This document shows, in pieces, positions 1 to 64,000 of a stretch of 64,000 bases of DNA. Where the stretch lies: positions 66,758 through 130,757 of IMG/VR virus record IMGVR_UViG_3300025986_000001; one strand, written 5' to 3'. Origin of the DNA: a virus. Its lineage: Duplodnaviria > Caudoviricetes. The translations under genes were made by a program, and so were the position numbers. The first letter of the stretch is position 1. Each line of letters starts with the position of its first letter. The notes beneath the pieces were generated by a model. It worked only from the letters and a program-made list of their open reading frames with translations, had not been told where the DNA came from and made no database searches.

Positions 1-117
1 CCACTCGACGATCGCGATAACCGGCTTGCTCATGTCGATCTCCTCGTTCTCCGTACGCACCGTGCGCCGGTGGCGTCCCGCCCGGCCAGCGCCGGGCGAG
101 CACCATCATGCCCACGG

Positions 118-426
118 TCAGATCAGGTCGCGAACGTGCGCCATAGCCAGCCGGAACGGCTCGTCATCCTCGTCGTGACTGAAACCGGCATTGGGTTTCA
201 GCAGCGCGCGGAAGATGTCGTGATGCACATCCTCGGGCTCGCCGTCGCCGTCGCCATGCATCATGATCACGTGTCCGGCGGCGTCCGTCCGTCCGGCGAT
301 CACGAACACTGCGGCGATGCTCTCGATCTCCTCGCAGGTCATTGCCGAGAAGGCGTTGCCCACCCTGATGGCCATCAGGGTGTCGGCCATGCCATCCACG
401 GCCGACGCCAGCTGTGCTGAACTCAT
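118..426 (-). CDS. hypothetical early protein
   Basis: ATG (MSSAQL) with purine-rich RBS directly after a repeat copy. Confidence 0.75.
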   Translation of the reverse strand: MSSAQLASAVDGMADTLMAIRVGNAFSAMTCEEIESIAAVFVIAGRTDAAGHVIMMHGDGDGEPEDVHHDIFRALLKPNAGFSHDEDDEPFRLAMAHVRDLI

Positions 427-519
427 ATGTATCCCTCTCTGTTCCCCGAACGCACCATGCGCCGGTGGCGAGCGACGCCGACCATCGACCGGCGTCGCCA
501 CCATCACGCGCAGGGGGGG

Positions 520-783
520 TCAGGTCAGGCCCGGCTCACGCGGGGCCACGGTGAACCCGCCCTCGTCCAACTTGTCGCCCAGGTCCCCGCAGTCGCTGTT
601 TTTCCGCAACTCGTTACGGACCTTCTCCCATTCGACAATGGCGATCTCCGGCACTCGCCATGCCGACACGTCGCCGCCGCCGTGCAGCGCCGCCAGTCCC
701 AGCGACGCGGCTGCCTCGGTGTTCGGGCACGCCACCAGCAGCGCGGATTCGTTGTCGCTCAACAGCACGTAGACATTTCCCAT
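520..783 (-). CDS. hypothetical early protein
   Basis: MGNVYV start, GAGGGAGA RBS. Confidence 0.75.
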   Translation of the reverse strand: MGNVYVLLSDNESALLVACPNTEAAASLGLAALHGGGDVSAWRVPEIAIVEWEKVRNELRKNSDCGDLGDKLDEGGFTVAPREPGLT

Positions 784-968
784 GATCTCTCCCTCACAGA
801 TTCCCATCGCGCTCGCACGGCGATGGTGCGGGCACAGGCCTAGGCCTGTGCCCGCACCATCATCCGGACGCCTTGCCCAGATCTTCACGGGTCAGCCGTT
901 CGACGCCCGGCCCGGCCGTCCAGTGGGTATCCGACCCGACTTGGAGACGACAACCTCGCGCACACCCA

Positions 969-1277
969 CTACGCCTCCGCCCAGAACACGGCGACCCCGC
1001 CGACGGTGCGGGCCAGCGCCAGCGCCGCATCGAGGTCGCTGACAAAAAGTGCGCACGAGCCGCAGGCCTGAATTCCCTCGTTAGTATTCATCGCCTCCAA
1101 CGCCCCCGGCACCGGCGAGAACTCGCAGGTGTCGCAGTCGCCGTGCGGCACCGGCGACGGGAGCAGGGCCGGGCCGTTGAACCAGTCCACCGGCTGTCCG
1201 TCAACCTCGACCCACGGGTCGGTGCCGTCCGCGATCAGCGCCTCGGTCGGGGTGCCGTCATAGATCGTGCGTCGCAT
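969..1277 (-). CDS. hypothetical protein with two CxxC pairs
   Basis: MRRTIY start after repeat; CDTC...CGSC. Confidence 0.75.
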   Translation of the reverse strand: MRRTIYDGTPTEALIADGTDPWVEVDGQPVDWFNGPALLPSPVPHGDCDTCEFSPVPGALEAMNTNEGIQACGSCALFVSDLDAALALARTVGGVAVFWAEA

Positions 1278-1362
1278 GGGTGATCCTCTCTCCGGGCGCA
1301 CCGTGCGCCGGTGGCGGACGACGCAGGACATCGACCTGCGTCGTCACCATCATCCGCGCGGC

Positions 1363-1668
1363 TCAGCCCAGGCCTTCACGGGTCAGCCGTTCGACGCCCG
1401 GCCCAGCCGTCCAGCAGGTACCCGGCCCGGCCTGGTGGCTTTCCCGGATGTACACCACATCGGCGCGCGGGTCGGTCAGGAATCCCCGGGCGATCTCGCG
1501 CGCCTTGGCCAGTGCCTTGGCCTGTTCTTCGTCGCCGCCGTCGGCCGGTGTCGTATCGGCGTAGACATCCATGTCGCCGAACATCCCGCCTTCGGGCAGG
1601 TAGCGGCCTTGTTTGTCCACCGGATGAATGTGATAGCCGATCCGGTACGGCTTACTGACGTAGTTCAT
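1363..1668 (-). CDS. hypothetical early protein
   Basis: MNYVSK start, ATGA overlap with upstream gene. Confidence 0.7.
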   Translation of the reverse strand: MNYVSKPYRIGYHIHPVDKQGRYLPEGGMFGDMDVYADTTPADGGDEEQAKALAKAREIARGFLTDPRADVVYIRESHQAGPGTCWTAGPGVERLTREGLG

Positions 1669-1901
1669 CCCGCCGGTTCCTCGTCGCGGTCCTCGCTCAG
1701 AATCGCCCGGATCGCCTCCAGGTCCGGGGTGTCCGTGCAGATCAACTCCCGGATGGCGCGCACCTGTGGCACCGTGACGTTGAGCCACTTCGAGCTTGCT
1801 TCGTCACCGGTGATCTTCAGAGTCAGCGCGTGCCGCTCCGGATGACCGGCCAGCGCCCGCTGAATCTCGCCTCGGACATAGGTCTCGTGATACTCATCCA
1901 T
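1665..1901 (-). CDS. hypothetical early protein
   Basis: MDEYHE start after repeat and RBS. Confidence 0.75.
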   Translation of the reverse strand: MDEYHETYVRGEIQRALAGHPERHALTLKITGDEASSKWLNVTVPQVRAIRELICTDTPDLEAIRAILSEDRDEEPAG

Positions 1902-1988
1902 GCCGAACTCTCCCTTCCCGTACGCACCGTGCGCCGGTGGCGAGCGGCGCCGGCCATCGACCGGCGTCGCCACCATCATCCGCGCGGC

Positions 1989-2192
1989 TCAGTCCTCGTC
2001 GTCATCCTCGGCGACGGCTGCCCGCCAGAGCGCACAGACCTCTTCCACGACCTCTTGCTGCCGCAGGCTCAGATCCTCCGTGTGCCCGGCGTAGAGCACC
2101 TCCGCAAGGGTGTGTAGCGCGGTCTCGATGCTGGCTCCGCTCATCTGTGCAGCGAGCGAGCCTTCGGGGAAGTCCTTGATTACGTAAGCCAT
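1989..2192 (-). CDS. hypothetical early protein
   Basis: MAYVIK start after repeat and RBS. Confidence 0.75.
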   Translation of the reverse strand: MAYVIKDFPEGSLAAQMSGASIETALHTLAEVLYAGHTEDLSLRQQEVVEEVCALWRAAVAEDDDED

Positions 2193-2262
2193 GTCGCCGA
2201 TCCCTTTCCCGAACGCACCGTGCGCCGGTGGCCAGCGGCCGGGCTCACACCCGGCCGGACCA

Positions 2263-2457
2263 TCATCCGCGCGGTGTCCAGGCGGCAGGCGCGAACCTAC
2301 CGCGAGACAGCCAGTCATCCAGGTCGCCGAACGCCTCGATCACCTCATCACCGGCGTCCTTCACGTGCGTGATCGCGGTGACATCGGCGATAGCGATCAC
2401 GTGTTCCAGCTCGGCAAGCGCCGCGCGCAGCCGGGCCAGGGCGGCATCAGGATCCAT
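2263..2457 (-). CDS. hypothetical protein (MDPDAAL...LDDWLSRGRFAPAAW type)
   Basis: ORF with RBS; its stop codon lies inside the repeat's TGATGGT. Confidence 0.75.
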   Translation of the reverse strand: MDPDAALARLRAALAELEHVIAIADVTAITHVKDAGDEVIEAFGDLDDWLSRGRFAPAAWTPRG

Positions 2458-2487
2458 GATCTTCTCTCTTCCTGCTCGTGCGCCGGA

Positions 2488-2784
2488 CTACGCCAGCGCT
2501 TCTCGGGCGATGTTCTGCTGTCGGGTGGTGGTTTTGCTGTACCGGGCTTCCGGCAGCCGGACACTCCCATCGACCAGTACCCACGCAATCGGCGTGGCGT
2601 AGGAGTACACCGTGTAGACGACCTCCCGCCGCGCCACGTCGGCCTCGTATCCGTCCCGATCGGCATTGCTCAGCTGATGATCGCTGGCCAGTCCACCACC
2701 GGCCCGGCCGGACATGCTGGCGGACAGGAACGCCCGCCGGTCGCGGATAGCGTCGACGATGTCGTCGCGGTTCATGCTCGGCAT
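2488..2784 (-). CDS. hypothetical early protein
   Basis: MPSMNR start; YTVYSYATPIAW...YSKTTTRQQ motif. Confidence 0.8.
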   Translation of the reverse strand: MPSMNRDDIVDAIRDRRAFLSASMSGRAGGGLASDHQLSNADRDGYEADVARREVVYTVYSYATPIAWVLVDGSVRLPEARYSKTTTRQQNIAREALA

Positions 2785-2917
2785 ATTGATCTTTCTCGTC
2801 TCTCCGTACGCACCGTGCGCCGGTGGCCACCGGCCGGACCGAAGTCCGGCCGGACCATCACACCCACGGTCAGCAGTCAGCGCCCAGCTTGCGATAGACC
2901 TGACCATCAGCTCAGGG

Positions 2918-3301
2918 TTACCGGCCAGATTCGGGCACACCCGCACCCTTGATCTCAGGGCAGTAATGCTTGGTCCGGCTTTTGCCGTCGACCACGCCCA
3001 GCGAATACCACTCATCGACTCGGACCGTCGCGCTTCCGCGCACCTCCGACCGCACCTCGGCCACCTCCGGCGGGTAATCGGCCAGGATCACCCCGCGCGC
3101 ATCGGCGAACGCGTCCACCTGGCCGATGTAGTACGCGGCGGCCTCGCGTGGCTGCCCCAGCCAGACCACCTGGCTGTTACCGTCCATGATCCGAGATCCG
3201 GCCCCGAGATCGGTCCCGAACTCGGCCTCGGCCACGTAGTTGTTGCTCAACGCGCGTGCATACGCGCTGACGGTGCGGACGTGCTCCTTGGTAATACGCA
3301 T
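2918..3301 (-). CDS. hypothetical protein, paralogue of 4386-4733
   Basis: MRIT start; shared VWLGQPREA.AYY.GQ. Confidence 0.75.
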   Translation of the reverse strand: MRITKEHVRTVSAYARALSNNYVAEAEFGTDLGAGSRIMDGNSQVVWLGQPREAAAYYIGQVDAFADARGVILADYPPEVAEVRSEVRGSATVRVDEWYSLGVVDGKSRTKHYCPEIKGAGVPESGR

Positions 3302-3378
3302 TCGAGTACCCCTTTCTCCGGCGCTCCGTGCGCCGATGGCATCAACCACGACCTATCCGGCCGGCCGCGGTCGCACCA

Positions 3379-3789
3379 TCATCCGCGCGGTCGCACCACC
3401 AGCACTGCCCCGAACCGGCCGACCAGCGGATGCACCGGCTCCGTACCCGGCCACATCAGCGGCCACGTCGCGCTCAGCGCGGCCTCGCCGACCCCGTCCA
3501 GGGTGTGATACTGCCGTGCGGTGAAATCCACGTTCACCGGCTCGCCGTCGACCACCACCCGTGTCCACACGTGATAGTCGGCCCACGGATGCTCGGCTTC
3601 GGTCGCCCGGACCACGCAGGCCGCCCCGCCGCGCTCGCCGACGTACGCGGCGAACCGGGCTCCCGCCTGATCACAAGCCCACGTGTCGGTGGCATCGTCC
3701 TCGTCCGCGCTGACATCCGGATAGCGGCGCCAGACATCGGCCATCGGCTCCGCGCTCGCGAACCCGTCGATCAGCTCCTGCAGTTCCAT
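3379..3789 (-). CDS. hypothetical protein, possible Cys-His-Asp (transglutaminase/papain-like) fold
   Basis: WAC...YHVW...VDFTARQY pattern; fold is inference. Confidence 0.6.
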   Translation of the reverse strand: MELQELIDGFASAEPMADVWRRYPDVSADEDDATDTWACDQAGARFAAYVGERGGAACVVRATEAEHPWADYHVWTRVVVDGEPVNVDFTARQYHTLDGVGEAALSATWPLMWPGTEPVHPLVGRFGAVLVVRPRG

Positions 3790-3857
3790 CCTCAACTACC
3801 TCTCTCGTCGCGTTGTGCGCCGGTGGCCGACGGCCGGGAGTGTGCCCGGCCGGACCA

Positions 3858-4130
3858 TCATGCGAACAAAGCATCCTGTTGCGGGTGAACAACCTGCGAT
3901 TGGTAGACGACCACCGAGACGACGTGTGGCGTTTCATCATCGCCGACCAGCGTGTAAGTGGCCGTCCAGAAGTGGCCACCTCCGGTCATGTCACAGTGCT
4001 CGACCTCGATGGCAGGATTCCTGCATGCGCGCAGGAATCCTGCCTCCTGGCCACCGTCGGAGAAGGTGACCACCACCGGCTCCCCGATCATGCTGGCGTA
4101 ACGGTCACTGCTGCTTTCGACGTCACTCAT
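3858..4130 (-). CDS. hypothetical early protein
   Basis: ORF lying between two repeat copies. Confidence 0.7.
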   Translation of the reverse strand: MSDVESSSDRYASMIGEPVVVTFSDGGQEAGFLRACRNPAIEVEHCDMTGGGHFWTATYTLVGDDETPHVVSVVVYQSQVVHPQQDALFA

Positions 4131-4206
4131 GCCCGTAACCCGCTATCTCCGTCGCACCGTGCGCCGGTGGCACCGACCCTGGCCCGTTCCGGCCAGGGTC
4201 GCACCA

Positions 4207-4386
4207 TCATCCGAACGGCCCGATACCGAACACGTCGGCCACCCGCTTGATCAGCTCGTAGCACTGGCGATCGGTCTCTCGCGCTGCCGACGCGTCGGCT
4301 ACGTGGACCTCCGCCCACCCGAACACCGTCGCCAGGTCCTCGCGCAGCTGCGGCGTCACCTCTACCACACGGTTGCTTCCGTCCAT
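4207..4386 (-). CDS. hypothetical early protein
   Basis: MDGSNR start coupled to upstream stop; GAGG RBS. Confidence 0.65.
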   Translation of the reverse strand: MDGSNRVVEVTPQLREDLATVFGWAEVHVADASAARETDRQCYELIKRVADVFGIGPFG

Positions 4387-4733
4387 CAGCGTGCGCCGCC
4401 TCGGTATGCGCCGGTGCTCTTGCCCCGCGCGTACCACTTGGCGATGGACGCCTTCCGGCCGATGTCCAGGTTGATTTCGTCCCGGGCCTCCTGCACGTGG
4501 GACGGCAGGGGAACGTCGCCCAGGCCCTTCACGTCGCGGTACCCCTCGATCTGCCCGAGGTAGTAGGCCGTCGCCTCGCGCGGCTGACCCAGCCAGACCA
4601 GCTGCTCATCGCCGTCGATGACCCGCGCGCCGTGCCCGAGGTCCGCGCCGACATTGCAGACGCTGATCCCCCCGTCGCTGATCTCGTTGGCGTAGCGGCT
4701 CATGTCCTGCGCGGTCGTGCCTGTGATGCGCAT
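4386..4733 (-). CDS. hypothetical protein, paralogue of 2918-3301
   Basis: MRITGT start; shared motif. Confidence 0.75.
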   Translation of the reverse strand: MRITGTTAQDMSRYANEISDGGISVCNVGADLGHGARVIDGDEQLVWLGQPREATAYYLGQIEGYRDVKGLGDVPLPSHVQEARDEINLDIGRKASIAKWYARGKSTGAYRGGAR

Positions 4734-4820
4734 CGAAATACCTCTCTCCGTGCCCGGCCTCGTGCCGTGCTCCGGCGGCAACCCGCCCGGCCTGCCGGGC
4801 GAGCACCGTCACGAGCACGG

Positions 4821-5234
4821 TCAGCCCTCATCTCCGCGCAAGTCGAGCGCGGCCATGCTCAGCTCATCGGAGTTGAGGTACGCCCACTCGGCCACAGCGG
4901 CCGAGAACAGCCAGCCGTCGACCGGTTCGCTCGCGCCCATGGTGGCCTGATACGCCTCGGCTTCAGCGGTTAGGTATCCACACAGCACGGCAAGCGCCTC
5001 GCGGATGGTCTCGCCCGGTTCGAGGCGCGTGGCGCGCGGCGACAGCGCCACGTCGTTGCCGTAATACTCCCCACCGGGGAAGTCGACGAAGTACGACACG
5101 CGCGCCTTGTCACCGTCGTACCCGGTGATCCAGGCACTGAGACGGCCACCGGTCGCACGTTCCGGATCGATGGCGATCGAGGGGATCAGGCGCGGGCCGA
5201 TGCTCAGCGGCGCGGTCAGAACGTAGCTGGTCAT
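4821..5234 (-). CDS. hypothetical early protein
   Basis: MTSYVL start, GGAGAGAGG RBS. Confidence 0.8.
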   Translation of the reverse strand: MTSYVLTAPLSIGPRLIPSIAIDPERATGGRLSAWITGYDGDKARVSYFVDFPGGEYYGNDVALSPRATRLEPGETIREALAVLCGYLTAEAEAYQATMGASEPVDGWLFSAAVAEWAYLNSDELSMAALDLRGDEG

Positions 5235-5325
5235 GATTGCCTCTCTCCGGTCGGCGGTAGCGCCGTATGCCGGTGGCCAGCGGCCGGAATACTGCCCGGC
5301 CGGACCATCACACATACGGAACCGT

Positions 5326-5418
5326 TCAGATTTCCGCATCCCAGCCGTACAGCCATCCCTCACGGCGCACCCGACGTGCCCAGGACGCGAGGTTGTTGAC
5401 GAGAATGTTGAGGAACAT
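5326..5418 (-). CDS. 30-aa peptide MFLNILVNNLASWARRVRREGWLYGWDAEI
   Basis: Not in the ORF track; fills the gap between two repeat copies and has an AAGGG RBS. Confidence 0.55.
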   Translation of the reverse strand: MFLNILVNNLASWARRVRREGWLYGWDAEI

Positions 5419-5498
5419 ATCTTTACCCTTCTATCTCCGGCCGTGCGCCGGTGGCTCCCGGCCGGAGCATGCCCCGGCCGGAACCATCACACACACGG

Positions 5499-5771
5499 TC
5501 AGGACAACCGGGCCGCCGACGGTGACCAGGCCGACAGCAGATGATCGGCCGCATCGGCGCGCGTCTCGTAACCGACGGTCCACGCCTGCCTCCCCTCGTC
5601 ACCGGCCAGGAGGTACCCCCACCCGTCGACCCGCTGTTCGGCCCGTGCCACGTGTCCGGCCAGCCGACCGTCGTACTTGACTGGCGCGGCCGTACGCGTC
5701 GTGCCGTCCGGGTTCGCCACCTCGACCGCCCGCCCGTAACTGATCTTGTCGTGGTTCCATAGGAAACGCAT
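5499..5771 (-). CDS. hypothetical early protein
   Basis: ORF with GAGGGA RBS. Confidence 0.7.
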   Translation of the reverse strand: MRFLWNHDKISYGRAVEVANPDGTTRTAAPVKYDGRLAGHVARAEQRVDGWGYLLAGDEGRQAWTVGYETRADAADHLLSAWSPSAARLS

Positions 5772-5780
5772 GGCAATCCC

Positions 5781-6026
5781 TCAATTCCCGGTGGGAGCGC
5801 TCGGATCGTCAGCCCACCACAAACACCGTGTGTCGGCGTAGTAGCGCGTGCCGCCATCCCATGACACGGTGACGCCGTACGTGCAGTGCGCGGCGCCGGG
5901 AGTGACGACCCCGCGCTTACCATCGCAGTCGATCACCGCGCGCCCTTCGTTGGTCGTGTTGCCCTGGTCAACCCCGAACAGGAAATGCCCGCCGTGATCG
6001 GGCTTGTCGCCGAAGCTGTGCGCCAT
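5781..6026 (-). CDS. hypothetical early protein
   Basis: MAHSFG start after repeat. Confidence 0.7.
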   Translation of the reverse strand: MAHSFGDKPDHGGHFLFGVDQGNTTNEGRAVIDCDGKRGVVTPGAAHCTYGVTVSWDGGTRYYADTRCLWWADDPSAPTGN

Positions 6027-6111
6027 GGCGCACCCGCCTTTCCCCGCACGCACCGTGCGCCGGTGGCCACCGGCCGGGCAAGCGCCCGGCCGGACCATCA
6101 CACACACGGTC

Positions 6112-6378
6112 TCACTGCACGTCCGAGTAGTCCTCGACGTCGTGTCGGTGCTCGACCCGCCCCTCGCGGTAGACGATTGTGCCCGGCTCGTCCAGCTCCT
6201 GCACCCGAATCGGGTGCATCCACACGTCCCGATGCGCGTTGTTCTCGCGCGTCGTGATCTCGTCTCGCAGGGCGCGCCGCGCCGCGATCAGCGGCGAGAC
6301 ACACTCAACAGGCACCCGAACGTGCCAGACGCCGGAACCGTTGGCCCAAGTGGTCACTCGCGGGTCATCCATGGTCAT
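6112..6378 (-). CDS. hypothetical early protein
   Basis: MTMDDP start after repeat. Confidence 0.7.
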   Translation of the reverse strand: MTMDDPRVTTWANGSGVWHVRVPVECVSPLIAARRALRDEITTRENNAHRDVWMHPIRVQELDEPGTIVYREGRVEHRHDVEDYSDVQ

Positions 6379-6453
6379 CCCTTCGCTCCGTACGCACCGT
6401 GCGCCGGTGGCCAGCGGCCGGAGCATGCTCCGGCCGGACCATCACACACACGA

Positions 6454-6846
6454 TCAGCGGTTGTCGATGTAACCCGGCCACGTTGGCGGGTGCGCCACGA
6501 TCGTCAGCTCCCGGTGGTCGATCTTGCGTCGGCCGCACCGGCGGCACTCCAGCGGACGGCGGCTGTGCGCCTCGAACCCGGGCAGATCACACCGCCCGTA
6601 CCCATCGGCGGGCCGGTCGTCGCCGCGCTCGTTCCAGTCCCAGCCGTGCGCCTCAGCGACCCTTTCCCGGCGCGCCTCGATGCCGTACCCCTTGAGCGAG
6701 GTGACATCAACGCCGTTGAGATCCAGCAACCTGTCGATCATGGTGCGGGTGCAGACACCCAAGATGTCGAACGCCCGCATGGTGGTCGTTGCCTGCGCGA
6801 TGCGGTCATTGATCCCCGCCACGTGCTCATCGGTGATGTGACCCAT
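6454..6846 (-). CDS. hypothetical protein with C-terminal Cys cluster
   Basis: MGHITD start, GAGGAA RBS. Confidence 0.7.
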   Translation of the reverse strand: MGHITDEHVAGINDRIAQATTTMRAFDILGVCTRTMIDRLLDLNGVDVTSLKGYGIEARRERVAEAHGWDWNERGDDRPADGYGRCDLPGFEAHSRRPLECRRCGRRKIDHRELTIVAHPPTWPGYIDNR

Positions 6847-6946
6847 GTAAATTCCTCGCTTTCCCTCTCCGATGCCCGTGCATCGGTGGCATCGACAGCG
6901 GCCGATTCGGCCGGCCGCTGTCGCACCATCCATGCGCGGCGATGGA

Positions 6947-7270
6947 TCAGACCTGCTCGACGATTACCCCGATCAAGTCCAGGTCCGAGCGGACCAGGGT
7001 GTACGCCTCATCCTCGGCGTACCAACCGGCCTCATGCGCGCCATCGTGACGCAGGTGCTCGGCGTCACGAGCCTCGATCAACCCGGTGTAGGTGGTGTAA
7101 GCGCAGGTGCCGCAAGACAGCGGCACGCGGGTAGTGGCGACCGCGCGGGGCACCCGGCACTCTTCGTCGGTGTTGCCGTAGCGCAACCGGTCGAAGAGCT
7201 CGGCCAGGATGTCAGCGCGCACCGCGCCGGTCGATCCCTTGGCATCGGCCAGCAGTCCATCGTTAACCAT
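6947..7270 (-). CDS. hypothetical early protein
   Basis: MVNDGL start after repeat. Confidence 0.7.
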   Translation of the reverse strand: MVNDGLLADAKGSTGAVRADILAELFDRLRYGNTDEECRVPRAVATTRVPLSCGTCAYTTYTGLIEARDAEHLRHDGAHEAGWYAEDEAYTLVRSDLDLIGVIVEQV

Positions 7271-7355
7271 GTCGATCCCTGTCTCTCTCCGGCCTGTGTG
7301 CCGGTGGCCAGCGGCCGGAGCATGCTCCGGCCGGACCATCACACCCACAGCCGTC

Positions 7356-7784
7356 TTACGCGCCCTGCGGCGGGAACGACGGACCGGTGTCGCGCGCCGA
7401 CCCCACGCCGTTGCGAGACGCGCCGACCGTGCCGTTGACGCGCCCCACGTCGAACATGTTCGTCCGTGCGATCATGTCGTGCGCCCGTACGGTCATGCCG
7501 CGCACAGACTCGCCCCTCCATCGTCCGTCATGAGCGCGCACCTTCGTAGGCGTTTTCACATGCTTGGACGCGACCCCGCCCGCCGGAAGCGGATCCGCCC
7601 AACCGGCGGCATCGACATCCGTGCCCAGCTCGAAATGCGCCCGGCCGCCGTCGGCGAACGTGACGATCCGTGCCGGTGCCGACCACGTCGATTTGACCGC
7701 GGTGAACGTGCCGACTCCGTCGGTTGCCGTAGCGACTGTGCGCCCGCCGATGACCATGCCTCGGCGGATGGATGCTGCCTTCAT
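7356..7784 (-). CDS. hypothetical protein, first gene of the leftward array
   Basis: MKAASI start, AGGAGA RBS. Confidence 0.7.
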   Translation of the reverse strand: MKAASIRRGMVIGGRTVATATDGVGTFTAVKSTWSAPARIVTFADGGRAHFELGTDVDAAGWADPLPAGGVASKHVKTPTKVRAHDGRWRGESVRGMTVRAHDMIARTNMFDVGRVNGTVGASRNGVGSARDTGPSFPPQGA

Positions 7785-7943
7785 CGAATTTCTCCTGTCC
7801 TGCCCAAGACCTAGGCAGAGCGATTGTCCGATCATATGGAGCGAGGACCGTCTATGACGGGGGTATCGCGATGATCAGACAATCACCCTTGCTCATGCCT
7901 TGCTCATACACTGCACCGTTGGGTTACGCATCGACTCTTGTCG

Positions 7944-8351
7944 TGTCCCCTAGCTATCTGCTAGCGCCGATCCCTGCGGGACCGTTCCGGGGGCGGGAGC
8001 CTGAACGCTGCCCCTCGTGCCACGTCGTGAACCGATGCCCGGACCTTGCATCCGGTCGCGTTAATGTGCTGCGTGACGACTCCGGTTGCTGGCCGGGGGA
8101 TCGTCCGCGAGATGAGCAGCTTAGACACAGAGCCTTGTATGAATGCCTGCCCATATAGAGATGCAGCGTCGGGATTCGCACCGTTTCATCGCACGCCGTG
8201 ACGTTTACGATCATCTACCTCTGCCCGCTCCGCCCGATTGTCCTGCGCCCACTGCTTGATCATCGCTTGTCTGTCCCCTAGCTATCTACTAGCGCCGATC
8301 CCGTGCGGGACCGTTCCGGGGGCGGGGACCTGAACGCTGTCCCTCATGCCA
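7944..8351. repeat. about 80-bp imperfect direct repeat (7944-8022 and 8272-8351)
   Basis: tgtcccctagctatct.ctagcgccgatccc...cctgaacgctg.ccctc.tgcca occurs twice. Confidence 0.9.
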
Positions 8352-8957
8352 GAAATATCGATGTCAGTTCAGATGGGTCTAGTACTGATCGATAGGAGAG
8401 AACGGGATCGCTGATCAGCGATGAACTTTCCGCCTTCTCTCACACGTCCGTACGCTTCACAGCGTTCGGGTGCCTCGGCGGAACCTCCCCCACGTGCAGG
8501 GGACACCTCCGCCTTATTCCAGAGCCAGCGCTGTGACCGGTCTCCCGTGGGATGTACGCCGCAGAGGGGCGCTTTCCTCAACCATCGGGACCGCATCGCC
8601 GCCCCGTTCAGATCGGGGACCGCGCTACGTGCTCTTGTGTTGTCAGGTGAACGGGACCGATTCCGCATCCCCCCGCTGCGCTAGCCGGAGGATGGGATTC
8701 CCGCTGCCGCCCTGCCTCGGCGACAGAACAAGTAGGCGCCTCCGACCCATACCGCGTCAAGTCGGACTAGACATTTTCTGGATTTTTCTTGTTTCCCCTG
8801 GTCAGCGACTTGCGCCATCGACACACCCGCTTTCACTTACGGGTGAACCAATCGGCGTTCAGCGATCATTTTGCCCTATATGGACGGTCATTTTCCGACC
8901 CTTTCTAGCACCTTTACCCGATGCCACACGAACCGATAAGCCGATGACAAGCGACTA

Positions 8958-9350
8958 GTTTTTCCGTAATTCGAGAATCCTCGATTTCATCCGGGGAGAC
9001 GGTTACTGGATCGCAGAGGAAGCCCCCTCTATAAGCCCCCTCTATATAAGCCCTTCTATATATTACTGTTCTACAATAAATAAGATCAACTATGTATCAC
9101 ATGAATAAATAATAGGAACGCACACGCACGCGTTGCACATCATGCGCTACATTGTCAAATCGACATGTCATGAGTGAGCGCAGCATCAATGCGTACTGAT
9201 CTTAGATATGATTATATGCACATATTCGTGAATAGAATCATGGAAGAAAATCAGATCGCATATTTAAATAAATCCACATTCGAAAATTGAAGATCGTAGC
9301 GTGTGGAGCGATCGAGACCTTTAGGTGGTTGAATTTGAATTCGCAAATAT
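8958..9350. other. AT-rich non-coding island with three tandem AAGCCC(C/T)-type repeats; candidate origin or genome-end region
   Basis: Sharp GC drop; repeats aagccccctctat (x2) and aagcccttctat at 9020-9063. Confidence 0.5.
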
Positions 9351-9505
9351 TGACGACCCCTGGGCGGGTACCCCGTGGGGGTGCCCGGCGCCGCCGGGCC
9401 GGGGCGTTCTGGTTGTCGCTGTGCCTACGATTTAGGGTACTTGGGAATTGCCCATACTGGGCACATGGGAGGCTCCCTTAAGGGGCGAAGTGGTATTGTC
9501 CACCT

Positions 9506-9709
9506 ATGGCAAAGTCCCGGAAGATGCTGGCTGTCGACGCGCGGGGGCGCATCACGCTTGGCTCGTTGGCAGGCGATCACGAAATCTTCCTGGCCAACGT
9601 GAGCGCCGACAACGTGATCACTCTGACGCCGGCGGAGCTGATCCCCGTCGTCAAGCCCAGACCGCGCCGGCGGACCAAGTCGATCCCCTCAGTCGAAGGA
9701 GATCAGTGA
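9506..9709 (+). CDS. AbrB/SpoVT-like small DNA-binding protein
   Basis: VDARGRITL...ITLTP motif. Confidence 0.6.
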   Translation: MAKSRKMLAVDARGRITLGSLAGDHEIFLANVSADNVITLTPAELIPVVKPRPRRRTKSIPSVEGDQ

Positions 9710-10371
9710 AGTCCGTAGAGGTCGTTCGCAGAACAAAGCCGTGTGGCTGCGCGTGCGGGTACAAGGTGAGCGGTCCGGGCGCATATCTGCCCGGACACTC
9801 GCCGCGGGCGCGTAAGCCAGCCCCGCGTTGCGCCTGCGGGTGCGGCGAATTCGTCGCGCTTCGCAAGAGCCTCTACCGAAAGGGGCATCGCCCTGTCGAC
9901 CGAGATCCGCAGGAGTTTTGGACGCGTACGGAAGAGACGGCCTCCGGATGCCGGGTATGGACGGGGAGAGTGGATGACAAGGGCTACGGGGTAGTGAGCT
10001 GGGAAGGCAAGACCTGGGGCGCGCACCGCCTTGCTTGGACGCTGACCTTCGGCACGGTCTCGGACGGACAGTGGGTGCTGCATCACTGCGACAATCCGCC
10101 GTGTGTGAATGCTTCGGGCGGCTGCCTATACCTCGGAGATCACGAGCAGAACGTGGCCGACAAGGTCGATCGTGGCCGACAGGTCGATGGTGAGCGTCAC
10201 GGCCGAGCAAAACTGACCGCAGAGGAGGTTGAGGAGATCAGGCGCCGGTACATCTTTCCGTCCTGCGAGGGCGCGCATGACAGCAACGCTCGAACGCTGG
10301 CCAAGGAGTTTGGAGTCGACCGTAAACAAATCCAGCGGTTGGCTCGGGGTGAAGCCTGGAAGCGGCCCTAA
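9706..10371 (+). CDS. HNH homing endonuclease
   Basis: AHRLAW...VLHHCDNPPCVN...N motif; two N-terminal CxCxCG motifs; C-terminal HTH-like region; GTGA overlap. Confidence 0.85.
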   Translation: MKSVEVVRRTKPCGCACGYKVSGPGAYLPGHSPRARKPAPRCACGCGEFVALRKSLYRKGHRPVDRDPQEFWTRTEETASGCRVWTGRVDDKGYGVVSWEGKTWGAHRLAWTLTFGTVSDGQWVLHHCDNPPCVNASGGCLYLGDHEQNVADKVDRGRQVDGERHGRAKLTAEEVEEIRRRYIFPSCEGAHDSNARTLAKEFGVDRKQIQRLARGEAWKRP

Positions 10372-10428
10372 TATATTCCCCAGGCCGCGCCTCGGCCGCT
10401 GAATCATCACAGGAACAAGGAGAAGAAC

Positions 10429-10767
10429 ATGAGCTTTCGCGCCCGCGCCTTCACCATCGAGGGCTACCTCGACGTCGAAACCAACATCCCCCTCGAGCAA
10501 CTGGCGGTCGGCGACGTCGTCCTCGGTCTCGCCGACGCCGACGCTCCCGATGAGCCGCGCACAGTGCACGCGGTCACCGCGGCTCTCGGCCGACACCACG
10601 TCCCGACCGAGGATCCGACCCGGATGGAGTCCTTCCTGATCAGCATCGGCCTCGAGCGGCTGGTCGCCACCGGCCCGGTCGAGGGGATCCTCGTTGATAG
10701 CGGGGTCGGCGACCCTGGTCTGTTCGCCCTGGAAATCACATCGGTCCTGGACCGGGTCATCTTCTGA
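10429..10767 (+). CDS. hypothetical protein
   Basis: AAGGAG RBS, GC3-biased codons. Confidence 0.7.
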   Translation: MSFRARAFTIEGYLDVETNIPLEQLAVGDVVLGLADADAPDEPRTVHAVTAALGRHHVPTEDPTRMESFLISIGLERLVATGPVEGILVDSGVGDPGLFALEITSVLDRVIF

Positions 10768-10835
10768 CCGTCGCCCGAAGGCCCCGCACCATAAGAAGGC
10801 CATCTCGGCCTCCCCGATCAGAGCAGGAGAAACCG

Positions 10836-11030
10836 GTGATCCAGATCGACTGCACCCATGGCATCTACATGGTGACCAACATCGACTACGACGACGCCGT
10901 GAAACTGGCGGCCCAGCCGGGCGCCTGGTTCGACGTCGAGTACGAGGTCGCAACCGGCCGCGGAAGGATCACGGAGCGGAAGGCGTTCCCGGCCAGCACC
11001 GTAGTAGAGATCAAGAAGACAGGATTCTGA
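10836..11030 (+). CDS. hypothetical protein
   Basis: AGGAGA RBS. Confidence 0.65.
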   Translation: MIQIDCTHGIYMVTNIDYDDAVKLAAQPGAWFDVEYEVATGRGRITERKAFPASTVVEIKKTGF

Positions 11031-11074
11031 CCGGCTCGCCGCAGCGAGCATCGAGATACCGGAAGCAGAAAACC

Positions 11075-11314
11075 ATGAAAGATCTGAACGAGAGCCAGCG
11101 CGCCCGGCTGGAAGCCGCCGTCGACGAGGTCGACCGGCTGATGGAGAAGCGCCAGCCGTCGATTCCGGACGAACTTGCCCTGACCGCAGTGATCGACACT
11201 TTCGGCATCATAGTGCGCCTGCTGGAGGCCGGTGAGATGATCCGCATCGAAGTCGTCGCCGAGAACGGCCGAGTGGTGGCCTCGGCCCCGCTCGCGCTCG
11301 AACCGGACGCCTGA
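11075..11314 (+). CDS. hypothetical protein
   Basis: MKDLNE start. Confidence 0.6.
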   Translation: MKDLNESQRARLEAAVDEVDRLMEKRQPSIPDELALTAVIDTFGIIVRLLEAGEMIRIEVVAENGRVVASAPLALEPDA

Positions 11315-11315
11315 G

Positions 11316-11798
11316 ATGGGCGAGACCCTCCGGTTCGGCTTCGCCAGCGACTTCCTCAGCAACTTCTATCCGTCGCCGATGAGCTGGTGCCCAGCCCCGG
11401 TGGTGGTCCACGAGGAGACGGGGGTCACCGGCATGCAGTACCGCACCAACGAGCACTTCTTCAACGCCCACAAGACCATCGACCTGAACAGCCGCTGGTA
11501 TGTGGCCTCGGCTACGACGCCCGCGGAAGCCAAGCGCCGGGGCCGCGCGGTGCAACTGCGCCCCGGCTGGGACAACTCGGTGCGCTACGAGGTGATGCGG
11601 CAGGGGTTGGCGCTGAAGTTCGCCGACCCGGTACTGCGCCGGCTGCTGCTGGATACCGGCACCGCGGAGCTCGTCGAGCAGACCACCTGGCACGACACCC
11701 ACTGGGGGATCTGCGTCTGTTCCGCACACGGCGGCCGCGGGCTGAACCATCTCGGCGCGATGCTGATGCAGTTGCGTGAGCAGCTGCGCGATACGTGA
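11316..11798 (+). CDS. NADAR (YbiA-like) family protein
   Basis: FLSNFY, EHFF.AHK, AKRRGR, LKF, LLDTG..ELVE, D.HWG, G.N.LG.MLM.LR. Confidence 0.9.
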   Translation: MGETLRFGFASDFLSNFYPSPMSWCPAPVVVHEETGVTGMQYRTNEHFFNAHKTIDLNSRWYVASATTPAEAKRRGRAVQLRPGWDNSVRYEVMRQGLALKFADPVLRRLLLDTGTAELVEQTTWHDTHWGICVCSAHGGRGLNHLGAMLMQLREQLRDT

Positions 11799-12020
11799 AA
11801 AGTTGCGTCCGGCGGGCCGGGCGGCGTTCCATGGACGAATGGCTGATGATGCCGACCAGGTTTTGATCTTGCCGCTGGACTGGAACACTGACGAAATGCT
11901 GTTCTCCCACGTCGTACGCTGCGCGCGCTGCCGGTTGTCCCGGCTGCTGCGTTGCCGCCATCGGTACGGAAAGCGCCGGCCACGCGCCGGCGACCCGGGG
12001 GAGTAGCCGCCGCCTCTAAC

Positions 12021-12076
12021 CCCCGAACGCACAGCAGCCCCGGTCCATGCCGACCGGGGCTGCTGTGCGTTCGGGG
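12021..12076. terminator. long GC hairpin
   Basis: ccccgaacgcacagcagccccggtc / gaccggggctgctgtgcgttcgggg. Confidence 0.6.
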
Positions 12077-12172
12077 GCCGACCGGGGCCGCTCGGACGAG
12101 TACCGGCCCAGGATGCACCTCGTTGAGCCCTTACGTTCCCCTGTCGCACCCTCAACTTCTCTGGGAGAAATC

Positions 12173-12643
12173 GTGAAGTTCACCAAGCGCACCATCGTCG
12201 GCGCAACCGCCGGCGCGGTGCTCGCGGCCGGCGCGGCCTACGCGTTCATTGCCCTGACCGCCCAGGGCACCGCCACCGCAGCGGCCGCCCAGGTGCAGAA
12301 CCCCACGATCGCGAACATCACCGTGGTGCCGATGCTGCCGGGCACGAGCTCGAAGGTCAGCTTCGAGATCAGCAACCCGAACTCGTTCAAGGTCAAGGTG
12401 CTGTCGATCAAGCGGACCGGCGCGTACGTCGCCGCCCCGGGCGCCTGCCAGACCGCCGAGATCAACGGTCCGCTGTCCGCCCTGGACGCCGCGGTCGCAC
12501 TGCCCGCGCCCGTCACCCTCGACGCCGGCCAGACCAACGTGGCCATCGAGGTGCCGTCCGCGATCGGCCTGACCGAGGCCTCCACGCAGACCTGTGCGGT
12601 CTCCTTCCCGATCCAGGTCGACGCGCTGCAGCAGGGAAACTGA
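12173..12643 (+). CDS. secreted beta-sandwich protein
   Basis: Signal peptide ending AAYA; MLPG...FEISNPNSF motif. Confidence 0.8.
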   Translation: MKFTKRTIVGATAGAVLAAGAAYAFIALTAQGTATAAAAQVQNPTIANITVVPMLPGTSSKVSFEISNPNSFKVKVLSIKRTGAYVAAPGACQTAEINGPLSALDAAVALPAPVTLDAGQTNVAIEVPSAIGLTEASTQTCAVSFPIQVDALQQGN

Positions 12644-12764
12644 TCGGCCGGCTCCTTCCTGGAACCGGCCTACCCGTTACCGCCTGGGCCGCCGCGGGGT
12701 TGGGACTGGTGGTATTCGGAACGATCGCCCGCCTACGGGCGCGGCGCAGATAGAGGGGCAGGGC

Positions 12765-13496
12765 GTGAGCAGCACTATCTACACCACCAAGGACGGCCGG
12801 CGAGCCCGCCGTCAGCGCAACTTCAAGCGCCGGTATCCCACCTGGGTGGTGCTCACGTTCACGCTCGGCGCGGTACTGGTGATCCTGGCGGGGGTCGCCA
12901 GTGCCGCCATCGTTCTGCACGGGCGCGGAGTTCTGCGCGCCGCGCCCGTGCAGAACTCCAGCCTGCAGGTCGGCAACGTGCGGCTCAGCCGAGCACTCCT
13001 CCCCGGGAGCACCGCCGACCTGCTGTTCAGCGTGCGGAACCCGAATGCGTTCGCTGCCCGAATCGACCGGGTAACCCTGGTCGGGGGCCTACGCAAGGCG
13101 GCGCCGGCCGGCTGCACCGGCAAGGTGAGGGGACTGGCCGTCAACCCGGCCGGCTACCGCCTGCCGCACGCTGATCAGGTGCTCGTCGGTGCCGGCGCGA
13201 AGAAGAACGTGGCGGTGCATGCCGCGTTCACGCTGGCCGGTACCGCAAAGACCGGTTGTGGTTTCGTCGCCGAGGTCGACGTCAGCGCCACGCAGTTGAC
13301 GGCACCTATCAGCCCTACGGCGACCAAACCCACGACGGCACCGACGAGCACCGGTATGCCGCGGAAGCCGACCACCGCGCCCACGACGACGAAGCCGCCG
13401 ACCACGTCGCCGACGACGCAGGCGACACCTCCCACCGCCACCCCCTCAGCCGTCGACTGCGAACTGCAGGTCGACCCCGATTGTGTGACTGCCTAG
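12765..13496 (+). CDS. membrane-anchored paralogue of 12173-12643 with Pro/Thr-rich tail
   Basis: TM helix; LLPG...FSVRNPNAF; KPTTAPT repeats. Confidence 0.75.
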   Translation: MSSTIYTTKDGRRARRQRNFKRRYPTWVVLTFTLGAVLVILAGVASAAIVLHGRGVLRAAPVQNSSLQVGNVRLSRALLPGSTADLLFSVRNPNAFAARIDRVTLVGGLRKAAPAGCTGKVRGLAVNPAGYRLPHADQVLVGAGAKKNVAVHAAFTLAGTAKTGCGFVAEVDVSATQLTAPISPTATKPTTAPTSTGMPRKPTTAPTTTKPPTTSPTTQATPPTATPSAVDCELQVDPDCVTA

Positions 13497-13527
13497 CGTC
13501 GCGGTACGCAGCCGCTATCCTGGTCGG

Positions 13528-13603
13528 TGCGGAGTGGAGCAGCTCGGAGTGCTCGCTGGGCTCATAACCCAGAGGTCGCGCGGTTCAAATCCCGCCTCCG
13601 CCA
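13528..13603 (+). tRNA. tRNA-fMet (CAT)
   Basis: Cloverleaf, CTGGG-CTCATAA-CCCAG (three G-C pairs), 1:72 mismatch. Confidence 0.9.
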
Positions 13604-13604
13604 C

Positions 13605-13647
13605 AAGCAGGGGACCCCACGTCGACGGTGGGGTCCCCTGCTTTCTG
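13605..13647. terminator. intrinsic terminator between convergent units
   Basis: agcaggggacccca...tggggtcccctgct followed by ttct. Confidence 0.75.
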
Positions 13648-13772
13648 TCACACTGAGGCGATGACGGGCATCACGCTAATGCAGTGGATCTGGTACAGCC
13701 TTTTCGGACTCTTGTCCGTTGCCGGCGCCGGCGCGCTGGCATTTCGATCCAACCGCCGCTCGCGCTGAGCTC

Positions 13773-14124
13773 CTAGCTGCCGTCATGCCGCTGCCAGCAC
13801 TCCAGCAGGGCCACGGCAGCCTGATCATCCTTGCGCAGCAGGGCCTCGGCGTACTCCACAAGACGTTCGCGCCGGATGTGGTACCAGCCGTCGGAAGGCG
13901 ATCCCGCCATGACGAGCAGCGCCTCGTCGTCCCACCAGCCGAAGGCCATCGCACGATCGGAGGATCCGTTCTCGTCGGCCTCGGCATCCAGCTGCCATAC
14001 CTGCTTGGCGTACTCCACCATGCAGGCGCGAATCGCCGCCGGCCACGGGGGCGTCAACGATTGACGACCATACAAGGTAAAGATCGTCTCGGTCTCGCGA
14101 TGCCCGCACGATTGCCTGGCCCAT
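13773..14124 (-). pseudogene. probably frameshifted phage gene
   Basis: AGGAGGAG RBS plus MGQAIV...WSSIVDAP in one frame; ADENGSS...GWWDD C-terminal part in another frame; switch near 14035. Confidence 0.5.
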
Positions 14125-14141
14125 GTTCTCCTCCTGGTTGA

Positions 14142-14627
14142 TTACTTCAACTCGGCACGGATCAGCGCGAGGGCGTGTTCGACCGTAGCCACGAGCGTGT
14201 CACACACGGGTGCCCCGTGCCGCTTGGCGACCCAGATCAGGTACCGGTTGCGCTCCGGATTCGGGCAATCCGCCGGGCAACCGAGAACGACCTTTCCGGA
14301 TCGCACATACAGCCCGAACTCGACGTTGGTGGTGAAGCCGGGCAGCGTGGCAATGTCGCGGGGTATCCAGAATAGAATCGCCCAGGCACGGTCGAGGCCA
14401 GCGGTTTCCCAGTCGACCTGGTCGTGATACTCCGCGGCCCGCTTGCCGCCCCGCGACTCCGGGGTCAGCACGGCGAGTGGCTCCACCCTGGTCCAGGCCG
14501 TGGCGATCGTGGCGATAGCTCCGGCACGCCAGGACGGCATTGTCTCCGCGCGGGGAGTCGGTCCTGCGAGGAACACGGACGGCCCGGCGGGGATGGGCTC
14601 GCGAGCCCAGACAACGGTGACGGTCAC
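14142..14627 (-). CDS. nucleoside 2-deoxyribosyltransferase-like protein
   Basis: VFLAGPTP..SWR, QVDWE, ILFWIPRD, GFTTNVEFG. Confidence 0.85.
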   Translation of the reverse strand: MTVTVVWAREPIPAGPSVFLAGPTPRAETMPSWRAGAIATIATAWTRVEPLAVLTPESRGGKRAAEYHDQVDWETAGLDRAWAILFWIPRDIATLPGFTTNVEFGLYVRSGKVVLGCPADCPNPERNRYLIWVAKRHGAPVCDTLVATVEHALALIRAELK

Positions 14628-15025
14628 GCCGCACCCCCGGCGAGCTGCTGCGGGGTCCAGGGGAGGCGCAGGCCATCGGCGGCGCGGCGGGGGACGACGT
14701 GGAGGTGAAGGTGGAAAACACTCTGGGTGGCTTCGGCACCCTTGGAGGTGATGACGTTCGCCGCGGGCATCTCCGCTACTAGCTCGGCGGCGCGGGCCAT
14801 TGTCTGGGCGGACACCTCGGGACGCTCGCCAACGTCGGCCACGTGGGTGCGCGGGATGACTAGTATGTGGCCAGGGTTGACGCCTCCACGTGGCCTGATC
14901 GCAACGGTGTCGCCCCACTCCCGGATCACGGCCGCCGGTGCCCGGCCTTGCACAATCGCACAGAAAACGCAGTCCTCGGGGTTCACTGGATGACCTTCCT
15001 GGGTCGATAACATCCGTTCGGTCAA
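14624..15025 (-). CDS. HIT family hydrolase (start uncertain)
   Basis: CVFCAIV and FHLHLHVVP histidine triad. Confidence 0.9.
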   Translation of the reverse strand: MTERMLSTQEGHPVNPEDCVFCAIVQGRAPAAVIREWGDTVAIRPRGGVNPGHILVIPRTHVADVGERPEVSAQTMARAAELVAEMPAANVITSKGAEATQSVFHLHLHVVPRRAADGLRLPWTPQQLAGGAA

Positions 15026-16020
15026 CTACGGTCGAACGCGCTCGGCTGTGCTACCGCGGCTGCGACCAGCAGCGACGGGTCGCTTTCCAAGGCCGAGTCG
15101 TTCTGGTCGTAGCGCCGGGTGGTTCGCGGGTCCTTGTGGCCCATTGCCCACTGCCGGTCCTCCAGCTGCGCGCCGCGCCGGCGCGCCATCCCGTTCCAGG
15201 CGTGCCGGAAGCTGTGCGGCGTGATCTTGTTGGCGTTCGGCAGTCCTGCCTTGTGCGCGAGCCGGCGCACAAACCGGTAGACATCGTGCCGGTCCATCGT
15301 GAAACCCTCCTCGGTGACGAACAGCGGCCCGCGCAGATCCTCCACGTCGCAGTCGTCGCAGGCGGCCCGCCACAGCAGATACCGCTCGATCAGCGGCACC
15401 AGTGGCGGCGGGATGACCCGGATCCGGTCCCGGCCACCCTTCATTGCTCGCATCCGCACGATCCGGTAGCCGCGGTCCCAGCCCAGATCCTCCACCGTGA
15501 CCTTCGTGGTCTCGCTGGCCCGCGTGCCCAGCTCCACCAGCCACGTCGCCAGCGGCTCGGCCACCGGCCCGATCCAGCGGTCCCGCTCGCGGGCCGCCGC
15601 GAGCATCGCCGCGGCCTCCTCGTGCGTGAACGACACGGTGGGGGAGAAGTCCCGGTCCACCTTCGGCCGGTCCGCGGCCGCCGCCGGGTTCGCCGGCACC
15701 GCGGCCAGCTTCACCAGGAACGCGTACCAGCTGGAGACCGCCGACATCTTCCGCGACACCGTGCTGGCCGACGCCGGCCGCCCTGAATCCGGCGCCTCCA
15801 GCGCCCGGCCCCAGTCGTTGACGTCCGGCCAGCCGGCCCGCAGCGGATCCACGCCGCGTTCGGCGCACCAGGCCAGCCACTGGTTGACGTCGCGCCGGTA
15901 CGCCTCGCGGGTGTTCGCCGCGAAGCGGCGGTTGAGCAGCCACCGCTCGGTGAACTCCACCAGCGGATCGTGCTCGACGAGCTCACCCTCGACGGGCTCG
16001 AGCATCTCGATCTCGGTCAC
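15022..16020 (-). CDS. tyrosine recombinase (XerC/D-like)
   Basis: N-terminal NTREAYRRD; catalytic GTRASE, PHSFRH, MGH, TTRRY. Confidence 0.92.
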   Translation of the reverse strand: MTEIEMLEPVEGELVEHDPLVEFTERWLLNRRFAANTREAYRRDVNQWLAWCAERGVDPLRAGWPDVNDWGRALEAPDSGRPASASTVSRKMSAVSSWYAFLVKLAAVPANPAAAADRPKVDRDFSPTVSFTHEEAAAMLAAARERDRWIGPVAEPLATWLVELGTRASETTKVTVEDLGWDRGYRIVRMRAMKGGRDRIRVIPPPLVPLIERYLLWRAACDDCDVEDLRGPLFVTEEGFTMDRHDVYRFVRRLAHKAGLPNANKITPHSFRHAWNGMARRRGAQLEDRQWAMGHKDPRTTRRYDQNDSALESDPSLLVAAAVAQPSAFDRS

Positions 16021-16158
16021 GACAGCACCTCCAGCAGGAACATCAGCGTGACGCCGGCCAGCATCCCCGCCAGGAAGATTTCCCACCGGCTGTACTCCTC
16101 GTCGAGCCAATCGAACTCGCGATCGCCGTGCTCGTAGACCTCTCGCGACTCGGGGACC

Positions 16159-16473
16159 TCAGTCATCACAAGCACCTCTCAGCGGTGTGGGCCAACCTCT
16201 CTCCTGGCGCATCGCCGCCGTCATCTGAGCCGCGGCCATCTGGTCGGCGTCGATACCCAGGTGGCTGCAGTGCTCCAGCACGGCGCGCACCGCGCTGACC
16301 ACCGCGAAGTTAGGCAGCTCGTCCGACTCGATGCAGGCCGAGCACATGGTTACGCAGAAGACGCCGACCGGCGAACCGACCGTGCACACCCTCAGGCCCT
16401 GCTTGGCGGTCCCCCGGCAGCAGATGCAGCTCGAGTCGAGCGGGCAGCCGCTGACGTCATCAAGGTCGATCAC
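16159..16473 (-). CDS. Cys-rich hypothetical protein
   Basis: GGAGG RBS; GVFCVTMCSAC...HCSHLGID. Confidence 0.65.
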   Translation of the reverse strand: MIDLDDVSGCPLDSSCICCRGTAKQGLRVCTVGSPVGVFCVTMCSACIESDELPNFAVVSAVRAVLEHCSHLGIDADQMAAAQMTAAMRQERGWPTPLRGACDD

Positions 16474-16703
16474 GGTGTCACCTCCGGCCAGCGATTCGCG
16501 CAGCCCGGCCGGCGGCAGCGCACCGCGGGCGGGATGCGCTCGGCCTCGACCAGCCGCTCCTGCAGGATGATGTCGTTGTCGCACGCCGCGCGCTGGTCGT
16601 CCCCGGCGACGTGTACCTTCTTCGGCGCGTAGACGTCCGGCCGGTTGTAGGCGCTGGCATCGCGCCGGCCGGCCATCACGATGCGCGCGTTCGTTGTGTC
16701 CAC
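16470..16703 (-). CDS. hypothetical protein
   Basis: AAGGAGA RBS; RCRRPGC. Confidence 0.65.
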   Translation of the reverse strand: MDTTNARIVMAGRRDASAYNRPDVYAPKKVHVAGDDQRAACDNDIILQERLVEAERIPPAVRCRRPGCANRWPEVTP

Positions 16704-17110
16704 CGTTTCTCCTTGGCTGCTGTGAACAACGGTTCGAGCTGTTCGATCGTGAGCCCGCCGGCCATGCATCCCCTGTCCAGCCAGGGCTCACCACAGAAGC
16801 AGTTGTAGGCGCCGAACGCGTTGCCGACCTGCGAGCAGCCGTGCTCGAACAGCGGGATCCGACGAAACTGCCGGCACGTCGGGTCGCCATCGGCGTAGAC
16901 GTAGGTATTGCGGACGTGTACGCCGAAGTGATCAAGGCAGGTGCCGACCACCGGCGACTCGGCCTCGATCAGCTCCCAGCACGGGTCGCAGCAGCCGCGC
17001 GCCATTTCACGCAGCACCTGCTTCCTGAGCAGCCTGAAGTCGCCCTCGCACCAGTAGTTGCAGACCCGGCAGGAATGCGCGGACTTGAAGAGCGGCTCCC
17101 CGGCGGTCAT
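16676..17110 (-). CDS. Cys-rich hypothetical protein
   Basis: Coupled ORF with several CxxC/CxC motifs. Confidence 0.6.
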   Translation of the reverse strand: MTAGEPLFKSAHSCRVCNYWCEGDFRLLRKQVLREMARGCCDPCWELIEAESPVVGTCLDHFGVHVRNTYVYADGDPTCRQFRRIPLFEHGCSQVGNAFGAYNCFCGEPWLDRGCMAGGLTIEQLEPLFTAAKEKRWTQRTRAS

Positions 17111-17484
17111 GAGCCTTCCTCGACAAGCGGCCCGCGGTTGTAGACCAGCCAGTCCCAGTGCGCCTCGCCGCCATATCCATCGCTCCACATGGAGTTGTCT
17201 GCGGTCATCGAACGCCACTCGCGGCCGTCCTTAGTCCGAACGGACCGGATATGCGCGCCGGGTGGATCGGGCATGCTCCACCGCTCAGGCTGGCGCTCCC
17301 GCGAGCAGGCCAACACCGTGATCTCGCCCTTGACGGTCAGTACCCAGTCGTGCCCACGAAACGGCACCCCGCACGGGCACGGGGTCATATCGACCTGAAC
17401 GAGCCTCCTTCGCGATTCGATATGTGCGAACCGCGAGGGAACCTCGGCGTCGGGGTGAAGCAGTAACATTTCCGTGAACATCAT
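17107..17484 (-). CDS. hypothetical protein
   Basis: GAGGAG RBS, coupled. Confidence 0.6.
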   Translation of the reverse strand: MMFTEMLLLHPDAEVPSRFAHIESRRRLVQVDMTPCPCGVPFRGHDWVLTVKGEITVLACSRERQPERWSMPDPPGAHIRSVRTKDGREWRSMTADNSMWSDGYGGEAHWDWLVYNRGPLVEEGS

Positions 17485-17771
17485 CACTCCTCGATCTGGC
17501 TGCAGGAACACTGGCCGCCGCAGCACTCGCCGCGACAGTCGTACTCTTCGCAGCAGCACCAGCCGCGTGGCACCGAGTCGTCGGAGCGGCGGAAACAGCC
17601 GCGCCACAGGCACTGCGCGACGTCGCCGTCCCACTCGACAGTGCCGGCAGCGGGGAAGCGGTCCCACGGGTGCTTGACCGGACAGACCCAGAACTTGAGC
17701 TGGATCTTCCCGCTGCTGATCGCCTTGTCGATTTCCGCGATCGCCTCGTCGAACTCCCGGTCGCTCATCAT
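17484..17771 (-). CDS. Cys-rich hypothetical protein
   Basis: GAGGAG RBS, coupled. Confidence 0.65.
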   Translation of the reverse strand: MMSDREFDEAIAEIDKAISSGKIQLKFWVCPVKHPWDRFPAAGTVEWDGDVAQCLWRGCFRRSDDSVPRGWCCCEEYDCRGECCGGQCSCSQIEE

Positions 17772-18223
17772 CAAATCTCCTCGGCTGCGCGAATTATTAC
17801 GAAGGAGCCGGGGACGAAAATCAGCTCAATCCTGCCTAGGTAGACATGTACATGGCCGGAGGAGTCCGTTCCGGTACCAGTAATCAATTCCCACCCGCCG
17901 TCAACAATCGTCTCGTTTCCGACAGCAAGATTCTCGGCCGGGATCGAGATCCAGGAGTCATCCCGATTCAACTCCTGGCCGAGCTTGCTGGCCTTTTCCC
18001 GAGCTGATATCCACAAGGCGCGAAACTCGTCAAGGTCTCCGCCGAGCGCCAAGACAATCTTGGCGGCGATCGGCCACGACGGGATGGTCCTCCCCTTGAC
18101 AGTGCGGTTGACCGTGTCGTGACTGACTTGTCCGATGCGGCTCGCGACAGCCCTACTGCTGGGTGCGCCGGCCTTCAGGTGAAGCGCGGTGATTGCCTCG
18201 CCGAACTCCCGGTCGCTCATCAC
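17771..18223 (-). CDS. XRE-like HTH protein
   Basis: LHLKAGAPSSRAVA...VSHDTVNR...G..IPSWP. Confidence 0.75.
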   Translation of the reverse strand: MMSDREFGEAITALHLKAGAPSSRAVASRIGQVSHDTVNRTVKGRTIPSWPIAAKIVLALGGDLDEFRALWISAREKASKLGQELNRDDSWISIPAENLAVGNETIVDGGWELITGTGTDSSGHVHVYLGRIELIFVPGSFVIIRAAEEI

Positions 18224-18516
18224 TGGGGTCGGACCTCGAAGGAGACGCCGGCGGGAAGGCCCGGCGAGAGCCAGGAAACACCCTGCATGGCCACCCAGGA
18301 CCTGACCTCCACGTAGCCCAGCTCGGCTAGCGCTTCCCGGACGGCGTCGACATCCTCACGGGCCAGTTCGCGACCGCGAGCGCCGATGTTGAAGACGCCG
18401 CCGGCGTACGCCTTGACGAGGAGATCGCCGTCGACGACCTCGGAGCATTGTTGGCCTTCCTGGAAGCTGCGCCGCAGCAGGCGCCGCAGGGCCTGAGTCA
18501 GCTCCTTGTCAGTCAT
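18220..18516 (-). CDS. hypothetical protein
   Basis: GAGGAG RBS. Confidence 0.65.
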   Translation of the reverse strand: MTDKELTQALRRLLRRSFQEGQQCSEVVDGDLLVKAYAGGVFNIGARGRELAREDVDAVREALAELGYVEVRSWVAMQGVSWLSPGLPAGVSFEVRPQ

Positions 18517-18737
18517 CGCTCCTCGATCCAAATTTTCTTGACGTCGGCCCAGCGCAGCGCCGACAAACTGCCGTCATTTGCGCGGAACCTCAGCCGCCCC
18601 TCCAAGGGCATATCGCCCTCGTCGAACCCGCGAATGTTGTCCTCGACCTGGTCGCGCAACCAGTCGGGGACCCCGGAAAGCCGCATCACTACCGCCTTTC
18701 CGTTTCTGCTCGTCTCGACCGCGACGACGAACGGCAT
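18513..18737 (-). CDS. hypothetical protein
   Basis: Coupled ORF. Confidence 0.65.
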   Translation of the reverse strand: MPFVVAVETSRNGKAVVMRLSGVPDWLRDQVEDNIRGFDEGDMPLEGRLRFRANDGSLSALRWADVKKIWIEER

Positions 18738-18739
18738 GA

Positions 18740-19045
18740 TCAGCGCTCCTCCTCGATCCAGAGGCTGTCGATCTCGCTGAGTGCTTCGGACCAGGTCACG
18801 ATCTTTCCGGCCTCGGTCCAGCTGCCGTACCGGATCGCCCGGCCGTTCTCGTCGAAGTCGACTCGGCGAATCAGGATCTCGATGTCGCGCTCACCGGAAG
18901 ACCGTAGCTGCGCCGCCTTCGCCTTGGCTGACTCGCGAGTGAATCCCTTAGTCGGGTCCCGCAGGTCGTCGCCGTCGGCCAGCTGAACTTCGCCGTCGAT
19001 ACCGGCGGCCCACAGAATTCGGGACTCGGCCACGCTCTGGGACAT
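18740..19045 (-). CDS. hypothetical protein
   Basis: Coupled ORF. Confidence 0.65.
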   Translation of the reverse strand: MSQSVAESRILWAAGIDGEVQLADGDDLRDPTKGFTRESAKAKAAQLRSSGERDIEILIRRVDFDENGRAIRYGSWTEAGKIVTWSEALSEIDSLWIEEER

Positions 19046-19047
19046 GA

Positions 19048-19266
19048 TCAGCCCTGCTTCTGGATCTCGGTGATGCGCTCGGAGATCGTCGCGAACTCCT
19101 TCGGCGAGTCGATCGAGATCGTCAGCTCCCAGCGCTTGTCGAAGCGCAGGTCGAGCTTGTTCAGCCGCGCGTCCATAGCCGACACTTCCAGCTTGTCCCG
19201 AAGCGCGATGAGTTCGTCACGTTCGGGGTGACGGATGACGATCTGGATGGCCCAGTCGGTCTTCAT
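19048..19266 (-). CDS. hypothetical protein
   Basis: MKTDW start, AAGGAA RBS. Confidence 0.65.
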   Translation of the reverse strand: MKTDWAIQIVIRHPERDELIALRDKLEVSAMDARLNKLDLRFDKRWELTISIDSPKEFATISERITEIQKQG

Positions 19267-19614
19267 GACGGTTTGGTTCCTTTCGTTGATCAGCCGTCGG
19301 CTGACGGCAAAAAGCACTCTACCACGTGCATAACCGGAATTATGCGGCTCGTCTAGGCGGGTCTTACAGGGCTCGGCGTACGCTGCCGTCATGCCGTACT
19401 GGACACCTATCCATGACCTGATCTTCGCTGTGATGCCGCCAGTCGAGGTTCGCATTACGCCGACCGGCGCGCTCTGCGTCCTCCTCATCACCGTCGGGGT
19501 GATCGGCGAGCTGCTGCAGTGGCGCCGCCACTGAGTCGCACCAGACTGCTACGCTGCTGCACGACCAAGCCCCGCCTCCGCGGGCATGAAAGATCGAAAT
19601 CGAAAGGGAAAACG

Positions 19615-19998
19615 ATGACTCAGCAACACCTGCCCGCCGGCCGGATCAACCCGGTGACCTACGCACCCATGCCGGCCGAGACGAAGACCGTCTATCGGGT
19701 CGCCTTCTACGACGCCGACCACAAGTTGGTCAAGCACCAGGAGGGGTGGCCGTCGGAAGACAACCCGAACCTGCAGATGACCGCCGACATCAGCGCGGCA
19801 TCCCACATGGGCTCCATGGGTGCCGGCACCGTCGTCGTCTGGGACAACGTCGATATCGTGCCTCCGACTCGCCTCCCGGAACTGGCTGGGGCGAGCAAGG
19901 TTGCCTGGCGCGAATTCGGCCCGAACGCTCCGGCCGTACCGGAGTACCGCTGCGAGGTTGACTCGGAGAGTCGCACCGTCCTGATGTTCCCGAAGTAG
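19615..19998 (+). CDS. hypothetical protein
   Basis: MTQQHL start, AAGGGA RBS. Confidence 0.7.
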   Translation: MTQQHLPAGRINPVTYAPMPAETKTVYRVAFYDADHKLVKHQEGWPSEDNPNLQMTADISAASHMGSMGAGTVVVWDNVDIVPPTRLPELAGASKVAWREFGPNAPAVPEYRCEVDSESRTVLMFPK

Positions 19999-20052
19999 TC
20001 CAGCCTGACCAAGTCCCGCAGCCGCGGGCATGAACCATGACAGGAGTAGCCC

Positions 20053-20313
20053 ATGATTACCCGAGGCCAGGTTCTCGACGCGTACGACCGGATAACCAAA
20101 CGGCCAGGTGCAACCGTGCGGGTCTGGCATTTGCGCGAAGAGATGGGCTGGCCGGCCCATCTCGACCAGGTGCTGGTAGAGATGCATAAGGTCGGCCTGA
20201 TCGTCCTGTCGGACGACCAGTACGGCATGAGTGACGCTGAGCGTGACGCCGCGGTCAACCTGGACGGCCAGGACATGCACCTGATGCTCCTCGGTGTCCA
20301 CGGCGATAAGTAG
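20053..20313 (+). CDS. hypothetical protein, possibly winged helix
   Basis: AGGAG RBS. Confidence 0.7.
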   Translation: MITRGQVLDAYDRITKRPGATVRVWHLREEMGWPAHLDQVLVEMHKVGLIVLSDDQYGMSDAERDAAVNLDGQDMHLMLLGVHGDK

Positions 20314-20396
20314 GAACCCGGTTTTGAGCGCCCTGCCGGTTTACCCGTACGAGGCCAGTAATCTGGCCCAAGACCCGCCGCGCGCGGGCATGATCA

Positions 20397-20996
20397 ATGA
20401 AGGAGAATACTGTGCCCGACATGACCGAGGTTCTCAGCCGATCCTGCCTCGGGCTCGACGAGCCCGTCCGTGACGCCCTCGAGCAGGGCCGCACGGTCCG
20501 CTCACGCAACCGCGACGGCGAGTACGCCGTCGTCCTCACCGACGACCCCGTCTTCCGCGAGCCGGTAGATCACATTCGGGGGATCGCCGACCAGCGCGCT
20601 GACTGGACCATCGTCGTGCCCACCTTCACTCTCCACAACGTGGCCCAGGCCGAGGCCGATGGCGACCCTCATCTGAGTTTCTGGGCGCCGGTCCTTACCC
20701 GCAGCGGCAACCGAATCGGCTCCATGCGGGTCAGCGCCTCCCCGTACGCCAACACCATGACCGACCAGGGCATGGTGCAGACCCGGTTCGTCTTCCTCTC
20801 GACGCTGCGCACCGGCGACCTGTTCCGCGAGTCCGTCGGTGACGACGCTGGCCGGGCCATCCTCCTGCGCGCCGTCACGGACGCCGATGACAGAGGCCGC
20901 CTCGAGGCTGAGACGGTCGGCGGCCGCGAGCAGTACGTGTTCGACCTCGGCCTCGACTACCTCGCGTCCAAGGTCGTTGAGGGCCCCCGTCGATGA
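20397..20996 (+). CDS. hypothetical protein (start may be 20412 or 20421)
   Basis: Long GC3-biased ORF. Confidence 0.7.
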   Translation: MKENTVPDMTEVLSRSCLGLDEPVRDALEQGRTVRSRNRDGEYAVVLTDDPVFREPVDHIRGIADQRADWTIVVPTFTLHNVAQAEADGDPHLSFWAPVLTRSGNRIGSMRVSASPYANTMTDQGMVQTRFVFLSTLRTGDLFRESVGDDAGRAILLRAVTDADDRGRLEAETVGGREQYVFDLGLDYLASKVVEGPRR

Positions 20997-21187
20997 GCGC
21001 CGCGGAGAACATCGCGCACTTCGCCAAGGGCGCCGCCGGTGCCGCAGCGATCATCACCGGCATCTGCATCCACCAGTCGCTCGCCGCCGACCATGCCCGC
21101 GCGAACGCCCCGGCGCCCGCCGAAACACTGATCCCCTGCGAGGTGCGCGACGGCATTCTCGTCTGCGACGGGCGGCCCACCCGATGA
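20993..21187 (+). CDS. small membrane protein
   Basis: Hydrophobic N-terminus; ATGA coupling. Confidence 0.55.
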   Translation: MSAAENIAHFAKGAAGAAAIITGICIHQSLAADHARANAPAPAETLIPCEVRDGILVCDGRPTR

Positions 21188-21417
21188 GCGCCGCTTTCGG
21201 CCTGGACTCGACCGGCGATCAACCGGCCATCTGGAGCCTGGTCCTCAATGCCGTCGCCACCGGGCAGCCTGACCTCGCCGGCTACCTCTTCTACGACCTG
21301 TCCATGTACGGCGAGGCCGACCGGCTGCAGGTGGCTTACCTCTGGGGCGGTGACCAGCTCCGCGGCCGGCTGGTTGCCCTGATGGATGAGCTCGAACCGC
21401 TGGTCAGCCCGATCTAA
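21184..21417 (+). CDS. hypothetical protein
   Basis: ATGA coupling. Confidence 0.6.
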   Translation: MSAAFGLDSTGDQPAIWSLVLNAVATGQPDLAGYLFYDLSMYGEADRLQVAYLWGGDQLRGRLVALMDELEPLVSPI

Positions 21418-21426
21418 CCAAGAGGA

Positions 21427-21636
21427 GTGACCATGAACCTGGTTGCAAGAGTGGGTGTAACTCCGGAGCAGTACGCGCTCGTGATGCGTCAGGAACGCGA
21501 CGCGCTTATCAGCGCCTGGCACAACGGCATTATTGAAAAGTCGATCGAGGGGGTGGTTGCGCTGCTTAACGCCCGGATCAAGGGCCTGGGCATCGAGACG
21601 ACCAGCTTTGACGCGTTCGACGACCTGCATCGCTGA
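21427..21636 (+). CDS. hypothetical protein
   Basis: GAGGAG RBS. Confidence 0.6.
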   Translation: MTMNLVARVGVTPEQYALVMRQERDALISAWHNGIIEKSIEGVVALLNARIKGLGIETTSFDAFDDLHR

Positions 21637-21684
21637 CCTGCGCAAACGCCCGCATCCTACCTTTGGAGCGGTGACCGGCTCCAG

Positions 21685-21734
21685 GGAAACAGAACAACCC
21701 GGGTTGCTGGTGGACCCCGGGTTGTTCTGTTTCC
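21685..21734. terminator. long hairpin
   Basis: ggaaacagaacaacccggg / cccgggttgttctgtttcc. Confidence 0.7.
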
Positions 21735-22122
21735 TGCGCTACATCACTGACTGGACACCGCGGCCTAGCCGCGCCTCAGGATACCGGCATCGCCGCCTGA
21801 GCCCGGCGCCAGAACGGGTTGTTCCGCCCTTCGGGATTCCAGGCTGGGTTGCAGATCTCGCAGCAACACCAGCAGCTGGAGACCGGCGGCGACCCGGCAT
21901 CCACCACCGGTATCCGGAACCGGTTCGGCCGTAGCGGCTTACCCCGGTCCTGGCCGTGGTCGGTGTCGTGCCAGCGCTGCGCGCGCCCGGCTTGCATCCC
22001 CATGGCCGGGAAGGCTACGCGCCGAGCGGGTGACACCGCCTCCAAAATCGCGCGCTCGCGCCGGTGGCGGCCGGTAGGCTGGCCCGGCTTTCTCAAACTG
22101 AAGATCAGGAGTATCGGCTCGC

Positions 22123-22875
22123 ATGGCCTCACCCACCACTGCACTGAACCAGATTCTCGCCGTCCGTGACGGCGTTCGCGAAGACACCCGGCGTGGCGTC
22201 ACCGAACTGCACCGTGAGGTTGTCAAGGCGCCGCGATTGTCCGGGATCGCCCGCACCTACGAGAAGATCAACGACGCGGAACCCGACCTGCCCAGCGAGT
22301 CCACCCGCGTGCAGCTGGTCGCCGCCGACATCCTGCGCCAGATCTGCACGAAGCTCGCCAGGCTGTTCGACGTGACCGCGGCGATGGACTGGACGAACCA
22401 GATCGCCAAGGCCGACATCGTCGTCGACGGCGAGGCCCTCGCCCGGGACGTGCCGGCCACCTACCTGCTGTTCCTGGCCAAGCAGCTCGAGGACGTCGAG
22501 ACCATCGTGCGCAAGTTGCCGGTGCTCGACCCCTCCGAGACCTGGACCTGGAACGAGGCCGCCGGCGCCTGGGCGGCCGAGCCGGTCAAGACGACCCGCA
22601 CCACGAAGGTCCCCCGCAACCATGTCCTGGCCGCGGCCACCGACAAGCACGCCGCCCAGGTGCAGATGTACACCGAGGACGTCATCGTCGGCTACTGGCG
22701 GACCACGAAGTTCTCCGGCGCCATGCAGGCCGACCAGGTCGACAGGCTGATCGAGCGGCTGACCAAGTTGTCCGACGCCGTGAAGTTCGCCCGCGAGCGC
22801 GCCAACATGACCGAGGTGATCGACCCGAAGCCCGGCGCCGCCCTGCTCGGTTACCTGCTTACCGACCTGCGGTAG
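22123..22875 (+). CDS. uncharacterised 250-aa protein linked to the downstream ncRNA
   Basis: LNQILAV..GV, LSGIARTY, LPSESTRVQ, VPATYLLFLAKQL, VLAAATDKHAAQV, KFSGA, AVKFARERAN; AGGAGT RBS. Confidence 0.9.
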   Translation: MASPTTALNQILAVRDGVREDTRRGVTELHREVVKAPRLSGIARTYEKINDAEPDLPSESTRVQLVAADILRQICTKLARLFDVTAAMDWTNQIAKADIVVDGEALARDVPATYLLFLAKQLEDVETIVRKLPVLDPSETWTWNEAAGAWAAEPVKTTRTTKVPRNHVLAAATDKHAAQVQMYTEDVIVGYWRTTKFSGAMQADQVDRLIERLTKLSDAVKFARERANMTEVIDPKPGAALLGYLLTDLR

Positions 22876-22885
22876 GGTCCCCAGA

Positions 22886-23286
22886 TGTCCCGCCGCGCAT
22901 GACGTGCGGCGGGCGAGCACAAAACTGAATATCAAGATCAGCCTGAAAGCACACCCCGTGACACAGTGCAGGTTCGATCCCTGCCCCCGGCTCCACCTGC
23001 CGGGGTAGCCCAATGGCAGAGGCGGCGGGGCGCGTCTTAAGACTCAAGCTCGCGCTCAAAACTCAACACGAAGGGCCCCGGCGACCCGGTCTACCAGTCC
23101 AGGCAACCCCGCACGATGCTGGTTCGAGTCCAGCTCCGGCCTCCAAACATGGCCGGATAGGTTAATGGCAAACCCTGCGGACCTCAAGCTGACCTGCGAC
23201 TTTAAACGTACGGGCGCTCGAGACGGGCCAACTCACATACCGTGATCACTTTAAGAGCCGGCCGGGAAGGGTATCCCGGCCGGCTC
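22886..23286 (+). ncRNA. structured ncRNA with two circularly permuted tRNA-like domains and hexamer repeats
   Basis: T-arm, closed acceptor stem with TCCA in the loop, then D-arm, at 22954-23030 and 23109-23180; ends in a hairpin. Confidence 0.85.
23254..23286. terminator. hairpin, near-identical to 24019-24051
   Basis: gagccggccggga-agggta-tcccggccggctc. Confidence 0.65.
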
Positions 23287-23356
23287 GCCTAATCATTTAC
23301 GCTGCTATATAGACCAAAGTCCCGCCGCCGCGGGCGTGAGAGACAAGAGGAACCTG

Positions 23357-23980
23357 ATGACAGAGATCAAGCACGATTTCCGGATGGCTTTTAGCGCCGA
23401 CTGCGAATTGATCGCGCTGGGCTACTTCCTGCATCGCCGGGGCCTGCTCGCTACCGGTGCCATCGACGAGATCGATGAGATCCTGGACCGTCAACCCGGT
23501 GCGGTCGACGTGCACGCCTACTCCTTCAAGCTGATGCTCGGCCTGGGTTGCGAGCGCATCACCGTTTTCGACGGCCCACTGGTGACCGAGCCGGAACCGT
23601 ACGGCAGCTGGCTGGAGGCCGTGACTCGTCGCAGCCCGGAGAGCGTACGCCAGGTCAACGAGGCGCAGCTGCAGGCACTGCATGCAGCTGCCTGTGTCAG
23701 TATGCAGGCCATCAGCGAGGTCTACCAGCGGCACCGTGAAAGCTTCATTCACCAGCATCGACCGGTAAGCCAGGCCGACATCGACACGATGCTGGCTGAC
23801 GAGCGTCACATCTTTACTGTGCAGACCTGTGATGCAGACAACATCGTGGGGGCGGTCAGCGGAACGATCGCCCCGCGCCGTTATCGGGCGTACGAGATGT
23901 TCAGGGGCGAGTTCGAGGCTGACCCGGACATCTTCCGGTCTCACAATGGCCTGGCGCTGCTGGGTTGGCGCCTGCCATAA
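23357..23980 (+). CDS. hypothetical protein
   Basis: GAGGAA RBS; TACGCT -10-like hexamer upstream. Confidence 0.7.
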   Translation: MTEIKHDFRMAFSADCELIALGYFLHRRGLLATGAIDEIDEILDRQPGAVDVHAYSFKLMLGLGCERITVFDGPLVTEPEPYGSWLEAVTRRSPESVRQVNEAQLQALHAAACVSMQAISEVYQRHRESFIHQHRPVSQADIDTMLADERHIFTVQTCDADNIVGAVSGTIAPRRYRAYEMFRGEFEADPDIFRSHNGLALLGWRLP

Positions 23981-24018
23981 CCCCCCCCCACTCCCGCAAG
24001 CGCGGGCATGAAAGATCA

Positions 24019-24051
24019 GATCCGGCCGGGATAGGGTATCCCGGCCGGATC
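24019..24051. terminator. hairpin ending the convergent tRNA operon
   Basis: gatccggccgggata-ggg-tatcccggccggatc. Confidence 0.65.
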
Positions 24052-24065
24052 GCCTTATCGCTCGG

Positions 24066-24137
24066 TAGCGGCCCCCGGTCTCGAACCGGGCCAGGCGCCC
24101 GTATGAAAGGCGCTGAGCGCCGGTGCTCCCGGCCGCC
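24066..24137 (-). tRNA. tRNA-Met/Ile2 (CAT), atypical D-arm
   Basis: Loop TTCATAC, T-loop TTCGAGA. Confidence 0.7.
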
Positions 24138-24172
24138 GAGCACACACAGCGGAACGGCACGCAACTCGAAAG

Positions 24173-24245
24173 AAGCCTCGGGCGGACTCGAACCGCTACC
24201 ACCCGCTTTGCAGGCGAGGCGCCGCACCAGCGACGAGCCGAGGCC
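24173..24245 (-). tRNA. tRNA-Cys (GCA)
   Basis: Loop CTGCAAA, U73; atypical D-arm. Confidence 0.8.
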
Positions 24246-24250
24246 ATGCG

Positions 24251-24323
24251 CGCCCTCAAGGGGGATCGAACCCCTGACCTTCCGCTCCGGAGGCGGACGC
24301 TCTATCCACTGAGCTACAAGGGC
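24251..24323 (-). tRNA. tRNA-Arg (CCG)
   Basis: Loop CTCCGGA. Confidence 0.9.
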
Positions 24324-24661
24324 AACAACTGCCGCCGGCCACGGTCGTGCGGCCGCTCGGCATACCGCCGGCGCGCCGAACGCCGCCGGCCGAACTGCGA
24401 CTTCGCATCCGCCAAGGTCCGCGGGCGCTGGCCGGGGCCGGAGCATCCGCAGGAGAAGAACAACAGGCCCGCAGCTGCCAGTATCTCCAGCTTGCGCCAC
24501 TGCGCCAGATCGGCGTGTCGCGGCGCGTGGAAATCCCGACCCATCCGGATCATCGGCTGCCGACACCGGCGGCAATCCTGCGGGAGGTAGTCCTTCACCG
24601 AACGCCGGCAGAGCAGACAAGCCCAGTGATCCCGATACCGGTCGAACATGTACCTGCACAT
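24314..24661 (-). CDS. small Cys-rich basic protein
   Basis: MCRY..ACLLCRRS..CRRC..MGRDFHAP. Confidence 0.7.
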   Translation of the reverse strand: MCRYMFDRYRDHWACLLCRRSVKDYLPQDCRRCRQPMIRMGRDFHAPRHADLAQWRKLEILAAAGLLFFSCGCSGPGQRPRTLADAKSQFGRRRSARRRYAERPHDRGRRQLLPL

Positions 24662-24686
24662 CGCGGCCTCCGTGACCTCGTAGGCG

Positions 24687-24769
24687 TGCCCCTCCCCGGA
24701 CTTGAACCAGGCATGCGCGCAGCGCGGCGGCTTTACAGGCCGCTGGACGACCACCCGTCCACGAGAGGC
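24687..24769 (-). tRNA. tRNA-Tyr (GTA)
   Basis: Loop CTGTAAA, long variable arm. Confidence 0.85.
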
Positions 24770-24770
24770 A

Positions 24771-24846
24771 TGGGGTGACTGGCGGGACTTGAACCCGCGA
24801 CGACCGGTACCACAAACCGGCGCTCTACCAGCTGAGCTACAGCCAC
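24771..24846 (-). tRNA. tRNA-His (GTG)
   Basis: Loop TTGTGGT, C73-CCA. Confidence 0.9.
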
Positions 24847-24848
24847 AG

Positions 24849-24920
24849 TGCCCGAACCGGGGATCGAACCCGGTGCCTCCGCTGTGTGAAAGCGGCGCTC
24901 TCCCGATGAGCTATACGGGC
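24849..24920 (-). tRNA. tRNA-Val (CAC)
   Basis: Loop TTCACAC. Confidence 0.9.
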
Positions 24921-25159
24921 AAGGACGCGGAATCCGCGAGGTCCAAGATCCCAATCTCGTAGGCGACCTTCACCAGGTTGGCGCGGTTCAGCGCGCCGAC
25001 CTTGGCCTTGATCCTGGCGATCTGCGTGCTGACGGTGCGCACCGTCGTCTCGAGCTGCGCGGCGATGTCCTCGTCACGCAGCCCGGCGGCGACCAGCCCG
25101 ACGATCCGGGCCTCCCACGGCGTCACCACCGGTTTCCGGTAACTGCCGTATCCGGTCAC
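24911..25159 (-). CDS. LuxR-type HTH regulator
   Basis: TPWEARIV.LVAAG..D..IA.QL....RTV. Confidence 0.8.
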   Translation of the reverse strand: MTGYGSYRKPVVTPWEARIVGLVAAGLRDEDIAAQLETTVRTVSTQIARIKAKVGALNRANLVKVAYEIGILDLADSASLPV

Positions 25160-25187
25160 TTTTTCAAGCCTCCTGATTTCGGATGCG

Positions 25188-25261
25188 CTCCCCCGGCTGG
25201 ACTCGAACCAGCACCTCCCGGATTAACAATCCAGTGCTCTACCCAATTAAGCCACGAGGGA
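25188..25261 (-). tRNA. tRNA-Asn (GTT)
   Basis: Loop TTGTTAA. Confidence 0.9.
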
Positions 25262-25271
25262 AAGTAAGCTG

Positions 25272-25344
25272 TAGGGCCGACGGGACTTGAACCCGCAATT
25301 CCCGGGTTGAAAGCCCGGTCGACTCTGCATTCGTCCACGACCCC
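25272..25344 (-). tRNA. tRNA-Glu (TTC)
   Basis: Loop CTTTCAA. Confidence 0.85.
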
Positions 25345-25353
25345 ATGAATACG

Positions 25354-25426
25354 TGTCTAGGGAGGGGTATCGAACCCCCGGCCTTCCGCTTGTCGAGCGG
25401 ACGCTCTTCCACTGAGCTACCCGGAC
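25354..25426 (-). tRNA. tRNA-Val (GAC), C33
   Basis: Loop TCGACAA. Confidence 0.8.
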
Positions 25427-25427
25427 C

Positions 25428-25503
25428 TGGTGGGCCGCCTGGGGCTCGAACCCAGAACCTACGGATTAAAAGTCCGCAGCTCTATCCATTGAGCTAGCGG
25501 CCC
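25428..25503 (-). tRNA. tRNA-Lys (TTT)
   Basis: Loop CTTTTAA, CCA encoded. Confidence 0.92.
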
Positions 25504-25507
25504 ATAG

Positions 25508-25581
25508 TGTCCCCGGGCGGACTCGAACCGCCAGCCTGCGGTTTAGGAAACCGCTGCTCTATCCGATTGAGCTACGAGGAC
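25508..25581 (-). tRNA. tRNA-Arg (CCT)
   Basis: Loop TTCCTAA. Confidence 0.9.
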
Positions 25582-25793
25582 ACGTCTTTGACGCGTGTGA
25601 GACCGGCGATAATGTAGGCCCGACTGAGCTCGGAGGGGGTTGTCCCCTGTCGGACCGCCTCGGCCTCCAGGGCCTCGGACCATTCGGCGGGAAGCCTCAC
25701 GGAGTGCACCACCTTGATGCTGGGGCGGTCGTAGACTACTTCCGCGCCGGCCCAATCCTGGCTCCTGAGTACGGCTTGAGCGTCATCGGTCAT
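25572..25793 (-). CDS. CopG/RHH-like small protein
   Basis: VHSVRLP...LEAEA...G.TPSEL.R..I. Confidence 0.6.
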   Translation of the reverse strand: MTDDAQAVLRSQDWAGAEVVYDRPSIKVVHSVRLPAEWSEALEAEAVRQGTTPSELSRAYIIAGLTRVKDVSS

Positions 25794-25809
25794 GACCTGC
25801 GATGATACG

Positions 25810-25884
25810 TCCGCCGTGAGGGATTCGAACCCCCGACCCTCGCATTAAGAGTGCGCAGCTCCGACCAGACTGAGCTAACGGCGG
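25810..25884 (-). tRNA. tRNA-Lys (CTT)
   Basis: Loop CTCTTAA. Confidence 0.9.
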
Positions 25885-25885
25885 T

Positions 25886-25975
25886 TGGCGGAGAGTTGAG
25901 GAGTCGAACCCCCGCCGCTTACGCGACCCCACCGGTTTTCAAGACCGGGCGCAGGCCATCCCCGCGGAACCCTCC
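25886..25975 (-). tRNA. tRNA-Ser (TGA), possible 8/4 fold
   Basis: Loop CTTGAAA, long variable arm, G73-CCA. Confidence 0.85.
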
Positions 25976-25980
25976 ATGAG

Positions 25981-26054
25981 TCGGGTATGCCGGATTTGAA
26001 CCGGCGACCTCTCGCTCCCGAAGCGAGCGCGCTACCAAGCTGCGCTAATACCCG
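25981..26054 (-). tRNA. tRNA-Pro (CGG)
   Basis: Loop TTCGGGA. Confidence 0.92.
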
Positions 26055-26148
26055 GGCGTGTCGCAACCCGCTGACTTCCCACCCGGGGCGCTATTCCCGG
26101 ACTTCCGGTCCCATTTGTCCGGGCGTGCGCTTCTCACTCGTGGTACTG

Positions 26149-26221
26149 CGCCCCTGAGGGGACTCGAACCCCTAACATCCGGATCCGTAATCCGGCGCTC
26201 TATCCATTGAGCTACACGGGC
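26149..26221 (-). tRNA. tRNA-Arg (ACG)
   Basis: Loop TTACGGA. Confidence 0.9.
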
Positions 26222-26391
26222 AAGTTCAAAACGTTCCCAGCCTCGGTGGTCCCGCCCGCCGGGCCCATTCCTTGACAAGCATGCCGATCATGTAGCCGCC
26301 CCACCAGATGCCTACCGGCGAAGTTCCGAGAAGCAGGATGAAGTCGATGGTCGGGAAGGGGGCCATGAGACGGGAGCCTACCCTCAGGCTG

Positions 26392-26465
26392 TGTCGTCGA
26401 GTGGGGTCGAACCACTGACCTCAGAGTTATCAGCTCTGCGCTCTGACCGACTGAGCTACGACGAC
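26392..26465 (-). tRNA. tRNA-Ile (GAT)
   Basis: Loop CTGATAA. Confidence 0.9.
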
Positions 26466-26468
26466 ATG

Positions 26469-26554
26469 CGGAAGGAGCGGGATTCGAACCCACGCGAGTT
26501 TTACCTCTCCGGTTTAGCAAACCGGCGCCATTGACCAGACTAGGCGATCCTTCC
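26469..26554 (-). tRNA. tRNA-Ser (GCT)
   Basis: Loop TTGCTAA, long variable arm. Confidence 0.92.
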
Positions 26555-26558
26555 AGAG

Positions 26559-26632
26559 CGTCACCGACGGGACTCGAACCCGCGATCTCTTCCTTGACAG
26601 GGAAGCGAGCACTCCATCTGCTCTGCGGCGAC
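26559..26632 (-). tRNA. tRNA-Asp (GTC)
   Basis: Loop CTGTCAA. Confidence 0.9.
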
Positions 26633-26633
26633 A

Positions 26634-26710
26634 TGGTGGAGGAAGGCGGATTTGAACCGCCGGCTTCCCGCTTGCGGAGCGGGCGCTCTGCCGGACTGAG
26701 CTATACCCCC
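26634..26710 (-). tRNA. tRNA-Ala (CGC), C33
   Basis: Loop TCCGCAA, G3-U70, CCA. Confidence 0.88.
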
Positions 26711-26711
26711 A

Positions 26712-26784
26712 TGGTCGGGAGGCCGGAGTCGAACCGACGTTTCCGTGTTGCGCACGGCGCGGGTCCTCACCCGCCCTCTCCCGA
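26712..26784 (-). ncRNA. aberrant tRNA-like RNA (5-nt anticodon loop)
   Basis: Canonical T-arm and ACCA end; CCGTG-CGCAA-CACGG; 6-bp D-stem. Confidence 0.7.
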
Positions 26785-26887
26785 TCCCGGTCGCCGCGTG
26801 CGTCGCGTCGTTGCCGGGTTCCGCGGTTTCACCCACGCCGCACCTCGCCAGGTGTCGAGTAGGGCCGGCCCCACGGCGGGGCATTCG

Positions 26888-26977
26888 TGCGCCTGGGGAG
26901 AGTCGAACTCCCACGCGGGTCACCCCGCACTGGTTCCTGAGACCAGCGTGTCTACCTCCTGCTTCCACCACAGACGC
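26888..26977 (-). tRNA. tRNA-Leu (CAG)
   Basis: Loop CTCAGGA, long variable arm. Confidence 0.9.
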
Positions 26978-27104
26978 GTGCGGTTCTCGGCGAGGGTCAG
27001 GCGTACCAGATCGGCCGCGTGCTGCCTCTTCCCAAAGTTCGCGCTAGCGGTCGGGGACCGTCTGCGCTCTGCGACGCCGGGCCACGCTCCCGGACCGAGA
27101 ACCG

Positions 27105-27177
27105 AGCCGAAGGGGCGACTTGAACGCCCTACCTGCCGCTTACGAGGCGGCTGCTCTACCAGGTGAGCTACATCGGC
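27105..27177 (-). tRNA. tRNA-Thr (CGT)
   Basis: Loop CTCGTAA. Confidence 0.9.
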
Positions 27178-27181
27178 ATGT

Positions 27182-27320
27182 TGGTGGCCGGGGCCGGATT
27201 CGAACCGGCGACCTCCTCCTGAGAACCTCACCGGTTGTACACCCGGGCTCAGCGCGTCCGGCCGGGACCGCGCAGCGAGCAAGAGGCGGAGGTGCTCTGG
27301 GCCGCTGAGCTACCTCGGCA
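27182..27320 (-). ncRNA. tRNA-like RNA with a 68-nt structured domain replacing the anticodon loop
   Basis: D-arm, CCTCC/GGAGG stem, AGGTC, GCCGG-TTCGAAT-CCGGC, ACCA. Confidence 0.8.
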
Positions 27321-27379
27321 CGTTTGTGGACCCCGGCCCGGCTCTCGCGGGCTGGCAGCATGTCAGCGCAGGGTCAGCG

Positions 27380-27451
27380 CTCCCCGACCAGGATTCGAAC
27401 CCAGCCCTGCGGAACCAGACTCCGCCGTCCTGCCAGCTAGACCATCGGGGA
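27380..27451 (-). tRNA. tRNA-Gln (CTG)
   Basis: Loop GTCTGGT. Confidence 0.85.
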
Positions 27452-27532
27452 TCGGCCTCGCGACGTTCCTGTATCGAGCGCCGCGAGGCAGGTGCCAGGC
27501 GCGCCCGCAGCGCTACGGGCGACCTGGGTGAT

Positions 27533-27973
27533 TCAGCGGGCCAGCGAGGCCCACGTCGGTGCGGCCGGCTTGACGAGCAGCACCATGCCGGCTTCGGCCG
27601 GCGTCCGGTCGGCCTTGTGCTGGTTGCACCGGTCGCATGAGGCGACGGTGTTCTTCCAGCTGTTGCGGCCGCCGCGGGAGCGGGGCTGGATGTGGTCGAC
27701 CGTGGTGGCCGCGCCGCGGCAGTAGCCGCAGATCCTGCCGTCGCGCACCATGACGCCCTTGCGGGACCAGGTGGGGCCGGCGGTGTGCCGCCACTTCGTG
27801 TACACGTACTTGATCAGCCGCACGACCTTCGGCTTCGGGAAGACGCCGATGAGCTTGTCGCTCTCGAACTCGTGCAGCTCGGCGACCTGGCGGACCAGCA
27901 TCCTGATGGCGTGGCGCAGGCTCACGCGGTGCAGGGGTCCGAGGTCGGCGTTGACGACCAGAACATCACTCAC
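27533..27973 (-). CDS. HNH endonuclease (McrA-like)
   Basis: VLVVNA..PL, RDG.ICGYC, TTVDHIQPRSRGG..SW.N.VASC..CN..K. Confidence 0.9.
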   Translation of the reverse strand: MSDVLVVNADLGPLHRVSLRHAIRMLVRQVAELHEFESDKLIGVFPKPKVVRLIKYVYTKWRHTAGPTWSRKGVMVRDGRICGYCRGAATTVDHIQPRSRGGRNSWKNTVASCDRCNQHKADRTPAEAGMVLLVKPAAPTWASLAR

Positions 27974-28014
27974 CGGGTTCACCTCCTTTATGCGATCAAG
28001 ATACCGGCGACGAG

Positions 28015-28087
28015 AGCGGCTGACCGGGATCGAACCGGTGACCTCCGCCTTGGCAAGGCGGCGCGCTACCAGCTGCGCTACAACCGC
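28015..28087 (-). tRNA. tRNA-Gly (GCC)
   Basis: Loop TTGCCAA. Confidence 0.92.
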
Positions 28088-28107
28088 ATGAACTACGGCG
28101 GCAGGAG

Positions 28108-28181
28108 AGCCCCGCGGGGGACTCGAACCCCCACTGGACCGCATGTTGAGTACGGCGCCTCTACCGTTGGGCTACCAGGGC
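28108..28181 (-). tRNA. tRNA-Leu (CAA), short variable arm
   Basis: Loop CTCAACA. Confidence 0.75.
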
Positions 28182-28185
28182 GAAG

Positions 28186-28257
28186 AGCGGACGACGGGAA
28201 TTGAACCCGCGCAACCAGTTTGGAAGACTGGGACTCTGCCGATTGAGCTACATCCGC
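28186..28257 (-). tRNA. tRNA-Gly (TCC)
   Basis: Loop CTTCCAA. Confidence 0.92.
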
Positions 28258-28390
28258 GAGCGTCACAGGGTTGGCGTCGGCCGGGAGTCAAATCCTCTGC
28301 GAGCAGGACGGCCGTCCTGGCATCGCTTTCTCGGACCTCGAGTCAAACGGGATCGCCTTGTGACTGGCGTCCCCGGCGCCGGGGACGTTG

Positions 28391-28466
28391 TAGGCCAGGC
28401 CGGATTTGAACCGGCGATCTCCGCCTTGAGAGGGCGGCGAGCACTCCAGACTGCTGCCGCTGGCCC
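28391..28466 (-). tRNA. tRNA-Glu (CTC)
   Basis: Loop CTCTCAA. Confidence 0.85.
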
Positions 28467-28519
28467 ATTCGAGCTGCCGCCGGCAGGGGAACACGCCCCT
28501 GGTGTTTCTGACGGCAACG

Positions 28520-28593
28520 TGCCCGCGGCCGGTTTCGATCCGGCGGCCTCTGCCTTTTCAGGGCAGCGCTCTCCCAAACTGAGCTACACGGGC
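28520..28593 (-). tRNA. tRNA-Phe (GAA)
   Basis: Loop CTGAAAA. Confidence 0.9.
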
Positions 28594-28698
28594 GCGAGGT
28601 TTTAGCTGGTCGACTTACGCCCTGACGGCGCCCGGCTATCCGGGTGGACCGTCTGTGGGCCACCCAACGGAAGCCCGGACGGCTCGACCATCGCCAAG

Positions 28699-28771
28699 TG
28701 GAGCCTGCCGGAGTCGAACCGGCGACCTTCTCCCTGCCGAGGAGACGCGCTGCCAGCTGCGCCAAGGCCCC
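28699..28771 (-). tRNA. tRNA-Ala (GGC), C33
   Basis: Loop TCGGCAG, G3-U70. Confidence 0.88.
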
Positions 28772-28875
28772 ATGGTGCCCCGGCCGGCGTACCGTCCGGG
28801 GCGATCTCATGCCATTCCACTGTGCAGTTCTCAAGTCATGCCATGTCCGTGCCCGCCGCGGCGGGGGACCGTACG

Positions 28876-28948
28876 CGCGGGTGGCACGAATTGAACGCGC
28901 ACCTGCCGGTTTTGGAGACCGGAGCTCTACCGGTTGAGCTACACCCAC
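28876..28948 (-). tRNA. tRNA-Trp (CCA)
   Basis: Loop CTCCAAA. Confidence 0.88.
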
Positions 28949-28977
28949 TTGACCTGCGTATTCAGTTGTCGGCCGAC

Positions 28978-29011
28978 GAAAAACGCCGCCTGCCGGGGTC
29001 CGGTGGCGGCG
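28978..29011 (-). terminator. intrinsic terminator just upstream of the tRNA cluster
   Basis: acgccgcc...ggcggcgt followed by a T run on the minus strand. Confidence 0.65.
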
Positions 29012-29279
29012 TCAGCGTCTCGCTGGACTTCAGCGCTTACGTGCGCCGCCTGTGCGCGGGCTTGCTCTGCTCATCACGGCGGGCGAAGGGGATCGTCCCG
29101 CAGGCGCGGGCAGCCGAGCCCGGCAGCATGTGCTGCGGGTTGCTCGTGGCCTGCCACCGATACATCGTGGGACTCCTCATCCATGTCCAGCCGTGCTTGA
29201 CACTCACCGTAGGGGTCGGGCCCGTCCGGCGCAAGGACATTACCGCTGCCGTGTCGCGCCCGCCGGGCCGCCGCACGCC

Positions 29280-29501
29280 GCGATTAAACGAAAAACCCCT
29301 GCATGGCGTTTGCCATCAGCAGGTTTTTGAAGAATCTTGACGATAGCGTTTGCCATCCTGGGGTTTCCTGATTTTTCGGATGACCCTTGAGCTGGGAAGA
29401 TGATTAAACGAAAAACCCCGGGCATGGCAATTGCCATGCCCGGGAAGTCCGCTTAATCCCCATAATGGCAAACGCTATCGAGGGGTTTTTCGTTTAATCG
29501 C
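29280..29501. promoter_or_regulatory. repeat-rich divergence point with a 37-bp terminal inverted repeat
   Basis: GATTAAACGAAAAACCCC three times and ATRGCRWTTGCCAT four times. Confidence 0.8.
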
Positions 29502-29572
29502 AGGCCGGGGTGACACCGACCGGCGCGTCGCTTTTGATGTTGTAAGCTGTCTCAAAACTCGGAGGTTTGCGC

Positions 29573-29986
29573 ATGAGACAGGCAGAGGCGGTCATCGCCG
29601 TGAGCAGTGATCTCGGAATGTGGGAGATGTTCGCCGCCGCCGACAGCGAGCACTCTCCGAACCCGCTGCGGCACTTCGGGCCGCTGGGGTACGCCCGCCA
29701 GGACGGCAGCGCCCGGCGGATCCTGCGGGTGATGCTGGCCGAAACCGACGACCCGGCCGACGAGGACTACTGGGCGTGGCTCGACCTCGGTGCCTCGCAG
29801 CCGTCCTGCATCGGTGCGACCGAGCAGGACATGACCGATCGGTTCCGGCTCGGTGAGCAGGTTCCCGGCCCGCGCGAGGAGCAGGCGGTCGGCCAGGGTG
29901 CGATCCTGCGGCTGCGGGTGACGGTGATCGAGGAGATCTTCCTGCGCTCCGGCAGGGATCGCTGGAAGATTTCGAGCGCGCTGTGA
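29573..29986 (+). CDS. hypothetical protein
   Basis: GGAGG RBS. Confidence 0.7.
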   Translation: MRQAEAVIAVSSDLGMWEMFAAADSEHSPNPLRHFGPLGYARQDGSARRILRVMLAETDDPADEDYWAWLDLGASQPSCIGATEQDMTDRFRLGEQVPGPREEQAVGQGAILRLRVTVIEEIFLRSGRDRWKISSAL

Positions 29987-30537
29987 GCGCCGAGCTGCGG
30001 CCGTACCGTTTCCTGAGCCTCTATCACGCCGGCGAGGTGACTGCGGGGGAGATCCACGACTACATCGACGCGTGGCACCTGGGCAATGCTCCGGTCAGCC
30101 TGCACGTCTATCTGGGTCTGACCTGGGCGGAGTACCGCACCTGGCTGCACGACGGCTGGCTACCCACCGTCGAGGAGCATGCGGTGGAGCGCGTCGACGC
30201 GGTGTGGGTGCCCGGCGAGGATGACGATGACGGCGAGATCCTGCGGGTCCACTCACCGGTCAACTGCCGGCCGCCGTGCCCGATCCACTGGCCCAGCGAT
30301 CACCCGCTCGTCCGTTCGCCGATGCGCTGGGACACCCGCGGGTTCCTGACCCGCCGCTGCTCGCACGGCCAGGAGCACCCCGATCCCGACGATCAGCAGG
30401 TCCGTCTGCACGAGGAACTGCGCGAGCATCAGTGTGACAGCTGCTGCACCGCACAGATCATCGACGGCGAGGTCTGCGCAACGCCGGTTGCCGAGCTGCT
30501 GCAGGCCGAGCAAGGTGTTGTCAGGAGGCCGCGATGA
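29983..30537 (+). CDS. hypothetical two-domain protein with His/Cys-rich C-terminus
   Basis: CPIHWPSDH...RRCSHGQEHPDPD. Confidence 0.75.
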   Translation: MSAELRPYRFLSLYHAGEVTAGEIHDYIDAWHLGNAPVSLHVYLGLTWAEYRTWLHDGWLPTVEEHAVERVDAVWVPGEDDDDGEILRVHSPVNCRPPCPIHWPSDHPLVRSPMRWDTRGFLTRRCSHGQEHPDPDDQQVRLHEELREHQCDSCCTAQIIDGEVCATPVAELLQAEQGVVRRPR

Positions 30538-30827
30538 GTACCTACCGGTTGGACACCGCGAAGCTGGCCCGGGAGGTGGACCGGGCCCGCCGGGCCGGCG
30601 CGCCCGACGAGATGAGCTACCGGGAGGTGGCCCGGGCCATCAACGTCGGCCCGAGCATGTTCACCCGGCTCAACGACGGGCTCGGGCTGCACGTCGACGC
30701 CCTGTGCTCGCTGCTGATGTGGTTGAACCCGCAGGCGCGCCTGAGCGACTACGCCCTGCCGGGAGATCAGGCCGATGCACGCCCGCCGGCGCCGCGCCGC
30801 CGGGAGTACGAACGGATCGGAGGGTGA
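30534..30827 (+). CDS. HTH DNA-binding protein
   Basis: MSYREVARAINVGPSMFTRL. Confidence 0.7.
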   Translation: MSTYRLDTAKLAREVDRARRAGAPDEMSYREVARAINVGPSMFTRLNDGLGLHVDALCSLLMWLNPQARLSDYALPGDQADARPPAPRRREYERIGG

Positions 30828-31114
30828 CAGTGCCACCGACGGTGAATGCCGACGCCGAGGACCGGAGTCCCAACAAGATCTATCCGCCGTGGAACGACGA
30901 GACCGTCGACGCCCTGAATCTCTACCAGAAGGAAGGCGAGTTCCACCCCTTCACCTGCGGGCAGGGCGCGAAGGGAGCACACGTCGGCGGGATCAGCCTG
31001 GTCGCCACCGCCGCCGGCTGGCACTGCCCGGTCGGTACTTGCTACTACACCCAGAACTGGGCGTGGACGTTCATGGCCGGGAAGAACTCCGACCCGCCGC
31101 CGGGAGTTTCCTGA
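30824..31114 (+). CDS. hypothetical protein
   Basis: LNLYQ....FHPFTC...W.C....Y.Q.WA. Confidence 0.7.
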   Translation: MTVPPTVNADAEDRSPNKIYPPWNDETVDALNLYQKEGEFHPFTCGQGAKGAHVGGISLVATAAGWHCPVGTCYYTQNWAWTFMAGKNSDPPPGVS

Positions 31115-31169
31115 TGGACGACGAGCAGATCCGGGAATCCGACACCGTCCACGCCATCTGAGGAGAGTT

Positions 31170-31613
31170 GTGCCTGTTCGCGACGAGAAGCCGGAGAAGC
31201 TGACCCTCGACCATGTGCAGCGCGGGCCGTTGCCCTGGCGTGGGGCTGAGCTGACCGAGTGTGGCTTGCCGGTCGCAAATCATCCGGTGATCACCCGGGG
31301 CAGCTACCTCGCCCGAATTCGGGAGTGGGGTCAGCAGCGCACCCGGTTCACGGTGTGCCGCACTTGCGCGACCACCGCGGCGAACTGCAAGCCGTGGGAG
31401 GAGGACCCGGTCGGTGTGATTCGCCGCGAGTCCGAGCGGTGCGGCTGGTTTCCTCGCGACGGCGATGAGGGGCGGGATCTATTCGCCCGGGAGCTGCGTG
31501 CGCTGGCCGCGCTGGCCGCGGCGCACCCGGAGGAGTTCGCCGGCTACGTGCAGGGGCTCGCTGAGACGGTGTCACTGGATGCGGTGCGCAGAACCCACCG
31601 GCGGCGAGCATGA
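31170..31613 (+). CDS. hypothetical protein
   Basis: GAGGAG RBS. Confidence 0.7.
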   Translation: MPVRDEKPEKLTLDHVQRGPLPWRGAELTECGLPVANHPVITRGSYLARIREWGQQRTRFTVCRTCATTAANCKPWEEDPVGVIRRESERCGWFPRDGDEGRDLFARELRALAALAAAHPEEFAGYVQGLAETVSLDAVRRTHRRRA

Positions 31614-31807
31614 AGCGACATCTTCCACGGGGGCGCTGGAACACCGAACTGCTGGCCGATTTGAGTTGGCGGGAGCTGGCGGCGATATCTCGCTACCCTT
31701 ACCACCGCAGCAAGGCGGGCGCGAAACGTCGAATCCACCGACTCGACCGTCGACAGGCGCGGCGGCAGTGTGTCCGGGTAACGAATGAGCAAGGAGAAGG
31801 CTCGTGA
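31610..31807 (+). CDS. small Arg-rich protein
   Basis: ATGA coupling. Confidence 0.5.
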   Translation: MKRHLPRGRWNTELLADLSWRELAAISRYPYHRSKAGAKRRIHRLDRRQARRQCVRVTNEQGEGS

Positions 31808-32154
31808 GTGATGACGAGCAGCTCGACGCGCTGGCCGCGGAAGCCGAGCGCGGCTACGACCCGGCCGCGCTGCGTCAGCAGCTGACCCCGCTGACGAAGC
31901 TGCAGCTGGACATCCTCGAGCTGGAGGACGCCAGCTTCAACCGCCCCGGCGAGAAACTCAGCGAGTTCAAGCGCCGTTGGCCGAAGGTGAATGAGGTCTG
32001 CTACGGGTGGACGCTGCTGCAGCTGCTGTCCAACCCGGTCGCCTGGGAGTACGACAACAGGCGATACGCCGGCACGCTGGCGCGCATCGAGCGGCTGCAC
32101 GGTGAGGCCGAGCGGCTGCGGACCAGAATCCGCGGCATCGCAACAGAGTTGTAG
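31804..32154 (+). CDS. DUF3263-like protein
   Basis: ILELE...GEK....R....Y...L..LL..P.A pattern. Confidence 0.55.
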   Translation: MSDDEQLDALAAEAERGYDPAALRQQLTPLTKLQLDILELEDASFNRPGEKLSEFKRRWPKVNEVCYGWTLLQLLSNPVAWEYDNRRYAGTLARIERLHGEAERLRTRIRGIATEL

Positions 32155-32164
32155 GCTGCTCGCC

Positions 32165-32461
32165 ATGTCCACGGCCTTGCACAGCCAGCGCACCGCCCAG
32201 CTGCTTGCCCTGCTCGGCGGCGACGGGTTCACCGCCGGCGGCGGCCGCAGCTTCGTCCAGGGTGCTGACGGCTACGTCGAACACGCCGGCTCCGGGATCT
32301 GGATCCACGCGGACGCCGACATGGTGCGCCTGGTCGTGCCCGCCGCCGGCGACCTGCCCGCCTACCGGCTGGTTCTCGGCCTGCGTGACCTGGGCCCCCG
32401 CGACGCGGTGCGGGTCATCGCGGTGCACGCCCGGGCGGCCCTGGCCGGGAAGGAGGACTGA
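32165..32461 (+). CDS. hypothetical protein
   Basis: GC3-biased ORF. Confidence 0.55.
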   Translation: MSTALHSQRTAQLLALLGGDGFTAGGGRSFVQGADGYVEHAGSGIWIHADADMVRLVVPAAGDLPAYRLVLGLRDLGPRDAVRVIAVHARAALAGKED

Positions 32462-32530
32462 GCATGCGCATGCACCACTTCCGGCTGTTATGAGGCCGCA
32501 GATCGCGGCCCTCGTAACGAGGAGCCGAGC

Positions 32531-32914
32531 ATGTCCCGCACCGACAACACCGACCCGCACTGGGTCCGCGCCATCTGGTGGGAGCCCGACCACTACCGCT
32601 GCCAGCACTCCTGGATCCGCCGCCGCGACTGCGACCTGCCACCGGCCCCGATCGTCGCCGCGGAGTACCGCAGTCGGCGCATGACCGGCCTGCACAAGCG
32701 CTGCATCTGGGTGCCCAGCTGGGACGGCATGACCACCGGCGGCGGCTGGAGCAGCCCGCCCTGGTTCAACCGCATCGAATTCACCGCCCCGGAACGCCGG
32801 CGCGTCCGCGACCAGCTCACCCGGGCCCGGCAGGAGTACCGCGCCGCCGGCGACACTGACGTCGTCGTCGAGACCGCGCAGCACCGCCACCAGGGCGCCT
32901 GGGCCTGGTGGTAA
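32531..32914 (+). CDS. basic MSRTD-type protein
   Basis: GAGGAG RBS. Confidence 0.7.
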   Translation: MSRTDNTDPHWVRAIWWEPDHYRCQHSWIRRRDCDLPPAPIVAAEYRSRRMTGLHKRCIWVPSWDGMTTGGGWSSPPWFNRIEFTAPERRRVRDQLTRARQEYRAAGDTDVVVETAQHRHQGAWAWW

Positions 32915-32970
32915 CCGAACAGCCCGGGCGCCACGTGCGCCCGGGCACGAGACACCAAGGAGCAACGTCC

Positions 32971-33285
32971 ATGCCGCTGAGTCCCGAGACCGAACGGCTC
33001 TACGCCGAGCAGGCCGAGAATTACCGGATCGACCCGCAGCAGTACCGCAACGAGGACGGCGAGGTCGGCTTCGCGGTCCAGGTAAACGAGCGGAACTTCG
33101 GCGCCATCCTGACCTGGGTGGGTGACGGCGACCCGTGGTACAGCAACTCCTTCGTCGCCGGCCTGGCCTTCGGCGAGTATGAGGACCAGGTCTACGTCCC
33201 GTTCGGCTGGTGGGTCATCCAGCACGGCCGCAAGTTCGAGTACCTGTCGGAGAATGCCTTCGAGAATGAGTGGACCGCGTGCTGA
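32971..33285 (+). CDS. hypothetical protein
   Basis: AAGGAG RBS. Confidence 0.75.
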   Translation: MPLSPETERLYAEQAENYRIDPQQYRNEDGEVGFAVQVNERNFGAILTWVGDGDPWYSNSFVAGLAFGEYEDQVYVPFGWWVIQHGRKFEYLSENAFENEWTAC

Positions 33286-33363
33286 CCGTGGAGGTGATCG
33301 ACGTGATCAACAGGCGTTAGCCCGGCGGAGGTTCCGCCGGCGGCCGAAGGACAGGTCGTTCAC

Positions 33364-33648
33364 ATGTCCAGGACCGATGTGCACCGCCCGTGGGCCGTGC
33401 AGTTGGCTGATCCACACAACCGTCATCTGTTCTACCGCTACCCGGCGCGGCCGTGGGAAACCGGGCTGGCCCCGATCAAGAACCTGTACTGCGGCTGCCA
33501 TCTATGCACCGGCCATCGCGAGCGCAAGGCCGACCGCCGGGCGCAGCGTCACCAGGCCCGGCGAGACCTGCGGGAGCTGCTGGCTCAGGCTGCGGCGGGC
33601 GACCTTGACGAGGATGCGCCACTCCCCCACCGGGTCGAAGTCTGGTGA
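33364..33648 (+). CDS. basic MSRTD-type protein
   Basis: MSRTD.H.PW; CGCHLC. Confidence 0.7.
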   Translation: MSRTDVHRPWAVQLADPHNRHLFYRYPARPWETGLAPIKNLYCGCHLCTGHRERKADRRAQRHQARRDLRELLAQAAAGDLDEDAPLPHRVEVW

Positions 33649-34482
33649 CCGCTGCCGGGTTCGCGCGTTGATTCTCCTGAGGTGAGTAAGTCATCCACTG
33701 GGAGGGTCCATGCGGCCGGTGTGCTGCGGCAACACGGGCCAGGAGCATTTTGTGACTCCTGGCCCGTTGTCGGTTGTGCTGTGATACGGTGTCCCACAAG
33801 TCAAACACTCTTCCTGAGTTGTGCACCCGGGTACGACGACCAGGGCGGTCCGACTACGTCCCCGGTCTGAGGCACCTGTCCTTCGCCCTGATCGGATCCC
33901 CGGGAATGGTCGGAAGAACGGGGGTGACCGTCTGTGGCCTGCCCGGGGTCGTCGACCAGGAGCGGGCCTCACACCTGATGGGCCGATGGAACCCCAGGCG
34001 CAACATCAAGATCCACGAACTGCGCCCATGCCAGAGGTGCCATCAGTTCATCAAGAACTCCATCCGCCTGACCTGAAGGGATCGACCTGGCGTGAGAACG
34101 GCAACCCCCAGCACGACACTGCGCCCGCCCACCCGTGTCGTCGTCACGTTCTGCCTCACCGGCCGGCCTGACAAGCCCGGCCCGATCTGCACCCGCATCA
34201 AGCTGCACGGCGGTCACTGCTGCGACGAGATCCTCGGCGAGTCGTGGAACGCGCGCGGCCGCGACGCAGTCTGCAGGGCCGATCACGACCATTCCGCGGA
34301 GAAGGGCATGGCCGGCCGATGAGACCGGAAGAGGTTCCCGAAGAGTTGATCGAGATCCTGGACCGTCGCGCCGGCAAGGCTCACAGCCGCTTCGGTAGTG
34401 CTGTCTCCGCCCTGGCCGAGATCCTGACCAGATACGACCAGCTCCGCACCACACCCGACGACAACAACCCCAAGGAATCGTC

Positions 34483-37400
34483 GTGACTGACCCGTTCGTG
34501 CACCTGCACAATCACACCGAGTACTCGATGCTCGACGGCTACCAGCAACACAAGGAGCTGGCGGCCTGTGTCAGCCAGCTGGGCCAGCCCGCGGTCGCAA
34601 TGACCGATCACGGCAACATGTTCGGCGCGTTCAGCTTCTACCACGCGATGACCAAGGCCGACGTCAAGCCGATCATCGGCGTGGAGGCCTACATCGCCCC
34701 GTCCAGCCGGTTCAACCGCACCCAGGAGTTCTGGGACCCGCGCGGCCGGCGCACCAAGAAGGACCGCGACACCGACGAGGGTGAGAGCAAAGACATCGCC
34801 GGCGGCGGCCGCTTTACCCACCTGACCCTGCTGGCGAAGAACGCCACCGGGCTGCGGATGCTCTACGAGCTGACCGGGCGCGCCTCCATGGAAGGCCAGT
34901 ACCCGCTGGGCAAGGCCCGGATGGACCGCGACCTGTTCGAAGAGGTCATCGGCCGGCACGGGCAGCACCTCATCGCCTCCACCGGCTGCCCATCCAGCGA
35001 GGTGCAGACCCGGCTGCGGCTGGGCCAGTACGACGAGGCCCGCCAGGCCGCCGGCTACTACCGGGAGCTGTTCGGGCCGGAGAACTACTTCATGGAGGTC
35101 ATGGACCACGGCCTGTCCTTCGAGAAGGAAACCCGGGTCGGCCTGCTGAAGATCGGCCAGGAGCTGGGCATCGCGCCGCTGGCCACCAACGACGCGCACT
35201 ACGTCTACGCCGAGCAAGCCCACGGCCATGATTGCCTGCTTTGTATCGGGACGGGCAACTACCTCGCCGACACCGACCGGCTCAAGTTCGACGGCGGCGG
35301 CTACTACATCAAGAGCGCCGAGCAGATGCGCGCGCTGTTCGACGACGAGGTCCCCGGCGCCTGCGACAACACGTTGCTGGTCGCCGACATGGTCACCTCC
35401 TACGAGCAGATGTTCGCCTTCCGCGACCGGATGCCGCACCCGCCGGTGCCCGACGGGTTCACCGAGGAAAGCTACCTGCGGCACCTGGTCGACGCCGGCC
35501 TGACCCGGCGCTACGGCGCGCCGGTGCCTGCCGAGGCCCGCGAGCGGGCCGAGTACGAACTGAAGATCATCCTGCCGCTGGATTTCGCCGGCTACTTCAT
35601 CATGCTGTTCCTGCTGTGCAGGTTCATGCGTGAGCGGGGCATCCGGTTCGGCCCGCGCGGTTCGGCCGCCGGCTCGATCGTCGTGTACGCGCTCGAGATC
35701 GCCGACATGGACCCGCTGAAGCACAAGCTGATGTTCGAGCGGTTCATGAACCCAGAACGCATCTCGCCGCCGGACATCGACCTGGACATCGACGAGCGCC
35801 GCCGCGACGAGGTCGTGCAGTACGTGGTGGACACCTACGGCGCGCAGAACGTCAGTCAGATCATCACCTTCGGCCGGCTGAAGACCCGTGCCTCGCTGAA
35901 GGACTCGGCGCGCATCCAGCAGCTGCCCTACGCCGCCGGCGAGCGGGCGGTCAAGGCGATCCCGCCGGACGCGGCCGGGTTCGGCGTCACCTTCGATGAG
36001 ATCTTCGACGAGACGCACGCCCGCTTCGAGGAGGGTCGGGCCTTCCGGGACATGGTCGTGGCGGACCCGGAGGTGGAGCAGATCCTGCAGGTGGCCCGGC
36101 TGGTGGAGGGCCGGGTGCGCCAGACCGGCGTGCACGCCTGCGGGGTGATCGTTTCCAGCGAGCCGTTGCTGGGCCAGATCCCGGTGTGGCTGGACGTGCC
36201 CAAGGAGGCCGACCGCAGGAAAGGCAAGGTCGAGGCGCTGCTGGCCGGGCACGAGTACCCGGACCTGGAGAGCATGGGCCTGCAGAAGATGGATCTGCTG
36301 GGCCTGCGCAACTGGACGGTCGTCGACGACGCCATCAAGATGATCGAGACGAATCACGGTGTACGGGTCACGGTGGAGCAGCTGGGCGAGCTCGACGACC
36401 CGGAGGTCTACCGGATGCTGGCCCGCGGCGAGACAGCCGGCGTCTTCCAGCTCGAGGGCTCCGGCATGCAGTCGCTGCTGCGGATGATGAAGCCCACCAC
36501 CTTCGAGGACATCATGGCCGTCGGCGCGCTGTACCGGCCCGGGCCGATGGGCATGAAGAGCCACGAGAACTATGCGCTGCGCAAGAACAACCGGCAGCCG
36601 ATCACCCCGATCCACCCGCAACTGGAAGAGCCGCTGCGAGAGGTGCTCGCGCCCACCTACGGCGTCATCTGCTACCAGGAGCAGGTCATCGACGCAGCCA
36701 TGCTGGTGGCCGGCTACACCCGCGGCCAGGCTGACCTGCTGCGCAAGGTCATGGGCAAGAAGAAGAAGGATCTGCTGGCCAAGGAGTACGAGCCGTTCAG
36801 CACGGCGATGCTGGCCAACGGCTTCTGCCAGGAGGCCGTGGACGCGCTCTGGGACACCCTGGTCCCGTTCGCGGAGTACGCGTTCAACAGGGCGCACACC
36901 GCCTGCTACGGCCGGCTGGCGTATGTCACCGCCTGGCTGAAGCTGCACTACCCGGCCGAGTACCTGGCGGCGCTGCTGACCAGCGTCGGCGACAAGAAGG
37001 AGAAGGCGGCACTGTACCTGGCCGAATGCCGCCGGCTGGGCATCGGCGTGCTGCCGCCGGACGTCAACCAGAGCCAGGCGGCGATGACCGTCGTCGACGG
37101 GAAGATCCGTTTCGGACTCAGCGCGATCCGTGATGTCGGCTCCGGGGTGGTGGCCGCGGTGCTCAAGGGCCGCCAGGACCGGCCCTACGAGTCGTTCTTC
37201 GACTTCATCACCCGGGTCCCGGCGGCCGGCTGCACCAAGAAGGCGGTGCTCGGGCTCATCGAGGCCGGCGGCTTCGATGAGTTCGGCACCCCGCGGCGCT
37301 GCCTCACGATGATCCACGAGCAGGCGGTGGAGGCGGCCGCCAAGGACAAGAAGGCCGAGGCGCGCGGCGCGTTCACCCTCTTCGAGACCCTCGACGACAA

Positions 37401-38076
37401 GCCCAGCAGCCTCGAGGTGGCCGGTGTCGTGATGCCGGACTTCCCGGAGTGGAAGAAGGAGGAGCTGCTGGCGTTCGAACGGACCCGGCTCGGCCTGTAC
37501 GTCACCGGTCACCCGCTCGACGGCGCCGAGAAGGTGCTGGCCGCCTACCGGACCTCGACGCTGCTGGAGGTCCGCGAGAGCGAAGTCCTCGAAGGCGACG
37601 TGCACATCTCCGGCATCATCACCGGCTACGCAGTCCTGATGGCCAAGAGCGGCCCGATGGCGACCTTCGAGCTGGAGGACATCGACACCTCGATCCGCTG
37701 CGTGGTGTTCCCGAAGACCTACCAGCTGCTCGGCGGCGCGCTGGGCAACGACATGATCGTCAGCATCAAGGGCCGGCTGAGCGAATACGACGGCGACGCC
37801 AACATCATGGTCGACCGGGTGCTGGTGCTCAACCTGCAGGACGGCGAGATCCCGGTGGTGCTGCGCATCCCGCAGCCGCGGATCACCGAGCCGCTGGTGG
37901 CTCAGCTGAAGCTGATCCTGCAGCGGCACCCCGGCGAACGGCCGACCCGCATCGAGGTCGAAACCCCGTCGGGGAAGAAGACCCAGTACGCGCTGCCCGG
38001 CTTCCCCGTGCTGCCCGGGGTGGAGTTCCGGACGGAGATCAAGGAGCTGCTCGGCAAGGGTGCGGTCCTGGCCTGA
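34483..38076 (+). CDS. dnaE: DNA polymerase III alpha subunit
   Basis: PHP domain HLHNHTEYSMLDG; RGSAAGS; PDIDLD; KMDLLGL; YRPGPM; YAFNRAH; C-terminal OB fold. Confidence 0.97.
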   Translation: MTDPFVHLHNHTEYSMLDGYQQHKELAACVSQLGQPAVAMTDHGNMFGAFSFYHAMTKADVKPIIGVEAYIAPSSRFNRTQEFWDPRGRRTKKDRDTDEGESKDIAGGGRFTHLTLLAKNATGLRMLYELTGRASMEGQYPLGKARMDRDLFEEVIGRHGQHLIASTGCPSSEVQTRLRLGQYDEARQAAGYYRELFGPENYFMEVMDHGLSFEKETRVGLLKIGQELGIAPLATNDAHYVYAEQAHGHDCLLCIGTGNYLADTDRLKFDGGGYYIKSAEQMRALFDDEVPGACDNTLLVADMVTSYEQMFAFRDRMPHPPVPDGFTEESYLRHLVDAGLTRRYGAPVPAEARERAEYELKIILPLDFAGYFIMLFLLCRFMRERGIRFGPRGSAAGSIVVYALEIADMDPLKHKLMFERFMNPERISPPDIDLDIDERRRDEVVQYVVDTYGAQNVSQIITFGRLKTRASLKDSARIQQLPYAAGERAVKAIPPDAAGFGVTFDEIFDETHARFEEGRAFRDMVVADPEVEQILQVARLVEGRVRQTGVHACGVIVSSEPLLGQIPVWLDVPKEADRRKGKVEALLAGHEYPDLESMGLQKMDLLGLRNWTVVDDAIKMIETNHGVRVTVEQLGELDDPEVYRMLARGETAGVFQLEGSGMQSLLRMMKPTTFEDIMAVGALYRPGPMGMKSHENYALRKNNRQPITPIHPQLEEPLREVLAPTYGVICYQEQVIDAAMLVAGYTRGQADLLRKVMGKKKKDLLAKEYEPFSTAMLANGFCQEAVDALWDTLVPFAEYAFNRAHTACYGRLAYVTAWLKLHYPAEYLAALLTSVGDKKEKAALYLAECRRLGIGVLPPDVNQSQAAMTVVDGKIRFGLSAIRDVGSGVVAAVLKGRQDRPYESFFDFITRVPAAGCTKKAVLGLIEAGGFDEFGTPRRCLTMIHEQAVEAAAKDKKAEARGAFTLFETLDDKPSSLEVAGVVMPDFPEWKKEELLAFERTRLGLYVTGHPLDGAEKVLAAYRTSTLLEVRESEVLEGDVHISGIITGYAVLMAKSGPMATFELEDIDTSIRCVVFPKTYQLLGGALGNDMIVSIKGRLSEYDGDANIMVDRVLVLNLQDGEIPVVLRIPQPRITEPLVAQLKLILQRHPGERPTRIEVETPSGKKTQYALPGFPVLPGVEFRTEIKELLGKGAVLA

Positions 38077-38167
38077 ACGCTGCGCGCGCGTGACGGTGCG
38101 CCCGGGTGCGAGCCCGGGCGTGGCCGCCGGCGCACGAGGCGCTGGGGAACAGGAAGCGAGAAAGATC

Positions 38168-38461
38168 ATGACTGTGACTTTGGAGGCGCCGGTCGCCGCC
38201 GAGTGCGACGTCGCAACCCACGTAGCGGAGTACCAGGTGCACCTGGCCGGCGGCGGTCGCGACAGCGGCGTCCTGGCGCTTGCCCTGACAGAACTGGACG
38301 GCCTGCAGGACATCCGGCGGCAGGTCACCGGCCACCTGGCGCAGGGACGCGACTACGGCGAGCCCTGGGAGATCAAGTGGATGCGGGTGCTCACCGTCGA
38401 GCGCTACGGCGATTTCGTCGGCGGCGGATACCTCGACATGCAGACCATTCGTGGGTTCTGA
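38168..38461 (+). CDS. hypothetical protein
   Basis: ORF with plausible RBS. Confidence 0.6.
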   Translation: MTVTLEAPVAAECDVATHVAEYQVHLAGGGRDSGVLALALTELDGLQDIRRQVTGHLAQGRDYGEPWEIKWMRVLTVERYGDFVGGGYLDMQTIRGF

Positions 38462-38513
38462 CCATGCGCGGGGCGGCTCGGACCTGTCGTAGTTTACTGC
38501 TAAGCTGTTCGAC

Positions 38514-38759
38514 ATGACAGACGCGAGCGAGGATGGCCGGCCGCCCGTCGTGGTCCAAGTACACCTGAACTGGCCCGGCGCCGGCGGGCACTCCGAGGAC
38601 AGCTATGAGATCCCCCGGGACCAGTGGGACCGGATGACCCCTGCGGAGCGTGGCGCCTACTGCGACGGCCTCGCCGAGGAGGAGGCCGACAACAAGTTCA
38701 GCTGGGGCTGGGACATCGCCGACCCGGCTGACTACGCGGCCACCGAGGGGTCGAAGTGA
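38514..38759 (+). CDS. hypothetical protein
   Basis: GC3-biased ORF. Confidence 0.65.
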   Translation: MTDASEDGRPPVVVQVHLNWPGAGGHSEDSYEIPRDQWDRMTPAERGAYCDGLAEEEADNKFSWGWDIADPADYAATEGSK

Positions 38760-38941
38760 GGATCAAGGGCGTTCACCCGGACTCGCCGCGCGGTGAGCTG
38801 GTCGAACAATATTTCCAGGCGCTGGTTGATCGGGACTACAGGGTGGCTCGGGTCTGCATGATGAGCCTGCTAAACACCACGAACGCCCAGATATCCGCGG
38901 AGGTCATCCGCCTGACGCACGAAATGGAGCCACCGGCGTGA
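38756..38941 (+). CDS. hypothetical protein
   Basis: GTGA coupling. Confidence 0.5.
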   Translation: MRIKGVHPDSPRGELVEQYFQALVDRDYRVARVCMMSLLNTTNAQISAEVIRLTHEMEPPA

Positions 38942-39603
38942 ATCAGGAGACCTTTCCTGAGGCGATGAGTGACAGCGGCCTGGCCAGGGGCGCCGCTGAC
39001 GGGAACCCGATCCATGTCGGCGACCAGGTGATGGTCCGGGCCGAAGTACTGCGCTCGAAGGCCGGCGTCGGCGCGCTGCTGCGCCTCTACTCCAGGACCG
39101 ACGAGATGCAGGTCTGGGTACGCGAGGATCATCTGCGCTATGCCGTCGCCGATGTGGACCTTCCGGCAGAGCCGCCAGACCACACCTGGCTGTACGTCGA
39201 CGGTGGCGAGTTCGACGACGGATGCTCGCGGATCTTCAACCGTGACGACCGTGAAGGGCACTTCGACGAACACCGGCGCTACCAGCAACACTGGTACGAC
39301 CATACCGGCGACGGCTGGATCGACTGGCCGGCGGCGGTCGAGCGCGGCGCCACCCGGCCCGCGGCGCGCCGGATGGTGGTGCTGAGCACCGGCGCTGAGC
39401 ACATCGACATCGTGGCTCAAGACGCCGCAATGTACATCTGCTGGTTGGACGGCGACTGGAAGTCGATGACCAGCCGCATGGAGCCGCGGCAGCGCGATGC
39501 CGCGGCGGCCGCCGTCGAACGCCACCGTGAACGCGTGGGCCGCGACCCGATCATGAACTTGCGGTGGTGGATCCATGAGGCGGCCGGCGGCGAGCATGGA
39601 TGA
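38938..39603 (+). CDS. hypothetical protein
   Basis: Coupled ORF. Confidence 0.65.
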   Translation: MNQETFPEAMSDSGLARGAADGNPIHVGDQVMVRAEVLRSKAGVGALLRLYSRTDEMQVWVREDHLRYAVADVDLPAEPPDHTWLYVDGGEFDDGCSRIFNRDDREGHFDEHRRYQQHWYDHTGDGWIDWPAAVERGATRPAARRMVVLSTGAEHIDIVAQDAAMYICWLDGDWKSMTSRMEPRQRDAAAAAVERHRERVGRDPIMNLRWWIHEAAGGEHG

Positions 39604-40210
39604 CACCGCCGCGCAGATCTGGCCCGAGGTGATGGTGACCGCCCACCGTAAGCTGCCCCGCGGCAGCGTCGACGAATGGCTCTACCGGGCGGTCTACGAC
39701 GTCATGCGCAAGCTCGCCGACGGGCACGGCCTCGAACGCGCCACCTCGGGCCTGGCCACCGGCGGCGACACCGTCTGGGGGCAGGTCGCGATGGCCCAGC
39801 AGCGGTCGCTGCGCGCCGCGATCCCGTACCCGGACCAGCCGCTGGACGGCACCGACGGCCACTTCGGGCCCCGCTGGACCAAGCAGCAGCAGGCCGACTG
39901 GCAGCGGCTGCGGCAGTACGCCGAGGACACCGGCGGCGCAGAGCTGGTCAGCGCGCACAACCCGCGCTCCTTCAACGAGCGGGTGGCCCTGCTGCACGCC
40001 CGCAACGACTGGATGCTGGAACGCACCCAGGCTGTCGTCGCGATCTGGGCGCCGGCCAATCTGCGTTCCGGCACCGGCAATTGCCTGCGCAAGGCAGCCG
40101 GCGTCGGCAAGCCCATCATTCTGGTGAACCTGGCCAACCAGCGCGTAACCCGGCCGCTGCCCCACCATTGGGCCCGGTACCTGAACATGCCGACACTGTC
40201 GAGGACCTGA
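39596..40210 (+). CDS. SLOG family protein (YspA/DUF1273-like)
   Basis: VTAHR, SGLATGGDT.W, RNDWML, VVAIW...SGTGNC...A. Confidence 0.8.
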   Translation: MDDTAAQIWPEVMVTAHRKLPRGSVDEWLYRAVYDVMRKLADGHGLERATSGLATGGDTVWGQVAMAQQRSLRAAIPYPDQPLDGTDGHFGPRWTKQQQADWQRLRQYAEDTGGAELVSAHNPRSFNERVALLHARNDWMLERTQAVVAIWAPANLRSGTGNCLRKAAGVGKPIILVNLANQRVTRPLPHHWARYLNMPTLSRT

Positions 40211-40388
40211 TGATCCTGCTACGAGTTTGCTGCCGCGGGCGTGGTCGGTGCGCACGCATGGATGTGCGCGCCGCCCTGAGCCACGCTGCGCAACGGTCCC
40301 GGCGTTCCGGCCGGGACCAGCACATCCGCTACCACGACGGGGCGTGGCGGATCACCGAGGCGCCGCTGCGCCGGAAAGAAGAGAGATC

Positions 40389-40811
40389 ATGAAAGAGAAG
40401 TTCGACGGCGACGGGGAACCGATGGCCGACAGGGTTGAGGTGGCGCTGCCCGACCTGCTCGGGTTCCAGAACTGGAACGGCATCGACGTCTGCTGTGTCG
40501 GCGAGGACGGGGACAGCTGGGTAGCGCTCGGACATCACGATCCGGGCGACACCCTGGAGGCGTTCAACCGCTTCGCCCGGCACGTCATCGGCCTGGACGA
40601 CGTCGTCGACGGGCTGAGCGAGCCCGACAGCTGGCCGCCTGTCAAGCCGCTGTGGGCAGTGCTCCAGGAGCACTGCGACGAGTACGGCAGCGCTGAGCAC
40701 GACGAGGCCTGCTACGAGTGCCAGGACATCGAAGAGGCAGGCTGGTGGCTCAACTGGGGCGTCACCGAGCAGACGCCCGGCGCGTTCCCCATCATGGTGC
40801 TGAGCTTCTGA
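40389..40811 (+). CDS. hypothetical protein
   Basis: GC3-biased ORF. Confidence 0.7.
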   Translation: MKEKFDGDGEPMADRVEVALPDLLGFQNWNGIDVCCVGEDGDSWVALGHHDPGDTLEAFNRFARHVIGLDDVVDGLSEPDSWPPVKPLWAVLQEHCDEYGSAEHDEACYECQDIEEAGWWLNWGVTEQTPGAFPIMVLSF

Positions 40812-40883
40812 TGACCGCTCACGGCACCCCCATCCCTGAGCATCCCGGTGGTACCAGGACAACCCGAGAGAGGAACGCTAGCC

Positions 40884-41105
40884 ATGTCACGGTGCCCGCA
40901 GTGCGGTGGTGAGAGCACGGTGGAGGTCAAGCGGGGCTTGCGGGCTCGCCCGTTGGGCAGCCACTCCCTGGCCGGCGCGCAGATGAAAGTTTCCGCCCGG
41001 GAGGTCGCAGTCGCCACCTGCACCAACTGCGACCTGCACCTGATCGGGCACCTGGAGACCGGCCCAGATCCGGAAGGCAAGCTCTACTTCGTCGTCGACC
41101 CCTGA
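40884..41105 (+). CDS. zinc-ribbon protein
   Basis: CPQC...CTNC. Confidence 0.65.
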   Translation: MSRCPQCGGESTVEVKRGLRARPLGSHSLAGAQMKVSAREVAVATCTNCDLHLIGHLETGPDPEGKLYFVVDP

Positions 41106-41299
41106 ATTCCCCCGCGCGCGAAAGCACACAACGAACGAAGGGTCAATAAGAAACTAGCGCGCAAAGCTTGCATTTGCCGCCCTCTGACTGTCATCATGGC
41201 GCGAGCAAGCGGAGTCTGCCCGCTGACCTGAAACGCCCGCTGACCTGCTGGTCGCGGGCGTTTTCGCGTATCTGGGCCCGGATGGACGGAGGCGCTGCC

Positions 41300-41545
41300 G
41301 TGAACCCTGACGCCATGGTCACCCGCGCGCAGGCCGCCATGGTCACCCTGGTCCGGCCGGACACCATCGGCAAATGGCAGGCCCGCGGCTGGACCTCCCC
41401 CACCGGCGAGCGGCGGTTTCTGACCACCCAGCTGTCACCGGACGGGCGCACCCTGCGCTACCGGCTCGGCGACATCCTCGAGGCCGAACGCGACACCCGG
41501 CTCAACCCGCGAGCCCGCCGGCGGCACACCATCCTGGTTGCCTGA
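41300..41545 (+). CDS. small HTH (MerR/excisionase-like) protein
   Basis: VTRAQAA...VRPDTIGKW..RG...YRLGDILEAE. Confidence 0.65.
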   Translation: MNPDAMVTRAQAAMVTLVRPDTIGKWQARGWTSPTGERRFLTTQLSPDGRTLRYRLGDILEAERDTRLNPRARRRHTILVA

Positions 41546-41925
41546 TGCCCGGCTGGGACTGGCCCAACACCGTCATCACCCGGGTTATCGACGGCGACAC
41601 CGTCGAGGCGATGCTCACCCGCGACCTCGGCTTCGAAGCCAGCGCCACCTTCCCGGTACGGCTGCGGCTGAACCGGATCAACGCCGAGCCCTCCAACCGG
41701 GACAAGGGTTTCCGGTGCGCCGGACGGGTTCTCGCGCTGACCGCCGGCGTCCGGGTCGCCGTCACCACCGGCAAGGGCTACAAGTACGGCGCCCCCGACG
41801 GCAAGACCGGCGAATGGATGGCCGAGGTCGTGCTGCCCGACGGGCGCAACCTCTCGGACCTGCTGGTCGCCGAAGGCCTCGCCGTCTACTGGGACGGCCG
41901 CGGCGCCCGGCCCGACGGGGCCTGA
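41545..41925 (+). CDS. thermonuclease (SNase-like)
   Basis: RVIDGDTV, DLGF, RLRLNRINAE, KYG, LVAEGLA. Confidence 0.85.
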   Translation: MPGWDWPNTVITRVIDGDTVEAMLTRDLGFEASATFPVRLRLNRINAEPSNRDKGFRCAGRVLALTAGVRVAVTTGKGYKYGAPDGKTGEWMAEVVLPDGRNLSDLLVAEGLAVYWDGRGARPDGA

Positions 41926-41958
41926 CCACACCCGCACCTCCACGACGAACGGATCCTC

Positions 41959-42219
41959 ATGGTTCAGCCCACCCGGCACCCGGCCACCACACAGCTGCTC
42001 GGCTTTTTCGCCTTCGAGCACCTGCCACCGTTCCTGCAGGCCGTCAGCTCGCCCTGCCACGACCTGGCCTACGACGTGGCCACCACGCTGCCCGACGGCC
42101 CGGAACTGACCGCAGGGCTGCGCAAACTTCTGGAAGCCAAGGACGCCTTCGTGCGCCAGGCCCTGGTGGCCCGCCACGCCGGACCCGGCGATCAGACACC
42201 GGACGACAACGCCGCATAG
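41959..42219 (+). CDS. small helical phage protein
   Basis: FF.FEHLP..LQ.VS...LPDGPELTAGLRKLLEAKD.FVR. Confidence 0.85.
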   Translation: MVQPTRHPATTQLLGFFAFEHLPPFLQAVSSPCHDLAYDVATTLPDGPELTAGLRKLLEAKDAFVRQALVARHAGPGDQTPDDNAA

Positions 42220-42266
42220 ACACAGCAGGCAACAACCCCCACCCCCGGTCGAGGCAGGCGGTGCCG

Positions 42267-42731
42267 ATGGGCGACGACACGGACGCCGCCGAGGCACCGC
42301 CGCCTCCCGGGACCAACAAGGTGGAGATCACCGTCGGCGGGCACAGCGTGAGCGTCGAATCCGCCGAGCCGCTCGCGGCTGTCGTCGAGCACGTGATGCG
42401 CATCTACCAGCTGACCCGTGACGCGGCGAAAACGCTGCCGTTCGGGTTCGACGCCACCGGCGGGCAGTTCGAACGGGCCGAGCCGTACCTCGAACCCAGC
42501 AGCATGCAGCGCTGGGACGACGAAGGCACCCAGCGGCTGACGACCCGCGACGGGCGGACCCGCAACCTGGGGGGACGTGACGAGGTTGAGCGGCGGCTGG
42601 GCCGGGTCGAACCGGAAGAACGAACTACCTGCCGACTGGGAATCGCGGATCCGCCCGGCCATCATCGCGCGCGACTCGGCGAGGTGTCGGTGGATCGAGG
42701 GCGGGCGCCGGTGCGCCGCGAAGGGCACTGA
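42267..42731 (+). CDS. hypothetical protein (3' part overlaps the HNH gene)
   Basis: MGDDTD start. Confidence 0.5.
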   Translation: MGDDTDAAEAPPPPGTNKVEITVGGHSVSVESAEPLAAVVEHVMRIYQLTRDAAKTLPFGFDATGGQFERAEPYLEPSSMQRWDDEGTQRLTTRDGRTRNLGGRDEVERRLGRVEPEERTTCRLGIADPPGHHRARLGEVSVDRGRAPVRREGH

Positions 42732-42885
42732 CGTCGACCACGTCGGCGACAAACACGACCACGGGCTGCAGAACCTGCGGCTGCTGTGCAACTTCCACCA
42801 CCTCAAACGCAGCTCCGCACAGGGGCACGCCGCGAAGAAAGCCCGCGCGGACCGCAACGTCGAAAACCATCCGGCATACGGCTGA
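42577..42885 (+). CDS. HNH endonuclease (packaging-associated type)
   Basis: RD..RC, TDVDH...DH...NLRLLCNFHH. Confidence 0.85.
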   Translation: MTRLSGGWAGSNRKNELPADWESRIRPAIIARDSARCRWIEGGRRCAAKGTDVDHVGDKHDHGLQNLRLLCNFHHLKRSSAQGHAAKKARADRNVENHPAYG

Positions 42886-42919
42886 GCGCCGCGCACGACA
42901 AGGAAAGGCCACCTCACCC

Positions 42920-43351
42920 ATGGCCGGCTTCAACGAACGGTTCCCGATGACCGACCAGGTCTGGTTCGACGCCGCCAACCCGGCGGCGCTGCACGACGCA
43001 CTGCGCACCGACTTCGCCCGCACGAAACTGGCGGTCGAGCGCCGGCCGAGCCTCAAACGCCACGTCGCGGAATGCCCCGTCTGCCGGGCGATCATCGCGG
43101 CGGTCGGCAGCACGCCGGCGCCGACGGCCGCCCGGCGGCGCATCAAACTGGTGATCACCCCCGAGGCGATGCACCGGATGCTGCGGCTGCCCGAGAACTT
43201 CGAGATCGTGCACATGTTCGCCGTCGACGACCCCAACAGCGTCGGCGTGCTGGTGGCCGGCGACGGCCTGCCGGAGGCGGATCCGCTCACCGAGACACCC
43301 ACGGTCAGCCCGGACGATGTGGTCAGGGCCGCACGACACGGAACGTCCTAG
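42920..43351 (+). CDS. hypothetical protein
   Basis: AAGGAAAGG RBS. Confidence 0.7.
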   Translation: MAGFNERFPMTDQVWFDAANPAALHDALRTDFARTKLAVERRPSLKRHVAECPVCRAIIAAVGSTPAPTAARRRIKLVITPEAMHRMLRLPENFEIVHMFAVDDPNSVGVLVAGDGLPEADPLTETPTVSPDDVVRAARHGTS

Positions 43352-43439
43352 GACGTCCTGTTACCTGTGCCCGCGTTCACCACAACAGCTCTGAGCTGCA
43401 CAGACTCGGCGCATCCCAGCGCCTGGGAGGGAGCCTGGG

Positions 43440-43700
43440 ATGCGCCGATTCGAGCTTCATCGTGATCAGGACGTCAGCGGGGTTTCCGGGACGGGCCTGG
43501 TGGCCCAGGGCGTCCAGTTCGACGACGGCACCTGCGCACTGCGCTGGCTGGGCGAGCACCACTCCACCGCGGTGTACGACGATGCCGTCGACATCGAACT
43601 GATCCACGGTCACGGCGGTGCGACCCGGATGGTTTGGCTCGACCTGGCCGTGCTGATCCGCCGCGACGAACTGCTCAGCCGCGGGAACCTGCGGCGATGA
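43440..43700 (+). CDS. small phage protein
   Basis: D.SGVSGTG.VA.GVQFDDG...RW...IHGHGG. Confidence 0.85.
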   Translation: MRRFELHRDQDVSGVSGTGLVAQGVQFDDGTCALRWLGEHHSTAVYDDAVDIELIHGHGGATRMVWLDLAVLIRRDELLSRGNLRR

Positions 43701-43918
43701 GCGCGTTCACCGAGCAGCGCGAGGACGTCGAGGAGTGCGGCTGCGACTTCGTGCAGCAGCTCGCCGACGGCGGGGAGAGGTTCGAGTTGCACCACGTCGT
43801 GCCGGACGACGGCGCCGAGCATCAGCTCGAGCCGGACTGCCCGTGCCGGCCGGACATCCACCGGGTCGACTACGACTGGATCGTCGTCGACCACCGTGAC
43901 CAGGAGCGAGTCGGCTGA
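43697..43918 (+). CDS. His/Cys-rich small protein
   Basis: HVVP...EH....DCPCRP. Confidence 0.65.
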   Translation: MSAFTEQREDVEECGCDFVQQLADGGERFELHHVVPDDGAEHQLEPDCPCRPDIHRVDYDWIVVDHRDQERVG

Positions 43919-43920
43919 TC

Positions 43921-44130
43921 ATGCGTTTCGGCTGGCGCCGGCGGCGCAGCACCAGCGAACCTGTCGCGCCGCGGCGGCACATCTACCTGTCCACCGGATG
44001 CCTGCACGGCCACCACGAGTACTGCCAGAGCATGACCGGCCAGCAGGGCGCCAAGCGACCCGGGCGCTGCAAATTCTGCGACTCGCGCTGCGTGTGTTCC
44101 TGCCACGAGAAGCGCCTGGTCAACCGCTGA
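43921..44130 (+). CDS. His/Cys-rich small protein
   Basis: YLSTGCLHG.H.YC...CKFC...CVCSCH. Confidence 0.7.
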   Translation: MRFGWRRRRSTSEPVAPRRHIYLSTGCLHGHHEYCQSMTGQQGAKRPGRCKFCDSRCVCSCHEKRLVNR

Positions 44131-44173
44131 ACCCGCCGCACTGACCCGCATACCGTAAAGGAGGGCCGGTGCG

Positions 44174-44596
44174 TTGACTGCGCTCGCCACCACTGTCACC
44201 GTCGGGTCGGTCGTCTATGCGGCCGGCACGGACCACACCGCGATGCCGTCCGAGGTGGTCGACGTCGTGCGCAACCCCAGCGCCTGGGTGGGCGGGGTGG
44301 TGCCGGCGTTGTCGGCCGACAACCCGCAGCACGTAACCCTGACCGCCAGCACCGTGGCCACCGTGACGTTCGCCGACGACTACCCGGAGGTCGAGGTCGT
44401 CAACGTCGACGGCGCGGCCGCGGTGTATTTCACCGTCGGCGCCACCGGCGTGCCGACGGTCGGCGGCAACGGCTGCAACGTGCTGCCGGCCGCGATCGGC
44501 TACCTGAGCATCCCGGCGCGTTCCTCCGGCGACACCATCGTCAAGTTGATCTCTTCGGGTACGCCGAAGGTTTCCGTCCGGGGGGTGCGGCACTGA
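44174..44596 (+). CDS. probable virion structural protein
   Basis: AAGGAGG RBS; Thr/Val/Ala-rich beta composition. Confidence 0.7.
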   Translation: MTALATTVTVGSVVYAAGTDHTAMPSEVVDVVRNPSAWVGGVVPALSADNPQHVTLTASTVATVTFADDYPEVEVVNVDGAAAVYFTVGATGVPTVGGNGCNVLPAAIGYLSIPARSSGDTIVKLISSGTPKVSVRGVRH

Positions 44597-47500
44597 TGGG
44601 ACGCGGCTTCTCCGGCGGTTCCAGCGGCACCGGCGGGTCCGGCTTCGTTACCGGCAGCGCCGCCGGCGAGGTCAACGCCGCCGACCCGACGTACGGCACG
44701 CCCGGCACCCGCGCCGCGTTCGTCGCCGCGCTGAACGCGGCGGAAACGCTCGGCCGGCACACCATCGTGCGCGTCCCGGTGGGCCTGACCATCGACGTCG
44801 GCAACGGGCTGAGCCTGTCGGGTTACAGCGCCCAGATCCGTGGTGGCGGCGCCGGCCTCAACGGCAGCACGCCGACCGGCAGCGTCATCAAGGCCACGAC
44901 CCAGACCGGCCCGGTGCTCGACTTCACCGGGTACGTCACCGCCAGCAGCTTCAAGGGCAAGCTGACCCCGCTCGCGGACGTCGCGATCGTCGGCTCGAAC
45001 GTGGCCGATGCGACGAAGAACAACGCCGGTATCCGGCTGAGCGCGATGTCATCGGCCACGTTCCGGGATATCTCGATCATGAACACCGGTGGGCCAGGGC
45101 TGGAGTGTGCCTCCTCCCCCGGCAACGCCGTCTACCTGTGCGACTTCGAGCGCATCGTCATCTCCACACCGGTCAGCGCGAAGCTCAACGACGTACCGTA
45201 CTTCTACGCCAACGAGTGCAACGGCAACCGCTGGCGCGGAATCGGATTCCGCTCGATGCTCTCCAGCGCCGACGTCGGCGCTTCCGGCGCGGCGGTGGTT
45301 GAGGGCAACGCCAGCTTCACGCCGCACGACAACCTCTACGACGCGTGGTGGTTCGAGAACCTGCACGTGCCGACCGGCGGCACCTTCTTCCACCACGCCG
45401 GCAACACGTCGGTCATCCGCGACTTCCAGTTCTTCGACTGTTTGATGGAGAGCGGCGCGGCCTCGGGGACCAGCTTCTACCGGTTCGTGGCGCCCACGGT
45501 CAACAACCTGGGCGGCAACAGCCTGCGCGGGCTTATCCACGGCGACAACGGGGTCACCACCTACATCCACACCGGCGTGGACATGCAGCAGTCGCGCAAC
45601 ACGGTGGCGGGCGCGCGCGGCTACCAGGCCAAGAACGTCACGATCGCCTCCGGCGTCGACTACACCCACGTCCACCTGGGCGGCCGGCAGTCCGGTGTGA
45701 TCGGTGCCCCGTCCGCGTTCGTGATCAACTCGACGGCCACCCACAACGTGCTGATCGACGACGCCGGCGGTGAGGAATGGCGCAACGGCCAGCAGCTGCG
45801 GGTCGCCGGCGCCGCAGTGGTGCCGCTGGTCGCCAAGACGGCCAACTACACTCTGACCACCGTCGACCAGGTTGTCACTGCCGACGCCACCAGCGCCGCC
45901 TTCACCGTCACGCTACCGACGGCGGTCGGCGTCACCGGCAAGACCTACACGATCAAGAAGGTAGACACCGGCTCGAACGCGGTTGCCGTCGCGACCACCA
46001 GCAGCCAGACCATCGACGGGGTGGCCAGCTTTGCGCTGAGCACGGCACAGGCCACCGTCACTGTCATTTCCGACGGCGCGAACTGGCGGGTAGCCGGCCG
46101 CCGTGCCGGAACGGTGATCGACGTGCGGGACTACGGCGCCGTCGGTGACGGCACCGTAGACGACACCGCGGCCATCCAGGCAGCTTTCGCCGCCGCCAAC
46201 GCAATGGCCCGCCCCGGGATTGCCGGAACGATCGTGCACCCCGGAGCTACGGTGCACCTGCGCGGCCGGTTCAACCTGGCCAGCCTGGCAGCCGCCATCC
46301 CCGTACGCTGCAATGTGGTTTCCGAAGGTGCGGAACTGATCGCGCCGGCGGCGTACGCAGGTACGACGCTGACCGTCGGGCACACCACCTCGGGCAGCAT
46401 TCTGCAGAACGCGAGCATCCACCTGCCCGACGTCGTCAAGGCCACCGGTAGTTCGATCGTGGCCAGCTCGATCGGCGTCGTCGTGCAGAATCTGGACAAC
46501 TCGGACCTTGCGTTCGGCCGGGTGGCGTACTTCGAGACCGGTGTGCACCTGACCGGGCTCGGCAACGGCACCACCTACAACACGGTCTTTCTGGGATGGA
46601 TCTCCTACGCCAAAGTCGCATTGCGGATCAAGCCGACAACGGGCGGGTGGGTCAACCAGAACACCTTCATTGCCGGCGGGATTCAGCAGTCGGCTGGCTT
46701 CTTCGGCGGCACCAGGCTGACCGGCTACCGACATGTCGAAATCGACGGGGCGGGCATTAACAAGGTCGACGGAAACACTTTCGTCGGAGTCAGCTTCGAA
46801 GGTGACGTCTCCGAGTACTGCCTCTATCTCAAGGATGCTTTTCAGAACTCGTTCGCCGGCTGCCGATTCGAAGCCGGCACCGCCACCACAGCGGTGACCG
46901 TTTCCGGCGCCTCGCTCACCGCCACCTCCCACGGCCTTGCCGTGGGAGACATGATCGTACCGTCCGCGACCGTCGACCCCGGCGGCATGAACAGCCTGAC
47001 CGCCTACTACGTGGTCAGTGTCGCCGACGCCAATACCTTCTCGATCTCCCGCAATAAGGGCGGATCTGCGATCACGTTCAGTTCCGCCGGAACCTCCGTC
47101 CGGTACGCCCGGCCGCACCGGATCTACCTGAACACCGCGGGTGTCGGGGTGGCGGAGAATACCATCCGCAACCCGGTCAACCCGCTGTTCAATCTTGACC
47201 TGGTGCACTCCAGCGGCATCGCCGCAGGCAATACCGTGGAGAACTCCAGCTACCGGACAGCCGACTTGTACGGACCCGAAGACCTGCCGATGTATCGGGC
47301 GCGTAATACCGCCTCCGGCGCTGTGGTTCGGCCGCTGTTCGCCGCCTATCCGTCCACCGCGAACCCGTTCGAGTCACCAGGGTCCTGGTCGACGGCACTG
47401 TCCGACCGCGGCCTGCTGTTCGCCGGCGGGCCGATCGTGCAGGCGGGAACGGGTACGCCGGAAGGGGCTGTGACGGCCCCCGTCGGGTCTATGTACCTGC

Positions 47501-48408
47501 GCGGTGACGGCGCCGCGGACACGCTGGTCTACGGCAAGGTCACCGGCACCGGAAACACTGGCTGGCTGGCTCGCAGCCCGCAGTCGGTCGACGTACAGAC
47601 CTTCACCTCCTCCGGCACCTGGACGAAGCCGACCGGGGCCAAGGTGGTCGAGGTTCTGCTCGTCTCCGGCGGTGGCGGCGGTGGCTCCGGCCGGCGCGGG
47701 GCAGCCGGAACGGTACGGTGCGGCGGCGGTGGCGGCGGCGGTGGCGGCGTCACCTTCGCGAAGATCCCCGCGGCGACGCTGGGCTCGACAGTAACCGTCA
47801 CGGTAGGCACCGGCGGCGCCGGTGGTGCAGCCGTCACCACAGACAGCACCGACGGCAACAACGGCACCAACGGCGCCGCCAGCTCCTTCGGATCCAATCT
47901 TCGCTCCGGCACCGGAGCCAACACCCGCGGCGGTGGGGGAACCGCGACGGCGGGAACGGCGGGGGCAGGAGGCTTCGGCAACCTTTCCGGCGCCGGCACA
48001 CCGATCGGTGGGGCCGCAAGCGGCACCGGCGGTGCTGGCAACGTCGGCACCAACGGGCAGCTCACCAGCGGCGCCGGCGCGGGCGGCGGTATCACCAGCG
48101 GCGATGTCGCCGGCAACGGCGGTGGCGGCGGCCAAAGCCCTGTGGTGTCCGGCACTGCCGGACCGGCAGGCGGCGTCGTCGACACCACAGCGCCCGGCAA
48201 CGGCATCGCTCAGCCGGCCGGTTCCGGCCTGGCCGGCTCGTCCGGCGGCGGCGGCGCCGCATCGATCACCACCGCGGCGCAGACCGGCGGCTCCGGCGGT
48301 ATCTACGGCGGTGGTGGTGGTGGCGGCGGAGCCAGCCTCAACGGCTTCGCCTCCGGCGCCGGCGGCGCCGGGGCCGACGGCATCGTCATCGTCACGACCT
48401 GGTTCTGA
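44596..48408 (+). CDS. multidomain tail fibre/spike with two beta-helix regions and a Gly-rich C-terminus
   Basis: DVRDYGAVGDGTVDDTAAIQAA; GTPEGAVTAPVGS; FTSSGTWTKP...GGGGGGG...GADGIVIVTTW. Confidence 0.85.
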   Translation: MGRGFSGGSSGTGGSGFVTGSAAGEVNAADPTYGTPGTRAAFVAALNAAETLGRHTIVRVPVGLTIDVGNGLSLSGYSAQIRGGGAGLNGSTPTGSVIKATTQTGPVLDFTGYVTASSFKGKLTPLADVAIVGSNVADATKNNAGIRLSAMSSATFRDISIMNTGGPGLECASSPGNAVYLCDFERIVISTPVSAKLNDVPYFYANECNGNRWRGIGFRSMLSSADVGASGAAVVEGNASFTPHDNLYDAWWFENLHVPTGGTFFHHAGNTSVIRDFQFFDCLMESGAASGTSFYRFVAPTVNNLGGNSLRGLIHGDNGVTTYIHTGVDMQQSRNTVAGARGYQAKNVTIASGVDYTHVHLGGRQSGVIGAPSAFVINSTATHNVLIDDAGGEEWRNGQQLRVAGAAVVPLVAKTANYTLTTVDQVVTADATSAAFTVTLPTAVGVTGKTYTIKKVDTGSNAVAVATTSSQTIDGVASFALSTAQATVTVISDGANWRVAGRRAGTVIDVRDYGAVGDGTVDDTAAIQAAFAAANAMARPGIAGTIVHPGATVHLRGRFNLASLAAAIPVRCNVVSEGAELIAPAAYAGTTLTVGHTTSGSILQNASIHLPDVVKATGSSIVASSIGVVVQNLDNSDLAFGRVAYFETGVHLTGLGNGTTYNTVFLGWISYAKVALRIKPTTGGWVNQNTFIAGGIQQSAGFFGGTRLTGYRHVEIDGAGINKVDGNTFVGVSFEGDVSEYCLYLKDAFQNSFAGCRFEAGTATTAVTVSGASLTATSHGLAVGDMIVPSATVDPGGMNSLTAYYVVSVADANTFSISRNKGGSAITFSSAGTSVRYARPHRIYLNTAGVGVAENTIRNPVNPLFNLDLVHSSGIAAGNTVENSSYRTADLYGPEDLPMYRARNTASGAVVRPLFAAYPSTANPFESPGSWSTALSDRGLLFAGGPIVQAGTGTPEGAVTAPVGSMYLRGDGAADTLVYGKVTGTGNTGWLARSPQSVDVQTFTSSGTWTKPTGAKVVEVLLVSGGGGGGSGRRGAAGTVRCGGGGGGGGGVTFAKIPAATLGSTVTVTVGTGGAGGAAVTTDSTDGNNGTNGAASSFGSNLRSGTGANTRGGGGTATAGTAGAGGFGNLSGAGTPIGGAASGTGGAGNVGTNGQLTSGAGAGGGITSGDVAGNGGGGGQSPVVSGTAGPAGGVVDTTAPGNGIAQPAGSGLAGSSGGGGAASITTAAQTGGSGGIYGGGGGGGGASLNGFASGAGGAGADGIVIVTTWF

Positions 48409-48491
48409 CCAGCCGCTAGGCCACCAGAACGTTCTGGTGGCCTAGCGGCCCATGTGCCTACCGGCGAGCTCGACAGAGAGGAGCGCCGGCG

Positions 48492-50546
48492 ATGGCGCGT
48501 GTAGTTGGCCCAGCGGAGGCCCAGCGGACGATCCAGACCTTGAACGGGCGCACCGGCCTGTACGGCGGGTTCGCCAACCGTAAGGTCACCTGGTACACCG
48601 ACGCGGCCGGCACCCAGCTGGCGGACATCCGGTCGTACAACCCGACGCAGCCGAGCACGGTCGGCTCGGCGATCACCGGCTCGGCGATCACTCTGGACCA
48701 CGATGGCCGGGCGGCACCGTTCTGGTTCCCCGACGGCGTCACGATCTTGTACGGCAGGGTCGCGCGCGGGCCGATCGTGCGGGTGTCGGGGGATCTGCAG
48801 GACACCAGCGCCGGTTCGACGGTGGTCAACGTTCAGGACTACGGCGCGAAGGGCGACGGTGTCACGGACGACACGACGGCGATCCGGGCGGCCCTGGCCG
48901 CCTCCGCCGGGCGCTACTACTTCCCGGCCGGCACCTACGTCGTCTCCGGCGTGGCGGAGGGCACCACGCTGGGAACCTTCACCGGCCGCACGGGGGTCAC
49001 GATCGACGCCGCCGAGGCGACGATCTCCAACCCGACCTCCTACACCGCGGACACCATCACCCCGATGTTCCTGTTCGACAACTGCCGCGAGGTGGAGGTC
49101 AACGTCGGGCACTACGTCGGATTCACCCTGCCGACCCCGACGAGCTTCCTCGGCTACCGCGGCGCCACCCTGGTGCGCCTGATCAACGGGTGTGTGGGTG
49201 CGCGGATCGACGCGCGGATCACCAATGCCCGCTACGGAGTGCAGAGCGGCGAGTACGCAGATCAGACCAAGGGCTACTGCCGGGACGTCGACGTCAAGCT
49301 GCGCACCAGCTTCTGCGGCTACCCGGTGGCCTTGTACCTGGCCGAGGGTGTGCGCTACGACATCGACGCCGACGACGTGCACCGGGTCGCCTACCTGGCC
49401 GGCTGTCAGGATGTGCGTGGTGTCGCGCGGTGGAAGAACCAGTACATCGCCGACATCTGCACCTTGATCACGGATGCGAAGACCGGCACCGGCACGTCGC
49501 GCGGCTGCGCCGACCTCGACGTGACCTCGATCGACAAGGGCTCCTCGGTCTTCCAGAGCTCGACGATGTGCGCCGGCATCGCGCTGAGCCGGGTCGACCC
49601 GGGCATCACGTACGAAAACATCAAGGTCAGGGTGCACTCGATCGGCACCGACACCCAGTCCAGCACGGTCGGCGCCTTCACCATCACCAGCGGCGCGAAG
49701 ACGCTGACCACGCCGGTCGCGGACTACAACTGGGAACCGACGATTACGCTGCGCAACATCAGCATCTCCGGTGTGATCGACAAGTCGGCCCAGACGATCG
49801 CCAGCAACACCGCCGGCACGATTTTCGTCCGGGCTTACGACACGCTGGTCGCGCATTCGGCGACGATCGAGAACCTCATCTACGAGGACCTGGTCATCAA
49901 GGAGAGCTCCGGCGTCACCCGGATGTGCTACCTCGAGGCGCCTGGCATCACCGGCACCGGGGTGATGTTCCGCAACGTCAGCGCTCCGACCGCGACCCTG
50001 GAGGTCCTGACCAACACCACCACCCCGGTCACGCTGGTCAACTCGGTGCTCAAAGAGTTGAACATCATCGGAGTGACCGGCGGTAGCCGAGTCGAGCTGG
50101 TCGACTCCACCATCGGCACGATCACCGGCACGGCGAACATCGGCAACACCGGCTCCGTGAACTCGCGGGTCGCCGGCGCCGGCGCGCTGATCCGGCAGAA
50201 GCAGTGGCTGCTCGACCTGACCTCCGGCGCCACCGTGACGCAGGCTTCGGCGATCCCCGCCAACGTGCTGATCCTCGGGGTGACCGGCTACATCACCGCC
50301 TCGGTCACCGGACCCACCACGCTGCAGGTCGGCGTGACCGGTGACCCGGCGCGCTACCTGTCGACGACCACCCTGACCGCCGGCACCGGCCTGGGCCTGG
50401 ACAAGCGGGCCAGTACCGAGCAGGTGCCCTGGTACGCGCCGTCGACGGCCTCGTCGCTGGTGGCGACCGCGGTCGGCGGCAACTTCACCGCCGGGCAGAT
50501 CCGGGTGTCGTTGTCGTACATCGAACTGCCCGCGCCGACCGCCTAG
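48492..50546 (+). CDS. tailspike/depolymerase (shared N-terminal module plus pectin-lyase-like beta-helix)
   Basis: NVQDYGAKGDGVTDDTTAIRAAL...YYFPAGTY. Confidence 0.85.
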   Translation: MARVVGPAEAQRTIQTLNGRTGLYGGFANRKVTWYTDAAGTQLADIRSYNPTQPSTVGSAITGSAITLDHDGRAAPFWFPDGVTILYGRVARGPIVRVSGDLQDTSAGSTVVNVQDYGAKGDGVTDDTTAIRAALAASAGRYYFPAGTYVVSGVAEGTTLGTFTGRTGVTIDAAEATISNPTSYTADTITPMFLFDNCREVEVNVGHYVGFTLPTPTSFLGYRGATLVRLINGCVGARIDARITNARYGVQSGEYADQTKGYCRDVDVKLRTSFCGYPVALYLAEGVRYDIDADDVHRVAYLAGCQDVRGVARWKNQYIADICTLITDAKTGTGTSRGCADLDVTSIDKGSSVFQSSTMCAGIALSRVDPGITYENIKVRVHSIGTDTQSSTVGAFTITSGAKTLTTPVADYNWEPTITLRNISISGVIDKSAQTIASNTAGTIFVRAYDTLVAHSATIENLIYEDLVIKESSGVTRMCYLEAPGITGTGVMFRNVSAPTATLEVLTNTTTPVTLVNSVLKELNIIGVTGGSRVELVDSTIGTITGTANIGNTGSVNSRVAGAGALIRQKQWLLDLTSGATVTQASAIPANVLILGVTGYITASVTGPTTLQVGVTGDPARYLSTTTLTAGTGLGLDKRASTEQVPWYAPSTASSLVATAVGGNFTAGQIRVSLSYIELPAPTA

Positions 50547-50557
50547 GAGACCGGCAT

Positions 50558-51040
50558 ATGTCCTCGTACCTCGGCTCGGCCGCGTCCCAGGCGGCGATGC
50601 TGGCCCTGACCGGCCGGCCCGGTGACTGGTGCCTGCGCTCCGACCTGTCCACCCGGTGGGAGCTGACCGGAACCGACCCGACACAGCTGTCCGGCTGGAC
50701 ACAGACGCTGTACCCGGCGTCCGCGGTGCGGGTCACCGCCACGACGTCGTCCTCGACGCCGACGCCCAGCGCGACCACCGACGACATGTACGTGGTGACC
50801 GCGCTGGCGGGCACCGCGACGTTCGGGGCGCCGGCCGGCAGTCCGATCCACGGGCAGAAATTGATCATCCGGATCAAGGACAACGGCACCGCACGGACCC
50901 TGGCCTGGAACGCGATCTACCGGGGTGTCGGGGTTTCCCTGCCCACCACGACCGTGGTGTCGAAGACGCTGTACGTCGGCGCCGTCTACAACCTCAACGA
51001 CACCAAGTGGGACGTCATCAGCGTCGCGCAGGAGGCGTAG
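50558..51040 (+). CDS. fibre-associated structural protein
   Basis: GQKLIIRIKDNGTARTLAWNAIY...KWDVISVAQE. Confidence 0.75.
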   Translation: MSSYLGSAASQAAMLALTGRPGDWCLRSDLSTRWELTGTDPTQLSGWTQTLYPASAVRVTATTSSSTPTPSATTDDMYVVTALAGTATFGAPAGSPIHGQKLIIRIKDNGTARTLAWNAIYRGVGVSLPTTTVVSKTLYVGAVYNLNDTKWDVISVAQEA

Positions 51041-51043
51041 CCG

Positions 51044-52558
51044 ATGGCCGTCATCACCGCGGCGGCCGGCGGCGGCAACTGGAGCGCGACCGGCACCTGG
51101 ACTGGCGCGGTCGTGCCGACCGCCGCCGACGACGTCCAGCTCGGCGCCGGCTCCGGCAACGTCACCATCGACGCGGCCGCGGTGGCGCGCAGCCTCGACT
51201 GCACCGGCTACACCGGCACCCTGACCCACGCGGCCGCGGTCACACTGACCTTGGGCGACGCCGCCGCCGGCGCGGGCAGCAATGCGCTGACCCTGGTGTC
51301 CGGGATGACCTACACGCTGGGCAACGCGGCCACCAGCGCCATCGTGTTCGCCTCGACGTCGGCAACCCAGCAGAGCGTCACCACCGGCGGCAAGACCCTC
51401 GGCAACTGGACGATCAACGGCGCCGGCTCGAGCTACCTGCTGGCCGACGCCAACACCGTCGGGACCGGCGCCACCGTCAGCGTGGCCGCAGGAGCGCTGA
51501 ACACCGGCGGGGTGGCGTGCTCGTGGGGCGCGTTCGCGTCGAACACCACCAGCACCCGGTCGGTGACCTTCGGAACATCCACGGTAACGATCACTGGTAA
51601 CGCCACCTCGTTCGACACGATCCCCTCCACCGGGTTGACCTGGAGCGCGGCCTCCTCGACGGTCAACCTCAACGGCGCCGCCAACTACATGCGCTCGACC
51701 GTCACGCTCGGCACCGTCAACTGGAACGCGGTCGGGCAGGGCGCGCAGACACAGCCGTTCACCTGCACCAACCTGACGATCACCGGTAGCGCGGCGAAGG
51801 TGACCGACTTCGTCCTGATCGGCACGATCACCGTCACCGGTGCGCTGACCCTTGCCGGCAACTCGGAGATCAACCGGCTGAAGGTGCGGGCCACCGTCCC
51901 CGGGGTCCGCCAGACGATCAGCGCCGGCACGGTGACCGTGTCCAACACCGACCTGCAGGACATCACCGGGGCGGGCGCCGGTTCCTGGAACCTCAGCGCG
52001 ACCGCCGGCGGGTCCGGCGACTGCGGCAACAACACCGGCATCACCTTCACCTCGCCGGCAGCACAGACGCACACGGCCAGCGCCGGCGGGAACTGGTCGG
52101 ACGTTACCAAGTGGTCCAGCCGGGTACCGCTGCCGCAAGATGACGTGATCGTCGATGCTGGCACCACCGGCACGATCACCGCGGACATGCCCCGGCTCGG
52201 GCGCAGCATCGACTTCACCGGGTTCGCCGGCACGGCCGCGTTCTCCAGCACCGCCAACCAGGTCTTCGGGTCGCTGACCCTGGCGTCCGGGATGACCGTC
52301 TCCGGAACTCAGACGCTGACCCTAGGCGGCCGCGGCACCTACCGGATCACCTCGGCCGGCAAGAGCTTTACCCAGGCGCTGACCTTGGCCGCGTTCAGCG
52401 GCACCTACACGCTGGCGGACGCGCTGACCACTCCTGGCGCGCTGACGATCAGCAGCGGCGTGCTGGTCACCGGCGGCAATCCACTCAGCTACGGCTCGCT
52501 GACGGTGACCGCGGGTGTCCTGGTCACCGGCGGCGGGATGTTCTCGGCCTTCTTCTGA
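51044..52558 (+). CDS. beta-solenoid structural/adhesin-like protein
   Basis: GGNWS...W...VP...DDV repeated twice. Confidence 0.8.
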   Translation: MAVITAAAGGGNWSATGTWTGAVVPTAADDVQLGAGSGNVTIDAAAVARSLDCTGYTGTLTHAAAVTLTLGDAAAGAGSNALTLVSGMTYTLGNAATSAIVFASTSATQQSVTTGGKTLGNWTINGAGSSYLLADANTVGTGATVSVAAGALNTGGVACSWGAFASNTTSTRSVTFGTSTVTITGNATSFDTIPSTGLTWSAASSTVNLNGAANYMRSTVTLGTVNWNAVGQGAQTQPFTCTNLTITGSAAKVTDFVLIGTITVTGALTLAGNSEINRLKVRATVPGVRQTISAGTVTVSNTDLQDITGAGAGSWNLSATAGGSGDCGNNTGITFTSPAAQTHTASAGGNWSDVTKWSSRVPLPQDDVIVDAGTTGTITADMPRLGRSIDFTGFAGTAAFSSTANQVFGSLTLASGMTVSGTQTLTLGGRGTYRITSAGKSFTQALTLAAFSGTYTLADALTTPGALTISSGVLVTGGNPLSYGSLTVTAGVLVTGGGMFSAFF

Positions 52559-52624
52559 CCTCCTGCCGCGCTGACGGCAGGGCATCGACCGGGCGGCTCG
52601 CCGCGCAGCGAAAGGAACGATTCG

Positions 52625-54541
52625 ATGGCGCGCGTTGTCGGCCCGGCCGAAGGCCAGCGGACGATCCAGATTCTCAACCGCTACACCGGCCAGTTCTTCG
52701 GCTACGCCGGCCGCCGGGTCACCTGGTACACCGATGCGGCCACTACGGCGCTGGCGGACATCCGGGCGTTCGACGCGAACCAGCCGTCGGTGGTCGGGGC
52801 GGCCATCAGCGGGTCGGTCACCACGCTGGACCTGGCGGGCCGCACGCCGGCGTTCTGGTTCCCCGACGGGGTCACGGTCTTGTACGCGCGAGTGACGCGC
52901 GGACCGGTCATCCCCGTGACGGCCGGGCAGGCCGGTGGTGGCGCCAGCAGTGGTGTGCCGGTGTCGCTGGACGTGCGGGATTACGGCGCCAAGTGCGACG
53001 GGGTCACCGACGACACCGCGGCCGTTCAGGCCGCGATCGATGCGGCCCCGACCGACACCGGCGGATTCACACTGCTCTCGGACTGGCGCGGCGCTGTCGT
53101 GCGGTTGCCTGTCGGCCGCATCCGGACCACCGGGCAGATCACGCTCAAGCCGGGGCTGACCTTGCAGGGCTCCGGCCAGCAGGCCACGGTCCTGGTGAAC
53201 GAGGGAACGAGCAACCACGTCCTGTCGTTCGTCGGCAACGACACCGGCACGATCGACGCGATCACGATCAAAGGCCTGGCCGTTGCGCAGAAGTCCGGTG
53301 TCACCCACACCGCCGGCGACGCGATCCACATCGACGGCGGCGGGTTCGGCTGCGCCGCCAACCTGACCGAGATCACCACCTACGGGACCTACCGAGGCCT
53401 GTATCTGCGCGACACCTACGTCTCCACGGTCACTCGGTGCGAGGGCTACCTGCACGCCACCAACGCGTTCTTGACCGACGCGTTGTGCACCTCGATCAAC
53501 TTCACCGGGTGCTACGCCGGGTCCTGCACCGGTAGCGGATACAAGATCTTCGGCAACTACATGACCTTGACCGGCTGCGGGTCCGACAGCAACGGCCTGC
53601 ACGGATACGAGGTGTACTACAACAGCGGCTCCGCGGTGTCGATCGCGTTCGCCGGCTGCGGAGCCGAAGGATCGGTCGGCAACGGCATCAGCGTCGACCG
53701 CGGGATCGGTGTCACGATCACCAGCCCGCGCTTGATCGCACCGAACGGCAGCAGCAACGCCGGGATCAAGCTGGACGGCGGCAACGGGATCCTCATCAAC
53801 GCGCCGGTCGTCTCCAGCCTGCAGGCCAACGCGGCCTCGGGAATCAGCCTGGTCAACACCAGCGGCGCCTACCCCGTCGGGACGACGCTGATCGCGATGA
53901 GCCAGGCCACCAACTACACCGGTGGCCTGGTCGACCAGCCGGACCGGGTCTTCCACATCAGTGACCAGACGGCGATGGGGCTGGGCAACAAGGGCTTCCG
54001 GATCGGGCCGGTCACCAACTTCACCAACGACCTGCAGGGCATGTTCGTCGGCAACACCCCCGCCGGGTCCGGCGGGGTCGCCTACGGCGTCAACTCGCGC
54101 CCGGTCGCCGGCTCGGCGCTGACAACGTTCGCCAGCCTCAAGGCGCAGCCGGAGATCGCTGCTGCGGTCTCGCGCGCCATCGGCCTCTGGTGCTCCTCGC
54201 CGATCATGACCGCGGGCAGCCTCACCCGGGCCGAAGGTGTCCGGATCGACGACGTCACGGCCGGCAGCACCGCCAACGCCAACCTGGCGCTCGGCGCCAC
54301 CCAGCCGACCTCCGGCAACTGGGCCGTCTACAACATCTCCGCCCGCGACAACCTGATGGCCGGAAAGGTCGTCTACGGCACAGCCGCGGGGCCGTTCGAG
54401 GCAACCCCCGGCACGGGGTCGCCGGAGGGTGTCGTCACCGCACCGGTGGGCTCCACCTACCGCCGTACCGACGGCGGTGCGGCCACCTCGTTCTACGTCA
54501 AGGAATCCGGCACCGGCTCGACCGGCTGGGTCGCCAAGTAG
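52625..54541 (+). CDS. tailspike/depolymerase
   Basis: Shared N-module; DVRDYGAKCDGVTDDTAAVQAAID; C-terminal GSPEGVVTAPVGS. Confidence 0.85.
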   Translation: MARVVGPAEGQRTIQILNRYTGQFFGYAGRRVTWYTDAATTALADIRAFDANQPSVVGAAISGSVTTLDLAGRTPAFWFPDGVTVLYARVTRGPVIPVTAGQAGGGASSGVPVSLDVRDYGAKCDGVTDDTAAVQAAIDAAPTDTGGFTLLSDWRGAVVRLPVGRIRTTGQITLKPGLTLQGSGQQATVLVNEGTSNHVLSFVGNDTGTIDAITIKGLAVAQKSGVTHTAGDAIHIDGGGFGCAANLTEITTYGTYRGLYLRDTYVSTVTRCEGYLHATNAFLTDALCTSINFTGCYAGSCTGSGYKIFGNYMTLTGCGSDSNGLHGYEVYYNSGSAVSIAFAGCGAEGSVGNGISVDRGIGVTITSPRLIAPNGSSNAGIKLDGGNGILINAPVVSSLQANAASGISLVNTSGAYPVGTTLIAMSQATNYTGGLVDQPDRVFHISDQTAMGLGNKGFRIGPVTNFTNDLQGMFVGNTPAGSGGVAYGVNSRPVAGSALTTFASLKAQPEIAAAVSRAIGLWCSSPIMTAGSLTRAEGVRIDDVTAGSTANANLALGATQPTSGNWAVYNISARDNLMAGKVVYGTAAGPFEATPGTGSPEGVVTAPVGSTYRRTDGGAATSFYVKESGTGSTGWVAK

Positions 54542-54578
54542 CTCCACGACCAGCACACGAAAAGGGGGCGTGTCGACG

Positions 54579-56630
54579 ATGGCGCGCGTTGTCGGCCCGG
54601 CCGAAGGCCAGCGGACGATCCAGATTCTCAACCGCTACACCGGCCAGTTCTTCGGCTACGCCGGCCGCCGGGTCACCTGGTACACCGATGCGGGCGCGAC
54701 GGCGCTGGCCGACATCCGGGCGTTCGACCCAGCCCAGCCCGGCGTGGTCGGCTCGGCCATCACCGGCTCGTACACCACGCTGGACACCGCGGGCCGCACC
54801 CCCGCGTTCTGGTTCCCTGACGGCGCGACGACCCTGTACGCGCGGGTGACGCGCGGCCCGATCATCTCCGTGACGGCGTCCACGGCCGCCGCCTCGGTTA
54901 CCGGCAGCGGCACCTCCGTCGATGTGCGCAGCTACGGGGCGCTGGGCGACGGCACCACCGACGACACGGCAGCGCTGGTGGCCGCGATGACCGCGGCGGC
55001 CGGCGGCACGGTCGTCCTGCCGGCCGGCACCTACCTGCACACCGGTCCGTCGATCACCGCGTCGCTGGTCGGCGCTGGGATGTCCAAGACGATCCTGCAC
55101 GGCCCCCAGCTGACCCTGTCGGCCAGCAACATCACCATGCAGGATCTGCGAATCCTCTCGTCCAGTTCGACCGCGGTCATCTCCGCGCACTGCACGGATG
55201 TGCGCTGGACCCGGGTGCAGACCCTGCACGACACCGGGATCAGCAACCACCTGGCCTGGGACGCCTTCGACGTGGACCGGATGCGGGTCTCGGACTGTCG
55301 GTTCGGCGTCGGCGGGCTGCAGCTGTCCGGCTGCGACGACTTCCTGATCCAGGGCAGCTGGTGGGACTGCTCGTACGCCAACACCAACGAGCCGTGTCAC
55401 ATTAGCGGGCAGTCCAGCGGCCAGTTCGTTAACAACACGGTCACCAACACCGCCACCGACGCCGTGGACCTCTACTCGTCGGGGCACCGCTGCGTGGTGG
55501 CCAACAACCGGTTCATCGGGCTGCAGGGCAACGCCGGGCTCGAATGCAAGGTCACGATGAGTGACGACTCGAACAACAGTGCCTCGGCGGGCAACAAGTT
55601 CGAGTCGACGGTCATCAGCAACAACGTCTTCTACAACTTCAACAGCACCGTCACCTCGACCCGGGTCGGTATCTTCGCGGTGTTCGTGGACAACCGCGCC
55701 GTTCCCGCGTTCAGTGTCGCCGAGACGAACGCCGGCATCATCATCACCGGCAACGTGATGGAGGGCTTCAACACCACCGACCCCGGCAACGGCGCGGTGG
55801 TGGCCTACCAGGCGATCGTCTACACCGGCCACAACGGCCTGGTCTCGGGCAACACGATCCGGCGGATGCGCGGCTGGAACTCCGCCGCGCCGGTCGGGAT
55901 CCTGCTCTCCGGCGACGCCGCCGGGGTGGTCAACCTGCACAAGAACGTCCGGACGGTGGTCCGTGACAACGTCATCGTCGGGGTGGAGGGCAACGTCGGC
56001 ACCGGCATCCGGACCGGCAACCTCGACTACTGCCAGATCGTCGGCAACGTGGTCGGCACCGACGAGGAGTCCGGGGTCACCACCAAACTGGGGATCGACT
56101 TCGCCGCCGGCGCCAACATCAACCAGTGCGACATCTCGAACAACATGCTGCAGTGCAACGCGGCGTCCAGCTTCGGCGTCCGCACCGCGACCGCCACCGT
56201 GACGCTGACCGAATGCAAGGTCAGCGGCAATGTGATGCGCGACTGCGGCATGTCGATCGCGAAGGCCGTGCGGTGCGGCTTCACCGACAACACGATTTCG
56301 AACGCCGCGAACGCCCAGGGTTTCATCCTGGGCAACAGCGCCACCGCGTCGACCGACTGCCAGATCATCGGCAACCGGATCACGCAGGGCGGTTCCAGCG
56401 CCGGCATCGTGATGACCAACGTCGACGGGTTCGTCGCCGCCAGCAACATCTTCAAGACCATCACCCGGCCGATCTACGCGTTCAACGCGACCAAGAACGG
56501 CGTGGTGGTCAACAACATCAGCCGCACGCAGGGCGTCGGCAGCTCAGTGCTGATCTTCGACGGCACGGTGAGCGGCGGCGACCAGGCCACCACCTACGTC
56601 GACGCGAACTCCAACAAGATCCTCACCTGA
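54579..56630 (+). CDS. tailspike/depolymerase
   Basis: Shared N-module; DVRSYGALGDGTTDDTAA; Asn-ladder beta-helix repeats. Confidence 0.85.
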   Translation: MARVVGPAEGQRTIQILNRYTGQFFGYAGRRVTWYTDAGATALADIRAFDPAQPGVVGSAITGSYTTLDTAGRTPAFWFPDGATTLYARVTRGPIISVTASTAAASVTGSGTSVDVRSYGALGDGTTDDTAALVAAMTAAAGGTVVLPAGTYLHTGPSITASLVGAGMSKTILHGPQLTLSASNITMQDLRILSSSSTAVISAHCTDVRWTRVQTLHDTGISNHLAWDAFDVDRMRVSDCRFGVGGLQLSGCDDFLIQGSWWDCSYANTNEPCHISGQSSGQFVNNTVTNTATDAVDLYSSGHRCVVANNRFIGLQGNAGLECKVTMSDDSNNSASAGNKFESTVISNNVFYNFNSTVTSTRVGIFAVFVDNRAVPAFSVAETNAGIIITGNVMEGFNTTDPGNGAVVAYQAIVYTGHNGLVSGNTIRRMRGWNSAAPVGILLSGDAAGVVNLHKNVRTVVRDNVIVGVEGNVGTGIRTGNLDYCQIVGNVVGTDEESGVTTKLGIDFAAGANINQCDISNNMLQCNAASSFGVRTATATVTLTECKVSGNVMRDCGMSIAKAVRCGFTDNTISNAANAQGFILGNSATASTDCQIIGNRITQGGSSAGIVMTNVDGFVAASNIFKTITRPIYAFNATKNGVVVNNISRTQGVGSSVLIFDGTVSGGDQATTYVDANSNKILT

Positions 56631-56705
56631 TCGTTTCCCACCCGCGATGAAGGCCCGCAGCCGCCACGGCAGCGGGCCTTCGCTCTTCCCGAAACGGGAG
56701 TACCC

Positions 56706-57197
56706 ATGGCCAAGACCGGCCCCGCACCGAAAGTCGTCAAGCACGGCCACTCCGGCGGCGAATGGACCGACGTGCCGGACGCGCCCTACACCGGCCCCGG
56801 CAGCGACCGCGACCTGCCGGACATCCCCGGCCTGCCCTGGTACGAGACCACGGTGGCCTGGTGGCAGATCGTGCGGCAGATGCCGCACTGCAGGCTCTGG
56901 ACCGAAGCCGACTGGATCTACGCGATCGAGGTCGCGGTCCTGAAGAACCAGATCTGGGGCGAGCTGTTCGGCGGCGCGCTGCCGGCGAACCTGCTCTCGG
57001 AGGAACGCCAGCGCCTGGCGCTGCTGGGTTTGACCATGGAGCAGCGCCGCAAGCTCGGCATCCGCTACGTCGACCCGGCCCTGTTCCCGGACGAGTTCCC
57101 CAACGGTGTCAGCGCCGGCGCGCCGGCCGCGGCGCCGAGCAACAACGTCAAGGACATCAGCAAGGCGCCGAGCCGGCGCGCCCGCCTGGCGGGCTGA
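56706..57197 (+). CDS. terS: terminase small subunit
   Basis: GPAPK...WW..V..MPHC.LW...DW..AIE.A...E.RQR...LG.T...RR.L.IRYV, actinophage TerS pattern. Confidence 0.8.
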   Translation: MAKTGPAPKVVKHGHSGGEWTDVPDAPYTGPGSDRDLPDIPGLPWYETTVAWWQIVRQMPHCRLWTEADWIYAIEVAVLKNQIWGELFGGALPANLLSEERQRLALLGLTMEQRRKLGIRYVDPALFPDEFPNGVSAGAPAAAPSNNVKDISKAPSRRARLAG

Positions 57198-57210
57198 CCT
57201 AGGAGCGATC

Positions 57211-57534
57211 ATGGCTGACCGCACTCCCCAGAACTTCACCGAGACGGTGCTGGCGCCCACCTACTATGCCGCCAGCGGTGGCGGTGACCGGGTCTACCCG
57301 GGCAACGTGCTGCACGTCAAGAACGGCAACGCGGCGTCCGTGGTCATCACCATGGTCACCCCGGCCACGGTCGACGGTGATCTGGCCGTCGCCGACCGCA
57401 CGCGCACCGTCACCAACGGCACCGACGCGTTCGTCGTCGTGCCGCGCGACCCCGCGTACCGCGACGCCGACAACATGGTCGCGCTCTCGTGGTCGGTGAC
57501 CTCCAGCGTGACGTTCGCCGTACTGGCCCACTGA
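57211..57534 (+). CDS. probable virion decoration protein
   Basis: AGGAG RBS; LHVKNG...DGDLAVADR. Confidence 0.7.
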   Translation: MADRTPQNFTETVLAPTYYAASGGGDRVYPGNVLHVKNGNAASVVITMVTPATVDGDLAVADRTRTVTNGTDAFVVVPRDPAYRDADNMVALSWSVTSSVTFAVLAH

Positions 57535-57560
57535 TCCGCCGCGGCGAGAGGACGTAATCG

Positions 57561-59600
57561 ATGGTGCGCGCAGTCGGCCCGGCCGAGAGCCAGCGGACAA
57601 TTCAGCTGCTCAACCCGCGGACGCCGCAGTTCGTCGGGTTCGCCAACCGCAGGATCACCCTGTACACCGACCAGGCGGGCACCCAGCTGGCCGACATCCG
57701 GGTCTTCGACCCGGCTCACCCCACCGTGGTCGGCGCGGCCGTCACCGGCTCGGTGGTCACGCTGGACCGTAACGGCCGGATGGATCCGTTCTGGTTCCCC
57801 GACGGGATTGTGACCCTGTACGGGCGGATTACCCGGACCGCGGGCACGATCCGGCTGACCGCCGGCCCGGCCAGCTCCGAATGGTTCAACCTGGCTGAGC
57901 AGGGTGTCGTTCCCGGCTCGAGCGCCGATCAGACCGCGGCGATCCAGGCCGCCTTCGCGGCCGGCCTGACTGCCGGCTACCAGAAGTTCCTGCTGCCGGC
58001 CGGCGACTACACCATCGCCCTGGCCGAGGGTACGAACCTGTTCGCGATGACCGGCAAGACCGGCATCGTCGTCGACGCGTCCGGCGCGCGGATCATCAAC
58101 GATGTCCTCTACACCGGCAGCACCTTCCCGGCGATCTTCTATCTGTCCGGGTGCACGAACGTCGACGTGCGCCTGGGCGGATACCTGGGTCGGACCCTGA
58201 CCAGCCCGTCGACCGAGATCGGCGTCAAGGGCGCGGTGATCACGCGGATTCTGTCCGGCACCACCGGCGTGCGGGCCCGGCTGAACAACATCCAGTGGTG
58301 CCGGTACGCGGTCCAGTCCGGTGACTACGCCAACGAGGCGCTGGGCGGCTGCGCCAACCTGGACCTGGATGTTGCGGGCGACCACATCGGCTACCCGGTG
58401 GCGCTCTACAACGCCAGCTCGGTCAAGTTGAAGGTCTACGCCACCAACGTCGACCGGGCCGCCTACCTGGCCGGCATCGACGGGATCGACGCCGATGTGC
58501 GGTTCGCGCACTGCATCTCCGGCGGCGACACCGCGGTGCTGATCACGGACGCGAAGACCGGCACCGGCACCTCGCGCGGATGCGCGAACGGCAAGATCCG
58601 GGTCCGGGACATGGGCTCGACCACCATGCAGACCAGCGCCATGGCCTGCGGTATCTCACTGAGCCGGGTCGACCCGGGCACCACCTTCCAGAATTTGGAC
58701 ATCGACGTCCACGTGGTGGCCACCGACACGGTGGCACACCGGATGGGCTGCTTCCGGATCAACTCCGGCGCGACCACCGTGCCGGGCGCCACCTACCCGT
58801 TCGACTGGGAACAGACGATCACGCTGCGCCGGATCCGGGTCAGCGGTGTCATCGACCGCTCGGCGCAGACCACCTCGAGCGCCACCGTCGGGGACATCTA
58901 CGTCAACACGCTGGCCAGCAGCACCCACTACGCCACCGTCAGCGACCTCACGTTCGAGGACCTGACGATCATCACCGGCGTGGCAAGCCCGATCACCTGC
59001 ACCTTCACGGTTCCGGGCCTGGCCGATCGGCTGACGTTCAACCGGTTCATGGCCCCGTCGCTGGACCTGACCATGGCCTCCAACGTAACCAGCGAACTGA
59101 CCCTGACCAACTCGATCGTGAAGGCGCTGCGATCCGGCGGAACCATGTCCGTCACCATGATCAACAGCTCGGCCACCACGGTCGACGACTCAGTCACCGT
59201 GTTCATGAAGAACTTCGGCGCCACCGTCGGTGGCGCAGGCGCGATCTTCCGCAGCAAGCAGGTCACGCTCAACCTGACCGGCACCAGCGTCACCTGGACC
59301 AACGCGATCCCCGCCGGCGCGCTGGTGCTCGGCGTCTCCGGCGTCCTCACTCAGGCGATCACCGGCGCCACCGGCTTCAAGGTAGGCGTGGCTGCCGACG
59401 ACGCGCGGTTCTGCGCCCGGGTGCTGACCGCCGCGGGATCCGCGTTCACCCCGGCACACCAGGCCGGCACGGAGGTCAACCCCCGCAACTACCTGTCGAC
59501 CACCTCGATCCTGGTCGGCGGAATCGCCGGGGCGACATTCACCGCCGGACAGATCAAGTTGACGTTGTTCTACGTGGACTTCTCGACCCCGACCGGCTGA
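57561..59600 (+). CDS. tailspike/depolymerase, paralogue of 48492-50546
   Basis: Shared N-module; ITDAKTGTGTSRGCA; FTAGQI. Confidence 0.85.
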   Translation: MVRAVGPAESQRTIQLLNPRTPQFVGFANRRITLYTDQAGTQLADIRVFDPAHPTVVGAAVTGSVVTLDRNGRMDPFWFPDGIVTLYGRITRTAGTIRLTAGPASSEWFNLAEQGVVPGSSADQTAAIQAAFAAGLTAGYQKFLLPAGDYTIALAEGTNLFAMTGKTGIVVDASGARIINDVLYTGSTFPAIFYLSGCTNVDVRLGGYLGRTLTSPSTEIGVKGAVITRILSGTTGVRARLNNIQWCRYAVQSGDYANEALGGCANLDLDVAGDHIGYPVALYNASSVKLKVYATNVDRAAYLAGIDGIDADVRFAHCISGGDTAVLITDAKTGTGTSRGCANGKIRVRDMGSTTMQTSAMACGISLSRVDPGTTFQNLDIDVHVVATDTVAHRMGCFRINSGATTVPGATYPFDWEQTITLRRIRVSGVIDRSAQTTSSATVGDIYVNTLASSTHYATVSDLTFEDLTIITGVASPITCTFTVPGLADRLTFNRFMAPSLDLTMASNVTSELTLTNSIVKALRSGGTMSVTMINSSATTVDDSVTVFMKNFGATVGGAGAIFRSKQVTLNLTGTSVTWTNAIPAGALVLGVSGVLTQAITGATGFKVGVAADDARFCARVLTAAGSAFTPAHQAGTEVNPRNYLSTTSILVGGIAGATFTAGQIKLTLFYVDFSTPTG

Positions 59601-59678
59601 GCCGGACCCATTCCCACCCTGAAGACCCGCACGCCGTCACGGCAGCGGGCCTTCGCCTTTTCCCGCATGGGAGCCGCT

Positions 59679-62624
59679 ATGCCCCGCACCCTCGTGCGAG
59701 CACCCGGGCACGATCGACTGCGCTCGCTCGGCGGTCTCGCGATCGCCTTCATCGAACACTTCGTCCGACACGGCCCCGGCGCCGTGCAGGGCATGGAGAT
59801 CGCCCTCGGCGACGAGTACGCCGGCTTCATCATGGACGCCTACGCGCTGCTGCCCGACGGCAAACGCTGCTACGACCACTGTTTCCTGTCCCGCCCGAAG
59901 GGCACCAACAAAAGCGGACTGGCTTCATATCTCGCCCTTTTCGAAGCGCTCGGGCCGTGCCGGTTCGCGGGCTTCGCCGAGGGCGGCGAGGTCTACGAGG
60001 ACCCCTGGGGTTTGGGATTTTCATACACATATGAACGCGGCGAGCCCATGGGCAAAGCGGTTCATGTGCCTATGATTCGCATCATGGCCACCGAAGAAGG
60101 ACAGCCCCTCGCGCTCGACACGGCGGTGCCGACCCCGGCCGGGTGGACCACCGTCGGCGAGCTGACCGTCGGCGACACCGTGTTCGACGCTGAGGGTTAC
60201 CCGCGACGGGTGGTTCGCGAGACCCGAGTCATGCAAGGACTGGACTGCTACGCGGTCACCTTCTCCGACGGAGAACGCATCGTCTGCTCCGGCTCGCACC
60301 TGTGGACCCTGGAACGGCGCACCGGCAAAGGCACTGCGTTCGAGCAGGCCACCGTGACCACGGAGCAGCTGGCCGGCGACTATATCCGCGGCGGTGGTCA
60401 GGGCGGCACCGCCGGGCTGCGCTACCGCACCCGAGCCGGCGTCGAGTGGCAGACACCCGAGGTCAACCTGCCGATCGACCCGTATCTGCTGGGGATGTGG
60501 CTCGGCGACGGCAGCAAGTCCGATGCGAGCATCGCCTTCGACTACCGGCTGCGCGATGAGTACGAGGTGCTCCTCAAGCCGCTTCTCGCAGATCACGAAG
60601 AGCTGATCTTCTCCAATCCGGCCGGTAACTCCGGCACGGTACGGATCCGGCGGCGCAAAGGCCTGTGCGCTTACGGTCACGAGTACAGCGCCGACACGAT
60701 CCACTTGAGCTGCGGGCCCTGTCGGCGCATTACCAACGCCGGCCGCGGCAAGCGCCCGGAAGGCGTTGCCGCGCTGACTCTGCGCGAGCGCCTGCGTAAT
60801 GCCGGCCTGCTGGGCAACAAGCACGTGCCCAGCGTTTACCTGCGCGCTTCTGCCGCGCAGCGGCATTCTCTGTTGCAAGGGCTGATGGACTCCGATGGCG
60901 GTTTCGCTCGGGCGAACAACGCGGTCCGCGCAACATTCACCAACACCGACCGACGGCTGATAGACGGCATCGAGGAGCTGCTGACCACCCTGGGCTACAA
61001 GTGGTCGGAACAATGGTGCGAGTCGGTTACGGCGTGACGTGTGCACTTTGTCGCCTGTGCCAGCAAGCCGCCGGCACGCCTGGCGCACAAGGTCGCGAAG
61101 CTCGACATGCTGGGCGATAACGCGCGCTCGCGCCGCCGGCACGTTTCGCTGGTGGAGCGGGTCGAATCCGTCCCGGTCAAGTGCATCGGTATCGATACCG
61201 ACGACCACCTATTCCTGGTGGGCCGCCGGGCGGTGCCGACCCACAACACCGGCAACGTCTACGACACGATCTACTACAACCTGACCGACGAGGACTGCCC
61301 CCTCTCGCATGTGCCCGGCATCGACCCGGGGCGGACTCGGGTGTACCTGCCTGCCGGCGGGTTCGTCATGCCGTCGACCGCCAGCTCAGCCGCGAAAGAC
61401 GGTGGTAAGGAAACCTTTGCCTGGTCCCCCGTTCAGGTGGCCTGGATGGGGGACCAGGCAAAGGTTTGAAATATCGTTGTTTTTGACGAAAGTCACCTGT
61501 ACAATACCGCCGAGCTTAGGCGAATGCACACTACGGTAACCCGCAACCTGGTCAAATTGCGTGGCACCGCGAGCGAGCCGTGGTACATCGAAACCACCAC
61601 GATGTTCGCCCCCGGCGAGGACTCGGTCGCCGAGACCACGTTCCGCGAGGCGGAATTGATTCGGACGCAGAAAAAGAAACGCGGCCGAATCAGGATGCTC
61701 TACGACCACCGTTGGGGCGACGCGCCAGACCTGACCAACGAGGAACAGCTGGTCGAGGCCATCAGGGACGCCTTCGGCGAAGCTATCGAGTGGAACGATA
61801 TTCCGTCGATCCTCGACGAGTTCTACAGCCTGAAGGCGGATCCGGCCGACAGCCGGCGCTACTTCCTCAACGCCGAAACGAGCTCGTCGGACACCTGGCT
61901 GCCGCTACGTGACATCGACTCCTGCAAGGACGCGACGAAGGCCCTGCAGAAGGGCGACATCGTCACCCTGGGCTTCGACGGCTCGATCAACGACGACAGC
62001 ACAGCCTTGGTTGCCTGCCGGGTCAGCGACGGCCACCTCGAGCTGCTGCACATCGACGAGCGCCCAGCTGACCTGCCGGCGCACAAGGAGTGGAGCGTCG
62101 ACGAGGCCGGTGTCGACGCCGCGGTACACGTGGCGTTCGCGACCTACAAGGTGGTCGGCTTCTACTGCGACCCGGCGATGTGGTCGAGCTGGATCGCGCA
62201 GTGGCACACCCGCTACGAACGCCAGCTCAAGGCCCGCGCCACCGCCGGCAAGCCGCTGGAGTTCCGGTCGAACATCCGGACCCGGATGGCGGCCGCGGTG
62301 GAGGCGTTCTACCTGGCGGTCCGTTCGACCGCGAAGGCAGCCTCGGACGGCGTCCCGGAGCAGCGCCAGCTGTCGATCGTGCCGCCGGAGGACCGCCCCG
62401 ATGATGGCAAGAACCTGGCGCTGGTGCTGCGCCGGCACCTGGCCAACTGCTACGTCCGCAAAACCACCGAGGGTGATCTTCTGCGTAAGGAACTGCCGAA
62501 AAGTCCGCGCAAGATCGACGCTGCGATGGCTGCGGTGCTGGCGTTCCAGGCCCGCAACGACGCGATCAAGGCCGGGGTAAAAACCGGCGCCCGGCCCAAG
62601 CGCATCCCGCGCCGCGTCCGCTAA
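59679..62624 (+). CDS. terL: terminase large subunit with intein, two in-frame TGA (61035, 61467) and a 57-nt insertion
   Basis: SRPKGTNKSG (Walker A), VVFDESH (Walker B), LGFDGS..DSTAL, KIDAAMA; all three ORF pieces lie in one frame. Confidence 0.9.
60105..61247 (+). mobile_element. class 3 intein with LAGLIDADG homing endonuclease
   Basis: Starts Pro (PLALDT); HLW, VKCIGI, PTHN/T (WCT triplet); LGMWLGDG and LQGLMDSDG; exteins join as ATEEGQ-TGNVY. Confidence 0.9.
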
Positions 62625-62720
62625 TGCCCGGCAAGCCCAGGCGCTTCGACGGGCCTGCGTGACTCCAGCGCGGCCTGGTCGTTGGCAGGAAGTCCACCTC
62701 CCGCGGCGAGGAGCCGTTGC

Positions 62721-63143
62721 ATGCGCGATTGCACGTACGAGACCGAGTACGAACATCTGCACTCCCACCTGCGGCGGATCACCAGGATGCTCACCGGAAT
62801 CGGTGAGGACCTGGCCCGGCTCGCTCAGTTGGAGATCATTCACAACCTCGAGGAGTTGAGCAGCATGGCCAAGCAGGCCGAAGAGATCAGCAAGCTGGGT
62901 GGCCGGTTCGACGAGCTGGCCGCAGCCGTCACCGACATCCACGCCGACTACGAGGCGCTGCGCGCGGCCATGGAGGCCGACCGCGAGAACCTCTCCGCCG
63001 ACGGCCAGGCCGCGCTGGACGCCGCGCAGAGCAAGGCCGACGCCACCCGCCAGCTGCTGGTGGACCTGGACGTGGCGGTCGGTGACGCCGACGGCTCCGA
63101 CACGCCGCCGGCCGACGGCGGCGAGCCGGCCCCGACCGTCTGA
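62721..63143 (+). CDS. coiled-coil hypothetical protein
   Basis: GAGGAG RBS. Confidence 0.7.
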   Translation: MRDCTYETEYEHLHSHLRRITRMLTGIGEDLARLAQLEIIHNLEELSSMAKQAEEISKLGGRFDELAAAVTDIHADYEALRAAMEADRENLSADGQAALDAAQSKADATRQLLVDLDVAVGDADGSDTPPADGGEPAPTV

Positions 63144-63392
63144 GAACGGCCCGCCGGCCGTGGCGTTCGAAATGCGCTGCGGCCGGCGGCTGCCCGGAAG
63201 GGGCGAGCAGATGCGCAAGGCGTTCCGCAGGTGGTTTCCGGCCGTCCCCGCGCCGGCTGAGACCGTGCGCCGCGGGGATCTGCGGCCACGGATCGCAGCC
63301 TCGATGTGTCTGCGCTGTGGCCGCCGGTGGCTTGCCGGGCGCGGCATCTGGCATCCCTGGTGCGTGGTGCAGTTGCGGCACGCCTTCGATCT

Positions 63393-63818
63393 TTACTTCG
63401 AGCGGCTCGGCGACGGCCCGTAGACCACGGCCACCACATGCCCGAGGAAGTCCCCAGCGGTGGCAAACCCGCTGCCGGGCATGAAATGGACCGCGCCCGG
63501 GTGGCCGGGCAGGGTCGATATGTACAGTGACGGACCGATGACAGGGCTGAGTCGCCGGCGCTCGGTGTAGATGGCGTACTGGCGCAGCCCGTCGCTGTGG
63601 ATGGTTCGCTGGGCGCTGCCGCCCGGCTCCAGGGGTAGCTCGACGGTGATGTGAGTCGTCTCGCTGTCGTGCTCGATGTCGGCAGTCTGTCCCGCCACGG
63701 CCGCCTCGACGATGTCGTCGACGAGGTCGATCAGGCGGTTGCGCAGCTTCGGATCGTCGGAGTCCTGACAGTTCTTCTGGATCTTCTGCCATGCCCGCTC
63801 CTGCAGCCATTTCCGCAT
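63393..63818 (-). CDS. hypothetical protein oriented against the late operon
   Basis: AAGGAGA RBS, MRKWLQ. Confidence 0.6.
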   Translation of the reverse strand: MRKWLQERAWQKIQKNCQDSDDPKLRNRLIDLVDDIVEAAVAGQTADIEHDSETTHITVELPLEPGGSAQRTIHSDGLRQYAIYTERRRLSPVIGPSLYISTLPGHPGAVHFMPGSGFATAGDFLGHVVAVVYGPSPSRSK

Positions 63819-63899
63819 CTTCGTTTCTCCTTTTCGCTGTTCACCCCCGGCCGGGGGTGAACAGCGTAGCACTGCTCCACGACATCGGAAGGAGCGTGC

Positions 63900-64000
63900 G
63901 TGCCCGTGGCGATCAACGTCGAGACTCGGCTGTCTCCTGGCTGGTGGATGGACCGGCTGTTTCGCCGGCTGTCCGACCAGAAACGCCACGACCGGCTGGA
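63900..64000 (+). CDS. portal protein, N-terminus (truncated by window end)
   Basis: AAGGAG RBS; SPGWWMDRLFRRL...RL; position after terL. Confidence 0.6.
   Translation, partial: MPVAINVETRLSPGWWMDRLFRRLSDQKRHDRL

Follow-up and report, generated by a model that had tools for sequence, protein, structure and literature searches.

The question raised by this locus is why the small orphan genes of a phage are separated, almost one by one, by the same structured repeat, and whether that repeat acts as DNA or as RNA. The analysed window of 64 kb is the terminal part of a 130.8-kb virus record (130,757 bp) from an uncultured soil actinophage, and its left end (1-7270, minus strand) holds about 21 small ORFs of 30-137 aa that are separated by hairpins and match no Pfam family. 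A preliminary description of the window had noted 17 copies of a repeated element in an array running off the left edge; present results confirm the element and show the array to be larger. An exact pattern search returned 14 matches against a chance expectation of 0.62, and a covariance model (R1), which that description had suggested building, recovered 35 sense-strand copies in the whole record, with sense scores of 40-80 bits against only 13-15 bits in antisense; soil metagenome contigs hold 247 additional copies. The main array comprises 33 of the genomic copies in 20 kb (genome positions 54,060-74,110, minus strand), extending 12.7 kb past the left edge of the window; one further copy lies at genome position 45,554 (minus strand), and one at 38079-38142 of the window (plus strand; R1 50.1 bits), immediately 3' of a DnaE-type DNA polymerase gene (34399-38076). 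Orientation follows that of the flanking ORFs in 35 of 35 genomic and 247 of 247 metagenomic copies, including the lone plus-strand copy, which is sense with the plus-strand genes around it. No Rfam family matched positions 1-9000 of the window at E ≤ 1 (4227 covariance models).

The 17 hairpin copies between 55 and 7353 of the window are all on the minus strand, and 16 of them are strong. Read in the sense direction, they begin at 7289-7353 (R1 67.3 bits; fold -34.8 kcal/mol) with a copy whose lower stem is changed to CTGTG/CACAG, followed by a long-stem variant at 6871-6942 (39.1 bits; fold -45.9 kcal/mol), copies at 6392-6456 (76.9 bits), 6048-6112 (79.8 bits) and 5436-5501 (71.4 bits), another folding lower-stem variant, CCGTATG/CATACGG, at 5258-5322 (63.6 bits), and a GACGG/GCCGCC covariant at 4760-4823 (67.4 bits). 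The 5' arm contains the upstream TGA at 4152-4221 (59.8 bits), 3808-3872 (65.9 bits) and 2213-2277 (74.7 bits). The remaining strong copies are a long-stem variant at 3321-3393 (52.6 bits) and those at 2808-2872 (78.4 bits), 1922-1990 (65.2 bits), 1296-1364 (60.2 bits), 450-518 (62.4 bits) and 55-120 (75.7 bits). The degenerate copy at 809-874 (22.9 bits) forms a perfect hairpin, no longer has the conserved 3' arm and follows a duplicated 70-nt gene fragment (direct repeat 875-944 / 1366-1435, 87% identity).

The 65-base element forms one extended imperfect hairpin, with about 23 bp (mean 23.3 pairs per element) and a folding energy of about -40 kcal/mol. Each copy folded alone gave the same 58-66 nt hairpin (33 of 33 aligned genomic copies; mean -40.5 kcal/mol, z -3.9). 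Its lower stem, overlooked in the preliminary description, is formed by CCGTGNGC paired with GCGCACGG. The helix is interrupted by one bulged G and one A/C mismatch, includes two U-G wobbles that are almost never replaced, and ends in a variable top. Sequence is constant in the lower half, whereas the top changes sequence yet remains paired, as had been proposed for the inner stem from the window itself. RNAalifold predicted 17 pairs for the 33 genomic copies, with compensatory changes in 11, and among 147 distinct metagenomic copies 98.3% of cells were paired, against 91.5% in shuffled and 32-60% in slid controls, with compensatory changes at 10 of 18 pairs and a T-A to C-G exchange (136:11) that occurred with zero mismatches. 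The lower stem also covaries, to TCGTG/CACGA in 11 cases and to CTGTG/CACAG and CTGCG/CGCAG in others. Across 266 distinct copies the arms read CCGTGAGCGTGATGGT and GCCACCGGCGCACGG, and the gap between them, mostly 24-27 nt (range 15-52), is itself helical. In 225 of 265 copies the sense strand gives the stabler fold (-40.3 vs -35.5 kcal/mol, p = 4e-37), with twice as many wobble pairs as the antisense strand. Of the RNA processing or antitermination code suggested in the preliminary description, the structure at the RNA level is well supported, although sequence alone would fit formation in either DNA or RNA, and cleavage and antitermination are hypothetical.

The preliminary description had drawn a second hairpin, CGCAC-G-GTGCG, and this 11-nt palindrome, which 135 of 268 distinct copies carry in perfect form, also provides the case for a double-stranded DNA operator or stoperator bound at each junction by a dimeric repressor, for which the stoperators of cluster A phages and the conserved inverted repeats of phiC31 are the natural comparisons. 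That reading is extremely improbable. In the 64 copies with an altered CGCAC half the palindrome is kept in only three, and the same bases covary instead with the upstream CCGTG arm; the conserved GCGCACGG pairs with CCGTGNGC, upstream of TGATGG, and not with GTGCG, so that the second hairpin is not maintained. Binding to double-stranded DNA would, in addition, leave the compensatory changes of the variable stem and the strand bias unexplained.

The placement of the element between genes is equally regular. The foot of the hairpin touches or includes the stop codon of the preceding gene, which lies at -13, -7 or -1, corresponding to an in-frame series of TGA triplets in the arm, or at -14; the earlier reading of the repeat's own TGA as the upstream stop codon at 2263, 3379, 3858 and 4207 is correct. 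The hairpin ends some 10 nt ahead of the next Shine-Dalgarno sequence, the downstream start codon follows 31-35 nt past the 3' arm, and the consensus before the start codon is GCG-ACGGAGA. Sequence upstream of the arm shows no conservation, neither a TANNNT nor a -35 motif accompanies the element, a consensus promoter scan gave one site against 2.0 expected and none above chance, and no U-tract follows the hairpin. The alternative that each copy is a simple promoter, raised in the preliminary description, is disfavoured by these results, and, as the motif lacks a promoter, the junction would be expected to act at the RNA level.

A more elaborate promoter model, in which the element is a true PeSL-type module combining a terminator or attenuator without U-tract and a phage-specific promoter of unconventional type concealed within the conserved 3' arm, is distinctly unlikely. 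It would account for the roughly 26 nt of conserved 3' arm and leader found ahead of every gene, one larger phage protein has a weak match to sigma-70 region 4 (E = 6.6e-5), and terminators without poly-U tails have reportedly been described in the early region of actinophage phiC31 (a study cited in PMC3993855). However, TANNNT is absent, the distance of about 10-20 nt between hairpin foot and RBS leaves no room for a -10/-35 promoter, and covariation in the lower stem requires that the 5' arm be co-transcribed with the 3' arm. Purified mycobacterial RNA polymerase, moreover, does not terminate without a U-tract (PMC3993855).

Among actinophages the closest parallel is offered by the SAS and ESAS elements of cluster K mycobacteriophages, in which SAS is a 13-bp consensus, GGGATAGGAGCCC, located 3-8 bp before the start codon, and ESAS consists of imperfect 17-bp inverted repeats with a variable spacer of 4-13 bp (PMC3203893); their function is still untested (PMC12699233). 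Both systems place an RBS box after inverted repeats, in one orientation, just 5' of the start codons of unrelated gene families. The present element does not belong with them: its consensus is GCG-ACGGAGA rather than GGGATAGGAGCCC, its inter-arm segment is mostly 24-27 nt and helical whereas the ESAS spacer is not a covarying helix, and it occupies nearly every junction of a 20-kb array whereas ESAS are scattered over 10-20 genome sites. No role in gene shuffling has been reported for ESAS.

Such shuffling is evident here. Related metagenomic arrays have 88 protein families in common, in scrambled order between conserved anchors at both ends, and right-hand neighbours are conserved in just 6-16% of comparisons (6% when scored by family pairs); gene order is likewise scrambled between this genome and the related locus L204. 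The ends of homology blocks concentrate at element borders (left 40%, right 21%, against a background of about 4%). Since an element stands at every junction, whole-gene rearrangements would be flanked by elements whether these are causal or not. Five pairs with a common upstream gene (76-88% identity) have unlike variable stems, pairs with a common downstream gene give a mixed picture, and stem type is tied to the upstream family only weakly (0.50 vs a baseline of 0.40), which together indicate that crossovers do not occur at a single fixed nucleotide. The preliminary description had proposed examining whether gene content between repeats varies with breakpoints at such a nucleotide; content and order do vary, with crossovers falling on either side of the variable stem. 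In one recent event (94% identity) the break lies immediately past GCCACCGGCGCAC, after the 3' arm, so that the hairpin moved along with the upstream gene.

The integron-like capture and shuffling platform suggested earlier is therefore upheld as regards shuffling and not as regards integrons. An attC-like site, folding as single-stranded DNA and cut and rejoined by a structure-specific recombinase in true cassette excision and capture, would share several features with the element: arms that are conserved on the outside around a centre that varies and stays paired, extrahelical bases in constant positions, and co-oriented ORFs that lack promoters, have the stop codon inside the first box and occur in scrambled order in relatives. 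The recent event in which the hairpin travelled with its upstream gene fits such a site, and, should replication begin in the AT-rich region near 9000-9400 of the window, the lagging-strand template could be the sense strand in both replication arms, an orientation compatible with folding of single-stranded DNA. Integrons are recognised by attC core sites R' (GTTRRRY) and R'' (RYYYAAC), by an IntI with an extra domain beside attI and Pc, and by recombination of attC as the bottom strand. By contrast, these core sites are absent from the arms of the 266 distinct copies, the favoured fold is that of the coding strand in the 225 of 265 copies noted above, and the variable stem does not reliably go with the upstream ORF. 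The sole tyrosine recombinase (15022-16086, minus strand) reaches 51 bits on the integron-integrase model TIGR02249, for which the cutoff is 265, and is Xer-like (best matches XerD/XerC, about 109 bits); its gene, 7.7 kb away from the start of the array, is not divergent from it. Membership in the integron family is rejected on attC boxes, integrase and crossover position, and the attC reading as a whole is very improbable.

The nearest analogue for gene exchange is instead the PeSL of T4-type phages, a repeated composite intergenic motif of stem-loop and Shine-Dalgarno sequence between the orphan early genes of a hyperplastic region, the motif marking where related phages have gained, lost or replaced genes. 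PeSL crossovers have been mapped to several positions in the motif, fitting homologous recombination, and the defining parts of a PeSL are a strong sigma-70-like promoter (-35, -10 and AT-rich upstream region) and a terminator stem-loop (PMC2839356, PMC4122927). The actinophage element has the stem-loop, Shine-Dalgarno sequence and start codon between orphan genes and the bordering of rearrangements, but no detectable sigma-70-like promoter; at about 23 bp its hairpin greatly exceeds the PeSL stem-loop in length, the lower half is fixed and the wobbles are conserved, and both host lineage and sequence are unrelated.

As an RNA structure, the element resembles the early RNase III sites of T7 (R0.3 to R1.3). 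There, imperfect hairpins with internal mismatches, spanning roughly two turns of helix, lie between the cistrons of a long polycistronic mRNA and stabilise the upstream message after cleavage. The element shares with them an imperfect hairpin of at least about 20 bp (mean 23.3 pairs) between co-oriented ORFs devoid of promoter and terminator signals. The T7 early region has five sites sharing little sequence, whereas 33 near-identical lower stems occur here, where cleavage is hypothetical. The near-invariant U-G pairs and the arm sequences point to sequence-specific recognition that RNase III alone would not obviously explain. A search of the 99 larger phage proteins detected neither an RNase III nor an RNA polymerase nor any known RNA-binding family.

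The conservation of the U-G pairs argues for recognition of the mRNA hairpin by a dedicated phage-encoded protein, be it a repressor of translation, a processive antiterminator or a repeat-specific endoribonuclease like Cas6 or ToxN, which would control or cut all junctions together. The wobbles are conserved in 144 and 145 of 147 copies, although C-G or U-A would pair equally, the unpaired A and bulged G hardly ever vary, and invariant wobbles and bulges are typical of RNA recognised by proteins. The first gene of the transcription unit (7356-7784, minus strand), ahead of the first hairpin, encodes a 142-aa protein that is kept at the array start in five arrays, this genome and four metagenomic loci (59-66% identity). 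Against this, no candidate protein has emerged, and the 142-aa protein has no family match, its predicted structure, a small beta domain with a disordered tail, giving no fold match better than E = 0.6. Known antitermination sites, furthermore, number one or two per operon, against 33 here. Recognition by a phage protein is rather unlikely. A more far-reaching version, that a structure-specific enzyme encoded by an orphan gene cuts the early message at every junction in the manner of Cas6 and, itself or via a partner acting on the same single-stranded DNA fold, mobilises single genes, is a long shot; if true, a lytic-type actinophage would possess a cassette system complete in itself that needs no integron integrase.

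The explanation favoured here, its chances of being right and wrong being about evenly balanced, is that the element is a promoter-less intercistronic mRNA hairpin that most probably punctuates a polycistronic message, serving in processing, stability or insulation, and whose conserved arms double as recombination linkers, as PeSLs do. The 5' leader of the first gene (7785-8060, minus strand), conserved in alignment with the four related loci, is likely to contain the promoter for the whole array, judging from sequence. The 20-kb block of small orphan genes would be transcribed leftwards from this leader (about 7800-8060) as one message, of which almost all gene junctions would fold into hairpins of about 23 bp. 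A double-strand-specific host nuclease of the RNase III type, or a phage factor, may recognise the fixed lower half, and the residual hairpin would then guard the preceding cistron at its 3' end and shield the next ribosome-binding site from its context. As the same 16-nt 5' arm, 3' arm of about 26 nt and RBS recur at each junction, the elements could act as homology linkers, at which recombination would swap whole genes among related phages with their expression intact.

Compensatory changes, the strand specificity of the fold and independent copies numbering in the hundreds give the structured element itself good support; it is new to Rfam and has no cultured carrier. The fixed lower stem and the two conserved U-G pairs give work with RNase III, pull-downs and reporters a precise target, and the element represents a compact natural "insulator plus RBS" part. 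For actinophages, it presents a principle of the T4-type phages, in which a repeated junction motif renders orphan early genes interchangeable.

The simple pattern of the element has 14 exact matches in the window, where chance would give 0.62, and detection with an nhmmer profile followed by R1, a covariance model built from copies of the element, gave a genome total of 35 copies (R1). Thirty-three of the 35 lie on the minus strand between genome positions 54,060 and 74,110, punctuating a leftward array of small early genes, and the same loci score 40-80 bits with R1 on the sense strand versus 13-15 bits on the antisense strand. The 17 copies of the preliminary description were recovered at window 55-7353, one of them (809-874) being degenerate, and the array does run off the left window edge, continuing 12.7 kb leftward. 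A lone minus-strand copy at genome 45,554-45,619 (18554-18619 of locus L006; 40.3 bits) stands among replication-region genes, 8.4 kb beyond the downstream end of the array, and one plus-strand copy (window 38079-38142) directly follows the polymerase gene, in the sense of the plus-strand genes there.

The sense (minus) consensus runs from a stop codon through CCGTGAGC, G, TG, A and TGGT into a variable stem-loop, and then through GCCA, C, CG and GCGCACGG to N-GCG-ACGGAGA, with the ATG 31-35 nt past the 3' arm. Both RNAalifold and independent single-sequence folds yield one long hairpin, which has about 23 pairs and a folding energy near -40 kcal/mol. In the lower stem CCGTGNGC is paired to GCGCACGG except at one mismatch. 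Next come a bulged G, two pairs (one U-G), an A/C mismatch and the TGGT/GCCA helix with a second U-G at its end. The top starts with a bulge of 1-2 nt in the 3' strand and continues through 8-12 variable GC-rich pairs to a loop of 4-6 nt. The TGGT/GCCA helix and variable stem of the initial fold were retained, but the assignment of GCGCACGG to half of a separate small hairpin, CGCAC-G-GTGCG, was rejected, as a loop of one base cannot form and only 3 of the 64 copies with an altered CGCAC keep the palindrome. The CGCAC bases covary instead with the upstream arm (TCGTG/CACGA 11 times, and also CTGTG/CACAG, CTGCG/CGCAG and CCGTATG/CATACGG), and these two observations disfavour a reading of the element as a double-stranded DNA operator.

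Covariation statistics were taken from the best 150 of 247 metagenome copies (147 distinct). In this alignment, which was fitted to R1 and hence favours the structure, standard pairs fill 98.3% of cells, against 91.5% in column shuffles and 32-60% with the partner slid by 1-3 columns; the unaided folds and lower-stem counts are independent of the alignment. Changes on both sides occur at 10 of 18 pairs, and the T-A pair in GATGG/GCCACC has become C-G in 11 copies with zero single-sided intermediates. The sense fold is the more stable in 225 of 265 distinct copies (-40.3 versus -35.5 kcal/mol; Wilcoxon p = 4e-37), with 694 wobble pairs in the sense orientation versus 351 in the antisense. Two conserved wobbles are U-G in 144 and 145 of the 147 copies, with C-G or U-A replacement almost never seen. 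The sense-strand preference and invariant U-G wobbles indicate that it is the message-sense strand on which the structure is read. They also point to recognition of the lower half by its sequence or geometry, and not by pairing alone.

The 5' arm carries three in-frame TGA codons (TGA CCG TGA GCG TGA TGG), and upstream ORFs stop at -13 (57 cases), -14 (28), -7 (26) and -1 (25) relative to the G of GAYGG, positions that bear out the earlier observation that the TGA of the upstream gene is that of the repeat at 2263, 3379, 3858 and 4207. Upstream of the 5' arm there is no conservation beyond codon periodicity, TANNNT and a -35 box are absent, and consensus scans of 10 kb found one site resembling a promoter and three resembling terminators, numbers that do not exceed those in shuffled sequence, with no site coinciding with an element. 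The possibility, raised in the preliminary description, that the copies are simple promoters is disfavoured. PeSL, the promoter-early stem-loop cassettes of T4-type phages, are the closest known system in behaviour, but the element here is without their defining promoter, and its reading as a PeSL with promoter is disfavoured by the same missing signals. GAYGGT was considered as a -10-like box, its A and last T being invariant, and rejected as the main reading because nothing is conserved upstream; a start inside the stem would also exclude the 5' arm from the transcript, although the two arms covary. The hairpin is not followed by a U-tract, which purified mycobacterial RNA polymerase requires for termination (PMC3993855). 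The best-supported reading of the element is a putative promoter-less intercistronic mRNA hairpin.

Upstream of the first gene, a 142-aa ORF (window 7356-7784, minus), lies a leader of ~230 nt that is shared in part with four related metagenome loci and is the likely promoter site of the array. Two copies of a ~65-nt segment (CAGCGTTCAGG...GATAGCTAGGGGACA) occur upstream of this gene (window 7945-8012 and 8271-8340, minus), the proximal one inside the leader, and the duplicated segment could be a promoter, operator or leader RNA. No Pfam family was found for 20 array proteins, and one array protein is distantly related to proteins of Streptomyces, Gordonia and Rhodococcus phages. A duplication within the array has left two paralogous genes of family F49, both with the N-terminus MRIT..., at a distance of three cassettes (window 2918-3301 and 4386-4733, minus). 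The smallest cassette is a 30-codon micro-ORF with its own RBS (window 5326-5418, minus), the sole content between full hairpins 5258-5322 and 5436-5501.

The window covers bases 66,758-130,757 of a single virus record. The record of 130,757 bp is linear, with 67.5% GC and an estimated completeness of 93% (CheckV), and encodes a DnaE-type DNA polymerase, DnaB helicase, split terminase, HNH nucleases, three pectate-lyase-like tail proteins and an Xer-like tyrosine recombinase. Judged by the polymerase, Saccharomonospora phage PIS 136 is the closest cultured relative (47% identity), indicating an uncultured actinophage, and no close DNA relatives were found in phage and plasmid collections. Its leftward gene block spans genome ~3 kb to 74.6 kb, the hairpin array being the promoter-proximal part. 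Between this block and the genes on its right sits an AT-rich island (window ~9000-9420; GC 57.5% over 8001-10000 versus 67% elsewhere) that contains short direct repeats (GGGCTTATA-GAGGGGGCTT) and looks like an origin or control region. A NADAR-domain protein is encoded at window 11316-11798 (plus; TIGR02464, 78.9 bits), with a weak match also to an anti-phage NADAR model. The terminase large subunit is split across two ORFs (window 59601-62624, plus), the first ending in a LAGLIDADG-like domain, which makes an intein or homing-endonuclease insertion likely.

Outside this genome, element arrays were located in soil-type metagenome contigs with a gapped pattern of both arms, and R1 counted 247 copies in 31 loci, co-oriented within every locus. 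In IMG/VR, an exact 19-mer and a loose gapped pattern gave single chance matches only and nhmmer gave no genuine copies, while the gapped pattern in GTDB genomes gave 83 single chance matches and zero arrays. The element was absent from the DnaE-polymerase relatives (IMG/VR contigs at 33-48% identity, and PIS 136).

ORFs were called by a purpose-made heuristic (GC3 and RBS) in 38 array-bearing metagenome loci, all on fragmentary contigs, and in the present genome, and were clustered by BLASTP single linkage into 88 families with at least two members. The first gene stands at the array head in five loci, and a distal block (families F2, F3, F16, F21, F22 and F9) ends the array in six, with its own order roughly constant; in the interval between the two anchors gene order is scrambled. 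For a family present in two loci, the right-neighbour family is the same in 13 of 221 comparisons (6%) when an element intervenes and in 11 of 70 (16%) without one, some comparisons being blurred by paralogues. Genes 20, 21, 22, 23 and 24 of this genome correspond to positions 5, 4, 12, 9 and 22 of metagenome locus L204 (41-71% identity), and genes 31, 33, 36 and 44 are colinear with its positions 19, 23, 25 and 27. The scrambling between anchors means that a fixed gene order, which would have refuted the cassette idea proposed initially, is not seen; the shuffling part of that idea is supported, but its integron part is not. Ends of nucleotide homology blocks concentrate at element borders (the 5' arm accounts for 40% of the left ends and the RBS for 21% of the right ones, against a background of about 4% of sequence), but since an element stands at every junction, this coincidence is no proof that elements cause exchanges.

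In five pairs sharing the upstream but not the downstream gene (76-88% nucleotide identity), similarity ends past the 5' arm and the variable stems differ, and in pairs sharing the downstream gene only, stems are alike in some and different in others. Stem type shows only a weak association with the upstream family and none with the downstream one; single-linkage clustering of stems was of little use, giving one large cluster. In the only recent event (94% identity over 548 nt) the whole hairpin stays with the upstream gene and the break lies just past GCCACCGGCGCAC. One unit (875-944) of a 70-nt direct repeat (window 875-944 and 1366-1435; 87% identity) is the truncated 3' end of ORF 1363-1668, in front of the degenerate copy 809-874, and this fragment is best taken as a scar of imprecise recombination. 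Breakpoints do not share a single fixed nucleotide, falling on the 5' arm side or after the hairpin with stems mixed; PeSL crossovers likewise map to several positions in the motif (PMC2839356). The differing and mixed stems, the break after the hairpin and the scar are compatible with exchange, homologous or illegitimate, at any point of the conserved arms, and one site-specific crossover does not fit. An attC-like site is possible at low odds, as lagging-strand synthesis could also use the sense strand as its template, but three of the four defining features tested are lacking; for the fourth, folding of the bottom strand as single-stranded DNA, the sequence shows a better fold on the coding strand, be it as DNA or as RNA.

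The element forms a new family within a general kind that is already known. It has no Rfam match (window 1-9000), and the closest actinophage layout, the ESAS/SAS of cluster K mycobacteriophages (PMC3203893, PMC12699233), whose own function is still untested, differs in sequence, architecture and density. In form it is similar to the RNase III sites of T7. Because the wobbles, bulge and mismatch are invariant, a specific reader seems likely, which could be host RNase III or a phage protein. A dedicated phage protein is the main rival, to which the invariance of these features would be suited; against it, the conserved first gene has a predicted structure (mean pLDDT 56.7) that is confident only in an N-terminal 60-residue beta domain and yields no usable fold match. 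Its best PDB matches have E of 0.6 or worse and were discounted as evidence; most are to small domains of the beta-barrel type, for instance eIF5A/EF-P and CarD. The phage proteins searched include neither a recognisable RNase III nor an RNA polymerase, and a single weak match to sigma-70 region 4 (E = 6.6e-5) is the only hint of a sigma factor. As an mRNA hairpin, the element would match the substrates of double-strand-specific RNases in its length and imperfections, and, remaining on the upstream fragment, would protect the 3' end of that fragment. The purine-rich RBS downstream would be kept clear of long-range pairing regardless of the upstream gene, a context independence that a shuffled array would require.

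Follow-up and report, generated by a model that had tools for sequence, protein, structure and literature searches.

The large terminase gene (terL) of an uncultured, high-GC soil phage is split just 5′ of its predicted Walker B motif by a 57-nt insert. This insert is a non-coding, conserved gap that is structured as sense RNA, and the sequences on both of its flanks encode a selected protein. Because at least 17 diverged relatives share this type of insert and both halves of the gene are under selection, the gap would have to be skipped in expression to make TerL, most likely through bypassing by the ribosome.

The terL locus and its insert

The window analysed here is a 64,000-nt stretch of a 130.8-kb viral record that is rated 93% complete and in which this is the sole terL-like gene, the gene for the DNA-packaging motor. 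Translation of terL possibly starts at the ATG at 59679, as judged by homology, and ends at a TAA stop codon at 62622 (Table 1). The closest terL from a cultured phage is that of Streptomyces phage Samy, which is 48–63% identical and uninserted. The gene also contains an intein, separate from the coding gap, that is inserted after ATEEGQ and ends in THN before T. The related terL L007 lacks the intein (MATEEGQTGNVYDT), the copy in L006 is 84% identical to that in the window, and inteins with a LAGLIDADG endonuclease are present in only four gap carriers. The AlphaFold model of an intact relative has pLDDT values below 50 over residues 1–338 and a poor ATPase domain, so the position of the gap on the fold is not derivable from the model, and PDB sequence and profile searches gave no match for TerL. 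For these reasons the putative Walker B assignment is based on three features: the hhhhDE motif, its location downstream of the P-loop, and membership of phrog_9.

Table 1. Features of the terL locus, in window coordinates
Feature	Position	Strand	Evidence or remark
terL N-terminal extein, with Walker A-like SRPKGTNKS motif	59667..60104	+	phrog_9 terminase large subunit, E 3e-12
Intein, 381 codons, LAGLIDADG endonuclease	60105..61247	+	PF14528
terL codons from intein to gap, ending KDGGKETF	61248..61418	+	dN/dS of upstream parts 0.06–0.30 among gap carriers
A/T-ending synonymous codons in the flanks	61380..61560	+	GC3 dip in carriers
RNA hairpin, 27 bp	61411..61467	+	Family-conserved stem 61414–61434 paired with 61444–61464
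Proposed take-off codon TTT (Phe), inside 5′ base of hairpin	61416..61418	+	
Coding gap, 57 nt, non-coding insert	61419..61475	+	19 extra codons relative to ~55 homologues of invariant spacing
In-frame TGA within gap	61467..61469	+	Not conserved across the family
Proposed landing codon ATC	61473..61475	+	Matches take-off codon at positions 2–3 only
terL C-terminal part: predicted Walker B VVFDE (61476–61490), remaining ATPase, nuclease domain	61476..62624	+	phrog_9, E 3e-37

A preliminary description of this DNA had noted that GGKETF (ending at 61418) and VVFDESHLY (from 61476) lie in the same frame but are separated by 19 codons that include a TGA at 61467–61469, and both the coordinates and the sequence bear this out. 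In homologues exactly three residues lie between KET and FDE (KETWVCFDE in Samy, KDTLAIFDE in Daredevil and KETFVVFDE in L007), and the insert is therefore exactly 57 nt long. L007 is uninserted, shares 89% identity with the window in its C-terminal part, and reads as terL was expected to read once 57 nt are removed.

The 27-bp hairpin that had been described is also present, with arms at 61411–61437 and 61441–61467 that are 93% complementary at the DNA level and are joined by a 3-nt loop. Part of the stem pairs on the sense strand only, as had been claimed, and the antisense strand keeps just the 20-bp perfect part. The sense strand folds at −60.7 kcal/mol (z = −9.2; 0 of 200 shuffled sequences are as stable), which is 13 kcal/mol better than the antisense fold (−47.5 kcal/mol). 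The A/T-ending codons reported around the insert (for example, GGT GGT AAG GAA upstream and GTT GTT TTT GAC GAA AGT downstream) are reflected in a local GC content of 49–53% compared with ~65%, and in a GC3 of 0.50 upstream and 0.68 downstream compared with 0.87–0.93 farther off.

The insert is not an assembly artefact, because it is found without any difference or indel in contigs of four other sequencing runs and is identical in L005, a contig from another metagenome. The preliminary description had considered that the insert might be unique to one assembly, which is contradicted by these contigs and by the 18 insert variants described below. The contigs of the four runs include no joined form lacking the gap, although contigs cannot show rare forms.

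Several other identities for the insert were rejected. None of the 30 tRNAs of the genome reads a stop codon and TGA is the commonest stop codon of the high-GC3 open reading frames (137 of 227), which argues against an alternative genetic code or a suppressor tRNA. Rfam searches with the insert returned only miRNA-like generic hairpin matches far below the gathering scores and no intron match, and searches for terminator-like and promoter-like sites were also negative. An intron or intein, for which we required a self-splicing RNA fold of at least 200 nt or an in-frame protein-splicing domain, does not fit gaps that are 49–62 nt long, have no Rfam intron match and fall into all three frame classes. 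Outer helices suggested by single-sequence folding (GACGG or GGUGG pairing with the spacer or the His-Leu codons) were inconsistent between variants and were dropped.

A family of structured gaps at one terL site

Contigs from many metagenomes carry, at the same five-codon stretch of terL, a total of 18 distinct gap variants of 49–62 nt, 17 of which are fully read and one of which (L144) is partly read. These are the variants read as DNA; four truncated proteins (P0011, P0016, P0018 and P0022) have tails that a hairpin appears to encode. The carriers are uncultured soil or rhizosphere phages that all belong to one terL clade. This clade holds only two uninserted members, indicating that the gap has been inherited over deep divergence. 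Among the 17 full variants, four gap lengths are multiples of three (as is that of L144), whereas three leave a remainder of one and ten a remainder of two. As the lengths fall into all three frame classes, the gap is not translated through. Removal of the gap gives the spacing K-E-T-F-x-x-F-D-E in every variant, the same spacing that is invariant in ~55 uninserted homologues.

A comparison of TerL homologues, which the preliminary description had proposed as a check, shows that the hairpin recurs with covariation in relatives and that the position of the TGA is not conserved. In a stem alignment of nine variants, 94% of cells are paired and 10 of the 21 pairs change on both sides, a level reached by none of 500 shuffles; controls in which the alignment was slid are 45–56% paired. 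The alignment contains 15 G-U cells, each of which would be a mismatch on the other strand. Across the family the hairpins comprise 16–29 bp and have folding energies of −41 to −48 kcal/mol. The stem begins 0–3 nt into the take-off codon, and is thus a structure that starts at take-off and is kept by compensatory change. Besides the hairpin, the gaps contain 5–16 nt of unpaired spacer, and the position of the junction relative to the stem varies. G-rich motifs occur in the 3′ arm but are inseparable from the pairing requirements of the stem.

Both halves of terL are under purifying selection among the gap carriers, with dN/dS values of 0.06–0.38 at dS 0.56–1.4 (0.17–0.38 for the downstream part). 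The drop in GC3 next to the gap is likewise shared by the carriers and specific to them. Relative to distant codons, GC3 changes by −0.13 downstream of the gap in carriers versus +0.01 in 54 uninserted homologues (p = 0.0016), and by −0.20 versus −0.08 upstream (p = 0.018). The sequence GGTGGT is found in 10 of 16 carriers but in only 2 of 50 uninserted homologues, and the upstream peptide STASSAAKDGGKETF is conserved in carriers and uninserted homologues alike.

The element appears to be confined to this site. The phage genome contains no other copies of the hairpin, and a scan of IMG/VR for the hairpin alone recovered the terL site only, with looser patterns yielding no further members and none outside terL. 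A sequence-independent IMG/VR scan for any insert of 44–74 nt at the site returned only known members among 52 chance hits. Chance hits were likewise all that a pattern scan of isolate genome contigs produced, and a blastn search of cultured phages with the element gave no match; no viable isolate with the gap is known, the carriers all being uncultured assemblies. Beyond the landing triplet there is no evident target-site duplication, as the 3′ spacer shows no significant similarity to the 9 nt preceding the gap. The lack of copies at other sites and of a significant target-site duplication led us to reject a dispersed palindromic mobile element (MITE or REP-like).

Proposed translational bypassing and alternative explanations

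All variants have in common a proposed take-off codon for Phe (or Asp), located where the hairpin begins on its 5′ side, and a proposed landing codon that matches it at positions 2–3. The take-off codon in the 17 fully read variants is TTT in 12, TTC in 4 and GAT in 1, whereas the same Phe codon in uninserted homologues is TTC in 36 and TTT in 3. The last codon of the gap agrees with the take-off codon at positions 2–3 in 17 of 17 variants and is fully cognate in 8; counting all 18 variants, 10 landing codons have a mismatch at position 1. At offsets of −12 to −2, upstream of the landing codon, only 0–2 of the 17 variants match, and there are only two cognate decoys. In L161 the gap follows an Asp codon and the pair is GAT–GAC, compared with Phe–Phe where the gap follows a Phe codon. 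In the window the pair UUU (61416–18) and AUC (61473–75) match at two of three positions, and a perfect UUU decoy lies at 61465–67, at the 3′ base of the extended stem. The A-site codon after take-off is GCC, GCG, GAC, GTC, CTC or CCG, and so never a stop or rare codon. Part of the match between the triplets could be a remnant of a target-site duplication.

The explanation we favour, and to which we give somewhat better than an even chance, is programmed translational bypassing from UUU 61416 to AUC 61473, with decoding resuming at GUU 61476. We infer each of the ribosome-level steps from features of the sequence. The ribosome would decode ...KDGGKETF up to UUU 61416–18, where peptidyl-tRNA-Phe would be placed on a weakly pairing codon at the 5′ base of a stable GC-rich hairpin and its anticodon would let go. 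After release the mRNA would slide through the ribosome, with the hairpin probably re-forming on the exit side and acting as both ratchet and ruler. The retained tRNA-Phe would then re-pair with AUC 61473–75, which lies 5 nt past the 27-bp stem of the window and 8 nt past the family-conserved stem. Decoding would restart at GUU 61476 to produce the canonical KETF–VVFDE Walker B strand, and the bypass product would contain the junction peptide ETFVVFDESHLYNTAELR. Points against bypassing are the two-of-three landing codon in the window, the UUU decoy, the absence of a stop or rare codon in the A site, the size of the hairpin, the possible origin of matched triplets in a target-site duplication, and the fact that the carriers are all uncultured assemblies.

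The preliminary description had proposed a candidate bypass or splicing element, which might limit or time the production of TerL. A hairpin gap that has to be skipped, most likely by bypassing, is strongly supported by the 18 variants, their frame classes, the stem covariation, the selection on both flanks and the matched codons. The short hop that it envisaged, with take-off at the GTT before the TGA and landing at a GTT 9 or 12 nt further on, is not supported, because in relatives the zero-frame stop lies at +21 to +93 nt, sometimes beyond the gap, and most gaps are frame-shifting.

Removal of the gap at the RNA level would require a host or phage endonuclease to cut the hairpin from the mRNA and a ligase, such as host RtcB, to join the ends, in the manner of unconventional protein-dependent splicing. 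We consider this unlikely. A covarying, conserved sense hairpin is what a structure-specific nuclease would need, and gap lengths of any frame class are also compatible with excision, but no gene for RtcB or an RNA ligase could be identified in the phage record and we know of no such mRNA splicing pathway in bacteria. Moreover, the removed segment does not coincide with the hairpin, as the 5–16 nt of unpaired spacer would go too and the junction varies relative to the stem. Excision also offers no reason for the agreement of take-off and last gap codons in 17 of 17 variants, or for the switch to an Asp–Asp pair where the gap has moved. The agreement is similarly given no role if terL is a split gene, whose N-terminal product would terminate within the gap and whose C-terminal product would be re-initiated after it, the two polypeptides together forming an active enzyme. 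Function can survive the splitting of a gene by a mobile element, as in the case of a phage ribonucleotide reductase, and selection on both terL halves, together with the in-frame GTG that L008, L042 and L044 have immediately upstream of the Walker B codons, fits such an arrangement. However, in the downstream frame of the window and of L006 no start codon (ATG, GTG or TTG) occurs from the last stop up to the DE codons, the sole start candidates in L087 lie in or before the 5′ arm, and the protein would be interrupted where the Walker B strand begins, within the core of the ATPase. A split gene therefore strikes us as improbable, even more so than excision.

Other explanations would apply to the window in particular. 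The gap is in frame here, and the GTT at 61464 recurs, as previously described, at 61476 and 61479 (a similar GTC...GTC pair surrounds the stop in L042). The gap might thus be translated and the TGA passed by a GUU-to-GUU hop of 9–12 nt or by readthrough, giving a TerL with 16–19 extra residues before Walker B, including AWSPVQVAWMGDQAK. We think there is very little chance that this is correct: 5 of 18 variants are in frame, which is about the chance expectation, there is no conservation of the zero-frame peptides and the position of the stop is variable, and the spacing of this segment is invariant in ~55 homologues. In addition, the gaps of L163 (53 nt) and L157 (50 nt), the closest relatives of the window in path length, shift the frame. 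That the gene is dead or the sequence an artefact is hardly credible and has already been largely refuted, even though the phage has a stop codon in its only terL and all the sequences are metagenomic. Four other runs and another metagenome contain the identical insert, the 18 diverged variants show compensatory stem changes, and dN/dS is well below 1 in each half at dS of ~1. The other apparent lesion, a TGA at 61035–37 in the intein of this record, is TGG in the contigs of the four other runs.

Relation to known systems and wider significance

To our knowledge, efficient long-range bypassing is experimentally known essentially from T4 gene 60 and its homologues, in a bacterial virus, and from yeast mitochondria. 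We found no published description of a hairpin gap at the terL Walker B site, the closest systems being T4 gene 60, the byps of yeast mitochondria and the gaps of phage phiHau3.

T4 gene 60 and its myovirus topoisomerase homologues resemble the terL family in having a gap of ~50 nt (50 nt in T4) in the gene of an essential phage enzyme (Manning and Atkins, bioRxiv 10.1101/2022.08.31.505936; Atkins et al. 2016, PMC5009743), and in both cases a stem-loop starts at the take-off codon. The A/T-rich flanks of the carriers parallel the AU-rich context reported for gene 60 homologues (bioRxiv 10.1101/2022.08.31.505936), and latitude in P-site re-pairing has been reported for gene 60. There is, however, no sequence homology between the two systems, and the terL gaps differ in their setting at Walker B, in the phages that host them (high-GC, actinobacteria-type) and in the proposed use of tRNA-Phe. 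Gene 60 has a stop or rare codon after take-off, whereas none is present here; 10 of 18 landing codons here, unlike those of the gene 60 type, mismatch at position 1; and there is no consistent link to a homing endonuclease of the mobA type. We rejected homology to a gene 60/mobA cassette, as the gene is terL, Rfam matches are sub-threshold only and no HNH gene lies beside the gap. In place of the small A-site stem-loop of gene 60, the terL family has a 16–29 bp hairpin that is far larger, indeed too large for the A site, which means that its mechanics must be different. Bypassing itself is proven for gene 60, whereas for the terL Walker B gap it is what we infer.

The precedent for terminase bypassing cited in the preliminary description is correct. 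The terL of Streptomyces phage phiHau3 has two 10-nt, UUA-led gaps that are candidates for bypassing (Smith et al. 2013, as cited in PMC10732093). The second of these precedes TFVVLNETH, which aligns with TFVVFDESH and places that gap two codons upstream of the window site by motif alignment. The two systems thus both involve the large terminase of actinobacterial phages, and the local RNA structure predicted for each would place the landing codon near the take-off codon. The trigger for the phiHau3 gaps is a rare A-site codon, UUA, which links them to the bldA tRNA of the host, whereas the gaps here are 49–62 nt long and dominated by a long hairpin. A UUA-led gap of the phiHau3 type (7–10 nt) was rejected for the window family on account of gap length and the lack of a TTA after the take-off codon. 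The byps of Magnusiomyces capitatus (PMC5009743) are similar in being many short, GC-rich, hairpin-like inserts in coding sequence with imperfect, two-of-three take-off and landing matches, and two-of-three pairing at landing sites has been reported for them. They differ in being mitochondrial, spread over many genes and dependent on an A-site codon that is unassigned and on the relaxed decoding of mitochondria (PMC5009743); byps are known to be bypassed in translation, whereas for terL this is a proposal. The terL elements, unlike byps, occupy one site region in one gene, with the hairpin absent elsewhere in IMG/VR.

A broader interpretation, which we put forward tentatively and regard as doubtful, is that the family represents a second insertion site within a larger class of bypass elements, as yet undescribed, that target the ATPase motifs of terL in bacterial viruses. 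In such elements, refolding of a GC-rich hairpin at the mRNA exit would drive a hop of ~55 nt without a stop or hungry codon. The element could move to new positions nearby (following Phe-1, Phe-2, Asp and probably Glu), and at every position a single tRNA would read both codons of the pair. The element may persist because it shields the conserved Walker B DNA from homing endonucleases or inteins, or because it sets the dose of TerL.

Gene callers split gap-carrying terL into two 'hypothetical proteins', with the result that complete phages look defective. If bypassing is correct, these phages would contain an independent bypass family in a high-GC setting, with 18 or more natural variants and no A-site stop. 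With three or four take-off positions and both perfect and two-of-three landing codons, the family would constitute a natural mutagenesis series for the drivers of take-off, sliding and landing.

The terL gap and its hairpin

The record (130,757 bp, 67.5% GC, 30 tRNA genes, completeness rating 93%), of which the window is the final 64 kb, has a single large-terminase gene, terL, a member of phrog_9 whose closest cultured relative, that of Streptomyces phage Samy, is 48% identical. Upstream lies a gene for a 679-amino-acid protein; several relatives have a small-terminase-like gene (PF25673) upstream of terL. A small ORF and then opposite-strand genes follow on the 3' side with no portal gene, unlike in Samy and in Daredevil, both of which have an uninserted terL; the contig and window end 1.4 kb past terL.

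An intein inside terL has an in-frame TGA in this record, but base 61037 is G in the contigs of all four other rhizosphere runs, giving TGG (Trp), and the homologous intein of the related contig L006 also has TGG at this position. The intein TGA is a variant or error peculiar to this record, and neither a split intein nor a recoding site, which leaves the hairpin gap as the sole interruption of terL to be explained.

Immediately before Walker B, the sequences KDGGKETF and VVFDESHLY are in the same frame but 19 codons apart, one of them a TGA. As exactly three residues separate KET from FDE in homologues, the insert is exactly 57 nt. The overlapping hairpin has 27 bp and a 3-nt loop, with a sense RNA fold of −60.7 kcal/mol (z = −9.2); only 20 perfect pairs are available to the antisense strand, because the upper seven pairs include G-U. 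This frame, TGA and hairpin match the preliminary description, and a local GC dip is confirmed. The insert shows no difference in contigs from the four other runs and is identical in L005, a contig from another metagenome, which rules out an assembly artefact.

Coordinates of terL features in the window and in related contigs
Feature	Sequence	Coordinates	Remark
Gene for 679-aa protein	Window	57561-59600	
terL	Window	59667-62624	+ strand
Intein	Window	60105-61247	LAGLIDADG endonuclease
In-frame TGA of intein	Window	61035-61037	
Hairpin	Window	61411-61467	
End of KDGGKETF	Window	61418	
Putative take-off codon	Window	61416-61418	UUU
Gap	Window	61419-61475	57 nt
Proline-containing zero-frame stretch	Window	61419-61433	FAWSP
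Cognate decoy	Window	61465-61467	UUU, in window-specific stem extension
In-frame TGA of gap	Window	61467	
Putative landing codon	Window	61473-61475	AUC
Start of VVFDESHLY	Window	61476	GUU
Small ORF, then opposite-strand genes	Window	62682-63143	
Divergent segment	L006	633-3009	compared with L007
Divergent segment	L007	1844-3011	compared with L006
Gap after Asp	L161	2091-2203	stem ~29 bp, takes in Walker B codons
Short gap after second Phe of KETFAVF	L049	1577-1660	8 nt, TTC TAG CG TCC GAC
Extra T before Walker B	L035	626-700	GTG TGT TTT T GAC

Recurrence, selection and history of the gap

Nine variants came from IMG/VR and JGI metagenomes, which were searched by protein and by pattern. Comparison of the 71 residues preceding the stop with 5.8 billion proteins returned 16 truncated N-terminal terL fragments with hairpin-encoded tails, typically x-W/R-P-P...G-G, and DNA of nine more variants brought the set to 18 distinct members. 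Gaps are 49-62 nt long and, among the 17 fully read variants, fall into all three length classes modulo 3 (class 0, 4; class 1, 3; class 2, 10); the partly read L144 is also class 0. Alignment of homologues at the DNA level, a check proposed in the preliminary description, finds the hairpin recurring with covariation and the stop varying in position: the zero-frame stop lies at +21 to +93 nt, in some variants past the gap end. The mixed frame classes and variable stop mean that, in general, the gap cannot be translated, and the invariant K-E-T-F-x-x-F-D-E spacing in about 55 uninserted homologues implies that it must be skipped exactly. The gap follows the first Phe in 14 variants, the second Phe in three (L006, L157 and L162) and Asp in one (L161). 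Truncated terL fragments (P0016 and P0018, known as protein only, and P0102, grouped with L161) end in KETFVIFDE plus a hairpin-encoded tail (A-V/L-P-P-L...), and these fragments suggest a fourth position, after the Walker B Glu.

When nine variants are aligned, 94% of the cells of a 21-bp stem are paired, and in 10 of its pairs both partners have changed. None of 500 shuffles matched these pairing and covariation values, and sliding the partners lowered pairing to 45-56%. The alignment contains 15 G-U cells, which on the opposite strand are A-C mismatches. In every variant the stem starts 0-3 nt into the codon preceding the gap, with a predicted stability of −41 to −48 kcal/mol. Judged from these comparisons, the hairpin is evidently selected as sense-strand RNA. 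Between carriers, dN/dS is 0.06-0.30 upstream of the gap and 0.17-0.38 downstream (dS 0.56-1.4); by this measure, the gap-bearing terL is a live gene.

A tree built on 66 terL C-terminal sequences places every carrier in a single 11-row clade (SH-aLRT 90), whose only uninserted members are L007 and L009, and in a second tree seven later variants join the same two subclades. The simplest history would have the gap gained once, long ago, and then inherited vertically over a long time, with precise losses only rarely. Over a segment of ~1.2 kb, L006 and its near-twin L007 are 78-83% identical, with both flanks at 95-96%. This segment runs from the upstream gene end through the terL N-terminal part and the intein site to the gap, which is its right edge; intein and gap are both present in L006 and both absent from L007. 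A replaced segment ending at the gap points to at least one gap loss or gain by recombination.

Putative take-off and landing codons

With the gap bounds of each variant set by canonical product length, the last codon before the gap (take-off) is TTT in 12 of 17 variants, TTC in four and GAT in one; the last gap codon (landing) is TTT or TTC in seven, GAC in one and ATC, GTC or CTC in nine. The two agree at positions 2-3 in all 17 and are full cognates in eight. Among control triplets upstream of the landing codon (offsets −12 to −2), each offset gives 0-2 matches in the 17 variants, and only two decoys are cognate. Mismatches are confined to codon position 1, which is not expected from random decay of a target-site duplication. 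L161 pairs GAT with GAC in place of Phe with Phe, the same kind of switch as gene 60 homologues reportedly show on a move of take-off from Gly46 to Asp45.

The same Phe is encoded by TTC in 36 uninserted homologues and by TTT in three; the TTT that prevails in carriers gives the weakest codon-anticodon pairing possible and is itself part of the stem. Synonymous sites beside the gap show an A/T enrichment in carriers only, with a GC3 dip of 0.13 downstream (p = 0.0016) and 0.20 upstream (p = 0.018). GGTGGT is present in 10 of 16 carriers and 2 of 50 uninserted homologues, and GAA in 12 of 16 and 9 of 50. The A/T-ending flanking codons first noticed in the window are therefore a property of the whole carrier family.

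Proposed ribosome bypassing and its alternatives

The variants make up a new coding-gap family, marked by a hairpin and located at the terL Walker B motif, and on balance we favour bypassing by ribosomes. Peptidyl-tRNA-Phe would let go of the take-off UUU, the mRNA would slide through the ribosome with the hairpin folding again behind the decoding centre, and the tRNA would pair anew 5-16 nt beyond the 3' base of the stem, decoding restarting at the next codon. At the mRNA exit the folded hairpin may serve as both ratchet and ruler, as suggested by a stem-to-landing spacing similar to the distance from a Shine-Dalgarno helix to a start codon. For gene 60, pairing of the exiting mRNA has been argued to drive forward bypassing (preprint 10.1101/2024.12.09.627546). 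Several points weaken the proposal: in the window, one of the three positions of the landing codon differs from take-off, a fully cognate decoy lies within the gap, neither a stop nor a rare codon directly follows the take-off codon, and the stem-loop of gene 60 is far smaller than this hairpin. The preliminary description had also proposed bypassing, which is probable, but its specific GUU-UGA...GUU short hop is unworkable in frame-shifting relatives, including the window's nearest, L163 and L157.

Excision of the gap from the terL mRNA would be compatible with both the hairpin and the mixture of frame classes but is unlikely, as it leaves the matched codons unaccounted for and the phage record yielded no ligase gene. 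We consider it more doubtful still that the gene is split at the gap and TerL made as two pieces, since the window and L006 have no start codon for a second piece and TerL would be interrupted just where the Walker B strand begins. A dead gene or assembly artefact is highly improbable, being contradicted by selection, covariation and independent assemblies.

Past the take-off codon, the zero frame reads x-W/R/P-P-P in most variants (FAWPP, FARPP, FDPPP). Ribosomes stall at consecutive prolines, and those missing take-off might arrest here; the stretch could equally be a by-product of an invariant C-run in the stem.

As parallels, our literature search turned up T4 gene 60 with its homologues, the mitochondrial byps of Magnusiomyces and the 10-nt UUA gaps of phiHau3, but no account of a terminase gene with a 50-60 nt hairpin gap. 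The more distant terL of L049 has a frame-shifting gap with a stop immediately past the Phe codon, resembling the phiHau3 short gap at the same site. The extra T that shifts the frame in L035 could be a homopolymer sequencing error or a slippery site. The second phiHau3 gap precedes TFVVLNETH (PMC10732093), which by motif alignment places it two codons upstream of the window gap site. With a gap at nearly the same place, and the short gap of L049 pointing the same way, this part of terL seems to be predisposed to gaps of this kind.
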